Shown here piece by piece: positions 1 to 64,000 of a DNA stretch of 64,000 nt. The notes under the pieces are model-generated. The model saw only the letters and a program-made list of their open reading frames with translations, searched no databases and was not told the origin of the DNA. The position numbers and the translations under genes were made by a program. The DNA comes from Macrostomum lignano. Taxonomy: Eukaryota. Positions within the stretch are counted from its first letter, which is position 1. Every line of letters begins with the position of its first letter. The DNA lies in assembly GCA_002269645.1 (NCBI GenBank), contig NIVC01000698.1:76731-140730 (forward strand). Reading direction: 5' to 3'.

Positions 1-27
1 TTCATTTTTTTGCCTTTTATCAGACTG

Positions 28-29
<2 letters not shown>

Positions 30-92
<63 letters not shown>
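30..92. repeat. (GT)n microsatellite
   Basis: About 31 uninterrupted GT units read directly from the sequence. Confidence 0.98.
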
Positions 93-95
<3 letters not shown>

Positions 96-114
96 CTGTA
101 ACTAGGGCATATAT

Positions 115-585
115 TGGAAGGGATGGGAAGGGTGAGAGAGGAAGAAAGGAACAAATGAGGGGATAGGAAGAGAAAAGAAAAGAAGAGAAGAGGAAAGAGA
201 TGAGAGGAGGGTAGAGGGTAGAGGAGGCAGATGGGAGAGGGAGACTAGAAAGGAGAGGAAGAGAAGAGGGGAGAGGGGGGTAGAAGGGAGATGGAGGGTA
301 GAGGGGAGATGGAGGGTAGAGGGGAGATGGAGGGTAGAGGGGAAATGGAGGGTAGAGGGGAGATGGAGGGTAGAGGGGAGAGGGAAGATAGAAGGGAGAT
401 GGAGGGTAAAAGGCAGACGGAGGGTTAGAGGGGGAGAGGGGGGTAGAGAGGGAGAGGGAGGGTAGAGGGCAGAGGGAGGTTAGTGGAGGAGAGGGAGGGT
501 AGAGGGGAAGAGGGAGGGTAGAGGGCGAGAGGGAGGGTAGAGGGCAGAGGGAGGGTAGAGGGGAGAGGGAGACACAGGGGACACT
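115..585. repeat. Purine-rich, G-rich low-complexity tract with ~19-bp unit GGGGAGATGGAGGGTAGAG
   Basis: Nearly all A/G on the + strand, with repeated GGGTAGAGGGG motifs. ORF 425-640 is an artefact of this tract. Confidence 0.9.
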
Positions 586-1339
586 GTGACAACAGAGATA
601 CAAATTGAGTCTCAATCAGAAGCCCTGAAAAGCTCTTCATACAATGTGACGCAATTCAATGAACTACTCGAACTTGTAAAAAAATTTAATCTCCGAATAC
701 TCGTAGAAATTGAAATCTCGGCGCAGAGTGGCGTCCTGCGGCCAACTTCAGACTGAAAATCTCTTTAATTAAAGCGTCCGTCTCGAGTGATCAGAACTTC
801 TACAAGCGTAGATCTGCATAATATGATAATATTGGAAAGCCAAGGAGTAGGCGGAGCATCCCGGATCCAGACACAATTAGAAGGCAAACATATTGGCGAA
901 AACCGCGATAGGGCACGAGTGAAAGCACTTCAGGTGTATGGGGGCGCTTAACCCAGCTGCCGATTGCAAAAACCAAAACCAAAGCTGGTGTGACGCAACC
1001 CTTGGTGAGGATGCGCCCAGGGTGATGCGATGTTGATTCACACCTTCAGTCAGTCTTGCTTATTCCATGCTGAATGGACCATCGCACATGAAATTGTTTA
1101 TTTACAAAAAATTAGACTTCTTGTTAACCAACTTTAACAAAACTAATTCGGCCTTTTTTCAATACACACAGGGCTTGCGAGTTGCTTTTTGCGATTATCT
1201 ACCTTTATTTATTATGTAGCCAGACTATTTTCCTGCTCGATGCTTGTGTTTAAACATTGTGTTGACATTTGATATCTGCGATTCGCATTTACACAGCAGC
1301 AGTGAATGATGATGACCTGTTAGTGAATGCCCATTGTTC

Positions 1340-1562
1340 CCTCTCCTTATCTAATTTATTCTCCCTCCCTCTCCGTCTCCCTATCTCCCTTCTCCCTCTC
1401 TCTCTCTCTCTCCCTACCTCCCTTCTGCCTCCCTCTCTCTCCCTACCTCCCTTCTCCCCTCTCTCTCTCTGTCCCTATCTCCCTTCTCTCTGTCGCTCCC
1501 CCTATCCCCCTTTATTCTCCCCTTCTCCCTTTCCCTGTATCGTTCTCGCCGTCTTCCTCACC

Positions 1563-1653
<91 letters not shown>

Positions 1654-1655
1654 AT
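1340..1655. repeat. (CT)n microsatellite / pyrimidine tract
   Basis: CT runs including a long pure run at ~1567-1650. It explains the SL-rich ORFs at 1269 and 1327. Confidence 0.95.
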
Positions 1656-2439
1656 CCTCTATTCTCCTCCATCAATTCATACCATCTGGACTGGCCCCTC
1701 GCTGCAAAGTTCGTCTTGACGCCAACCGCGCTGACGTCAGACAGAACTGCTATCAGCTGTTCCTGCGAAGCGACTAACAGCAAACTTATTTATAGCTGTC
1801 TCTAAATCCTTATCAGTTGGTTGAACGCAGCTTTTCAAACACCTATTATTAAATTGTTCTCGCATTTCTTTCTGTTGCTTTCGCTAGAGCAGGTGTCAGC
1901 AGCTGAGAGCCAGCCAAACGTAGGCACCTGAGGATTTCGAGACAGCTATAAACGTAACAGCGAGGAATAGCGTTATCCATTTGTATAGAAGCCGATCTCC
2001 AACGCCTCAGACCGGCCTGTTGCATCAAGGAGGCAGCTGTGTTGCCCTCACCGAGATCCCAATTTACGGCAAAGTATTGTCAAAATATTGAGACGAACAG
2101 AACGCGGTCCGAGAGACCTGACTGTGACGCAACCCGCGGTTGGGCGAACACATTTTGCGTCATTTTTCCTATGGCGCCGCACGTTGCAGAGTCGAAAGAA
2201 ATGAAAAGAAATCGTTTGAGCAATAATTTTGCAATAATTCCAAGGCTCAAGTGGCCCCTCCCTACTCGGCGTAAGAAGAAATTTCGGATCTTTAGGAAGG
2301 AAAACTGGAGACAAATTTGATCAGATACAGCCAACTATATTTGCCTTTCGTGAGCAGCTGCCTCTGCTTGGCTTCAAACGGATTTGAATTGCTTCTGACC
2401 GAATCCCCATGTAACTTGCGGGATGGCGACTTTTAGAGA

Positions 2440-3150
2440 TGGAAAATGGGATTTTTTAACTACGTTCGTATATGATTGGGATTGGGATTTGGGATTTGCA
2501 TAGTTGAGATGGAAAATGGGATTTGGGATTTGCATATCTGAGATGGGAAATGGGATTTGGGATTTGCATAGCTGTGAGATGGAAAATGGGGATTTGCATA
2601 TCTGTGAGATGGGAAATGGGATTTGGGATTTGCATATCTGAGATGGGAAATGGGATTTGGGATTTGCATAGCTGTGAGATGGAAAATGGGGATTTGCATA
2701 TCTGTGAGATGGAAATTAGGATTTGCATAGCCGTGAGATAGGAATTGGGATTTGCATAGCTGTGAGATAAGAAATGGGATTTGCATAGCTGTGAGATGGG
2801 AATTGGGATTTGCATAGCTGTGAGATCGGAATTGGGATTTGCATAGCTGTGAGCTGGGAATTGGGATTTGCATAGCTGTGAGCTGGGAATTGGGATTTGC
2901 ATAGCTGTGAGATGGGAATTGGGATTTGCATAGCTGTGAGCTGGGAATTGGGATTTGCATAGCTGTGAGATGGGAATTGGGATTTGCATAGCTGTGAGAT
3001 GGGAATTGGGATTTGCATAGCTGTGAGATGGGAAATCGAATTTGCATATCTGAGAGATGGGATTTGGGATATGCATAGCTGTGAGATGGGAATTGGGATA
3101 TGCATAGCTGTGAGATGGGAATTGGGATTTGCATAGCTGTGAGATGAGAT
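2440..3150. repeat. Minisatellite, ~29-bp unit GGGAATTGGGATTTGCATAGCTGTGAGAT
   Basis: More than 20 tandem copies with variants. The overlapping repetitive ORFs are artefacts. Confidence 0.95.
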
Positions 3151-3806
3151 AAACTTGTTTTACCGAGGTGACAGGCAATCTGCAATCACTAAATCCCTGT
3201 GTACATTGCCTTATATCTACATGTACTCGTACCCTGTTCACTTCATCAGTTCATGGCCTCAGGGAAAAGTTATCAAACTCTGATTTGGTTGTCAATTTTA
3301 TCAAGGACACACAGCACAGTGTAAAGAAACATGAAAACAAATAAGACATGCACAATGGTTGCCATGCGGTTTAGGTTTGAATTAATTAAGAGAAAAATAC
3401 AACCTGCTTGAATCAGATAGAAGTCAAACAGGTAGCCTTGGCTGATGGATGTGTACAAACACACAGAGGCCACTGTTGACATTTTAATCTCATTCTCCTA
3501 GAGGCTAAATGAACCTATGATTACTACATGTATGGCTAAATCAGAGGATTAACACCTTGTTTGCGTTGCCGGCCATTGCAGGTTGCGAGTGACCTGTTGT
3601 TAATGTCAAAATCGAAATCACGCTCATAGCAACACAGAATCGGTTTAGAAATTTATGGCTGCCCATATACGACGTTTTTTATACATGTAAGCTACATCGT
3701 AGTTACTAAGCAAAATGAAAAAACTTTATTGAACTGGTTCAACACGATCGAATTTCAGATAGTCAGGTCCCCCGACCACCTTGTGACCTACCCGTTATGG
3801 ATCAGG

Positions 3807-4400
3807 GCCGCAAAATGAGTGCCTGCGGCGCTAAAATGAGTGCCTAGGGCGCCAAAAATGAGTGCCCGCGGCGCTAAAATGAGCGCTAAAATGAGTAACT
3901 GTGGCGCCAAAAAATGAGTGCCTATACGGCGCTAAAAGGAGTGCTTTGGGCGCCAAAATAAGTGCCTGCGGCGCTAAAATGTGTTTATAGTGCTAAAATG
4001 AGTGCCTGCGGCGCTAAAATGAGTGCCTGCAGCGCTAAAATGAGTGCCTACGGCGCTAAAATGAGTGCCTGCGGCGCTAAAATGAGTGCCTGCGGCGCTA
4101 AAATGAGTGCCTGCAGCGCTAAAATGAGTGCCTGCGGCGCTAAAATGAGTGCATGCGGCGCTAAAATGAGTGCCTGCAGCGCTAAAATGAGTGCCTGCGG
4201 CGCTAAAATGAGTGCATGCGGCGCTAAAATGAGTGCCTGCAGCGCTAAAATGAGTGCCTGCAGCGCTAAAATGAGTGCATGCGGCGCTAAAATGAGTGCA
4301 TGCGGCGCTAAAATGAGTGCCTGCGGCGCTAAAATGAGTGCCTGCGGTGCTAAAATGAGTGTTTCTGACGCTAAAATGAGTGCCTCAGGCGCCAAAAATC
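3807..4400. repeat. Minisatellite, 21-bp unit GCGCTAAAATGAGTGCCTGCG
   Basis: About 27 tandem copies. It gives the AKMSACG repeat ORF, which is an artefact. Confidence 0.95.
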
Positions 4401-5029
4401 AGTTTTAACTTGACGGATTCTCCTAGGATTCTTTGCTTTGTGCCCCCCCCCCTGCCACCATAGAATCCATGGCGACACCCCCTGGATACAGTCATTCGGA
4501 TTTCAATTTCATAAATGTAACGTATTGCAAGCACACTTCTGTACAGAATTGTGAAGTTGGGCCAGTAACAATATAAATGTATTCTTTCATTTCATTCAGC
4601 AACAGTGGCAGTAATGGTTGAGTGGGCAGGCCATCGCCAATTCAGGTTCCACCAAAGGTATCGAATATCGACAAATTCGGGTTGGACAAAAAAATCTGTA
4701 AGTAAAAAAGTTGAGAGTCGAATTTGACAGCCTATTTAAACAGCTTAAAGAGTCGCAACTCCAGACTGAAGACCACATGAGATCATAAAAAATATTGATT
4801 CCGAATTATGATCAGATCTAATCAATTTGGATAGGAAAAACTGACAAACCTTGTTGACTTATGGGCCAGACCGATTCAGAATACAGCAAGTATTCCCACC
4901 CCAGCCCCCAAAACTTTTTTAGCTATCATAAAATATTCAGTAGAAAAAAATCCATATTGAATTGTCTGAGGGAATTCAGTTAGACTACCGACAAAAATAA
5001 CTTTGAAGTTCCAGAATTCTTCGGAATAA

Positions 5030-6225
5030 AGGCGATTCTTGAAGGGAATAAAGGCGATTCTTGAAGGGATGGAGAGCGATTCTTGAAGGGATTGAGGGCG
5101 ATTCTTGAAGGGATTGAGGGCGATTCTTGAAGGGATTGGAGAGCGATTCTAGAAGGGATTAAGGGCGATTCTTGAAGGGATGGAGAGCGATTCTTGAAGG
5201 GATTAAGGGCGATTCTTGAAGGGATTGAGGGCGATTCTTGAAGGGATGGAGAGCGATTCTTGAAGGGATTGAGGGCGATTCTTGAAGGGATGGAGAGCGA
5301 TTCTTGAAGGGATTAAGGGCGATTCTTGAAGGGATTGAGGGCGATTCTAGAAGGGATTAAGGGCGATTCTTGAAGGGATGGAGAGCGATTCTTGAAGGGA
5401 TTAAGGGCGATTCTTGAAGGGATTGAGGGCGATTCTTGAAGGGATGGAGAGCGATTCTTGAAGGGATGGAGAGCGATTCTTGAAGGGATGGAGAGCGATT
5501 CTTGAAGGGTTTGAGGGCGATTCTTGAAGGGATTGAGGGCGATTCTTGAAGGGATTGGAGAGCGATTCTTGAAGGGATTAAGGGCGATTCTTGAAGGGAT
5601 TGATGGCGATTCTTGAAGGGATTGATGGCGATTCTTGAAGGGATTGAAGGCGATTATTGAAGGAATTTAGGGCGATTCTTGAAGGGATTGAGGGCGATTC
5701 TGGAAGGGATTGATGGCGATTCTTGAAGGGATTGAGGGCGATTCTTGAAGGGATTGAGGGCGATTCTTGAAGGGATTGAGGGCGATTCTGGAAGGGATTG
5801 ATGGCGATTCTTGAAGGGATTGAGGGCGATTCTTGAAGGGATTGATGGCGATTCTTGAAGGGATTGAGGGCGATTCTTGAAGGGATTGAGGGCGATTCTT
5901 GAAGGGATTGAGGGCGATTCTTGAAGGGATTGAGGGCGATTCTTGAAGGGATTGGGGGCGATTCTTGAAGGGATTGAGGGCGATTCTTGAAGGGATTGAA
6001 GGCGATTATTGAAGGAATTTAGGGCGATTCTTGAAGGGATTGAGGGCGATTCTTGAATGGATGGAGGGCGATTCTTGAAGGGATTGATGGCGATTCTTGA
6101 AGGGATTGAGGGCGATTCTTGAATGGATGGAGGGCGATTCTTGAAGGGATTGAGGGCGATTCTTGAATGGATGGAGGGCGATTCTTGAAGGGATTGAGGG
6201 CGATTCTTAAAGGGATGGAGGGTGA
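5030..6225. repeat. Minisatellite, ~22-bp unit GGCGATTCTTGAAGGGATTGAG
   Basis: About 50 tandem copies with GGAGAG, TAAGG and TGATG variants. Confidence 0.95.
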
Positions 6226-6989
6226 TTGATTCTCTTGAGCATGTAAATGAAAAACAGGAGAAAACACGATATCAGAAATAGTTTTAGTCTTATTTCAGAA
6301 TGTCAGCGGACTTCCAAGTGCTATTCATATATATTTATAATGTTGCAAAGCATCATATCCAAGCATTGACGTTGACAGAGTAAAACACTGCACAGACACC
6401 AATAAAAATTACCAGTAGCAAAGCGAAGCAAACAGGGAAAGACATCTTATAGCTAGATTTGGCTAACATGAAGGACATTTAATGAACCCGAAAGCATAGG
6501 GAATGAGGATTTGCTAACGCGCTCGAGCCTCAAGCCAACAGGTCCTGGGTTCGATTCCTCTGGCTTTTTGGACTTTTTTTGCAATTCAGACAGTGCAATG
6601 TGGATTGCAACTTTGGGGTTTTCAGCCCGTGGGTCTGAGACAATGCAACGGGATAAATGGGGATCTGTTTTGTTGCCAAGGAGAACAAAATAAGAAGCAA
6701 AATGTTTGTTTGGAATGTGTTTAGCTGCTGTTCAGTCATATCAGGCAAGAACAGAACCGAGAGGCAAAGAACGACACAATTGACATATAAAATTAAAATT
6801 TTACAAAGTTATAAAAGTTTGATTCGATCGCGGGCAAATACAAGGCCACCAAGTAGAATATAAGAAGCTAACATTTAACTTCAAGAATAGAAAACCATTT
6901 ATATTACTGTCAAGACAGAATTAGTAGTACAGTAAGAATTTCCACTGACTAGTGGTCCTAATTATCATTAAATTGATTAATGGATGTTT

Positions 6990-9900
6990 CTAGAGCCTTT
7001 GCCACGCGGTCAACGCGGTGAAGGCGGCCGCCAGCAGGACAGCGCCGAGAAAGTCGCCAACGCCGGTCAAATAGGGAATGGACGCGCTGTCCGGGTCGTG
7101 TCCGAACGACCAGATCCAGTACACCACCCAGTTGGCTAGCCACAACAGGATGGCCACCTGTGAATTGCATGAAATTAATTGTATTTATTTCCCAATTCCC
7201 AACAATCCTATTAATAAAACTTCTCGAACCAATCTAAATAAGCAGGGCAAATGCCGATGATCAAATAAATAATAAGGAAATTTCCATATCCATGTCAATA
7301 GAAATGAAAAGGGATAATCCCCTATACTGAAATAGGTACAGGAAACATTCCAGTGACTAAAAAGAGAACAAGGGAAATCCCATCACTTAAAAGGAACAGA
7401 GGAAAGCCATTCACTTAAAAAGGAACAGGGGAAATCCCATTCACTTAAAAGGAACAGGGGAAATCCCATTCACTTAATAGGAACATGGGAAATCCCATTC
7501 ACTTAATAGGAACATGGGAAATCCTATTCACTTAATAGGAACATGGGAAATCCCATTCACTTAATAGGAACATGGGAAATCCTATTCACTTAATAGGAAC
7601 ATGGGAAATCCCATTCACTTGATAGGAACATGGGAAATCCTATTCACTTAATAGGAACAGGGGAAATCCCATTCACTTAATAGGAACATGGGAAATCCCA
7701 TTCACTTAATAGGAACATGGGAAATCCTATTCACTTAATAGGAACATGGGAAATCCCATTCACTTAATAGGAACATGGGAAATCCCATTCACTTGATAGG
7801 AACATGGGAAATCCTATTCACTTAATAGGAACAGGGGAAATCCCATTCACTTAATAGGAACATGGGAAATCCCATTCACTTAATAGGAACATGGGAAATC
7901 CTATTCACTTAATAGGAACATGGGAAATCCCATTCACTTGAAAGAAACAGGGGAAATCCCATTCACTTGAAAGAAACAGGGGAAATCCCATTCACTTAAA
8001 ATAAACAGGGGAAATCCCATCACTTAAAAGGAACAGGGGAAATCCCATTCACTTAATAGGAACAGGGGAAATCCCATTTACTTAGAAGGAGCAGGGGAAT
8101 TTCAGAAACTCCCATTGACCAAAAACGGAAATAGGCAGAATACCAGTACAATGCCCTCAAGGACCAACACACAATCAACGAGATGAAAGCGTACCTGCAG
8201 CAGGCAGGCGGCCAGGTAGCACGCTAGAAATGCTGCTGAAATTGAGAAAGCCCCGTCGGGCGCCAGTGCCAGCACGCAGCAGATGGCCAGCAGGTGGCAG
8301 GGCACCACCAGGCCCAGCAACAGTCGGGTGGCGCGGCTGCCACCGGCTGCGCCGCAGAACAGCTGCTGACAGGCTGGCGGCAGGTCGGCCGTGGACTCGT
8401 CGGGCAGTCGGTGAGCGCAGGTGGACAACCGGCTAGCCTGTGAGCGCGAGGGTCAGTAGGAGTGACAGCCAAGATGACAGGCTGAGTGACAGCCGGGATG
8501 ACAGGCTGAGTGACAGTAGGAGTGACAACCAGGATGACAGGCTGAGTGACAGCCAGGATGACAGGCTGAGTGACAGCAGGAGTGACAGCCAGGATGACAG
8601 GCTGAGTGACTGACAGAGTGACAGGCTGAGTGACAGCCAGGATGACAGGCTGAGTGACAGCCAGGATGACAGGCTGAGTGACAGCCAGGATGAAAGGCTG
8701 AGTGACAGCCAGGATGACAGGCTGAGTGACAGTAGGAGTGACAACCAGGATGACAGGCTGAGTGACAGTAGGAGTGACAACCAGGATGACAGGCTGAGTG
8801 ACAACCAGCATGACAGGCTGAGTGACAGTAGGAGTGACAGCCAGGATGACAGGCTGAGTGATTGACAGAGTGACAGTGAGTGTGACAGTCAGGATGACAG
8901 ACTAACAGTAAGTGTGTAAGGGTGACAGACAGAGTGACAGAAGTGAGACAGTAAATGTGACAGCAGCGGAGAAGCTCACACCTGTATAGCGGCAATATTG
9001 CCGCCGATGCCGTTAATGACGGGCTGGAACAGGGCCAGCAGAGGCAGCCGACTGGCGCACCGGCGGAACACGAGGCCGCCCAGACTGCTGGCCAGCATGG
9101 CGGCCAGCACGGGCAGCCAGCTCTGACGGAGAGCCGCCTGGGCGAACGGATTGCGCGCGGCCGCGGCGGCCAGAACGGGCAGCAGACAGGCGTAGCCGGC
9201 CAGCAGGCAGGACATCGGCCACATCCCGGAGCCGTCCAGCTGCCTGGCCAGCCAAGCCAGGGCCAAGAGGCTGGCGAAGTCGCCAAGGCTGGCCGCGATC
9301 GGAGTGGCCAGGTTGTCCGGGTTCAGACGGCAGCGTTCGGAGGCGACGATTACTGCGCTCACCTGTGAGTTTTGGGGAGGCGTTGCAGTGTGCTGAGACG
9401 GCGGGTGGGTCACGGTGCCAGGAGATGCGGGTCATGGACTCATAGAAGCTAGTCAAGCTGTGATAAGTAGGTCCTTGAAGTGGATCAAGCTTGGATCAGT
9501 AGGTCACTGAAGTGGGTCAAGCTGTGATAAGTAGGTCACTGAAGTGGGTCAAGCTGTGATAAGTAGGTCACTGAAGTGGGTCAAGCTGTGATAAGTAGGT
9601 CACTGAAGTGGGTCAAGCTGTGATAAGTAGGTCACTGAAGTGGGTCAAGCTCGGATACGTAGGTCATTGAAGTGGGTCAAGCTCGGATAAGTAGATCATG
9701 GAAGTAGGTCAAGCTCGGATAAGTAGGCCATTGAAGTGGGTCAAGCTCGGATGCGTAGGTCATTGAAGTGGGTCAAGCTCGGATAAGTAGATCATGGAAG
9801 TAGGTCAAGCTCGGATAAGTAGGTCATTGAAGTGGGTCAAGCTCGAAGAAGCAAGTCATGGAAATCGGTCAAGCTCGGATAAGTAGGTCATTGAAGTGGG

Positions 9901-11406
9901 TCAAGCTCGGATAAGTAGGACGCCACTGTATTTCAAGTTTATATTGCTAGGATGAAGTGAGAAATAAAGCTACCTAAGATCCAATGTAATTAGTCACACC
10001 AAGGCGCGAAGCTCACACTCACCACCAACCCCAGGAGCAGAGAAGCCAAGGAAGCGGTCGCGGTGCTGGTGGCCAGCAGGAACAGGCCTCGCTCTAGCGC
10101 GCTGGACGAGCCATGAGGCGCGCCACCTCCTCCGCCAGTAGAGTTCAACAGGATGGCCACCAGAGCCGCTAAGAAGCCAACAAGAACCGCTTGCAGCTGG
10201 GTGAGCACCAGGTTGCCCCAGACTAGAGATCGGAGACGAGAAGTCTCGTTGAATGTGCCCAGATGAGCCTGGTTGATCAGATTGGCAGATAGATTTTTTA
10301 TTGTTCAGTTTTTGTTAAATAGCTGTGCCACAAATTGAGAGATTTTTTAACTTTAAATTTAATTGGAGAATAAATTTGAATTCGATGGCAATTTCACCAA
10401 TATATCCATCAAGATTCTTTCATAATGTCTCAAAAAATCTTACCAAATATACCAAAATCTCAGTAAAGAATTTTACCTAATTTTATCAGCACAAGAATCT
10501 TCGTAAAAATACCCTTAGCCCGTTCAGAACCTTCCTAACTCTGTCATAAGAATCTTCTAATTCCCCCTAAAAGAACTTCCCTTATTCCCCTAAAAGAACT
10601 TCCCTTATTCCCCCTAAAAGAACTTCCCTTATTCCCCTAAAAGAACTTCCCCTATTCCCTCAGAACTTCCCTTATTCCCCTAAAAGAACTTCCCCTATTC
10701 CCTCAGAACTTCCCTTATTCCCCCTAAAAGAACTTCCCCTATTCCCTCAGAACTTCTCTTATTCCCCCTAAAAGAACTTCCCTAATTCTCTCAAAAGAAT
10801 TTCCCTAATTTCCCGAAAAGAATTTCACTAATTCTCCCAAAGGAATTGCTTTAATTTTTCCAAAATAATTTCTCTAATTCCCTAAAAGAACTTTTCTAAT
10901 TCCCTCAAAAGAACTTTCCTAATTCCTCCCAAAGAATTTCCCTCAATTTATTTCCCAAAAGAACTTCCCTAATTCCACCAAGAGAATTTCCCGAAATTCC
11001 CCAAAAGAAGTCCCCTAATCCCCCCCCCAAAGATAGTGAGCAGTCCAACCTGAGTAGACAGCCTGGAAGCCAGGGTCATCTCCAGGTTGCCCTTCAATCC
11101 GATGATAGCCGGCACCATGACCAGCAGCTCCGGGTGGCGGACAAACTCCGGCCAGCGCTGCAGCTCGTCAAGCACCAGGCCGGCCAGAGACATACCCAGG
11201 CCCGCCACGGCCAGCGGCGGAGCCATCTGCAGCGCCATGGAAACGGTTGACTCCGACAAAGCATGATGCTGCTGTAGATGAAGCTGCTGATGCAGCTGCT
11301 TAGAAGGCTGCTGCTGCTGCTGATGCATCTCCGAGTCTTGCTGACTCGAGCCGCGCTGCCTCAACGCACCGCCGCTTAAAGCACTACCGGCTTCTCCATC
11401 TAGCAT
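6990..11406 (-). CDS. SLC41A: SLC41 (MgtE-like) Mg2+ transporter, 5 exons, ~464 aa
   Basis: Exons 11406-11050, 10268-10023, 9362-8982, 8437-8195 and 7157-6990, all with GT-AG phase-0 introns. SLC41 signature motifs: [74 protein letters not shown]. Confidence 0.93.
7370..8100. repeat. Intronic minisatellite (SLC41 intron 4), 29-bp unit GGGAAATCCCATTCACTTAATAGGAACAT
   Basis: About 24 tandem copies at 29-bp spacing. Confidence 0.95.
8455..8860. repeat. Intronic minisatellite (SLC41 intron 3), 24-bp unit GACAGGCTGAGTGACAGCCAGGAT with 36-bp variants
   Basis: Tandem copies. It produces the [16 protein letters not shown] and SLSLSSWL artefact ORFs. Confidence 0.95.
9445..9920. repeat. Intronic minisatellite (SLC41 intron 2), 32-bp unit GTGGGTCAAGCTGTGATAAGTAGGTCACTGAA
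   Basis: About 14 tandem copies. Confidence 0.95.
10550..11010. repeat. Intronic minisatellite (SLC41 intron 1), ~22-bp unit CCCTAAAAGAACTTCCCTTATT
   Basis: Tandem copies that decay towards 11010. Confidence 0.9.
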
Positions 11407-11528
11407 AACACCGGCTTACGAAGCTGGGCAGGAATGTTTTAATTAAACCGGCTTTGCTACATCAATCAGCACTGTGTGGCGGCCTTATGTCCGTATCGAC
11501 TGTACCACTAGGAAGTTATAAAGAATTC

Positions 11529-11872
11529 GGTCATTTGGAGCTGTAAACTGTAGGACTTCCGGTTCGGGATTCGGTCATTTGGATCTGTAAACTGTAGGAC
11601 TTCCGGTTCGGGATTCGGTCATTTGGATCTGTAAACTGTAGGACTTCCGGTTCGGGATTCGGTCATTTTCATTGGTAAACTGTAGGACTTCCGGTTCGGG
11701 ATTCGGTCATTTTCATTGGTAAACTGTAGGACTTCCGGTTCGGGATTCGGTCATTTTCATTGGTAAACTGCAGGACTTCCGGTTCGGGATTCGGTCATTT
11801 TCATTGGTAAACTGTAGGACTTCCGGTTCGGGATTTGGTCATTTTCATTGGTAAACTGCAGGACTTCCGGTT
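11529..11872. repeat. Tandem repeat, 44-bp unit GGACTTCCGGTTCGGGATTCGGTCATTTTCATTGGTAAACTGTA
   Basis: About 8 head-to-tail copies with no unique spacers. Confidence 0.95.
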
Positions 11873-12509
11873 TATGACTTTTTTAAATACCCCAATAAAT
11901 GGTGAATTCTGGTTCGGGATAGGGAACTAAAGAAAAGGCAAAGCTTTGATGAAAGAAATGTAAATTGCTAAATAGCTGATAACATTGATAAAGAAAAGAC
12001 TCAGATGCCTGGCTATAGTTAAGTCCGATATGCATTCAATACATTGCACGATGTCAGTTAGCAAACCCGATAAACTTTCCGGGTTATCCAAGGAACTACA
12101 AGCCGACAAAAATTATATAAATGGTGTAAATGAATCAGTGGACAATTGCTGCACATAATTAGTCCGCAAAAATAAGCCAGAAGGAATTAGTAACTGCGAA
12201 ACAGATTAATCATTAAATACACATTGATTAGCACACGGAAATTGAATGCTTCGTAACTGTAAGCAATTTCGGAGTTGGAGTCTTATATACTCCGGCTTAA
12301 TAAAAAGGTAATAAAATATTGAAATGGGTAAACAGGCTGACAACTTAGCAGGCAAAAACATTTGGAAAACGACCAAAAAGCACCGAGAATTCGTTGCGAT
12401 TGAATTTGACAAGAAAAACTTTTAGAAGCAGAAATGAAGTAGCACGATTGGGAAAAATACAAAAATCAAATTTATATTGAACGAATTCCTTGGTTTACTT
12501 GGGAAATGA

Positions 12510-13140
12510 CTGACACACATCCAATATCCAGCTGACAATGAACCTGACAGCCCTGTGACTGAAAACTGACACACACACATCCAGTATCCAGCTGACAATG
12601 ACCTGACAGCCCTGCGACTAAAAACTGACATACATCCAATATCCAGCTGACAATTACCTGACAGCCCTGCGACTAAAAACTGACATACATCCAATATCCA
12701 GCTGACAATGACCTGACAGCCCTGCGACTAAAAACTGACATACATCCAATATCCAGCTGACAATGACCTGACAGCCCTGTGACTAAAAACTGACATACAT
12801 CCAATATCCAGCTGACAATGACCCTGACAGCCCTGTGACTGAAAACTGACACACATCCAATATCCAGCTGACAATGACTCTGACAGCCCTGTGACTGAAA
12901 ACTGACACACATCCAATATCCAGCTGACAATGACCCTGACAGCCCTGTGACTAAAAACTGACATACATCCAATATCCAGCTGACAATGACCCTGACAGCC
13001 CTGTGACTGAAAACTGACACACATCCAATATCCAGCTGACAATGACTCTGACAGCCCTGTGACTGAAAACTGACACACATCCAATATCCAGCTGACAATG
13101 ACCCTGACAGCCCTGTGACTGGAAACTGACACACATCCAG
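12510..13140. repeat. Tandem repeat, 55-56-bp unit GACACACATCCAATATCCAGCTGACAATGACCCTGACAGCCCTGTGACTGAAAACT
   Basis: About 11 copies; 56-bp spacing seen between 12845 and 12901. Confidence 0.95.
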
Positions 13141-13230
13141 CTGATGACCCATTGGACAAAAAGGCCTACACTCTAGTGATCCTGAATAGTTGGAAACCTC
13201 AACCATTCATGATTCAGTTTCCATAGTTTT

Positions 13231-13434
13231 TCAAAGAACTTCGCAAGACTTTTTCGGACTAAACGGATTATCCTTAGTCGGGTTGACTAGAGCGTCCTCA
13301 TTGGAATGGCTGGTGATGTACTGCACCAGCTCAGGAATGGTGATGGAGGCCCTGACCCGCTGCTGATGATAATGTCGCTTCAGGTCTGAGAGCTCGCGCT
13401 GAAGTCGGGCGATCTGCTCTTCCCGGTGTGGCAT
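13231..13434 (-). CDS. GNG: Heterotrimeric G-protein gamma subunit, 67 aa, single coding exon
   Basis: MPHREEQIARLQRELSDLKRHYHQQRVRASITIPELVQYITSHSNEDALVNPTKDNPFSPKKSCEVL. It has the GGL-domain pattern (RxxxS...DxL...NPF) and a C-terminal CaaX box, CEVL. Confidence 0.9.
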   Translation of the reverse strand: MPHREEQIARLQRELSDLKRHYHQQRVRASITIPELVQYITSHSNEDALVNPTKDNPFSPKKSCEVL

Positions 13435-15833
13435 CACTTTGCTTTGATAATTAATTGGCTCTACAATACAAGGTAACAATGATTTATGCTTTAAACTTGA
13501 GATAGGATAAGGTAGGATGGGATTCTAATCCCAATTCCAAAATCTCAGGAATTCAGTATCTTAAAATTTTAACAATCATATTTTGCTAGTGCTAAGCTAC
13601 AAGTATATTGAACATATTGAATATAGCTGTTTGAGACACAACTTTACATTATGAAAATCAATACAGTTGAGCATTCGCCTCAATGCATGCCATGCTATTT
13701 TTTATATCATAGCATATGTTATGACATATCAATAATAATTTAAAACTACTGGGATTCTTTCAACTTCAAGAAATCTGCAACATATGGTTCTAAGAGGTTT
13801 TAATAATATATAGGGTAGGTAGAGATGAGAGCTATTTATATTTAATTTTATTATGATTTTTTGACTGATGCCAATGAAAATCCCAGTTTTCAATTTGAAA
13901 TTCTGAATTTTGACCAAGGATGTCAATGGCACTGCCACTATGATTATAATACTTTGTATCCATACCAATGAGAGTTCAACACCTAAGCAAATTTGGTTGC
14001 AACTATCACCCAAAGCTATTCACTATTGATAGAACTTGGCTTTGTTCCAATGCTTGCTACAATTCAATGTAACGAACGAGCATGGCAGAATTAAAGATTG
14101 CCCTTATACTAGAAGCCGACTTGCTACTTGTTAAAAGCTAACAATTAAGCTCTTAGACAATGAAGAATGATGATAAAATGGTCCAAGTTGCAAGCTAAAT
14201 TAGATAAGCACTAAAATACTAGCCAAGCATAAGAAGGCTAAGGCAAGAATATGATTGGGAAAATGAAGATTTCTGAAAATAAGAATTTTCAATCTTATTC
14301 AATCTTATTTCAAGCAAAAATAAAACATTTTCCTAAGGCACAAAAGAAAGCACTTTAAGAAAAAAGCCATGGTTATAGTAGTCACTCCATGCTTATAGAT
14401 TTAAATAAATAGTAAAAACCTTGATTTGTTTGATTTTAACACATTTGATTAGTTTTAACAAAACTAATATCAACTTGATCAAATAATACTATTACTAGAA
14501 CTAGAATCAGTTTTGATTTTTTTTATAAACAATACAGTGAAGCTTTCTTGTAACTTATAATAAGATAGTAGGTTAAATAGTCTAATGGTAAATGTATACC
14601 CATTGAGAAATAATTGTTTCTTAACTATATCAAATGATACATGAAAAATAAATAGAAACAAATGAAAAAATATTTGTCACTTAGTAACAAAAATTTGCTT
14701 ACTTGACAATTATGGCATACCTAATTATAATATAATTTTAACTATTCCACAACTATGTCTTGTTCTTTTTGGTATAGTTATATGTTGATTAGCATAATTA
14801 TATCCTAATTGTGCCAACTATGTCAAAAGACAATTTAAGGAAAATTATAAATTTGTCAATTGAAATAGTAGTGTCAGTGGCATAGTTAGAAGAATTGTAG
14901 ATTTTGCTAAGACACTTATTTCCCTATGGGTATATGAAATCAGCTGTGTTGAAATACATTTTAAAATGGAAGGCTACTAGTAGGGGGCATATTGCATATG
15001 GTTTTTTAAACCTAAGCCTAAGGGCACCATAGGGGCCTAACTCTTATTATTATGTCAGTTTGTAACATTAGTTGTGACAACTAGGCCAATATTTAATTCT
15101 GTGTTGGAAGTGGCCAAAAGTTTGAAAAATGTTCAAATTTTTCAACTAATTCAAACATTGCGCAGTAGCACTACACTATCAATTTACAAGTATTTAATAA
15201 ATATCTCAAATGAATAAAAATTGCTAGGACAAGACCAGTAGTTTTCTAGATCTCTTGCCTACCTCCTGCTTGGCTGCTTGCCACTTGGCGCTATCTCTTT
15301 ATTCTTTTATCTAATAGTATTTTAGTGCTTTTAGTTGCAATATCCTGAAGGCCAAATGTTGGCTGGCCCTTGGGTCCAATTTAAATCTTCACAATAGCAA
15401 TCTAGCCTACTTAATGTTTGTGTCTCTTCTCAGCTCTCTTCCCTTACGTCTCTCTTATTATATTCTATTATCTTATCTTCTCCTTTCTTTTCTTCTCCTC
15501 TCCTCTCCTCTTATCTCCTCTCCTTTCTTATTAGCTCTTCTCCTCTTTTCTTGACTTCTCTTTACCTCTCTTTTCTTTTCATTTATCTCCCCTTTCCTCT
15601 TTTCTCTCCTATTTTATCCCTCTTCTTGTATACTTTTTTCTCTTTTATTCCTTTGTCTTTCCTTTATCCTATGCTTATATTTCTCTTATCTATTCCCTAT
15701 CTTTTCTCCCTGTAGCCTGCAGTCATCAAGGACTCCTAAGCGCACATTTTGCTTAAGGGGCTTAGCAAAGAGGATCCAGTAAGGCAGTCATGCCCTATTC
15801 TCAATCTGGCCCTTACTATATAGAATGATAGTT

Positions 15834-16406
15834 GGCAATTTTCCTTTTCCATTCATTAAATTATTTTTTCAATAGAAACGTATTGGTAACATTGTGAAAC
15901 ACTCAAAAATGATGTAACTGAACAGAACAGAACAGAATGAGTGTAGTGTTTACTGGTTGCACTTGAGCAGGGGGCACAATAAACGTTGGTGCAGCAGGGC
16001 ATCCAGCCATGTTGTTCAAGATACGATGATCCACACTCAGGAAGGTGTCACATGTGCACGGGAATATATTTCAGTGTATTTTTGGAGTGTGCGCTATGCG
16101 CGAAGCTAAAATATGAATTTGTGCACCGAGGTCTACATTCGTTTATTGACAATTACATAATAGAGTACTAATGCGCCCTAGCACTAAAAACTCAGTAAAA
16201 GTCCAATTAAAACAAAACTGCGCCATGTGCGCCACTTTGCGCACATTTTTTGTTGATGTGCGCCGGAATTTTCCATTATAATGTACACCTTCCTGAGTGT
16301 GGACGATGATCAGGCTGTTTAGTTACATCATTTTTGAGTGTTTCACAATGTTCCCAATACGTTTCCATTGAAAAAATAATTTAACGAACGGAAAAGGAAA
16401 ATTGCC
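15834..16406. mobile_element. Non-autonomous element with long (~92-bp) terminal inverted repeats
   Basis: Arms 15834-15925 and 16315-16406 differ at ~5 positions. A second, inner inverted pair lies at ~16030-16052 and ~16281-16302. No transposase ORF; exact ends and TSD are ambiguous. Confidence 0.75.
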
Positions 16407-16536
16407 TAATAGTTATATAGAAGAACTATTATATTAGCTGGTACCTTTAATGGCAATCTTTCGGTTTCCTGCTCTAAATTATTCAAACCCCTTTTTGAAC
16501 TCCCTAAGTTCTACATAGGATAGCGAGTCCCGTGAG

Positions 16537-17989
16537 TAGGGGGCGACCCAGTCCCGGGCCCGGGCCCGAAAAGTCGGGAATCCCGACCAAAATCGTGGCC
16601 CGACCCGGGCCCGGGCCCGACCCTAAAAAAGTCGGGAAATCGGGACAAGTCTTTTTTCCCTAAAGGCACTAACTGCGTGCAAATAAGAATAAAATTATTT
16701 TTATTCACAGCACAGCACAACACTCAGTTAAGCATTGCATCAGCACTCAAGACTCAAGCACTGCACGACTGCAGTAATAGTAATAGATGATATGATGTGA
16801 AGTAGCAATATCATTGATTCGTAGTAGGCTCTAAGCGTGAGCGTCTGTGACCGTGAGCGTCAGCCACAGCCAGTTTCCACTTTCCAGGAAGATCGGATTT
16901 TTTCCAGGAAGATAAAATTAAAACATAGTTGATGCAATATTGATTCCACTTTACACGCTGCAGGCTGCAGGCTAAAAGCAAAAATATGATTCTTTAAAAA
17001 GTTGATTTGTCATTTTTAAGCTTTTGTAAATAACATTTCCTATTTACGTTCCAAGAAGTACTTATTAAGGGCCAAGGCTACCATTTTTCCAAGAAGTTTG
17101 CTATCTATCAGAGTTTGTAATCGTGTTCATATTTGTATTGTATTCGTAGGTAGTTGTAGTTGTAGACTCAGTATCGTATTCGTAATCATATTCGTTTAGG
17201 TAGGTAGGTGAGCAGGTAGGCAGGTATCAGCTAATTACTTGTATTTCCATTGTCTGTTTGCCTGTTCTGTTGAGACAGTTGAGTGTTGTGTTGTGTTGTC
17301 ACTTCACTTGTGTTCTGTTCTGTTGTCTTGTCTTGTTGTCTTACTGAATACTGACTGTGTACATGGCTCTTTATATTGAAGCTATGTAAAGGAACTAAAA
17401 ATTCAAATAAAAGAATCAATCAATTGATTTGGTTCTTACTTCCTTACTGCTTCCAATGCCAAGTGCCTTACACTTAATGCTTCAGCTTTTCTTCTTTTTG
17501 CTTACTGCCACTGCCAGTGCCAGCCGCACTACCGCAGTGCCTGCTTGCCTACCTCACTGCCTGTTAAGTGTTAGTGTCACTGTCACTGGCACACACACAG
17601 TACTTGTGCCACACAGTGACATTGAATTTGAACTATTGAGTATATTGATATTTGAGTATTAAGTCTTTTAATGTAACTCTTATCTATTCTGAAGTCTTAA
17701 CTAATGTATTAAATAAAAATAATATTTATTATATATTTAATATAATATATTATATTTATATATTATTATATATTTAATATATTATATTAGATTTAATATA
17801 TTAATATATTTATTATATATTTAATAGTAATCCGCATATGCTAAAAGTATTAAGATTTATTATGATTTTTTTCCAATTATTGAGCTGTCCTAAAGATCTT
17901 GTCCCGAATTCCCGAGGCCCGACCCGGGCCCGATTCCTCATTCCCAGGCCCGACCCGGGCCCGACTTTGGCTGTCCCGGTCGCCCCCTA
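16537..17989. mobile_element. Non-autonomous hAT-type DNA transposon, 1453 bp
   Basis: TIR TAGGGGGCGACC...GGTCGCCCCCTA. Perfect 8-bp TSD CCCGTGAG at 16529-16536 and 17990-17997. Clustered subterminal CCCGGGCCCG motifs. Confidence 0.92.
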
Positions 17990-20900
17990 CCCGTGAGCTA
18001 TATACAAGGTAGGAAAAATTGAAAAAATGTAAAAAAGTATCAACTTTAAAAATGAATAAAATAAAAACTATAAACAGAATAAAGAAGCCACAATATAAAC
18101 TAAAAAGCTGATGAATGCTAATTTCTGGTGAGTGTCTGACTGTTTAAATTGTGCAAGTATGAAAAAAGTTACACTTGTTCAAACTTTATACATTTTGTAC
18201 TTAATTTATAAAATGAAGCCGCCGAAAAATGGGAAAAACATATGCTTCTTCTAGAAAATTGAAAATCATTGCAAAATTAAAGGACTATAACACAAGGTAG
18301 TGAACACAATATAATATAAACATATTTGGCTATAAAAAATTATTTAATTATTATTATATATAGCTGAATTATATATTGTATATTATATATTATATAGCTG
18401 AATTAGTAGTAACCTCATGCGTACATGTACATAATGTTCAGTATTTCACGACTCCTACGGCACAGAGTTACAAACATATTTTACTACTAAAATTAAAAGA
18501 TTAAAATTGAACTGCTCAACAATTATTTTATGATCTGACCTGCAAACTTCCAACTTGTTCACATCAAATTATACTGATTCGTATTCGTGTACATATAATA
18601 ATAATACACAGTATTCGATTTTATACCAATTAGCTTGTGCCAGCGCGGTTCGAATTGAAGTCAGACAATCACACTAATATGCATTATGCATTTATCGCCA
18701 CCAATACTCGGGCTTGGCTTTTGCTAGTAACATTTTAAAGAATAAAGATCAACCCTGTCGTAATGAAATTCCATGGTTAGCTAGCATCTCTACCCATAGT
18801 GTCCAGCCCAGCAGAAAATCTGCACAAAGACATTGCTCAACTAACTGTTTGTGCCTCATGACAGCATGAGGGGGTTAATAGCTGTTGCGGAGTATACGAG
18901 CGATACATGATAATAAACTTGCTATATCGAATGAACCGCACACAATGAATAAAACATTTTACTGCTCAAGAATGTATCGTACGTAAGAGTATGTCAGACT
19001 ATCGGAATCCAGTACATGTACTCGCTTTAAACGCATTTGGTTACCTCGGAAAGGCTCTTTCTTAATTCCTACCGAAAGGATCGATGGATATCTTTACGGC
19101 CTTGGCGACCTTGAAAGATTTCTGCTCTTTAAAGAAATATAAGCGGGAAGATGCGATAGTTTATTCAGCACCAGTATCAAACGATTTACTTCAAGTGTCT
19201 CAATTGCCGCGCGTGTATTGTTATTATAGTTAATTAAACATTTTTGATAGATTTTGATTCCAGTCTCAAAAAACAAAATAATTTTTGGTTTTCATTTTCA
19301 AGACACAAAGTTGTAAGAGCGTGCCGTGGGGGTCGGTGATACAGTTACACGTAAGATGCGGATTAAAAGACAAAATTACCAGAGTTTAAAACTACAAAAA
19401 CTGAGGAAAAACGCAATGATATAGTAGTGTGTGCTAGTATAGCACAGCGTAACATGTACGATCTTGGGCTCGGCAAGCCCCAAAGCCAATGCGCCAATGC
19501 GTAAATTTATAATTAATAATATAACGAATTAACCAGTTAAACCAGGCGTCACCAAAACGGGGGTTTTAATGAGACGAGCGCCGCACTGCTTAAATCAAAT
19601 TTGTTTATTGATCAGGCGATTCGCATTCATAGAAAAAAATGCAAACTTGTTTGATATGCCGATCGACAAAAGAAACATGCAAGCCCTCTTTGCCTGGATA
19701 TAGTAAAAGGTAGATTATACCGGTGCCAATTGGTGAACTAGATAGTGGACTCATTGCATCGGCTGTTATAAACTCATACAGCTTTGTTATTTTATTGTTC
19801 CCTGCAACTATATTTTGGCTGTCAACTATGCAACAACAAAAACCGATTGCTAGCAATCTGCTATTTTGCACACCCGGCAAAATCTGTCAGGCTCCCAAAG
19901 CGGCTCAGTGATAAAAAAATGATAGTGCGGCGTACAGACTAAAGCTACAACAAGGATCACAAATAGTAATTGCTTTTTGTTTGTCAAGCATGCGCAGTTT
20001 TTTTAGTGCCGGTTTTGCTTGCTCAATAACAATTAGTAATAATAACACATATGATGCGCAGTGTGGGGTCATTAAACACAAAAAACACAATTAATTACGA
20101 GTACAACAAGGAGTTACGCAGAAATAGGGTGGCACATATTCGCAGAAGAAGTCACAAAAATGTTTTTATGCGTGCGGGAGTGACAAACTTGAAAAGGAGA
20201 ATTTTTAGTTTGTCAATAATTATTGTCAGTTAAAGGCCGAGCACGTGACGCATTATGAACTATGAGAATTATGATGCGCTAAATCTAGAACAAATGACAA
20301 AACAACAGGCATGTGTAGATTATAAGCAGTGATTAATCAGAGTAAAAATGTTAATCTATCCCGCCACCCGATTACAGAGGGGCGGCAGTTGAACCCGCCA
20401 ATTAAATTAGAAGCCGCCCCCCCCCACCCCAAAGAGAAGAGAGAACTGAAAGCAGAACAGGGACTCCAATAAAATTAATTCAAGATATGAATCTGAAAAA
20501 TTAGCGTAAAATATATGCCAGTTACTGACCATATAATTGACGAGGTCATGAAAAAATTTATTCAGGATGCAAAACTACAACAGAACAGACGAACAGAAGT
20601 TAGTATTATATAACAGTAGTAAATGGCAGCAATCCGATCTGTCGAAAAAAAGATAATCCTGCTTTGTTTAAACTCGCCAGAAAAACGCAGATCTCTACAA
20701 CCAATAGATTTTCGATATAAAATATTCATATAATGATAACAATCAGAAAAGATTTAATTTGACCAATCCATGCGATTCAAGAATATGACTGGCGACAGGG
20801 ACTAACAGGGGGACTACGAAGTCAAGCAATGATTGAGCAATGATAATGAGAGAGAGCGAGAGCGAAAATTAACGACAGACCAAAGAGAATTAGGTCATTT

Positions 20901-23441
20901 TTTAAATTAGAAATTATTTAATAAAAGTAGATCAGAGCAATTTTATTCTAGACAGAAAAAGGCACAGAAGTAAAATCGCGAAGAGAATAGAGCTGGCTGA
21001 TTATTGCTGCGCGCATCTGATGTACCATTCAAATCTATTTATTAACCGTTCAACACGCAAGTGTGTGATTTAGTCAGTAGTATAAGTCGAGGTTAAACTA
21101 TTTAAAGTTATTCGGCGCCAGAAGCAGCTGTGCGTGAACTAAACTGAACGAACGCTGACTGTGAAAAATTGTGCTGATCTGTTAAATTTTCAACCCCAAC
21201 TCCGCCTTGGCCGCCTACAGTCAGCAAAAGTTATTTTGCCCCTCGCTATCGCGGCACTGCAAAGCGCGAGCACTGAGCAGCAGAGAACGTGCGCTGGCTG
21301 GGGGTAAAATGCAACTGGCGCTGCTTGGGGGGGGGGGTTCTAAAAAACGCGCAAAGCCAAGGCTTCTCAGTCACTTGAGAGTGAGAGAGCAAGGAGGGGG
21401 TTGGCCATGCATGAGGGGAGCCGCGGTGTGCCAGGCTGCAGATAAGAAATCGCCTGGCTTTGACTTTAAGGCGGAGGAAGGGGCGGGCCGGTTTCAGCTG
21501 ACTCTGCCTGGCTACTGAATACAAGTTGAAGTCAAATAAGGTAGACAAGAAATCGCCCCCCGCCAGTGGGTTGCTAAAGGACTTAACACTGCTAGCTGCC
21601 TAGACTGGGCTGGAGAGCGAAACTGCCAAGTCATATTCGCTAAGCGCCTTTATTGTCTAAATTCGACTGTTAGAGAAGCCTGCGCCTCCCAACAAATGCT
21701 AGAATAAAAGCTCCAGACTTTTCAGGGGAGCGGGGCTGGGGCCGGGAGGGAGACAGAGAGACAGCTGAGCAGGATCGATAGCAACTCGCCCCAGCTGGAA
21801 TCCTAACAGACAGCGGACATGACGGGAGGCCGGGCACACTGTACAGCTGTTGTGCCGGCAGCGCAGCCACCTAGATCAACAGAAACAAAACCGCACGAGG
21901 GGCAAGAAAAAATGCCCCATGACTATAGAGCAGAGCTGGCTAGCGCCAATATCCGGAGTGCGCCTTAAACAGCGCTACTGTTATTTGCATGGGATTTAAC
22001 TCCGCTATAGAACTAGTGCAGCTCAGCAACTATTGTAGGCATTATTACATTCTAATTCTGTAAAAGTTAGCTTCCGCCCGCCCTTCAATTTGCTACCAGT
22101 TTCATTCCCCAGCTAACTAAAGCTGAATATCTCCCCAGGCTCGGGCATTGTTCATCGCCCGCCCACCTTCTCTCGCGCGTGCACTGCAGCCTTTCTAGAC
22201 AAGTGCCTCAGCCAGCCCTAGCAGCTAGTTGAATGAAGCAAAACCCGAACAGGCAGATGCGCGGGAGATGAGGCAAATTTTCAGACGGGGAGCTGAAAGG
22301 GGAGAGGGAAGCGTCAGTGTACTGCCTGAAGAACAATGGGCAACTCATTTCATTCTCTTCCCATCGCAACAGAGACAGGGAGCTTGTACAGGATGCGGCA
22401 TACGGAGAAAAGGTCGCCTCAAAGCCCTGGGAATTCTCTCCCTACTACCCATCCCACCCACCTCCCCATCGTATGTTTTGATAGCCGTAGCTAAGACAGT
22501 GGCAAGGGCAACAATGAGAAAACAGTGACATTTTCAAGCCCCTAGGCGGCGGCGATAAAAAAACAACACTAAAAAAACCCTATCAACGAAATTCCTCTCC
22601 CAGCAGATTAGGCCACCTAATCTACATATTTTGAAGAATTCCAACACAACTAACTAAAGAAAGCCTGACGAGCAATAGAGAGAAATAAATGGGTGGACAA
22701 TAGAGTTGAGAATAGAGAAAGAAGTGTGCATGCCGCACGGGGGCGCAGCAGCGCAGTCGCATGACGCACAAGGCCAAGGCCTGCAACTAGATAACTATTA
22801 GGAAATTTGCTAGTCACGCTGCGAACTGCAATGGCAAGAAAAACAGCCGGCTCTGGCTTTGCAGCTGGCTTGTGTTGCACACAGCTAATCTAAAACTTGC
22901 ATATAGCATAGGCGCCACGTGCGTTCTACACACCTCACCCTGTCCCTACAGGAGCAGCTTTAGAGGCGCAGTGTACGCTGAGCAGTTCTGTTTCCATTTA
23001 CGGCAATCCATAAAGCCAGTGCACAATGCTGCATGCTACAGTATATATAGTATTATTAATAATTCTTTTATAATAATAAAATCATCTAACAATGAGCGCA
23101 GATATTGGCTAAGACAACAGAATGCAACATGTTCTATTTCTTCAATTGTTGTTTGCTGTTTTGCTGGATGGAAACAAAATTGGGCATAAAGAGGGAAAAC
23201 CAAAACGATTTTGAAGGGTTGAAAATTTGTATGAAGGAAAATTAGATGAGAAGCATTTTCATAAGTAATGAAGTTGAGTCGTATCACACTGTAAATAATG
23301 AGTCTGTGTTTACTGAATTTTTTGTCTTAATTTTCAAGTGCAAATCATTATTTAACCGCCACCCAGCGAAGCGAGAAAAAACAATTGTTATTCTAGGTTT
23401 GCCTTCCAGTTATTAGTGCTTGATATAATAATTAATTATGA

Positions 23442-26400
23442 TTACTTGGTCCGAGACCAGGCGGACGGCTTGGCGGTGCCGTTGCCGCTGGCTGGCGGCG
23501 GGGCCGGGCCGCCGTTGCCGCCGCCAATGGACGGGAAATGCTCGCTAGAGGCCAGCTGCTGCTGGTCCCAAGGAGCGTCGCGAACAACAAATCCCGGCCC
23601 GCTGCCGCCATGCTGCTGCTGCTTCTTGCCCTGCTTCTGCGGCTGCTGCTGCTGCTGCTGCTGCTGGGCCTGGGCTGGCTGCTCGGCCTGCTCGCTGACG
23701 GCGTCCGGACGGAGCGAGCGCGGGTCCAGCTCGCCGCGCTCGATCATCCTGTCAATCACTTCGCCGGCCAGGTCAAGCAGGTGATCGCAGGCGTTGTCAA
23801 CATCGGCCTGGGCGCCGCGAACAACAACGGTGTTCTGCGCGTCTGACGGCGCGTTCCGGCCGGGCATGTCGATAGCGACGTCGAATTTCTCCACCAGGGA
23901 GCGCAGATTCTTGCCGCGCTGGCCTAGTTGGATAAATAACAGCAGATGGCGAGGATTAATAGCACGGTAATCTGCAGTAAGCAGCTGCGTAGGCGTAACA
24001 GTAGGAAAAGCTGCTGGCGCCTTATACTCCAGCTAAAGCAGTTCAGGACCAGGGGATTAGGGATCTAAATATAGTAGGAGCCGAGGGATCAACGGGCCAG
24101 ATTAGCCAAGTCGTGCGTCACTTGAAACAGCACGAAAAAAGAACTTATGCACTCACCAATAATGATTGGGTGCACCTGGTGCGTGATGAACAGTTCGGCC
24201 GACACCTGGTTCTCCAGCTTGTCCTTAATGGCCATCAGCTCTTTAGCGGCGGCCTCGGCCTTGTCCTGATAGCCGATTACAACAATTTCGTTAGAGTTTT
24301 TGTCCGGATTCGGTATGTTGACGCGAACTTCGTACTTCTGCTGCAGGGCGCGCACGTTGGCACCCTTGGGCCCGATGATTTCGCGATGATACTGGGCCGG
24401 TATGTCCAGCTTGCATTCGAAGCTGCGAGCCTCCTGGTCGGCTTTCTCGGCCTCCAATTCCTTCAGGCGCTCCTGTAGACGGATTTTGGCAGCTTCCACG
24501 CGTTTCGGAGTACCGTTGAGCACGATGTGCTCAGCCTTGCTCGGGATAGTGATGGCCATGTTCAGCTCGTTAGTCAGGCGCCGGATGCCTTCGCCGTTGC
24601 GGCCGATCAGCTGGCCGTGAAACTCGGACGGGAAGTCCAGCTGCTCCTCGATTGGCACCAGGTCTAGCAGGGCCTGGCGGGCCTTGTCGCACTGCTCCTG
24701 ACGGCCGCTGATGGACACCAGATCCGCCTTGGACGGCGTGGCATCGCCGGAGCCCTCCGGATTGCTGCTGGTCTCCGAGCCGCTGGCTGCGGCGTTTTCG
24801 CCGCCACCGTTGGCCGTGACTTCAGCGGCTGCAGGGGCGGCGTTGGCGTCGCTAGGCTGCGACTGCTGTCTGTTGAACTCGGGGAATTTGATGCTCACGT
24901 CGAATTGGTCGCAGATGTCGCGCACATTGTCGCCGGAGCGGCCAATCACGCTGCGGTGATGAATGGCCGGGATGGCCACCTCGATGGTGACGCGGGCGGC
25001 CAGATCGTCAACAATCTCGCGGATGCGGGCGATGGCGCCCTGGACGCAGTCTTTCGGTCCCTTGACAACAACCCGGGAACTGCCCGGCTCACGCGGGAAG
25101 CTCAACTGAACGCCGCCAAAGTCCTGACTAATCTGGGTGATGTAGAAACCGCGGCGCTCCATGAAAGCCTTGTGCCAGCGGGGATCAACCTCGACAGATT
25201 CCTCGGTGGTGTTCTCCAGGTCCTTCACCTAGTTGGAGAAAGCAAAGTACATTAGTTATTAGGTCTACCGAGGGAGATTCAGAGAGAATCACAAAATTCA
25301 AAATAATAATAATAATAATTATAATATAGTAATAATTGATTACACTTGCCCTAATGGGCAGATGTGCAACCGACAGCTCAGCCGCAGCTATTGCGCGGCG
25401 CATCTGAAGGCTGCGTTCGGCTGTTCAGTCCAAGGACTGGGGGGGGGGGTCGCCACACACCTTCAATTACCCCAGCTAATGCTGGCACCCATTTTACAGC
25501 TGGGGTGAACTGAAGCAATGCAGAGTCAAGTGTCTTGCTCAAGGACACAAATTGTTCCAGTAGGATCGGGAATCGAACCCCCGACTTTTCAGTCGTGAGT
25601 CCGAGGCTCTAAGCACTAGGCTACAACCCCCTGCTAGGCTACATCCCCTAGCTCTCTATAATTCTCTATAAAATATAATCCATCTACTGTGTTTTATACC
25701 CTTAAGAATGGAAGATACTAAAAACAATTTCAATACATCCAACTCGCAATTAGACAAAAAAATGATGGGCCAACCTGTTTCTCGAGCATCTCCTTGGCCT
25801 TAGCAACGGCCTCCTTGCGCCCAATAATGGTGATAATATCGCCGCCCTCTTTGCCGCGCTCGTCCAAGCTAGGGAACACTAGCCTGGCGCCAGTGGCCTT
25901 GCGCAGCTGCTCAGCATTCTGGCCCTGCCGGCCGATGAGGAACGGGTGGAACTCGGGCTTGGCGTGAATCACAGCCTCCTGACTGTCTTCCAATCGCTCC
26001 TCGGCCAGCTGCTGCAGAGCGGCCTTGGCTTTCTTCACCTCGGTTTTGGGGCCGCGCACGGTGACGCGATCGGATGGCTGAGAGGCCGGCGGGAAGTGCA
26101 CGCGTACGCCGCTGTGCTGGTCCTGCAGCTGGCGGATCAGCTTGCCACCGTGGCCGATCAGGCCCTGGTGCAGGCGGGCCGGAATCTCCACGACCTGCGT
26201 AGTGTCACACATGTGATTTATTACTGTGGGTGCAATTTATAGGGGGCGTAGGGGAAATAGGGGAGATTTCCAAAAGGGATGGGGAGATTCTTAAGGGGGA
26301 TGGGAGAGATTCTTTAAGGGGATGGGGAGATTCTTCAAGGGGATGGGGAGATTCTTAAAGGGGATGGGGAGATTCTTAAAGGGGATGGGGAGATTCTTTA

Positions 26401-28869
26401 AAGGGATGAGGAGATTCTTAAAAGAGGACGGGGAGATCCTTTAAAAGGATGGGGGATTTTCAAAAAGCGGATGAGGGAGATTCCTAAAGAGGATGGGGGA
26501 GATTCCTAAAGGGGATGGGGGAGATTACTAAAGGGGATGGGGAGATTCTTAAAGGGGATGGGGGAGATTCCTAAAGGGGATGGGGGAGATTACTAAAGGG
26601 GATGGGGAGATTCCTAAAGGGGATGGGGAGATTCCTAAAGGGGATGGGGGAGATTCCTAAAGGGGATGGGGGAGATTACTAAAGGGGATGGGGAGATTCT
26701 TAAAGGGGATGGGGGAGATTCCTAAAGGGGATGGGGGAGATTACTAAAGGGGATGGGGAGATTCCTAAAGGAGATGGGGGAGATTCCTAAAGGGGATGGG
26801 GGAGATTACTAAAGGGGATGGGGGAGATTACTAAAGGGGATGGGGGAGATTCCTAAAGGGAATGGGGGAGATTACTAAAGGGGATGGGGGAGATTCCTAA
26901 AGGGGATGGGGGAGATTCCTGAAGAGGATGGGGGAGATTCCTAAAGGGGAATAGGGGAGTCTCATAAGGTGAATGGGGGAGATTCGTAAGGGGATGAGTG
27001 AGTTTCTTAAGGGAATAGGGGAGTCTCATAGGGAATGAGGGAGATTTTTAAAGGGGAATAGGGGAGTCTCTCAAGGGGGTGTTAAGGCCAATGGGGGAGA
27101 TGCTTAAAGGGGAATAGGGGAGTCTTTTAAGGGGATGATAATTTGCTATAATGAGAAATTTGAGGAGGGCCAAAGGTAAAAAATACGATTATGGAGCGGG
27201 TAGCAAAAAGGTTGCAGGTAACAGTAAGCGTACCTCTTCCACAATATTAGCGGCCACTTTCTCAATGTCGTTAATTTGTCGGACAGCCTTCTGCACATCT
27301 TTCTGTTTACCGACAACAGTGATGACATCCGATTGGGACCCGGAGTCCGGCATGATAATGCGGGTGTTTGTCTCCTCGCGTATTTTAGCGATAGTCTGGC
27401 CTTTGCGACCAATAATGTCCTTGTGATAGGCCTTGCCAATTCGAACCTTCTCCTCGTAGCTGGAGTCCCTCAAATCGGTGTGCGCTTTCTTTAACAGTTT
27501 CTCAACGTTAGCGAGCTGGTCGCGCGGGCCGCGCAGCTGGACAACATCGCTATTCTGATCGGCGTTGGGGAATTTGATCAGCACATCCGGGTACTTGTCG
27601 CGAATCTCGGCAATCTTGGCGCCGCCCTGGCCGATGAGGGCCCGATGGAACTGGTGCTCAATGATGAGATCCTTGGAGCGCTCGTTGGCCTGCTTGTTGA
27701 CAATCTGCATCAGCTCCTCGCGAGCCAGGTTCACCTTGTCGCGCTCGCCCTCAATTCGGACAACGTCCTCGCCGTCGATGTCGGCTGGCACTCGAACGGT
27801 GCAGCCGGTGGTCTCGCGAATTTTATTGACTGTGCCGCCGCTCTTGCCAATAATATGGCGATGAAACTCGCGCGGCACGGCCACTTCAACCATGGTGTTG
27901 CGCTTCACGTAGTCGTCCACCCAGGCTTTGAGGTTCTTGTGAATTACAACAACCTGGGAAATTTGTTTAGGAGAGGAATCAGGATTTCTATATTTTATTA
28001 ATTACAATAAAATGTTGAAAAACAAGAATATTTGGTTGCATACAGGCGCAATACCTGGCCGATCCGGCCAGCTTGCGAGGGGTCCAGCCAAGGTAAGTCG
28101 CAAAAATGGCCACACGGAAAATACGTAGTACTTATTAGATGATGAGGCATTTAGCCTTAATATTACAGTAAAAGTTACTCCCGCCGTTTACCCAGAGTAA
28201 CGTTAATCACGTTTATCAGGGGGTTGCGCATGCATATTTAGTTGTAAAAATAAAAAAGCCTCACCTGCTCTTTTGGCCCGTCAATCTCGATCTTGTCCTC
28301 GCCGCGCAGGAAATTAATCTGGGCTTTGTGCGTAGGCAGACCGACAACTTTTTGCAGATTCTCGCCGCCGGGACCAATGAGATGCCGGTGCATCCAAGTT
28401 GGCGCCAGTACGGTGCAGGTAGCGTAGGAGTCGGCCTTCTCGTACACCTTGGTCAGAGCAACGCCTAGCTTGGTGCCCTCGCCGCGGAGCACGATTGTCT
28501 CTGATGGATCCTCGGCTGGCGGCACCTCCACGCTGACACCGGTGGCCTCGAGGATCTCTTGAAGGCCGGCGCCGCGCGGACCGATGACGAATTTGTGAAG
28601 CGACTTGGACACCTCGATGTTAACCTGTCAAATGCGGAATCAAAACAAAATTGATGGTGTGACGGAGCAGCAGACGGGTAACGTGACTAACTAGCGGGAA
28701 TTAATTGGAATTTTGAGTGCAATTATGGTGTCTCAAGAGACACAAAGGTTTGTGTCTCTTCTCTCTTCTCCACTTCCCTCTTCTCTCCTCTCCCTTTTCT
28801 TCATTCTCTCCTCTTCTCATCTCCTATTGTATCTCTCCCTTCTTATCGTCTCCTCTCCACTTTATTCCC

Positions 28870-28961
<92 letters not shown>

Positions 28962-31417
28962 CCCGTAAGGGAAAAAGTTTGCCGATCCCTGATGTAGGTA
29001 TATCGTGCGCATATGAAACACATGAAACACTCCCGTTGGAAAAGTTATGCACCTGCAGAGGCACAAAAGGTGAGCGAGGTGCACAAAAGAGGCACTTTGG
29101 TGGCCTATTTCGTGTGTGTTTTGGAAATGCACCTGAGTGCACCTTTTATGCCTAAATGTCACCAATATTTTTGAAAAGAGGCATGAAAGGTGTAAAATCG
29201 GTGAAGTGGTCAGGCAGTAGGTGAATTCTCAATTTTGATTGGCTGCGGCGGTAGGGCAGTAAAGGTGCTGAAGGGGCGCAGAAAGTGCACAAAAGGTGAA
29301 TTAGAGGTGCATAAGGTGTACATGTTGCAGCGTAAATATGTATACAGGTGCATTTCCAAAACACGCTCGAAATAGACCCCAAAAGTGCCTCTTCTGTGCA
29401 CCTCGCTCACCTTTCATGCCTATGCACGAATTAACGCATTAATAATCAGTAACAAAAAATTAACTGAGAGTTACATACTCGTATATTGCACGCACAGATC
29501 AAACATAGAAAAGCTTTATTTACACCTATACTAATTGCTGCTATCCCCTTCCTGATCCTGACTAACCACAAAAGTAAGCATTTCCTGTACTGATAAGTTT
29601 TAATAACTTTCAAATACTCAGGAAAAGTTCCGAAAAGTGATGAAAAGCTTTGAATCTGTTTAAAGAATAATAAGAAAAAGTAGCAAAGAACTTTCGCAAG
29701 TTGGAACGCCCCTTGCATTGCCTCTACACCTAAAGTGCCCACTGTGCACCGTTTGTTCACCTTTTGTGCCTCCAATGCACACTGTGCACCTTTATTCACC
29801 TTCGTGCCTCCAGTGCACACTGTACACTTTTTATGCACCTCCACCACAGCGCACCTTTTTCACCTTTCACTCCACCAATGCCCCCAATTCCTACTTTGTT
29901 CACCTTTTGTGCCTCCAATGCACACTGTGCACCTTTAATACACCAAACTCCCCTATGACACCTGTGCCCCTACCACCTATTTCGTGCCTTAAATTCACCT
30001 TCTGACCCTGCAGAGGCACTCAAGTGAACACGCGGTGCACAAGTGGCACAAAATAGGCATAAAAGAGGCGAAAGTGAGGCAGACGGTGTAAAACTCTTCA
30101 CCTTTCATGCCTACTTTAAAAACTCAAAATTCAACGGGACTCCTCACCGTTTGGCAGCGCTCCAAAGCGTCCTGGTACAGTTGGCGAATAATCCGGCAGG
30201 CATTGACAACGCCGTCTTTCTCGCCTGACACGCGAATTATATCAACATCGTGCTGGGCGTGCACAGGCGGTATGTTGACGCGAACGCCGTTCTCAGTCAT
30301 GATCTTCTCCAGCTGACGGTTGTAGGGCCCGGCAATGAACGGATGGTAAATCTTTGGTATCACGAGGCGCTCGGTGGCCTTCTTGGAGACTTCGTCGTAG
30401 ATGCAGAGAATCTCGTGCCGGGCTTTGTCAATGTTCTCCTTCGGTCCAATTAGGCGAATACTGTTCGGATTAGCATCGTTCTCGCGCGGGATGAAAATTT
30501 CGCAGCCAGACTTTAGTTTGATTTCTTTCAACACGCCGCCCTGCTTGCCGATCAGGTAGCGGTGGAACTCGGCGGGGACGGTCACTTCCGACTGAGGGAC
30601 CGGGTTGAGTTATTGCTGATCAGTTTAATGTTGATATGCTGATAGACTGCTGATGGACTTGGGGAGGGTAGCACACCTGATGATAGACTTGGGAGGGTGG
30701 TACACCTGCTGATAGACTGGGGAAGGGTAGCACACCTGATGATAGACTGGGGGAGGGTAGCACACCAGCTGAAAGATTAGGGTAGGGTAGCACACATACA
30801 AGAAAGGGTAGGTAAGCTAGATAAGTCTAAATAAAGGAAGAAATAGGTGTACAAACCCTAGAAATTCAAAGCAAACAATATCAAGAAGGCAAGCATGCAA
30901 GGCAAGATAAGCCATTCTGTGACAACTCACCTGAGCCTGTGTCTGCAGACGCTTGCGCAACTCGGCAACGGCGTTGCTAACCTTATCGAACCGGCCAGTA
31001 ACCAGCAGAGTGAGGGAGCGGGCCCGAGCGTTGTTGGAAATTTCAATCTTCACTTCGTGCTCCTGCTGCACCTGGGCGCAGATCTTGTTCTGGTCCGAGC
31101 CGAACTCGTTCTGCGTATCCTTGAAGCGCCGCTCCTCAAATGGAATCTCAACAATCTGGTAGCAAGAATATAATTATGAAAGCAAATAATTTAGGCTCAT
31201 ATAAGATTTAAGTTTAAAAAAACCAAGAATTTACCAACAGCTTTACCTGGGTGGTTACCGAAGTTTTAATAGGGGCAATCTTAGAGGGCGCCTTAGGCCA
31301 ATGGTTGCCATTCAGCTCAGTTGACGATCCAGTCGCCAGAGGAGGGAAAGCCTCCGAGTAAAGCTGCACGCTAGCGCTGGCAGTAATGCCATCCTGGTGA
31401 TTGTCCAATGTGTCCAT
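23442..31417 (-). CDS. HDLBP: Vigilin (HDL-binding protein, multi-KH RNA-binding protein), 8 coding exons, ~1297 aa
   Basis: Exons 31417-31247, 31155-30931, 30591-30148, 28624-28265, 27953-27234, 26194-25775, 25228-24157 and 23923-23442, all GT-AG and in frame. Tandem KH domains with IGxxG loops. N-terminal YSEAFPPL...KIAPIKTSVTTQ and C-terminal GFVVRDAPW...EHFPSI match vigilin. Confidence 0.95.
25302..25631 (-). mobile_element. tRNA-derived CORE-type SINE in vigilin intron
   Basis: Minus strand has an A box (TAGCCTAGTGC) and a B box (GGTTCGATTCC), then TGTGTCCTTGAGCAAGACACTT...CTGTAAAATGGG resembling the CORE domain, and an (ATT)n tail. Confidence 0.75.
26270..27130. repeat. G-rich intronic minisatellite, ~22-bp unit GGGGATGGGGGAGATTCCTAAA
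   Basis: About 35 tandem copies in vigilin intron 5. Confidence 0.93.
28039..28236. mobile_element. CATACA-ended MITE, copy 1 (internally deleted, 198 bp)
   Basis: Ends CATACAGGCGCAA...GTTGCGCATGCATA. TSD TTTGGTTG/TTTAGTTG (1 mismatch). Internal similarity to the other four copies. Confidence 0.8.
28740..28959. repeat. Pyrimidine tract plus (CT)n microsatellite
   Basis: Pure CT run at ~28875-28958. Confidence 0.95.
29066..29414. repeat. Foldback structure with 70-bp inverted arms, inside a GTGCAC-motif-rich repeat (~29050-30120)
   Basis: 29066-29135 pairs with 29345-29414 with ~6 mismatches. Confidence 0.85.
30645..30795. repeat. Short intronic tandem repeat, ~30-bp unit GGGAGGGTAGCACACCTGATGATAGACT
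   Basis: About 5 copies in vigilin intron 2. Confidence 0.85.
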
Positions 31418-32661
31418 GATCCTATTAGCAGTGGTCGAGACAATTCCAGTCTGTGTAGGAGTAGCCAAATTCTCTTTTCTTCCTAAAATAATAAATCAGG
31501 TGTGCAATAGTACAAACTTCTGCTTGCGTGTGTAAAGGCGATATATATATTATAGGCACTGGACTCGTTTAAAAAACAGCCGCTTGACAATACAGAAATG
31601 TAATTTTGATATTCAAAAACTTTAGCATAATGCATTGCAAATCACTGCTAAGTATTTAATATTGTTCTTGTAATTTCTACTAACATGTTTTCCTTATGAT
31701 AACCAATACGAAACATGACTTAAACACATAAACAAAGTTAAAATGCAAGACAATAGCTTTTCAATAAAAGATAGGAAGGACAAAAAACAAAGCCTAAAAT
31801 AAGTTCTAAAACCTAAAGATATATTGATAGGGGTAGAAGAATTATGGCCAGATACAATAAACTATGAATACCCATGATAACTTATAGATATATTTATACA
31901 CAACAAATGTAACTCTATAACAAAAACAATGTATAGTTAGTTACAGTTTTTATAAATTACAATTAAACATTTTTCTTAATTTTAAATAAATTAAAAAATT
32001 AAAACATAAATATGATCCAACATATTACAAACATAAGTTTCGTATATTTTATAGCATATTTTGATGTTTCACCTTATATATGACTAATACCCAAAACTTA
32101 TATTTACATAATTCAAAAATATTATATCTTGAAATGCTTACCTATGTCCACTTTTTAATATTTCAAAGAATTTGTACAGCTTTTTATTTTTAAATACCAA
32201 CTTGCCAATTTTGTTTTTCCTCTTTTAAAACGACACTATAAGAATATGACAAGACTATGGAGAACAAATAGATAGAAAAATTTAAACATCTATTTCACTT
32301 TAAATAAGTTTATAATTAACAAATAATTAACAGATTTATTTAAATAAAAATATTTTTCCATATTCAAGAAAATGACAAGTGATGATTTAGAAAGTGATGA
32401 TTTATTTATATTTTGTATAGTATCTCCTCTATTTCTAAAACCTTTGGCTTTGCACAAGAATATATTTTAGCATATCTTTAGAATGTACTATACACAAAGC
32501 TAATTATAAATTTATGTACAAATATATATATTATTGACAATTTCATGACTATATTGTTTTATATAGCTATAATAGCATTAATATTAAATCTAATAAAACA
32601 TAGGCAACTGATTTAAAAAAATAAAGCAATATCTATACCTTTATTATCATACATGCATAAT

Positions 32662-32804
32662 CTTAGGAATCACTTGGCCATTTCTATTGGCAACACACAC
32701 ATGTAAGTTGCTATTGGCTAAGAGCAGTCACATGACTACTATTCTGTCCAATAGCAACTTACATGTATGTGTTGCCAATAGAAACAGCTAGGTGAATCCC
32801 TAAG
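32662..32804. mobile_element. Small palindromic (foldback) element, copy A
   Basis: 37-bp inverted arms with 1 mismatch (TTTCTATTGGCAACACACACATGTAAGTTGCTATTGG) around a central GTCACATGAC. An inverted homolog lies at ~60980-61120. Confidence 0.8.
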
Positions 32805-33489
32805 TTGTGCCCAAGCATGTTTATTATGCATTTAAAATTAAAAACTTTCTTTAATCTAAATCACCTTCAAAATCATCAAATTAGAATTAATTTAAAAGTT
32901 TTGGAAAATGCTATTTCAGATTTTTTATGTTTTATTTACTTAAATATGCTATCATTGGCATATATATCAATTCTTGGTTTAAAATATTGTATACAAAAAT
33001 GCAATTCATGCTTGTATATATTGATAACACATTTTTGCTTGGGTATACCACTGTGATATAAACTTTTTTATTAGATTTTGCTGTGCACAAGTACAGGTAC
33101 TATTACTTTTGTGAGTAAAACTTTTGTTCTCTAGTATCAATTTTAAAAATTCAAAAAGCAGTCTGTAGAAGAGATTTTTTGCTATCAGTTCATAAAATTT
33201 TAAATCACAGGGAGCTATAGAACGAGAGCTACAGTTAAAAGTATCACTACTTTTTGGATACCCCTCCAAAGGAGTGATGTAGTAACAATGTTTTAAGCCA
33301 TTTCTATGATAAGGTTTCTAATGAGATTATTTAAATTAAAAAAATTGGAACAATTTGCATTTTATAGCATAGATTTTGTTTGAGAGGTTTTTAAAAAAAT
33401 TAAGATTAATGAAAATTAGTCTAGTAAAATATAAAAGTTATAATCATTTTTGTGATTTTTTTATTTTTATAGTGTTATTTTGCCATATA

Positions 33490-34800
33490 CGAGGGTTGTT
33501 CGGAAAGTCCGCAATCAAACGTGTCTAACAGTTTAACGGATTGAACAAATGTAACGCTACTCTTCCTGCTTCTCAATGTAGGCACCCTTGAGACTTATGC
33601 ACTTTTGCCACCTCTCAGGCAACTTCTCGATGCCGGCAGCATAGAAATCGGCAGGTGAACCCCTGACCCACTGGCTGATGGCCGATGCCAGGGTCTGTAG
33701 AGAGCTGTACTGGCGACCTTGGAGGGTTTTTTCATCTCTCCGAACAGCCAGAAGTCACTGAGTGCGAGGTCCGGCGAGTAGGGCGGGTGTGGCAGCACCT
33801 CGAAGCCCAGGTCCGAAATGGCAGCCATAGTTGCCTGGCTGGTGTGCGGCCTGGCATTGTCGTGCTGAAGCAGGATGCCACGGCTCAGCTTGCCACGCCG
33901 CTGGGCCTTGATAGCTTCACGCAACTTCTGCAGGACTTGGATGTAGTACTCACTGTTTATTGTGGCACCACAAGGAAGCCATTCGATGAGCAGAATACCC
34001 TCCTTGTCCCAGAAGACGGTGGCCATTTGCTTGCCAGCTGAAGGTGCAGTCAGGGCCTTGACAGGTGTGGGCTCATGGCTGGCCTTCCACACACTGCTCT
34101 GCATCTTGGACTCTGGCTCACTATAATGAAACCAGGATTCATCCCCAGTCACAATCCGGTCCAAAAAGTTGGGATCACTGCGATATGACTGGAGGAGCTG
34201 CCGACACACCTGGACCCGCTCTCGCTGCTGCTGGTCAGTCAGAAGTTTCAGGACCCAACGAGCAACAACGCGTGACATACCAAGCTCAACCGTCAGGATT
34301 GAATGAATGGCCGTTGATGAGATGCCAGTAATGGTTGACAACTCTCGCACTGTAGCTCGGCGGTCAACATCCAGAGCACGACGCACAAGCTCGATGTTTG
34401 ACCTGTTGACCGTGGTGGCAGGCCGGCCACTCTGTGGAAGGTCATCAACTGTCTCCCAGCCATCTTCAAAACGCTGCACCCACTTGTTGACCATTGTTTT
34501 TGATGGTGCACATTCGCCATACATTGCTTGCAACTCACGAAGAATTTCTGCCTGTCGTTTTCCTTGTTTCCACAAAAACCAAATGACACTTTGCTTTGCT
34601 TCTTCGTTGTTCAGCATAGTGATGGAATTCGTGTGTGACTAAAAACACTGCAAGAAGGAAATTCCTGGCTCAAACAAGACCACTCTTGATTTAAAACATT
34701 CAGGGTATGATATTTGTCTATGGTATAAAGTTTCAAGACAAAGTAGTGACTCAAAAAAAAGATATGCATATTTGATCGCAGACTTTCTGAACAACCCTCG
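33490..34800 (-). mobile_element. Mariner (DD34D) transposon, 1311 bp
   Basis: 30-bp TIRs (CGAGGGTTGTTCGGAAAGTCCGCAATCAAA, 3 mismatches), flanking TA duplication and an internal transposase gene. Confidence 0.95.
33557..34617 (-). pseudogene. Mariner transposase with a 1-nt frameshift near the C-terminus
   Basis: Catalytic motifs TGDESW, HDNARPH and YSPDLALSD give D-34-D spacing. After EMKKP the native tail (LQGRQYSSLQTLASAISQW...RWQKCISLKGAYIEKQEE*) continues in another frame to TAG at 33557-33559. The conserved WVP motif reads WVL. Confidence 0.88.
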
Positions 34801-34822
34801 TATAAGACCAAAGGACTATGAT

Positions 34823-35120
34823 CATACATGCACAACAGTTGGCCGATTTGGCCAATCTGGCTGACTGATTTGGTAGCCAACCAAGGTAAGTTGCAAAAAT
34901 TCCTACCCAAAAAATACCCAAGTAGTACTAAGTAGATAATGAGGCATTTTGGCTTAATAAGATAGTCATAGTTACTCCTGCTGTTTACCCAAAGTTGCAT
35001 TAATTTTGCTTTAGGGCTTCTTTTACATGTAAGTTGCATTTTTGGCCATAAACCATGCCGCATTTTTTGTTAAAACTAGCTTACACAGTCAACCAAATTT
35101 TGGGAGGTAACGCATTTATG
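34823..35120. mobile_element. CATACA-ended MITE, copy 2 (298 bp)
   Basis: Ends CATACATGCACAAC...GGTAACGCATTTATG. Perfect 8-bp TSD ACTATGAT. Confidence 0.9.
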
Positions 35121-35266
35121 ACTATGATATAATAATATGCATGATAATTGGACAAATTATTAAACAACACGAATCATAAGTGTATGAACATTTAAAAAAA
35201 TAACAATTGAGAAAATAGATACAAAACATTTGTATATAATATTTCACATTAAAAATCAAATACTTA

Positions 35267-36559
35267 CGAGGGGCACTATTAAAGTTCTGAGCCTGACCAA
35301 GATCTTATAGTGGCAAAGTGTTGAAACTTTAGGCTCTAAAAGTGCCACATGTTAATAGTCTATTGTCAACTTTTCAGAATTTTCTGCATTCCCTAAGTCC
35401 CACTGCACCATTTTATTTCCAGCACCCCATGGCATTTTCTCAAGAATTGAAGCTTGAGCACAGGGCAGTGATTAAATTTCTGACTCTGGAGGGCTCAAAG
35501 CCTGCTGAAATTCAAAGCCGCATGGCTAGTGTGTACGCTGACGCTGCCCCCTCATACGCCACCATAAAGCGCTAGGCAGCCGAGTTCAAGCGTGGCCGCG
35601 ACTCGCTCGAAGATGACCCCCGATGTGGACGACCCCGGACTGCTGTCACTGCCGACAACATCCAGCGCATCCAGGCTCTGGTTGACAGTGACCAGCGGGT
35701 GAAAGTCAGGGAACTTGCGGCAGACACTGGACTCTCTGACCCGCAAGTCATTGAGATCCTGCACCAGCATCTTCATCTGTCCAAGGTTTTTGCCAGATGG
35801 ATCCCACGAATCTTGACAAGGGACCAAAAGACCGCACGGGTGCAGTACTCAAAGCTTGTCCTGGACTCCTACGATCCGGACCCTGCCAACTTTCTGTCCT
35901 GCTGCGTGACCGGGGATGAGACGTGGATCCATCACCACGATCCCGAGTCCAAGCAGGAGTCCAAGCAGTGGCTGCCAGTTGGTTCACCTGCACCACTGAA
36001 GGCACGGACTGCATGCAGTGCGGGCAAGATTATGCTCACCGTCTTCTGGGATGCCAAGGGCCTGCTGCTGCTGGACTTTCTACCGCACAAGCAGACAGTC
36101 ACAGGCGCCTACTACGCTGACCTGATCGCCCGTCTGCGCGAAGCAATCAAGGAAAATAGGCGAGGGATGCTGAGCCAAGGTGTTGTGCTGCTGCACGAAA
36201 ATGCACCGGCCCACACTAGCAGGATTGCCAAGGCTGCTGTCAGTGTCGCAGGGTTTCGAGAGCTGCCGCACCCAGCCTATTCACCAGACCTGGCCCCGAG
36301 CGACTTCCACCTGTTTCCACATCTCAAGCGGGCGCTCCGTGGACAGCGATTTGACACTGATGATGCGCTGAAGGATGCTGCAACTGCTTGGTTTGAGGGC
36401 TGCTCGGTGCAATTCTTCCAGAGTGGCATTGAGGCGCTGCGATCAAGATGCCATAAGTGCATCTTGGTTGGGGGAGACTATGTTGAGAAAAGCTGATCTC
36501 ACTTTGCCCATATCTCCTCTCTTTCATATTAAGGCTCAGAACTTTAATAGTGCCCCTTG
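35267..36559 (+). mobile_element. Mariner (DD34D-spaced) transposon, 1293 bp, second family
   Basis: 28-bp TIRs (CGAGGGGCACTATTAAAGTTCTGAGCCT, 1 mismatch) and flanking TA duplication. Confidence 0.95.
35429..36496 (+). pseudogene. Mariner transposase with one in-frame stop and a catalytic D-to-E change
   Basis: The 355-codon frame is interrupted only by TAG at 35573-35575, where Trp is expected (ATIKR*AAEFKRG). Motifs are TGDETW, LHENAPAH and YSPDLAPSD. Confidence 0.9.
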
Positions 36560-37092
36560 TATATATACTTCAATAGACTTTATAGCAAATATTTTAAAAA
36601 AATCTATTTTAATAGCATTAAATGGAAACATTTTTTACTTTAACCAAAAAGCAATTTTATGGTTCTAAATAGTTTTATATGCAAAGCATTAGGTCTATTG
36701 GTAAAAATCATGATTATTTCAAATAGAAGATTTATTGTAAGAAGAATTTGTTAAAAAATATAGATATGTAAAATTAAATATTTTTATTGCATTTTAGCTA
36801 ATAGGACTAAAATAATTTTACTATAAATATAAAATTACTATCTAAAAGGTAGAACTTATCTAAATGATGCTTTTTATAGACTATGTTATAGATCTCTTAC
36901 AGACCCTGACTTGAATTAGTGCCTATATGTCATAATAAGTATAAAATATAATATTATAATATATGACACTAAATATATTTTCTAAATCATAATAGTTTAT
37001 AATCACCTAGAATAATAAGCATATATACTATAAAACATTTATTTGTTATATATATAGACATTATTTTACTAATTTAACAAAATTAAACAAAA

Positions 37093-37189
37093 AGTAATGC
37101 TATCTTGATGATTGTCCAATATGTCCATGATCCTTTAAATAGTGGCTGAGAAAATTCTAGTCTATGTAGGAATAGCCAAATTCTTTTTT
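37093..37189 (-). pseudogene. Diverged ~97-bp duplicate of the start of vigilin coding exon 1
   Basis: Aligns colinearly, in the same orientation, with 31382-31478 (ATG plus adjacent 5' UTR and first codons) at roughly 85% identity. Confidence 0.8.
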
Positions 37190-39548
37190 GTATATTTATA
37201 TTAAATAAAAACAAAATATTTTGGCCATAGACTTTTGGCAGCTTTTTAGTATTAAATTCAAATATATTATAACAAGTTTTGAAGTGTAGAATTAGTGTTT
37301 ACTTAGGCTTACTTTTGCTCTTGGCTTAAGTCCCTTAAAAGTAGTTTTCTTATAACTTGAGGATTAATTTCCTAGAAGCAAAATGATTTAACAAATAGAA
37401 CTTGACAACTGTACATTTTATAATGTTCTTCCAATATCTATTTTTATAGAGTTGTAAAACACACAAGAATGTCTTAGTTTTTTTAAAAAAAGGGAAATTT
37501 TAAAAGCATCTTTACTTTTAATATACTTTGCACCTATAGACTAGTATATTTGATATACTTTATACGTAATTATAAGCAAGGAATTTTTTGCAGTCTTATA
37601 GTTTTGCACATCTAATTATTTTTTTAATTTTTAACAAAGTTTTAACAATGAAACAATAGAAAGTTTATTAAACTACTAAATGAAGAGTCTCAGACAGACT
37701 CAATCCATCTGGGTATCAAACAGGGCTTTAGGTGTGCCAAAGTTGCAAAGGTCTATTGTAAGTTGTATATATATGATGGGAATTATACTAATGAGTAGTG
37801 GATACTATAGGGCATCTAGCTATGATTGCATAAGAAAAGTTGTTGCTTAAGATTGATAATAAAGCCAGCAAGGCAAGAAATCTCTCAAAATCCCTGTCAT
37901 TCCTACCTTAGTTCCTTTTAAAAAACATGGAATGATTACAGGTTTTGGCCATAGGCATAGCTAATAGCCATCTCAAACTAGTGGACTTAGCCAAATAGAT
38001 ACATTGCTATACATTTAACTTGTAAGAGTTTCAATATATATTTGTGATAACTAAGGAAGCTATTATTTTTTGTAAAATATTTAAAAGTGCAAAACTAAAA
38101 ATTACAAATGCATGATACCAAAAAATTGAGTGCACATCCATTCTCAAAACTATGCTGGTATTGCGACAATATGACTTTTTTAAGTAATGACAATAAATTA
38201 CCTTTTTTAAATTTCATAATGGACTTTTTTGCAAATAATTTGGTTGATTTATATGCTTTTTTGGCAATACTATTTATAGTGGAAAATTGATACACACAAA
38301 GATTTGTTTAAATGCTTTATTATAAGCTTTAAAAAACCAGATAACTTGAAATTTATACTTAAAAATGAAATTTTCTCATATTTTTTCTACTTTATAATAA
38401 CTCTTCCCCATGATTATATAAAGTGCATGCTAGGTGTATATGCACACTTTTTTCTTAGAAATGATGCATACCAATTCTACATACCTACTTTTGGCATGCA
38501 AGGCCAATGTACACCAAATTTTTGGGCATATATTAATTAATATAACTTTAGGTAGTTGTTATTTGTCTAGTGACTAAACAAATAGGCTTTTTGCTATTTG
38601 TCCAGTTAAATTACTAACACAAGTATCTATTTGTTTACTGATAAATATTCTAGATTTTTAAGACATTTTCTCATATCCTGATTTGATTAATATTTTGTTG
38701 TATATTAGTGTACCTTTTTAGGCTTAATTTGTATAAGACATCCACTTGTATAACAATATAATAAAGATACAAGTGGGAAGTCTTTGTAGTCCATGAATAT
38801 TCATCCTCACAGTTTTTTGTAAAATAGATATTTAAGCATTATTAATTTTATTAGACAAATAACAAAATGCCTATTCGCCTGGTATTAACTGGATAAATAG
38901 GGAAACATGGCTATTATCCAATAACTAGTCAAATAACCATGTCACTATTTGTCTGGTCAATGGACAAATAATAACTGTCTAAATTCAATTCTTAAAATTA
39001 ATATTTTTAAAACTTTTACTAAAAAAACGGAATTTTTTAAAAAAGTATATTTAATCTATAAATTGCATCATTTGGTATAGGACCAAGGGGTGCTAACCAA
39101 TTTGGCAACAAATAAATTTGGCATAACAATTATATATAATGTGTACAATGTCTTTTAGTACAATGGTATTCTTCAATGCATATTAGCTTTCCCTTTTAAT
39201 TGAGTTTGTTTTATCTATCATTTATCATTATGAGTTTTAAAAGTTTTTTTTTCCAAGAAATATTTATTAATTTCAGGTTAGACAGTCTTATAAGCAAAAA
39301 TGACTTGAAAATTTCTATATGCCTAATAAGGTCTTTCCATTGGTTACAATGTTGGGGCAAGGGATTTGCAAAAAATATACCATGCAAAAAGTGACAAAAG
39401 TAACATTTTTTCAATTATTTTAACATGCTTTTGTGGCCATTATTTCACATTTCGAAACTTTCATGAGCATTTTAAGAAAGCCTTTATTACACGTATCTGT
39501 ATGAACTAATTTGCTTTAACTTGTCTTTAGCTATGAAAAGATATATTG

Positions 39549-40519
39549 TAGGGATGTCAATTCCCCGGGGAATTTTCTTATTGGGGACCCGGGGAATTTA
39601 CTGTCATTCCCCAGGCACCCTAGGGAAAAGAAAAAATAAGTAAAAAATGGCCGATAACTTAGATCTTAAGTCATTAAGTGGCATTTTTTAAACTTTGATT
39701 AAAGCTTTGGATGGACTACATGTTCAAGGCGCAAGGGTAAAAACTTTAAGCAATGTTTGTTTAAAACTGTATTTGACAATGTAGGGGTACGTCAGTACGT
39801 GGCATCACCAAATTGTGCGTGCACCTTTATCAGAAAGAGTCTAGACTCTGGAGGCGGAAAATTGCATACTCAGCAGCTACACTTGTGCCGTTGTGGGAGG
39901 ATAATTAATGAATGAGACTTTTTATAATCGGAATTTTAATTTCTTGCAGATACATGTAAATCACCATTTTGTCCTGTCTAATAGGGAGTATTTGCACCCC
40001 CCTATGCATCAGTGACTAACACAAGACATAGCGCTGTGCCTGCGTCAAATGCGTCAAGCCGTCAACGCAGACCAACACAATAGTCAGTAAGGCTTCTTTT
40101 TCCTGATGGGTTTCTACACTTGTACGTTCAATTTGCTTGATTGAAAGACTATGAAAAAAAACATTCAAACAGGTCGCTTTCATAAGACCAAAATTTCACA
40201 ATGCCAAAAATTCTGCATGCTCCTTATTGTATTGTTTTCTACAAGCTATACGATGTGAAATTTTGGTCTTATGAACCCCCCTCCCCATTCAAACGTGTGC
40301 TGTGTTTGAAATAATACATTGAAATAAGCAGTTTTGCAGTAAAAAAGCATAGACAGAGTTTTCAATCAGCTTTCTGTAAATGGTTTTTTATTTAAATGGC
40401 AAAAATAAAATTAAAAATTCTTTTTTTCTCCCCGGGGTCCCCGGTCCAATTCTCCGGGGAGTATTCCCCGACAAGCTCCCTGGGGCCCTGGGGAGCACTC
40501 CCCAGGGTCGACATCCCTA
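39549..40519. mobile_element. Non-autonomous hAT-type element, 971 bp
   Basis: TIR TAGGGATGTC...GACATCCCTA. Perfect 8-bp TSD ATATATTG. Subterminal CCCCGGGG motifs. Confidence 0.92.
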
Positions 40520-43500
40520 ATATATTGCCATATTTGCCTAGATTGTCGCTGAATTTGCTTTTGCAGAATTTGTCTAAATGTCTATATTAAATTTTTGTTG
40601 CCAAATTTGTTTGTCACTGAATTAGCATGGATTTGGACCAAGACTGCCACACACAAAAACATTCACACTTGGCAGAGCTAGGCTTTGGGCAGGAATTTGG
40701 CTCAATGTGTTATTGGAATATGCTAGAGAGGAGATGAGTGGGTAAGAGAGCCAATAAGACAAGGCTACGAGAGAAGAACCTATGAAAGGAATAGCAATGC
40801 TAGAAGATTGGTAGCTCCCCTCAATATCAGTAGCTAGTAATAGCTGTGGCATGGCAGTCTTGGCGTGTGGCAGTCTTAGTCATGCACCCATAATTTTATA
40901 ACACAAAGAAACCTAAAGTCAAAGATTGTTGCATTTTTATAGGCCTATATTAGCTAGTTTCTCATTTTAAAACACTGTTAGGCCTTAACTTATAGCAAAG
41001 CCCATTTTTGACACATCTTAATCTTAGCCTTAGCTTAGGCACACACAGAATAAGCTAAAATTTAAAATAACCAAAAATGGCAAAATGACAAACAACACAA
41101 TAGTGCATTTTTAGTAGATCTATTTTAAGTACACTAGCTTGCTAGATAGAATTTACAATATTCCCTCGTTACACTGAGGTTTAGTAGTTTTATTTAGTAG
41201 TTTTCTGTACCCTATTCTTTGGCTAACTCCAACGCCTAAAAATGGACTGAAGACAAAAAGTCAACTAAATATTTTTTGCGTCGTTTACCCATAACATATA
41301 CGAAATTCGTTGAAGATAAAGCTATCAAAATTATATCATTTACCTTAGACAACTCAGTTCATAAGCCGTGCGACGATGACACTTAAAGAAGTTGGAAACC
41401 TATATAAGATCTGATTGTCTTCCTGTTGTAAGCAAAAGTGAAATTTAACAGTAAAATGTTTCGAGTTAAATTGTCGCCTGTTTTTTATTCAGAACATTTT
41501 GTGGCCACGATAGTTTAAAAAAAAGCCGTAAAACACCGGAAAAATTAAATAAGTTTTATTTAATTTAAGACTTCAACTATTTTTTCAACTCTTGTTTTGT
41601 CTTTCGTTTACCTTTTGAGTTCATGAGTAATGAATTCACTCATAGTTATAAGTGATTTAGCATTTAATTTTTTTTGTACCTTACTTCACAAGAAGATTCG
41701 ATAACCCGTGATACAAAGCAGTTTCAAAAATTGCTGAATTTTTTCTAGCAATAATTGATTTTTAAATTAGCAATAAATATATTATTCGGCACCATGAGAT
41801 TTGCCAAAAGTATCAGATCCTTGACGAGCAAAACTCAGTAGGTGGTGGTGGGGCCGTCACGTTAAAAAGCAGATTATATCTTTAACGCCTGTTCCTGTGT
41901 AGTCCACTTTGATTGTTATAAAATGAGGTCCTAGGGAAATACTTTCTGCCAGCCAGATGAAAGTCTCAAGTCAAAATTAAGTCGCTGCATAAAAAAATTT
42001 ATAGTGGCGCAGGACTAGGGACGAAGCTTTTAATCGCGATAATTATCTTTCCGGTACGTAGCGGACGAGACGATATACATGTACGCCTCGTATATGCGCA
42101 ATTGTCGTTAAAGTCGTACGTCTCGATCACCATTTTGTACTCACACTTTTTAGCTGATTTTTTAAAACTGTTTAGATTCAACCATTTGAAATGGTCGCGG
42201 TCGTCCCGCGGCCGCGATACACATACACTAATAGCTGTGTAACGTATATTTATCGATTCGTCAAACTACATCTGTATGTCTGGATGATGATCGACAAACT
42301 AATGATAAGCCTGGTAGAAGAATATAAAGAAGTGACGAAATTTTAAACTTAAAAGCTGGAAAAGCTTGTAGAGTAGGACTAAAGGGAAAAAAGAGACTAA
42401 TTTAAAGAGATTAATTTAGTGTCACGTTATTTGATGTTGGCCGTGACCCTTAAAAGGGCCGTTTTAGTCCCAAAAATAAGTTGGAGTCAACTCAGGCGAA
42501 GTGGATGGTGTAGCGGAGCACTTGGCAATAAGGCAGGAAACTGCCGTAGTCGTTTTTATTATCAATATAAATAGTAAGTTTGGTTGTTACTGGCAAATAA
42601 CAAACTATGGTTTCCTGGGCACTGGCGGCTGCAACAATGGTTTCTTTCAAGATAAATTGGATGAGTGTTCAAGCGACAGACGAGTGATGTAATGGCGACG
42701 AACGTGAGGATCAATGGCAATGAGTACAGAGAACCTAGTGAAAAATGATTCATGGATTCCACGTGGGTTCCACGTGGCCATGTGGAATTTAAATGTTTCT
42801 TTATTTTTTGCAAATTATTAACTTAAAGATGACATAATGGTATGCAAAGTATTTTTTATGCATTATTTTTTTATTTTTACTGTCCTAATGTTGATGTGGA
42901 TTTTACAAGGAATTCATGAGAAATAAGCGTATATTGATTCAACATGGAATCCACTTCGATAAAAAACTGTGATACACCACATTCATACATTTTTAGGAAA
43001 TTACTATAATTAATTATTACATTTTTATGTTTTTAAGTTAAAATTAATATCTTAAAGCTAAATTATAAACGGCAAATAAGACACTGTTTGTTAAAATAGA
43101 CAAAATAGAAGTGAACAATAAAAAACGCTTCGTGCTTTTTAAAATTAAATTAATTTTATTTTATATTCGTCAATGTTTTGGTTCAAGGCCTTGAAAGATA
43201 AATTGCCTTGTTTATGGCTATTTAAGCACCTTAAAAATTTTAGTAGACCTAGCCTATAGGCAATAACTTATCAGGCCATAGCCTCCATGAGATTAGAAAT
43301 TAGATAAATCAGTATTTTATCATAGATAGGCCTAATACTTTTGGTAAAATCCATGATAAATTTATTTAGGCCTAGGCCTCGAATTTCTAGAAATCCCATG
43401 GCCATGTCCATAGATTGGCTACTCATTTGTTAACTTAAATAGACCTTTAGAAGTTCATAATTTCCTCTTAGTCCTACCTATTATTAGTCCTATCTATTTA

Positions 43501-43875
43501 TATGTATGCTTATTATTAGGCGTATTTTAAGCTAGGCCTGCTATAACTATCAATTTAGGTCCTTCTATTTTAATTAAGGTTAGGACTAGCTTGACTTTGT
43601 GAATTGTGACTAGTCAATCTAGTTAATATGTTAAAAATCAATTAATTTATGATTTTCTTCAAAAAAGTCTGTTAGCATCTTTTGGACTTGTTGCATTTTT
43701 AAAAACAATATTATTAATTATAATAAATAATTCTTTGCAATTACACTTGCAACTTGCTTTTGGCATAGCTAGCCTAGCAGATCCCTAAGGTTGCTATTAA
43801 AAATAAAGAATGATTATTGTAAATTTGATCTGATTTAGGCCAAGTCCAGAATTTAATTTTAAGCCATAAGGCATA

Positions 43876-44174
43876 CATACATGCGCAACAGTCGGCCAAG
43901 TCGGCCGATCCGGCCGACCGATTTGGCGGCCAACCAAGGAAGTCGCAAAAATGCCCACCCGAAAAAATAACCAAATAGTAGTACTAAGTAGCTGACGAGG
44001 CATTTTGGATTAATAACACAGTTATAGTTACTCCTGCCGTTTACCTAAAGTTGCGTTAATTTTGCTTTAGGGTTTTTTTTACATGTAAGTCGCATTTTTA
44101 GCCAAAAACTACGTCGCATTTTTGTTAAAACTAAGTCGCATGGCCGACCGAATTTTGGAGGTTGCGCATGTATG
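43876..44174. mobile_element. CATACA-ended MITE, copy 3 (299 bp, best preserved)
   Basis: Perfect 14-bp TIR CATACATGCGCAAC/GTTGCGCATGTATG. Perfect 8-bp TSD AAGGCATA. Confidence 0.93.
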
Positions 44175-44224
44175 AAGGCATAGCTATTTAGGCTTAGGTT
44201 AGGCCTAATGTTTAATTATACTAT

Positions 44225-44583
44225 TTTTTTATTAGAGGCAGGGGGGTTGTGTGCACCCTGGCGCACTTTAAGCGACATAGGCATTCAACTGGCAAGAGGC
44301 ATTGCTGCCCATTCCGCCAACTCCCCTAAGCAGGCACACAAGTGTGCGGATATGTATGCAAGCACACTCATACAGGAATGTACAGCGGCCCTAGCTTTAT
44401 TTATCATTAGGCATGTATACTTTACTGTGCCTTGGGGGGTTGGCTCTCAAGGCCATTAATTGCATGAGCAGAGAGCCAAGCTGAGATTCCAATTCAGCCC
44501 CAAATTAATATGACTGTACTTGGATTCGAGCTTGGGTCGCTGGCACACTAGAGTAGCTGCGCTACTACTTGGCTACGGCCCCC
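44225..44583 (-). mobile_element. Probable tRNA-derived SINE
   Basis: Minus-strand head GGCCGTAGCCAAGTAGTAGCGC...AGCTCGAATCC (A box and decayed B box) and an A-rich end. A related fragment lies at ~44995-45090. Confidence 0.5.
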
Positions 44584-45227
44584 CTTTTAATCATACTAGG
44601 CCAGCAAATATGAAAAACATGCATTGCTTTGCCTAAATACTTTATAGTCTAAAATCAATTTTAAAATAAAAAATTAAATTTATAGAAACATATATTAATT
44701 ATTTTTATACTTATTATTTTAATTTTATTAATTTTATTTTATTGATTGACTTAGGTAGGGTTTTCTTTTTTGCTAGAGACAAGGTGCAAAATCATACCCT
44801 ATGCTCACTTTTAGGGTTTTATGATTTTAAGGCTTAGAATGTAGTTTCTTTTTTTTCTTATATAAAGGCAATGCAAATAAGGCTTCAACATAAAAATAGG
44901 TAATGAGATCGCACCTAAACTGTATCAACTTTTTAATTTCAGTTTTCAAGGTACAATTTTAAGATTTAGGGTGCACTTGACTTACTTGACTTAGCTGCAG
45001 GGGGCTCTGTGCATCTGGAAATAGCGAGGAGGCATTGCTGCCCATTTCGCTAACCCCTGGCGAAGGCATATGCACACTTTGCGCTAAAAAAATAAACCTA
45101 AGACTTAGGCCTAGTTAATTTTAAAATAAACTTTATTAAGTATTCATCCTTAAATTAGTTTTATGAATTATATCAATATTATGTATCAATCTTAATTGGC
45201 AACAATTATTTTTCTATTTCATTTCAG

Positions 45228-45550
45228 CCTAACATTACATGGCCCATCCTTAAACTTGGATGTCACCTTGGTCTTGCCTTTGAAGAAGCATGCAAAGCTA
45301 CTTGGAATTGGAATTTAATATCTCGAATGCTACCTTTTGTGAAGCAATGGTAAGTTTTAGTTATAAACTGATTTTTTTCTGTCATCAAAATCTGTTATAA
45401 GATCAAAATCTATCAAAATCTATTACAAAATCTGTTATCAATCTGTTATAAAATTCTGTAATTTAACCCCTTTCTTTTCTAAGGTTGCTCACCTGACCTG
45501 AAGAAGCAGCATTCTGGCAATTGGCAGCAGCATGTTTCTGACTGTTCTAA
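45228..45550 (+). pseudogene. Two putative spliced exons of an unidentified, probably transposon-borne, gene
   Basis: TTTCAG|45228-45349|GTAAGT is open (PNITWPILKLGCHLGLAFEEACKATWNWNLISRMLPFVKQW). The next acceptor at 45483 continues in phase (LLT*PEEAAFWQLAAACF*) with TGA stops. Confidence 0.4.
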
Positions 45551-48500
45551 TTCTGGTGCATTATATTATTGTTAATTAATTAATGCTATTGACAATTTCA
45601 ATTTCAAATTATATATTATATCATATGCGCAGCGCAACTTTAAAGATATCAATATCTACATCAGTGTGTTTATTCTTTGTGTGCCAGTGACTCACTACTG
45701 TACATAAATACACCTTACTTATTGATACATCCTTTTTGAATATATTTTTGTGCAGAAATATTTTTGGCTATAGCTAATGTTTTATCTGTGTTTCAGTTTC
45801 TTTTATATGGTATTGAGATCTGGGGTTTGTATGAAATTTTGAGATCTGGTATTATTTTGAGATTTAGGATGCAACAATTTATTATGGCAACCAGTATAAT
45901 GGCTGCTTACTCAATGACAATGTGGATTCTATGTGAAATACATAATTACTTCCATGTGGATCTTCCATGTGGAATCCATATCTTGATTCCACATGGATGG
46001 ACGGAGACAAATGCACATATGGATTTCATATGAAAAATCCACATGGAATCCATATCATTTTTTTCACTGGGAAGGCAGGGAGACGTAGTAGTCAGGCAGA
46101 TGAGCAGTGGCGAGGTTGGCGTCAGCCGTGGCGTGAGGCAGTCAAGTAAGCGTGTGAGTAGGCTGGCCCAGACAGAGGGGCCGTGGCGAGAAATAAGGAG
46201 GCTCGAGGCAGCCAGACAAACAGATGAGACAGCCAGGGAAGGAGAGAAGAAACGGGACAGGAGAGACGAAAAAGCGTGAGGGGTGCCCGCCGCCAGGCGG
46301 GGGGTTTAATAAAAGAGCGCAGAGGGGGGTAGCGCGAGCACGCGTGATTTCATTGGCTGGCGAGAGAACTTAAAATTATCGATCGTGCCATTTTTATGCG
46401 GTCGCGAGAGAGGATAGCAAAATATACAGTGAATTAGAAATTGCCACAAAATCGTTGGGCACTACTACAAGTAAACGTCGCAATAAACGGATGGAAAAGT
46501 TTAGTTGAAACGGTGAAACTGAAGGGTTGAATGACTATGGGAAAACAGTAGTCCAACGGCCCTTTTCGGGACCACCTTAAACTGACAACGTCACATTAGA
46601 GACAAATTTATTTTCCTCATAGATCCTTTCGATATAAATCATGAAGTGACCCAAATGGTAATGAGCGTGTTGCACTTGTACCATAAAACGATAGAGACAC
46701 TAACCATTGCCTCTTGTCAATCAACTCTACCGCTATGGATATATTGAAACACGACGAGAAGTAAAACGTGATGCTCGTTTCTAGGAAGATATTTTAAAAA
46801 ATGTCCGTCAGTAAATTGTATTTAAATTACTGATTATTTATGGCGAATCTTATAATTACTTGAACGCACGCACGCACGCACGTTAATTATTTTATTTGAA
46901 GATTTTTTTTAGTCTTCAACAGTTTCAACAGATGTAGATTGTCACCTGTCAAGTGTCAACTAGTACAACAAACGGTGAACTCTTTACATAGTACTCTTGC
47001 TTGTGCCTTTAGCACATGATGAAATAAATACGAATTAGAGGATTTGAGTAGACTACAATGGAGTCCAGAATATAAAGATAAGCAACCGGTTAAGCGAGAG
47101 CGCCCACTGGGGGGGCTGCGGCGGCTGAGGTCATGTCTGTTTTATAGATGTCATTCATTCATTCATGTCATTCCCTCTCGGCTCTCCCTGCTGCTGGCTA
47201 GTAATGGGAAATGGCAAGGTCCAAAATATAGATGCAGCCTGCTCAAATTTTTTCTATAATAAACTAACACATTGCTAGGCCCTATGGAACATGATAAATA
47301 TCAGTTATTTTGCCAATGTATTGTATTGTAAGGTTGAGTTGAGTTAGGCAGTTAGTGAAGGTCAATTTTGACTCTATCTTTTGATTGATTTGCATGTTTA
47401 TTATATAAGTAATTTCCTGCCTTCTAAAATAATATTACTGCTAACACAAAAGTTGTTATAATGCTTTCCTCTATTTATAATAGTCTTATTACTAATTTAA
47501 ATTATGGATTACAAAATCCAAGTTTTTTGCAATCCCAGGATCAGAAAAATATAGATTTTTAAGCTTCTGGGTTGAATTTTTAAGGCAAAATATTAGTATT
47601 AAAAGTAATATTTGAGACTATTTTTGCTTCTATTTTTGATTGTTATATAGAGATAATAATCTTTTTTTAGAAAAACAACATTATCTTATGACATATTTAA
47701 GTAAGTTTAAAAATTCGTACTAATAGTAGTAAAGAAGCAAATCATATATTAAAATTTATATTTGTCATTGGTATAAATTTTATATTTAAATCTATGATGC
47801 AAGGTTTAAAAAGGTGCCATACAATGTAGTGTAATTAATAGAAATTAGCATAGTATAATAAACTTGTTATGGGCCAATTATGTTCATATTACAATATTTG
47901 TAAACATAATAATAAAAATTAGTCCTAGGATTTGGGACCCCAAATTCTGGGACTAGAAATCCCAATATTTGGGCCAAATCCTGGGATTTTGGGATCCTAG
48001 GATTGCATATTACTATAAAGGGATTTTTGTGGCACAGCTCTAGACAATTTAGTGCTCTAAAATGATATACCTTGAATTATTTAATATATATCTTATTTAT
48101 AAATGATTTTTAGTTCTCTTAATGTTAGGGTCTTATAATATTTTCTCAAATCACTATAGTTAAACAAAAGTTGGGTAAGAATTTAAATATGATTTTTTCT
48201 AAGAAAGTATTAGAGCTAAAGTATTATATAGTAGTTTTTAGGCTTGTAATAATGAATTTAAATAAATGTTTATGCATTTTGATTTTTCATTACAAATAGT
48301 ATAGGCAAAAAGATAAATATCAACTAAAAAGGGCTCTTTATACAAGAAAAAAGGTCATTTACAAAAAAATTTATTGTAACACCAGCCTAGATTTTAGATT
48401 CTAAAGACTCAAAAGACTCAATCAAGACTCAATCTTTTTGAGTCTTGATTGAGTCTCAAAAAGCTTTTGAGACTCAATCAAAAAGGGGCTTAGCTTAAAA

Positions 48501-48589
48501 AATGTAATGCATGTCTATCCTATTTTAAGTTTATCAAAAAGACAAAATATATAGGCCCTTGTATTGGCTCTTCAAATTATGCTAAATTA

Positions 48590-49358
48590 TCTATACCTAT
48601 AAAAACCAAAACTCTGTCTGTCTGTCTGTCTGTGGACAAATTACTTCGCTATGGACTCCCAAACCGCTCAACCAAATGACACCAAACTTTACACCCACCC
48701 TAAACTTACTACGGAGAATGTCTTAGGCTACCTTTAAATTTCCTAGACTCAAGTCTTCCTACCTAAAAGTACAAAAAACTGCTCAAAATGCGCGATTTTT
48801 TCACTAAATCCTCCACAGCGCCGCTCCACGTTTACCGATTCTCTTCAAATTTGACGCAGACAATCTTCAACTATTTTGGCACAATTATGTAAAATTTCGA
48901 GTCTCAAAGTTAATCCTGAGCGGTGCTGTGCACTTTTAAAATTAGGCTGTTTTTTTCAGCGTAGCAACCACCCCAACCTCCGCCTGCCTCTCTTTCCCGA
49001 TCTGGGCCCAGATGTGTAAAAGGGGTTTCAAAATTAACTAACTTTCGGCTGCCATAAGTTTGCTCCACGTGAAGTGATTGACTTCAAACTTGACACAATT
49101 CTTCATTGACCCATTCTCTATCTAAATGTAAAGTTTCAACTCTGTAACTCAACCGAAAAAGAAACTGTAAGCATGTGAAGTTTGTCTGCTTTTTCTGTTG
49201 TTTGTGCCACTCACTCACTCATTCCCCCAGCCCAGACGAAGGGTCAGGCGATAGGGCTGAATGTACATAGCAAATGTACAGTGTTTTGGAATAACTTTTT
49301 AATAGCCTTCTCTGTACCCCCGCGCGTGGAGAGGCTACGTTTAGCCATGACAGTTTAG
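48590..49358 (+). mobile_element. Non-autonomous Helitron-like element
   Basis: Lies between A and T. The 5' end is TCTATACCTATAAAAA followed by (CTGT)n. A subterminal hairpin GGCTACGTTTAGCC (49333-49346) sits ~12 nt before a TTAG end (CTAG-like). Confidence 0.6.
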
Positions 49359-49814
49359 TGAGAAATTCTAACCACTGTCCTCTGTATTGGCAAACTCTGC
49401 AGCAGTTTAACAGTGGATGGCAAATCGAGGGAATCCAGCATGGTTTGTAAAGCGAAAGATTTATGAAAAGGCGATACAATGCAATACAACCCTACTAAAT
49501 TAGTCACACCATGGAAATTTTTGGTTTCTCTTAAAAATACTTTAAATTTTAAATGTCCTCCTAAGAAATGCGTATTTCCTTGGTTGTTAGACTGATGCAG
49601 ACTGCAGTGGAGCTGAAAATACACAAATTCCTTTCAGGACTGCAAATTGGCAAGAAAGATGACATGATCAAAGCATGAGAACAGCCATGAGAGTACTACG
49701 TCCAACAAACTGGCTTTCCAAGCAGGAATGGGCAGACTTTTACTTCAAAAGCCAGATAAAGAATCCAGTATCCAGCTTATGTGCGGGCCAGATGAGAGTG
49801 GAAAGGAGAAGAAT

Positions 49815-51075
<1,261 letters not shown>

Positions 51076-51414
51076 AGAAATTTTAAAGGATCCAAGGGAC
51101 ATAGAGAGAGTCAGGGAGAGGCCAGAGTTTGCCAATACCCCAGCAAACAATATCAACGTTTGCCTCAAACCATAATTTTACACGAATTTGCTCCATTTTA
51201 TGTCTACCTCTATCCTACTATTTATTTGTTTGTGTATGGCCTTAGATTTCAGAATACATGCAAAAGTAGTTCCGGGGATTAGAATTACCCGGGTTCAAAA
51301 TCCGCGGGTTTCAACAGCTTGTAAATATATATAAAAAGCTTGACAAATTGTTTCCTATGAAATTGTACTTGGTTAATTTAATTTACTAATATTATTACAA
51401 TCTATACCTATAAA

Positions 51415-51690
51415 CATACATACGCAACCCCCCTGATTTACACTGGCCATGCAACTTTTTTTTGACCAAAAATGCAACTTACCTGTGAAAGAAACCCTAG
51501 AGCAACATTAATGCAATTTTGGGTATATGGCAGGAGTAACTATGACTGTCTTATAAGGGCTAAATGTCTCATCATCTAATTAGTACTACGTCTATATTCT
51601 TTGGGGTAGGCATTTTTGCAACTTACCCCTAGTCCACCACAATTTACAGTGGCCAGATTGGCCAGGTCGGCCAGCAGTTGTGCATGTATG
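51415..51690. mobile_element. CATACA-ended MITE, copy 4 (276 bp, opposite orientation)
   Basis: Ends CATACATACGCAAC...GTTGTGCATGTATG. Perfect 8-bp TSD CCTATAAA. Confidence 0.9.
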
Positions 51691-52715
51691 CCTATAAAAT
51701 CTAGCATCCTGACTTTCAAAATGACATCTTCAAATTAGACCTTAGAATAGATGCAATGTTGCATCCTAGTGCTAGCAAAAAGCCTTAGTAGACTATGTAC
51801 TAGGGTCTAGGGATACTATATAATATCTTGATTTTCTAAATTGTATCTTAAAATTGGACCTTGAATGTAATTTTGCATCTTAGCATCAGTAGAAAAAACC
51901 TAGTGTATCAATACTAATAAATAAATTTGTAGTAGACAAAACAATTGTATCATGATTTGTCTATTTCCATTTTAGTCTATCAATTAGCAATTACTTTGTC
52001 TGTTGACTGTTGGTAGTCAAATTGGTTATAGAAAAATGGACTAAAACCTTTTTTATTGCCCTATGGTTATATTTAGTCTTAGGTCTAAAGATACCATATG
52101 CAAATCAAAGATGTTGTTTTTGAGGAAATTTCTTGCAAGTAGCTTGCACAGAGTACAAAGTGTTTGTCTAAATCAAAGCATTTATCAATCAATTAGACTA
52201 GTTGGTAAACAATAAAATTCAGTCAACACCACAATTAAATTACAAGCCCACTGCACACAAAGGGTCATAAAACTCCTCCTTAACTAATATATAGTTAAGT
52301 TAAGTTAAGTTATAACTTATATAGTTAAGTTAAACTCCTTAACTAAATATATATTCTACACTGTACATTGGCCAAGGAGAGGCCTAAATAGTTGAACTAA
52401 ACAATTAGATAATAAAATGAAATGCCCATTGAAAGCATAAAAAAATCATTTTCCTAATATTTGACACCCTTTTCATTCAAATTTTTCATCAAAAAAGTGA
52501 TGCATGATTGCTGAAAAATTACAATTTTTAAAAGCTAATTTGAAAAAAATTGGCCAGACAGTTCTCAAAAAGCAACGATAGACAAGCTGACTGAGCATGG
52601 AATCATGTTGTATTTAGATAAGATTTGTATAATACACTTTTACTATTGCATGCTATTGTTCTTACAGTGCTTCTGTTCTCACAACTGATAGCCCACCCAA
52701 GAGCCCTGAATCCTC

Positions 52716-55094
52716 ATGGCCAGCAAAGTTGCAGCAAAATTCGTTTCCTATCGAGTATCTCAGGTTGCCTTAGCCAGCCACTACACTGACAAAGAGCCTG
52801 TTGTGGCTGCTGGCAGCTGGGATGAAGGCCCCAGTAACCGAATTCAACTGCTTGGTTATGGGCCCGAACTGGATGCAGAGGGTAGTCCCCGACTTCTTGC
52901 CGAGCATCGTTGCCATGGAGACGTAATGTGCCTGCGCTTTGATCCAATCTATCAGAATTTGTTTGTTGGCCTCGGCACTGGCGAGCTTGTTGCTATGGCA
53001 ACAACAGCTGAAGAAGAGCCGGGTTCCAACAATGGGAGCGGAGAACGGCAGCGACCCCGGCTGCTGCGGCTGCTGGGCCAGGGCTGGCGGCCGTCCACTG
53101 ACAGCTTCGGCAGTGGCGCCGTGTCCGCGCTGGCCATTCGAGACGGCTGGCACGCCCTGGCAGGCTGGGAGTCCGGCCGCCTCGTCTGCTGCTCCCTGGC
53201 CGTCGAAGTGCCCGACGGCGGCTGCAGCGATGCGGCGACGCTGCGACCGGCCAGCGGTTGCGGCGGCCGCGAGTCGGTGGGGTTGGACTCCTGCTGCGTC
53301 ACCGGAGCTGATTTTATTGACCAGAATGCCGCCTGCACGGTGGGTGGCTCTGGGATTTGAGGACCTCTGTCTGGCTGTGCTGGATGCATGGCATGGTGGG
53401 GAGTAGCGGCTACTGATTGCAGGATGTGTGGGTGGGAACAGCGGCTGCTGATTGCAGGATGTGTCGGTGGGTGAGGAGTAGCCGCTGCTGATTGCAGGAT
53501 GTGTGGGTGGGGAGTAGCGGCTGCTGATTGCAGGATGTGTGGGTGGGGAGTAGCGGCTGCTGATTGCAGGATGTGTGGGTGGGTGGGGAGTAGCCGCCTG
53601 CTGATTGCAGGATGTGTGGGTGGGTGGGGAGTAGCCGCCTGCTGATTGCAGTATGTGTGGGTGGGGAGTAGCCGCCTGCTGATTGCAGGATGTGTGGGTG
53701 GGGAGTAGCGGCTGCTGATTGCAGGATGTGTGGGTGGGTGGGGAGTAGCCGCCTGCTGATTGCAGGATGTGTGGGTGGGTGGGGAGTAGCCGCCTGCTGA
53801 TTGCAGTATGTGTGGGTGGGGAGTAGCCGCCTGCTGATTGCAGGATGTGTGGGTGGGGAATAGCGGCTGCTGATTGCAGGATGTGTGGGTGGGGAGTAGC
53901 GGCTGCTGATTGCAGGATGTGTGGGTGGGGAGTAGCGGCTGCTGATTGCAGGATGTGTGGGTGGGGAATAGCGGCTGCTGATTGCAGGATGTGTGGGTGG
54001 GTGGGGAGTAGCGGCTGCTGATTGCAGGATGTGTGGGTGGGGAATAGCGGCTGCTGATTGCAGGATGTGTGGGGTGGGTGGGGAGTAGCCGCTGCTGATT
54101 GCAGGATGTGTGGGTGGGGAGTAGCGGCTATTGATTGCAGGATGTGTGGGTGGGGAACAGCGGCTGCTGTTTTGCAGTAACTGAGTGAGTCAGACTTGTG
54201 TAATTTTATTTTCAAAACAAGCCTCATCTGTAAAACTGCAGGTAAACAGCATGGGCCAGCTGAAACTATGGGACCTGCGCACGGGGCTTGGCCAATACGA
54301 CAAAGTGCTGACTGTGGCGGGCGATCCAAAGGCCATGCACTGCGCCAGGAGGCACCCCGCTCAGCCGCACCTGGTTGCCACTGGCGCTTCCGGCGGCTGC
54401 CTCTGCCTGTGGGACCTGCGCCAAGAGAAATTTCCTGTTAGCATTGTTGAACTGGATGATGGACACGTCACGCAGGTGAGGATGGGTGCTACAAGTAACT
54501 ATGTGCTGCACACCCTTCACACCAGCCCCATATAGTGTGCTGCACACCCTTCACACCAGCCCCATATAGTGTGCTGCACACCCTTCACACCAGCCCCATA
54601 TAGTGTGCTGCATACCCTTCACACCAGCCCCATATAGTGTGCTGCACACCACACCAGCCCCATATAGTGTGCTGCACAGCCTTCACACCAACCCCATATG
54701 GTGTGCTGTACACCCTTCACACCAGCCCCATATAGTGTGCTGTACACCACACCAGCCCCATATAGTGTGCTGCACACCCTACACCCTTTGCTCGATGCCT
54801 CTATATGCTTTTCTATACTCCCATAGCTGCCCCCGGTCACTGCAGGTGGAGTTCCACCCCGTGCAGGGCGATCTGCTGTTCGTGTCCACCATGGCTGGCC
54901 AGCTGTACGCCATCAGGCTGAGCGACAGCGGCGGCGGCGGTGGCTCGGCGGCTCTGACGGACAATCCGCACCTGACAGCGGTGCTGCCAGCCAGCCAGAA
55001 GCTGCCGGTGAATTCTTTCTGTTTAGGCGAAGATTTTCTATGCGCCGGCACTGAGGATGAACTTTTATATGCCGCCGCAGGCGTTTGCCTGTGA
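52716..55094 (+). CDS. NUP43: Nucleoporin Nup43 (WD40), 3 exons, ~368 aa
   Basis: Exons 52716-53339, 54242-54475 and 54846-55094. Motifs AKFVS, GSWD, HGDVM, TVNSMGQLKLWDLR, HCARRHPAQPHLVATG, WDLRQ, VEFHP and LCAGT match Nup43. AATAAA at 55339-55344. Confidence 0.93.
53395..54170. repeat. Intronic minisatellite (NUP43 intron 1), 36-41-bp unit GGGGAGTAGCGGCTGCTGATTGCAGGATGTGTGGGT
   Basis: About 20 tandem copies. Confidence 0.95.
54500..54785. repeat. Intronic minisatellite (NUP43 intron 2), 34-bp unit GTGTGCTGCACACCCTTCACACCAGCCCCATATA
   Basis: About 8 copies, some with an internal deletion. Confidence 0.93.
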
Positions 55095-55443
55095 GGCTTA
55101 GTTGCAAATTAATGGCCTAGGTAGCGATTGACATGTAGGTGGTTTAAGTAATTAGATTAGTTCATATTTTCAATACCAGTTTCTAATTACTGTGTCTTTT
55201 GCCAAAACTTTAACTAGTTATAATAGAGTAGTGCATTTTTTTCAAACTATTTTTAAAGGTTGAAATCATCTTTGCAGTCTTAATTCAGCATATAAAGTAT
55301 TGAAAGCATGGAAGCATTTATCACCAAGCATCATACGCAATAAAAGTTCTATTTGTGCTTATAAATGTCTATATTATGGTGCCTGCTAAATAAGATTGTC
55401 TACTATTATCATTTCAAGCTTTTTTAAGTCTTGTAGCTTAGGC

Positions 55444-55766
55444 TTCACCCACTTACTCCTTCAGCAGCCTCCACTCACCCACCCAGTCCTTCAGCAGCCT
55501 CTGCTCACCCACCCAGTCCTTCAGCAAGCTTTGCTCACCCACCCAGTCCTTCAGCAGCCTCCACTCACCCACCCAGTCCTTCAGCAAGCTTTGCTCACCC
55601 ACCCAGTCCTTCAGCAGCCTCTGCTCACCCACCCAGTCCTTCAGCAAGCTCTGCTCACCCACCCAGTCCTTCAGCAGCCTCTGCTCACCCACCCAGTCCT
55701 TCAGTAGCCTCTGCTCACCCACCCAGTCCTTCAGCAGCCTCTGCTCACCCACCCAGCCCTTCAGCC
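55444..55766. repeat. 30-bp tandem repeat CACCCACCCAGTCCTTCAGCAGCCTCTGCT between NUP43 and RMND1
   Basis: About 10-11 copies ending ~30 nt before the RMND1 acceptor. Confidence 0.95.
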
Positions 55767-55794
55767 ATCACTCTCCAGTCGCATTTCATTCCAG

Positions 55795-57219
55795 TTGCTC
55801 TCGTCAGTCCGGCTGTGTGGCCGCCTACTGATTGGCACCCGTGGCCGCGGCCTGTGCACAGTCCAGGCCCAGCAGAGGCGCCAGCACCGCAAGCAGCAGC
55901 AGTTCGATGACTCGGCAGCATCAGCGCGGGCAGTGGAGCATCCAATCGAAGCAATGGTTCTCGGCGAACGCTTAGATCTGCGCTCATTGGCTCGAGATTT
56001 AACCCAGCACGGACTTTACCAGCTGGTGCCGCTGCCCGCTGAACTAGCTGGCACAGCTTTGATGGCGACATCGCGCGAGCCGTACACAGTTGGCGGGCAG
56101 AAGCGGGATGCTGTACTGTTTGACAATGGCGCCGTGGTGCTGTGGAATATGTCTGATAAGGAGGCTCAGCAAGCCGTTAAACTGTTTAGCGTGAGTTGGT
56201 TGCTCTCTTTCTGGTTAAGTGTGCGCACTTCAGAGAAATAATTGACTGACTAATCTTCAGCAATTCACTGTCTAATCACTGCTGCCGTTGTCCCAATGCG
56301 TAGGCATACACCACTGAGCCGCACAGCCAGCGCGACATACTGGAGCAGTCTGAAAGCATGGCCTTCGTCGCTGAGGACAGCGTCGGCGCAACCCGAGTCA
56401 GCGAAGATCTCATCCAGCTGCCAGCCGGCCGCGATCCCGACTCGCTGGTGCTGGAAAAATTTGCATTAAGCGACGCTCTGGCCACTTCTACTAGGCTGGG
56501 CCATCTGGAGGCTCAGCTGGATCGGCTGGCTCGTGATCTGGAGCCTTGGATTGCTAGTTTGAAGGTAATTGCGTTTTTTTTTTCTGTAGATTGGCTGGTC
56601 CTACTGCGGCCTCAGAGAACCACTGGGAATGTGGAGAGGCCCAGTGAGACATTAGGATGTGGAGCGGCCCAGTGAGTCATTGGGAATGTACGAGTAGAGC
56701 GGCCGAGTGAGACCGGAATGTAAAGAGGCCCCAAAAAGATAATCCCGTAAAGTTTCGGTGCACCAGAGAACCTCCAAACGATTTCACATTCAGTCTCTAC
56801 TGCAGTTTCCATCAGCCTAGATGCATGTCAATGTCTATAATACTACTGAACTACTCTACTGTAACACCCAGGAAGGCCAGAACGTTCGCGCACCCGGCGA
56901 TCTGATTCTAAGCCGCACCGGGCAGCTCTACCGTCTGAGATTCGCCGCCAGCGTCTGCGACTCGCCGCCAGATTTCTACTGGGAGCGCGAGGACTTGGAG
57001 GCGCTCTACGGCCGCATGTCCAACGTGCTCACCGTAGCCAGGAGAGCTCGCCTGCTCAATACTCGGCTACAATTCTGCCTGGATCTGTGCGACCTATTGC
57101 GCAATCAGAAGCACGAATTGGAGGGCCACAGACTCGAGTGGATAATTATATTTCTTATATTCACAGAGATTATATTTGCTATTGTGCACCTCAGCTTGGA
57201 GTTGCGCCGTTCTGAGTAA
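55795..57219 (+). CDS. RMND1: RMND1 homolog (DUF155/Rmd1 family, mitochondrial translation factor), 3 exons; start codon not encoded in frame
   Basis: Exons 55795-56190, 56304-56564 and 56872-57219. Motifs LFDNGAVVLWN, LEKFALSDALA, PDFYWEREDLE, LNTRL and RLEWIIIFLI. The N-terminus is Arg/Leu-rich and presequence-like. AATAAA at 57297-57302. Confidence 0.88.
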
Positions 57220-57714
57220 CTGTCAGAATTTTCACTTAGCGCTACTGTACGCGACAGAAAAATCATCATTTGTGTCCGTCACCAGATTATGATTCTAATA
57301 AAATTAACTTGGCCTTTTCATCATCATGTGCATTTTTGCCAATTAAAATCAATAGCAAAAAATCAATAGCCATCTTCTCTTTGCCATTATTGTTTGTCAT
57401 ATGGGTAACAAATGAAGGTGATTAACGCTTGCTTATATATGCAGTTCATAACTGGGATTAGTTGATAAATTATATTTTTAGATTTTTTTATTCAAAAAAG
57501 CACATTAAAAGACAGTAAATTTGCAAGTTAATTAATTAATAGAATTTGATGCCATGCATTCACGTGTTAACATTGTAAATACATTGCTGCAATGCTCAGC
57601 ACTTGTACACAGAAACGGAAATAATTGAAATAACCAGAATAAAAACAAAAACACACAATGGTTCCAATTGTCAGTGTTAAGCGCACCTTGCACTATTTAA
57701 AGTTGCCATCTGCA

Positions 57715-57939
57715 TCAGGTGCGCGAAGATTTCTCGCACTCTAGCAGGCACTCTCTGACCATCATGCGGCAGGTGTGAATATTCTTCTTCAGCCGTTCAA
57801 TAGCCATCTTGTTGCCAGCGTAGCTGGGCCGAACGTCGCGGCCCATCTCTTCGATGACCTGCAGCAGCTGGTTGTACTTGCTAGGCGGTTGGTTGCCGGC
57901 CGGCCCGTCCGGCTTCTTGGATGGCGCGGCGAGATCCAT
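57715..57939 (-). CDS. CDK2AP1: CDK2-associated protein 1 (DOC-1)-like, 74 aa from the first ATG
   Basis: SKYNQLLQVIEEMGRDVRPSYAGNKMAIERLKKNIHTCRMMVRECLLECEK matches the CDK2AP core. An acceptor-like CCCGCAG lies 5 nt upstream of the ATG, so an upstream exon cannot be excluded. Confidence 0.9.
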   Translation of the reverse strand: MDLAAPSKKPDGPAGNQPPSKYNQLLQVIEEMGRDVRPSYAGNKMAIERLKKNIHTCRMMVRECLLECEKSSRT

Positions 57940-58309
57940 GCTAGCTGCGGGATGCGGCAATCAGCAAGTTTGACTTAAAACCTTCAAAATCAAGATTCTA
58001 AGGGTTAAAAGCTTACATGGGAACACAATACAAAAATGAGCAGACTTATTAGTACCCTATATTCCAGTGCCTTTGCACAGAGAGAGCAAGCACCCCAGTA
58101 CTTCTGGATGTCCCTTTATGCTATCTTTGGATTGTCCCTATATGATTTGGTAAGACACAGGTGAGAAATGAGCTTGCGACCATCTTGCAACCATTTTTGT
58201 GTCCCGAAAATGAGGCAAACTGCTGCAAGATGGGTACAAGTAAGTTTGTATAGCCATTAGCCATTTAAGCTACTAAATAAGTAGAGTGAAAGAAATATGC
58301 AATCACTGC

Positions 58310-60260
58310 AGGGGTCCATGAGGCAAATTGCTTGCCAAGCTTTTCCCACCAAGGTTTGCCCACAATGCTTTTTCCTGCAGCACATCTACTACATCAGTCA
58401 TACACGCCCAACACTCAGCCGACACGGCTGGGTGGCGAGAGGTCTGGCCAAGGTAAGTCGCAAAAATGCTGACCCAAAAAATAGTTACGTATAGTATAGT
58501 TACTCCTGTCGTTTACCCGAAATTGCATTAATTTTGCTTTAGGGTTTCTTTCATACAGGTAAGTCGCATTTTTGGTCAAAAAGTAAGTCACACAGCTGGG
58601 TGAAATTTTGAAGTTGGGCATATATGACATCAGTAGATTTTAGATTTCAGTAGATGTAGTAGATTTTGTCCACATTGCTCCCTAATTGCTTAGCTATAAT
58701 AGAGATTTAGGGGACAGTGTGACATGGAATATGCATGAATTAATAGCTCACAGATGAACCCTTTGTATGCATATGGAAATGAAAATCTACAAGAAAAATA
58801 AGCATTTATTAAGCAGTTACCATTAAAATTTTTTGATTGGGTAAATATCTTTATTAATAATTACTAAGCTTTGGGAGGCAATGCAAACAAATGTGCTACA
58901 GAAAAAAAAAGCATTGTGGGCAAACTTGGGTAGGAAAAGCTCAGTAGGCCATTTGCTCACAGGCAATTCACTCATGGGCAAATTGTATTGGAGGAAAATC
59001 TTGGCAGGGAAACTCAATGGGCAATTCACTTATAGGCAGGCACAAAGAATAAAAATATTGGGGGGAGGCAAGACATGGGCAAACTCTAATATTTTTGGAC
59101 AGAAAAGCCTAAATGGAGAATAAAGACTAAATGCTATAATATACTTATTTGACATAACCTGGGGCCTAGTGGGCTGCATAAAAACACCTGTGCAACCCTT
59201 GGGCTCCAGTGCTGAAAAGTATATAGCCTCAAGGCTTCATCCCCTAGACTTAGTTTACCTCTGTATGGTGCAGTTGCTGACATTGTAGCCAAGATCCCAT
59301 TATCTAGACAGTGGGCCCTACCAGTCACCTATGCAAGAATATACCTGGTAAAACTCCCACTAACAAGATGGGACTCCCAGTCTATAACAGATAAAGGTTC
59401 TTGACCCCAATTGTACTAGAAATTTCCAATTAAGGGACTATGCAAGACATACAAAAGACAGTCTAATACTGGAAATAAGGACTTTTTCTTAGGGGGTCTT
59501 TTAGCTAGTAAATGATTCTAGACTACAATTCCCTCTTAAGCCCCAGGATCCCAAGGATGGATATTTGGATAATAGGGTAATGCCATTTTAATGTCTCCTC
59601 CTACATGGGTTTGATGTAGCAAGGCATAGGGAAGCAAAAGTCTCAGAGCTCTCTTATGGTGCACATCTTATAGGGACTTTTTTGTTATTGCTATAATTAT
59701 TTTGTTGAATTTGGCTTATATTTAGTGATCTACTTTGGTCCTGAGCTCCTATTCCATGCCTTTCAATAGGTTCACTCACTATTCCCACTTTATACTAGGA
59801 CTTATGATAAATAAGTAAATAGACAGAAGCAACAAAGAGTTCAATGACTAATGCCCTTAATTGCTAGCCCTTAAACTTGGGAGCAGGAGAAATGCCTACA
59901 GATGAATTGCCCATCAAAATTTACCTGCCAAGATTTGTCCGCAGTGCATTTTGCCTATGAGCGAATTGCCCATGGAGATTTATCTACCAAAAATTGCTTG
60001 CCAAGATTTCCCATAGTGCAATTTGCCTACAAGCAAATTGCCTGCCAAGATTTTTCCTACCAAGGTTTGCCCGCAATGCTTTTTCCTGCAGTGCATTGCC
60101 CCACCCTCTCCCAAAAAAATATGCATTTGATATGTAGTTTACTATCAAAATGTTTTGATCAGGTAAATCTCTTTATTAAAATTTACTAAGCATTAAGGAG
60201 GCAATATGCAGACAAAATCTGCCACGTGGCTAAATGTGCTGCAGGAAAAAGCATTGCGAG
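58310..60260. repeat. Cluster of partial copies of another repeat family in both orientations
   Basis: GCAAATTGC(C/T)TGCCAAG...GCAATGCTTTTTCCTGCAG at ~58320 and ~60030, with inverted copies at ~58890 and ~60235. A ~70-bp direct match links ~58825 and ~60145. Confidence 0.65.
58399..58626. mobile_element. CATACA-ended MITE, copy 5 (228 bp)
   Basis: Ends CATACACGCCCAAC...GTTGGGCATATATG. Perfect 8-bp TSD ACATCAGT. Confidence 0.9.
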
Positions 60261-60979
60261 TTCATAGTGTGGTAGGCCAGTCTACCATTGGGGTGAATGA
60301 TAGCAGGCCTCCAGTGCGGGCAAGGCGGATGACCAAGTTCCACGGGATGACGGTTGACATCCAACTTAAATGACCATGCCGCTAAAAGACCACTCAACTA
60401 CAATTATGACTACCTTCCCCCTGGAATTGAGGACCCTAGCAGATAGAGTATCTAAGGAAAAGAATTAATACATCAATTTCTGCAATTTTCTAGCTTACGA
60501 GTGCCAAGACTACACAAGCGGCAATTCAAGTCTAAGACCACCATTTTCTGGTGTTAGCTAATGACAGCAAACCGCCAACTGGTGACTTTCAAGTTTGAAC
60601 CCAATTTTGAACCCAACCATTTTCTATATTAATCTTCTCCACCCCCATCTCAATAGATTAGTTTATAGATTAATTTCCTATAGTTAAAAGAATTTAACAA
60701 ATAGAACTTGACAATTGACAATACATTAATCTCTGCATATATATATCTATATAAAACCAGTTTTGATTATATTACTGGTATATAATATACCAGTGTCCAG
60801 TGTCAGGATTATATGCCAGTGTATGCCAAAATGAAATTTGTTTCCACAGCTTTTATATATAAATGTATGAGTACACTAATAGATTTATATTGTACACAAA
60901 AATATGCCAAGATAAAAAAATTACTAGCTATATTTTAAGCTTGTGCTTTTTTAATATTTATTTTCCCATTCTTTTTAGA

Positions 60980-61120
60980 TCATGCTTGGGTGCAACCTAA
61001 GGATTCACCCAACCATTTCTATTGGTAACACACACATGTAAGTTGCTATTGGACAGAATAGTAGTCACGTGACTACTCTCAGCCAATAGCAATTTACATG
61101 TGTATATTGCCAATACCATA
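60980..61120. mobile_element. Small palindromic element, copy B (inverted relative to 32662-32804)
   Basis: Same arms as copy A, with central GTCACGTGAC. Confidence 0.75.
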
Positions 61121-61948
61121 GGCTCAGGTCAGGTTCTTCTACTTCTAGAACTGGTTTAGAGTGCTAAGCCTAGCTTATCATGGACAAATGTGATCTGACG
61201 ACTGACTTCCCAAAATTGTGTTGTTTGGATAAATGAAATTAATCAGTTTAACCAGACTCAAATTAAACGCAAACTCACTACTTTCAAACCATTTGTCATT
61301 GCAGCTTTAATTGAGGCCCAAAATTACGTAATTTGTTTAGTCAAACGCACGCGCATAAACAGAAACAGCTAAACAAAATTTATTACCGTTAATATATGAA
61401 ATACACATGTTAGCACTAAGCCAAATGCTCATCTGGTTTACTTGAGTAGCTTAATGCTTAATAAGCGCTTAATGAATCCAAAAAGACAGTAAGTCGAAAT
61501 CCTGTGTGCACTACAATCTACAAGGACGACTACTACACAATGACGATGACTTTTCAGTTATATTTATTGTTTATGACATTGCATTACCCTTTTATTATGA
61601 GCATATATATAAATACACACTTGTACACTCATGTAAATTATTACCATGCAACTACATGTACGTGAAGGATACAAAATAATCTTTAATTTTTAGTCACGAG
61701 TGCTAATAAAGGATTATTGTATGCGTGCTAGCTGACTATTCTTTCATGGGACGCAAAGCGTTTGTGATTAACTAGTCTTCACATAACTTTTCTCCTCAAT
61801 ACGAGTCTATTTCGCTCTTAAAGACCAAATTTACATGTATTTCATGTACCACATGTATTATTTGCGACACGCGAGTTTTTGTAATGCGTCGACAATTTTG
61901 TGCAAATAAGCATTCAAATAAATTAAATATGTACCAGCTTATATTTGC

Positions 61949-62290
61949 CTGAAGCACCCCAGAGGATGTCTCAAAGAAATCCGACAGGCCGTCCGATGTT
62001 CGCACAACAGCGCTCGTGCCATGATACAGCGCCATGACGGTGGAAATCAGCTGCTCTTGCACGTTGTGCGCACGAAGCACCATTGGGAGCACGGCCGTCA
62101 CGACCGAGTCAAAAGCCTTCCTGAAGTCAATAAAGAGAGCTAATCAGGCTCGACTGGCGGGTCCGTGCTTCCTCGATGACTCAGCAAAGATCCAGGATCT
62201 GCGCCACTGTACCGCGATGGTTCCGGAACCCGTTCTGAACCCGTTCTGCTTTTTACTACTGATGGGTTTCGGCCTTTTCGGCTGTAGAAA
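61949..62290 (-). mobile_element. Non-LTR retrotransposon reverse-transcriptase fragment
   Basis: QNGFRTG...LFIDFRKAFDSV...MALYHGTSAVVRTSDGLSDFFETSSGVLQ corresponds to RT subdomains before the QG motif. It has an internal stop and is truncated at both ends. Confidence 0.85.
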
Positions 62291-64000
62291 AGCCTCCGGG
62301 CCTCAGGTCTCAGAAATAAATCAATTAGAGTCCTGGCCCCCCACTCCTGTCAGATGGTCAGCCCCAAGGTAGCTTGATCTGTGGCGAGCAGTCTAGGTCC
62401 TATAGCTAAGAGAGGGACAGCGAGAGACAAGCAGGGAGAATTTCGAAGGTAGAGTTGGCTAATCCGCAGATTAACTAACCCGCTGCCACCAGCCCGTGCG
62501 TACTGGCTCACCAAACCAGAACTTTCGAAATCGGGCTTCCGACTAGAAGGGGCAATTAGCACTTACCTGCCAACTAGTGTCTTTTTGCTGTCAATCTCGA
62601 AGTCTGCATAGCCGATGATAAGGGACACTGCTGGGACTAGATCGCATTGGCCATGCAGGTACAGAGGGGACTTGTGCAGGGGATTCTTGCAGTGGCGAGT
62701 CTATGGGGTAGCTACATGTACTATTACATTGCTAAATACGAGGGATTGTACTTTTGGCCTTCAACGTGCTAACCAGCCTCTCGTAGCGCTGATGATAGAC
62801 TAACTCGAACTTTAGAGATCGCATGATTCATTACCCGAGCCGCTTGGCGAATTTAGAGTGCACGGAAGTACATCTCTAGCGCCGATTTTGCACTATTGGC
62901 AATTTCGCTAACTGATTTGATAAATGGATCAACTGAGAGCCGCCTTGCCATTGGTCTACTGCGACCGGCGCCTACTAGCTTAGTTCCTCATCTGAGCCAT
63001 CGGCGAACAAAGAAATAAAACCGATAAAATAAATGCCGGATTTAACCTTCTCACTGATATCACACTTCAGATTGAATTGGAGTTTCAGACTACTAACAGT
63101 ATTATTGAATGATTTATGCCTCAATAACAGCACTACTGAACAAAATTAGCAAAAGTGTGCGCCTAATCCAGCTACTGAAATAGGGGACAGATAAGGAATC
63201 ACCCAATCAAGCAAGTCTAGGTAGCCTCTCACCCAACCAATCAGAAACTCAAAGCCCGGAGACCAGGTAATCCACAGTGACCGAATCGGCTTGGTGCTTC
63301 GCAGCTGTAGGCCGGAATGATGCTGTCACAATCGCTGCAGATAGCTAGCAGGTGATGGATCTTAACTTCGATGCTTGATGCAATCAACCGGGGAGACGTC
63401 CTGGATGATGAGGGGGGGGGGGTTGTTGCAATCCGGGGATCAAGAGACGACGGTCGTGACTCCGGAATGGGAGCCGCCAACGTAAAGTGGTTCGAGTCCC
63501 GGGAGCCGAAGGTGTAGAACAGTGCGTGCCAAAAACATCGGTTTATATAGCCGCCGCAACTGGACTGCAATTTGTTAAAATGGAACACCTCGACGCTGAT
63601 TGGCTGAGCCGATTTGTTATAACTGATGTCGAATTTTCTGATTTGGCTGAGCTTGTTGCCATCCAACCTCACGTGACCAAAAGATCCTATTAGTTCCCTC
63701 GGGGCCATAAAATACGCCAGGTGTTGTCATAAACCACTCAAAATCGCTACATTATGATTTATGACCTTTCGCGTAGGAATGACAGAAATTAATGAAAAAA
63801 TATGCATTAGAAAGATCTTCTTAAGTAGAAGGTGAAGATGGTGAAGAGAAATCGCTAATCGCTAATCCCAAAGTACTTTTAGGGGTAAAACGCATAGCTG
63901 TCAGAGCTGTCACACGCTTGAGTGAACACGAACAATAGGCTCCAACTTCATAAATCTGATGGCCTGTCAAAAATGAAGAGAAAAAAGCTACCGCCCGCAT

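What the first reader, a model, noticed from the sequence alone, without database searches (positions are those of the whole stretch)
55095..55960. RMND1 has no start codon of its own: candidate operon gene started by a spliced-leader AUG
Seen: the RMND1 frame is closed by TAG at 55705-55707 and has no ATG until 55954. Yet the 53 codons before that ATG encode an Arg/Leu/Ser-rich, presequence-like peptide (LLSSVRLCGRLLIGTRGRGLC) that begins exactly after an acceptor (TTCATTCCAG|TTG, 55795). NUP43's AATAAA is only ~450 bp upstream on the same strand. Known: flatworm spliced leaders end in AUG, which can act as the initiator, and RMND1 is mitochondrial. Inference: NUP43-RMND1 is a dicistronic unit in which trans-splicing supplies Met1 in frame, making mitochondrial targeting dependent on trans-splicing. 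Alternative: a cis micro-exon ATG|GTGCCT at 55376-55378 with a weak donor.
Basis: partly seen in the sequence, partly recalled or inferred. Interest (0 to 1): 0.78.

Follow-up and report, generated by a model that had tools for sequence, protein, structure and literature searches.

The report
Spliced leader supplies RMND1 start codon
In the flatworm Macrostomum lignano, the mitochondrial-protein gene RMND1 lies just downstream of NUP43 in one transcription unit and has no start codon of its own, so it most likely takes its first AUG from the trans-spliced leader, a mechanism already documented in flatworms.

Summary
The window is Macrostomum lignano (Mlig_3_7 contig NIVC01000698.1).

- **Frame.** The RMND1 (DUF155) frame runs 53 ATG-less codons from a consensus trans-splice acceptor (TTCCAG|55795) to the first ATG at 55954.
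- **The 53 codons are coding.** An orthologue-only HMM aligns from residue 24, adding 10.4 bits (1 of 300 shuffles reaches this). A nearly invariant Ala lies just before the ATG. Three genomic paralogues keep the stretch 99% identical without gaps, against 84-94% with gaps for UTRs and introns.
- **Public annotation.** GenBank marks RMND1 as 5'-partial in all three copies, starting 3-6 nt after the acceptor. NUP43 and RMND1 share one transcriptional-unit name (Mlig030699.g4 and g5). The published NUP43 transcript length (1856 nt) equals the distance from the NUP43 acceptor to the RMND1 acceptor.
- **Leader.** The M. lignano spliced leader ends in ATG, which would be in frame.

The mechanism has been known since Cheng et al. 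2006, and Macrostomum operons are described. This is a new member of a known kind, of modest interest.

The parts
52662..52667 (+). Trans-splice acceptor TTACAG of NUP43. The exon starts at 52668, 48 nt before the NUP43 ATG.
   Evidence: Motif scan. NUP43 genes Mlig030699.g4, Mlig030699.g3 and Mlig017047.g1 are flagged TRANSSPLICED in the PMC5816591 supplement. Here the leader AUG opens only a 7-codon uORF.
52716..55094 (+). NUP43 coding region: exons 52716-53339, 54242-54475 and 54846-55094, stop TGA 55092-55094. This is the upstream cistron.
   Evidence: The exon model reproduces PAA78242.1 exactly. It matches PDB NUP43 chains at E=8e-33 to 8e-29.
55008..55009 (+). GT donor (CCG|GTGAAT) inside the last NUP43 exon, used by the UniProt NUP43-RMND1 fusion models.
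   Evidence: The junction ...ASQKLP|LLSSVRL... appears in P0003 and P0159. The fusion drops the NUP43 C-terminus, which aligns with Xenopus Nup43 (domain 3).
55339..55344 (+). NUP43 poly(A) signal AATAAA in its 3'UTR.
   Evidence: Sequence. It is conserved in paralogues L001 and L002. The Mlig017047.g1 length of 1494 nt places the paralogue's transcript end about 345 nt after the stop.
55376..55378 (+). It lies inside the NUP43 3'UTR.
   Evidence: Present and conserved in the paralogues. No annotated transcript uses it, and the RMND1 CDS is 5'-partial in all copies.
55445..55765 (+). Intercistronic 30-bp tandem repeat, 10.7 copies, pyrimidine-rich. Each unit contains CTTCAG.
   Evidence: TRF. 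The paralogues carry about 30 copies. All the unit acceptor motifs are in the RMND1 frame.
55789..55794 (+). Trans-splice acceptor TTCCAG of RMND1. The leader would be joined to 55795.
   Evidence: It fits [T/C]TNCAG and is identical in the three loci. The GenBank CDS starts 3-6 nt downstream. The NUP43 transcript length of 1856 nt ends here.
55795..55953 (+). 53 ATG-less codons of RMND1: an Arg-rich N-terminal extension, the conserved basic patch and Ala54. They are read from the leader's AUG.
   Evidence: Frame and sequence. HMM extension of +10.4 bits, reached by 1 of 300 shuffles. Nearly invariant A54. 99.4% and 98.7% paralogue identity without gaps.
55954..56190 (+). Rest of RMND1 exon 1, starting at the first genomic in-frame ATG (context GCAATGG).
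   Evidence: The model matches PAA78243.1.
56304..56564 (+). RMND1 exon 2.
   Evidence: The spliced translation is identical to PAA78243.1. DUF155 spans residues 108-283.
56872..57219 (+). RMND1 exon 3 with the C-terminal hydrophobic segment and stop TAA 57217-57219.
57297..57302 (+). RMND1 poly(A) signal AATAAA.
   Evidence: Sequence.

Best explanation
NUP43 and RMND1 of Macrostomum lignano are transcribed as one precursor. NUP43 is cleaved and polyadenylated after its AATAAA. The downstream RMND1 cistron is released by trans-splicing of the 35-nt spliced leader (…TTATTGCATG) to the acceptor TTCCAG|55795. The leader's terminal AUG then becomes codon 1, in frame with 53 genomic codons that carry no ATG. 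These encode an Arg-rich, acid-free N-terminus (a probable mitochondrial presequence), the conserved basic patch, and the first residues of the DUF155 domain.

Shown here: the gene structure, the frame, the coding nature of the extension, its conservation in three paralogous loci, the shared transcriptional unit, and a mature 5' end at or within 6 nt of the acceptor in the public annotation.

Inferred: that the leader is joined exactly at 55795, that ribosomes start at the leader's AUG, and that the extension directs mitochondrial import.
For: - **Organism and leader.**; the leader sequence ending in ATG is given in PMC8629364.
- **Acceptor.** It fits the published motif [T/C]TNCAG and is in frame with no stop.
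- **No in-frame ATG upstream.** None for 90 nt in the window, and none for 970-1030 nt in the paralogues.
- **Annotation.** GenBank PAA78243.1, PAA78699.1 and PAA72927.1 are annotated 'partial' and begin SSVRL or LSSVRL, 6 or 3 nt after the AG.
- **One transcriptional unit.** The Mlig030699 prefix is shared by g4 (NUP43) and g5 (RMND1). The prefix names transcriptional-unit clusters, and the TBONE pipeline cuts those units at leader-read peaks.
- **Length arithmetic.** NUP43 transcript length 1856 nt = 48 + 1107 + 701, ending at 55795 ±1; any offset common to both cut sites cancels.
- **Operon spacing.** The intergenic distance minus the tandem repeat is roughly 40-110 nt, the operon mode.
- **The extension is coding.** The orthologue HMM aligns from residue 24, +10.4 bits, reached by 1 of 300 shuffles. 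HMMER alignments to many orthologues start at query residues 17-29. A54 is nearly invariant. Paralogue identity is 99.4% and 98.7% without gaps, against 84-94% with gaps in non-coding parts.
- **Presequence composition.** The first 37 residues are net +8 with no acidic residue.
- **Precedent.** The flatworm leader AUG serves as initiator in S. mansoni (Cheng et al. 2006, as cited in PMC9851317). A Macrostomum genome paper states that the leader likely contains the final ATG as the translation start codon (PMC10468722).
Against: - I saw no leader-containing read or cDNA. The TRANSSPLICED flag was found for NUP43 but not for RMND1, because the supplementary table held is restricted or truncated.
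- The annotated CDS starts 3-6 nt after the acceptor rather than at it, so the junction is known only to within a few nucleotides.
- A second motif match (CTCCAG|55779) lies 16 nt upstream and would put the leader AUG out of frame. The repeat units offer further in-frame acceptors.
- The leader AUG has a weak context (T at -3, T at +4), whereas ATG 55954 has G at -3 and G at +4, so some initiation at 55954 is possible.
- The codon-usage score of the extension is neutral (-0.4 bits), and the amphipathic moment is not above shuffles.
- No dedicated targeting predictor was available.
Confidence: 0.8

Rival explanations
1. Translation starts at the genomic ATG 55954, and the 159 nt upstream are merely a leader or 5'UTR. 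On this view RMND1 does have its own start codon, and the Arg-rich peptide is not made or not needed.
For: ATG 55954 has the better initiation context (GCAATGG), while the leader AUG context is weak. The codon-usage score of the upstream 159 nt is neutral and the amphipathic moment is not significant.
Against: - Any leader AUG joined at 55795 is the first AUG of the mRNA and is in frame without a stop.
- The nearly invariant Ala54 and the conserved basic patch lie upstream of the ATG.
- The orthologue HMM gains 10.4 bits from the extension, reached by 1 of 300 shuffles.
- All 19 aligned orthologues have at least about 50 residues before this point.
- The stretch evolves like coding sequence between paralogues.
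- A protein starting at M55 would be net -1 over its first 30 residues and would lack any presequence.
Confidence: 0.08
2. RMND1 is made as the C-terminal half of a NUP43-RMND1 fusion protein. A donor inside the last NUP43 exon (CCG|GT, 55008) is cis-spliced to the acceptor at 55795, as modelled in UniProt A0A1I8H443, A0A1I8FYD7 and A0A1I8HCT1.
For: Three in-frame fusion models of 672-674 aa exist in UniProt. The donor is GTGAA-like. Sharing of acceptors between cis- and trans-splicing is reported in parasitic flatworms (PMC12582326).
Against: - The transcript-based Mlig_3_7 annotation gives two separate genes in all three loci.
- The fusion deletes the conserved NUP43 C-terminal strands (LPVNSF…GTEDELLY), which align with Xenopus Nup43.
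- It buries the presequence-like peptide internally.
- NUP43 has its own stop and AATAAA.
- A gene predictor faced with an ATG-less downstream ORF would be expected to produce exactly such a merge.
Confidence: 0.05
3. RMND1 has a cis-spliced upstream ATG exon (for example ATG|GTGCCT at 55376) or its own promoter between the two genes, so it is an independent gene and not operon-dependent.
For: The ATG|GT at 55376 exists and is conserved in the paralogues. A TATAAA lies at about 55359 in the window.
Against: - The micro-exon lies within the NUP43 3'UTR, upstream of the transcript end inferred for the paralogue.
- The donor GTGCCT departs from GT[G/A]AG.
- The TATAAA is TATAAT in both paralogues.
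- RNA-seq-based models in three loci found no such exon and left the CDS 5'-partial.
- The NUP43 transcript length runs to the RMND1 acceptor.
Confidence: 0.04

Closest known systems
Schistosoma mansoni mRNAs that use the spliced leader's 3'-terminal AUG as initiator methionine (Cheng, Cohen, Ndegwa and Davis, J Biol Chem 2006; cited in PMC9851317, PMC12582326, PMC5832876)
   Same: A flatworm leader ending in AUG is joined in frame to an ORF that lacks its own AUG, so the leader supplies Met1. According to PMC9851317, the AUG is in frame in 28% of trans-spliced S. mansoni transcripts and more than 40 cDNAs need it.
   Different: This is a different species (a free-living macrostomorph) and a different gene. 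Here the leader-dependent part is a probable mitochondrial presequence of the downstream gene of an operon. There is no experimental translation test for this case.
Macrostomum lignano operons and TBONE-defined trans-spliced genes (Wudarski et al. 2017, PMC5730564; Ustyantsev and Berezikov 2021, PMC8629364)
   Same: Two genes on the same strand, a downstream gene with a [T/C]TNCAG acceptor, a repeat-filled intergenic spacer whose repeat-adjusted length is about 100 nt, and one transcriptional-unit name for both genes.
   Different: Those papers do not discuss dependence on the leader AUG for the start codon, and they do not name this gene pair in the text I could read.
slORFs: ORFs created by start codons within spliced leaders (slORFfinder, PMC9851317)
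   Same: The start codon is donated by the leader sequence.
   Different: slORFs in that work were detected by ribosome footprints in nematodes, trypanosomes and Oikopleura, mostly through near-cognate NUG codons. Here it is a canonical AUG and the main conserved ORF of the gene.
Dual targeting of Trypanosoma brucei isoleucyl-tRNA synthetase through alternative trans-splicing (PMC3273800)
   Same: The choice of trans-splice site decides whether a mitochondrial presequence is translated.
   Different: In T. brucei the AUGs are genomic and the leader gives none. Here the single in-frame AUG upstream of the presequence comes from the leader.

Membership tests
Leader-AUG-initiated flatworm mRNA (Cheng et al. 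2006 type) | The species' spliced leader ends in AUG immediately before its donor. | tested here: met
   The M. lignano leader is CGGTCTCTTACTGCGAAGACTCAATTTATTGCATG, followed by GTAAG in the SL RNA gene (PMC8629364). The window is M. lignano.
Leader-AUG-initiated flatworm mRNA (Cheng et al. 2006 type) | The leader AUG is in frame with the conserved ORF, with no stop between them. | tested here: met
   The exon start at 55795 is in the frame of ATG 55954 and the DUF155 domain, with 53 sense codons between. The same holds in L001 and L002.
Leader-AUG-initiated flatworm mRNA (Cheng et al. 2006 type) | There is no genomic AUG upstream of sequence that must be coding. | tested here: met
   There is no in-frame ATG from the upstream stop to 55954 in three loci. 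Conserved A54 and the basic patch lie upstream of 55954.
Leader-AUG-initiated flatworm mRNA (Cheng et al. 2006 type) | The leader is physically joined at that acceptor, shown by SL-containing reads or cDNA. | not testable with these tools
   No RNA reads were accessible, and exact look-ups of SL-AUG-initiated protein variants found nothing. The indirect support is the 5'-partial CDS starting 3-6 nt after the AG in three loci and the NUP43 transcript length ending at 55795.
Leader-AUG-initiated flatworm mRNA (Cheng et al. 2006 type) | Translation initiates at the leader AUG. | not testable with these tools
   This needs ribosome profiling, N-terminal proteomics or reporter assays. The sequence context of the leader AUG is weak.
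M. lignano operon (Ustyantsev and Berezikov 2021 criteria) | Adjacent genes on the same strand with a repeat-adjusted intergenic distance below 1 kb. | tested here: met
   The NUP43 stop is at 55094 and the RMND1 acceptor at 55794. The spacer after the poly(A) signal is about 450 nt, of which 321 nt is tandem repeat. The criterion is given.
M. lignano operon (Ustyantsev and Berezikov 2021 criteria) | The downstream gene is SL trans-spliced. | tested here: inconclusive
   The motif fits and the annotation boundaries fit. However, the TRANSSPLICED flag for Mlig030699.g5 was not found in the supplementary text that is held.
M. lignano operon (Ustyantsev and Berezikov 2021 criteria) | Both genes lie on one precursor transcript. 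| tested here: met
   Locus tags BOX15_Mlig030699g4 (NUP43) and BOX15_Mlig030699g5 (RMND1) share the transcriptional-unit prefix. The naming rule is in PMC5730564. The 1856-nt length arithmetic agrees. This evidence is indirect, taken from published annotation.
RMND1 / DUF155 (PF02582) | A DUF155 domain scoring above Pfam's gathering score. | tested here: met
   111.8 bits against a cut-off of 27, E=5.2e-32, residues 108-283. There are 693 relatives at E<=1e-10.
RMND1 / DUF155 (PF02582) | An N-terminal extension before the domain and a C-terminal hydrophobic segment, as in animal orthologues. | tested here: met
   The alignment with 19 orthologues shows that all have at least about 50 residues before the first conserved strand and share the LEWxIIxLIxxE segment.
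Mitochondrial matrix-targeting presequence | A positively charged, acid-free N-terminus rich in Arg, Leu and Ser. | tested here: met
   The first 37 residues hold 7 R, 1 K and 0 D/E, net +8. From M55 onward the first 30 residues are net -1.
Mitochondrial matrix-targeting presequence | An amphipathic helix, or a positive call by a dedicated predictor. | tested here: inconclusive
   The maximum hydrophobic moment of 0.38 is reached by 1369 of 2000 shuffles. TargetP and MitoFates were not available.

The most novel reading that the evidence does not exclude
The weak-context leader AUG and the strong-context genomic AUG at 55954, together with a variable array of in-frame acceptor motifs in the 30-bp intercistronic repeat, could make RMND1 a tunable gene. 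The choice of trans-splice site and leaky scanning would set the ratio of mitochondrially imported, N-terminally extended and presequence-less isoforms. Import would then depend on trans-splicing efficiency and on repeat copy number, which differs three-fold between paralogues.
Probability: 0.1. Interest if true: 0.5.

Novelty: new member of a known kind. Interest (0 to 1): 0.3.

Why it matters
It gives a concrete, checkable example in a transgenic flatworm model of a conserved mitochondrial protein whose start codon, and probably its import signal, exist only after trans-splicing.

In practice it explains two annotation problems: why GenBank lists this protein as 'partial', and why UniProt holds NUP43-RMND1 fusion models. 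It argues that Macrostomum annotations should add the leader's ATG back at trans-splice sites. It does not change what is known about the mechanism.

Tried and rejected
- **Word-indexed protein searches.** Two runs with the RMND1 model returned nothing, or only two distant DUF155 proteins. The exhaustive HMMER search was needed to find the M. lignano entries.
- **Exact look-ups.** Six N-terminal variants (leader-AUG start, M55 start, TTG start, open 5' end with the translated leader, and others) were not in the collection. The fusion protein P0003 has no encoding contig on record.
- **Leader in the window.** The leader sequence does not occur in the window, even allowing 3 mismatches.
- **Supplementary tables.** I looked for a TRANSSPLICED flag on Mlig030699.g5 or RMND1. 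PMC8629364 has no supplements held, PMC5730564 gave none, and PMC5816591 lists only the NUP43 copies.
- **Cheng et al. 2006** is not held, so it is cited through other papers.
- **Codon-usage log-likelihood** of the extension was neutral, and the non-coding controls were noisy, so I gave it no weight.
- **Hydrophobic-moment test** was not significant.
- **PDB sequence search** with RMND1 found no solved relative.
- **Phytochelatin synthase of S. mansoni** was checked as a recalled precedent for leader-dependent mitochondrial targeting and rejected, because that paper found no trans-splicing.
Full report
**What is in the sequence.**
- In the frame of the downstream ORF, a TAG sits at 55705-55707 and the first ATG at 55954-55956.
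- An AG at 55793-55794 (TTCATTCCAG|TTG) opens an exon at 55795 in the same frame.
- The 53 codons between read LLSSVRLCGRLLIGTRGRGLCTVQAQQRRQHRKQQQFDDSAASARAVEHPIEA.
- With exons 55795-56190, 56304-56564 and 56872-57219, the ORF gives a 334-residue protein with a DUF155 domain (Pfam PF02582, 111.8 bits, E=5.2e-32, residues 108-283).
- The upstream gene on the same strand (exons 52716-53339, 54242-54475, 54846-55094) is NUP43. It matches Xenopus and human NUP43 chains in the PDB at E=8e-33 to 8e-29.
- The NUP43 stop is TGA 55092-55094, with AATAAA at 55339-55344.
- Between the genes lies a 30-bp tandem repeat (55445-55765, 10.7 copies).

**Whose genome it is.** Two word-indexed protein searches failed. 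An exhaustive HMMER search then found a 672-residue protein that is essentially identical (reported as 100%) over all 334 residues. Its cluster holds only Macrostomum lignano entries:
- GenBank PAA78242.1 (NUP43, BOX15_Mlig030699g4).
- GenBank PAA78243.1 (RMND1, BOX15_Mlig030699g5, 'partial'), identical to my model from residue 3 onward.
- Two further pairs of paralogues.
- UniProt fusion models.

Looking up the encoding contigs returned three loci of assembly GCA_002269645.1. L003 (NIVC01000698.1) is base-for-base identical to the window over 18,200 compared bases.

**Are the 53 codons coding?** Three independent lines say yes.
1. In an alignment with 19 orthologues, the first conserved strand (V-x-A-Y-A-x-x-E-E-x-x-L) aligns with IEAMVLGERLDL. 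The nearly invariant Ala is residue 54, immediately before the genomic ATG. A basic patch (consensus KRxxRKK) aligns with QQRRQHRKQQ.
2. An HMM built only from the orthologues aligns to the window protein from residue 24. It scores 267.9 bits, against 257.5 bits for the protein starting at M55. Only 1 of 300 shuffles of the extension reaches this. Many pairwise HMMER alignments also begin at query residues 17-29.
3. Between the window and the two paralogous loci, the 159 nt are 99.4% and 98.7% identical with no gaps. This is like the flanking coding exons (98-99.4%). It is unlike the NUP43 3'UTR (89.6-93.9%, gapped), RMND1 intron 1 (83.6%, gapped) and the RMND1 3'UTR (about 92.5%, gapped).

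A codon-usage score was neutral and I give it no weight.

**Is there any other start codon?** None was found.
- All three loci keep the acceptor, the 53 ATG-less codons and then the ATG. The only differences are Q37H and one synonymous change.
- In L001 and L002 the frame is open for 970-1030 nt upstream, through the whole repeat array, and still contains no ATG.
But it lies inside the NUP43 3'UTR, has a poor donor relative to GT[G/A]AG, and is not used in any annotated transcript.

**Evidence for trans-splicing at 55795 and for a shared transcript.**
- The M. lignano leader is CGGTCTCTTACTGCGAAGACTCAATTTATTGCATG. The motif at trans-splice acceptors is [T/C]TNCAG (PMC8629364), and TTCCAG at 55789-55794 fits it.
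- The Mlig_3_7 annotation was built from RNA-seq. Transcriptional units were cut into genes by the TBONE pipeline at peaks of leader-containing reads and at poly(A) sites. Names share a prefix when they belong to one cluster of transcriptional units (PMC5730564).
- In the window, NUP43 is Mlig030699.g4 and RMND1 is Mlig030699.g5.
- The RMND1 CDS is 5'-partial in all three loci and begins 6, 6 and 3 nt after the AG. The next AG downstream is out of frame and lies beyond the annotated start. The next AG upstream (exon start 55779) would have added residues that the annotation lacks.
- A supplementary table of PMC5816591 lists Mlig030699.g4 as NUP43, TRANSSPLICED, length 1856 nt. NUP43 has a TTACAG acceptor 48 nt before its ATG (exon start 52668). 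The sum 48 + 1107 + 701 = 1856 puts the 3' end of that transcript at 55795 ±1, which is the RMND1 acceptor. Any offset common to both cut sites cancels.
- The paralogue Mlig017047.g1 (1494 nt) instead ends about 345 nt after the stop, at the edge of its three-fold longer repeat array. This fits the published remark that units tend to break in repeat-rich operon spacers.
- Subtracting the repeat, the spacer is roughly 40-110 nt, matching the published operon mode of about 100 nt.

**How it most likely works.** One precursor carries both genes. NUP43 is polyadenylated, and the leader is spliced to 55795. The leader's AUG is then the first AUG of the RMND1 mRNA and is in frame, so scanning ribosomes begin there and make MLLSSVRLCGRLLIGTRGRGLCTV…. 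The first 37 residues have 7 Arg, 1 Lys and no acidic residue (net +8). A protein starting at M55 would be net -1 over its first 30 residues. This matches the composition of a matrix-targeting presequence, and RMND1 orthologues all have N-terminal extensions. The amphipathic-moment test was not significant, and I had no targeting predictor. Import is therefore inferred from family knowledge and composition only.

**Caveats.**
- I saw no leader-junction read.
- A CTCCAG|55779 motif 16 nt upstream would put the leader AUG out of frame. It would open a 43-codon upstream ORF.
- The repeat units carry CTTCAG motifs that are all in frame.
- The leader AUG has a weak context, whereas ATG 55954 has G at -3 and +4. 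An out-of-frame ATG at 55907 lies between them. Some leaky scanning to a presequence-less product cannot be excluded.

**Rivals.**
- *Initiation only at 55954.* This is contradicted by the conserved residues upstream and by the coding-like conservation.
- *The UniProt NUP43-RMND1 fusions* (junction …ASQKLP|LLSSVRL…). These use a donor inside the last NUP43 exon. They delete the C-terminal strands that align with Xenopus Nup43. They look like what a gene predictor does with an ATG-less ORF, and the transcript-based annotation keeps the genes apart.
- *An independent promoter or a cis ATG exon.* This has no support in three loci.

**Comparison with what is known.** The leader's 3'-terminal AUG acting as initiator methionine is established for flatworms. 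According to PMC9851317, Cheng et al. 2006 found it in frame in 28% of trans-spliced S. mansoni transcripts and required by more than 40 cDNAs. PMC12582326 and PMC5832876 repeat the point. [quoted passage not shown] Macrostomum operons are described (PMC8629364). Trans-splice-site choice controlling a mitochondrial presequence is known from the T. brucei isoleucyl-tRNA synthetase (PMC3273800), although there the AUGs are genomic. I recalled the S. mansoni phytochelatin synthase as a possible precedent, but the paper reports no trans-splicing.

**Verdict.** It is a new member of a known kind. Its main practical value is for annotation: the 'partial' GenBank proteins and the fused UniProt models are both consequences of the missing genomic ATG. 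Interest is 0.3.

Noticed in passing
window 52662-52716: NUP43 is itself SL trans-spliced (flagged TRANSSPLICED and neoblast-enriched in the PMC5816591 supplement). Its acceptor is TTACAG|52668. Here the leader AUG opens only a 7-codon uORF (MCFCSHN*) that ends 27 nt before the real ATG at 52716. So the two genes of one unit use the leader AUG in opposite ways.
   Followed up: partly
window 55445-55765; L001 about 9060-9965; L002 about 9020-9965: The intercistronic 30-bp repeat varies from 10.7 copies (window) to about 30 copies (paralogues). Every unit carries a CTTCAG match to the trans-splice acceptor motif. All are in the RMND1 frame, because the period is 10 codons. The frame is stop-free through the whole array in L001 and L002, and a single CAG>TAG change closes it in the window.
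   Followed up: partly
window 55008-55795 (junction of UniProt A0A1I8H443, A0A1I8FYD7, A0A1I8HCT1): Public UniProt entries model NUP43 and RMND1 as one 672-674-aa fusion protein, dropping the conserved NUP43 C-terminus. This is probably an annotation artefact caused by the ATG-less RMND1. GenBank instead lists RMND1 as 'partial'.
   Followed up: partly
window about 24092-31495, minus strand: A large multi-KH-domain, vigilin-like gene (KH_1 E=6e-48 and 2.7e-45; KH_Vigilin E=3e-12 on two exon ORFs).
   Followed up: partly
window 33598-34638 (-) and 35576-36493 (+): Two long ORFs of mariner/Mos1-type transposases (Transposase_1 E=2.5e-20 and 1.3e-22; HTH_48 in the first), lying head to head about 1 kb apart.
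   Followed up: partly
window 57715-57939, minus strand: A 74-aa CDK2AP-domain gene (PF09806, E=5e-15) converges on the RMND1 3' end. The order NUP43 > RMND1 < CDK2AP is kept in all three paralogous loci.
   Followed up: partly
window 53395-54177 and 54502-54784: Both NUP43 introns are largely filled by tandem repeats (36-bp unit x 20.8 copies and 34-bp unit x 8.6 copies). This is typical of the repeat-rich M. lignano genome.
   Followed up: no
window 52637-52651: TATTGCATG, identical to the last 9 nt of the spliced leader, lies about 20 nt upstream of the NUP43 acceptor. About 0.5 such matches are expected by chance in 64 kb, so it is probably coincidence.
   Followed up: no
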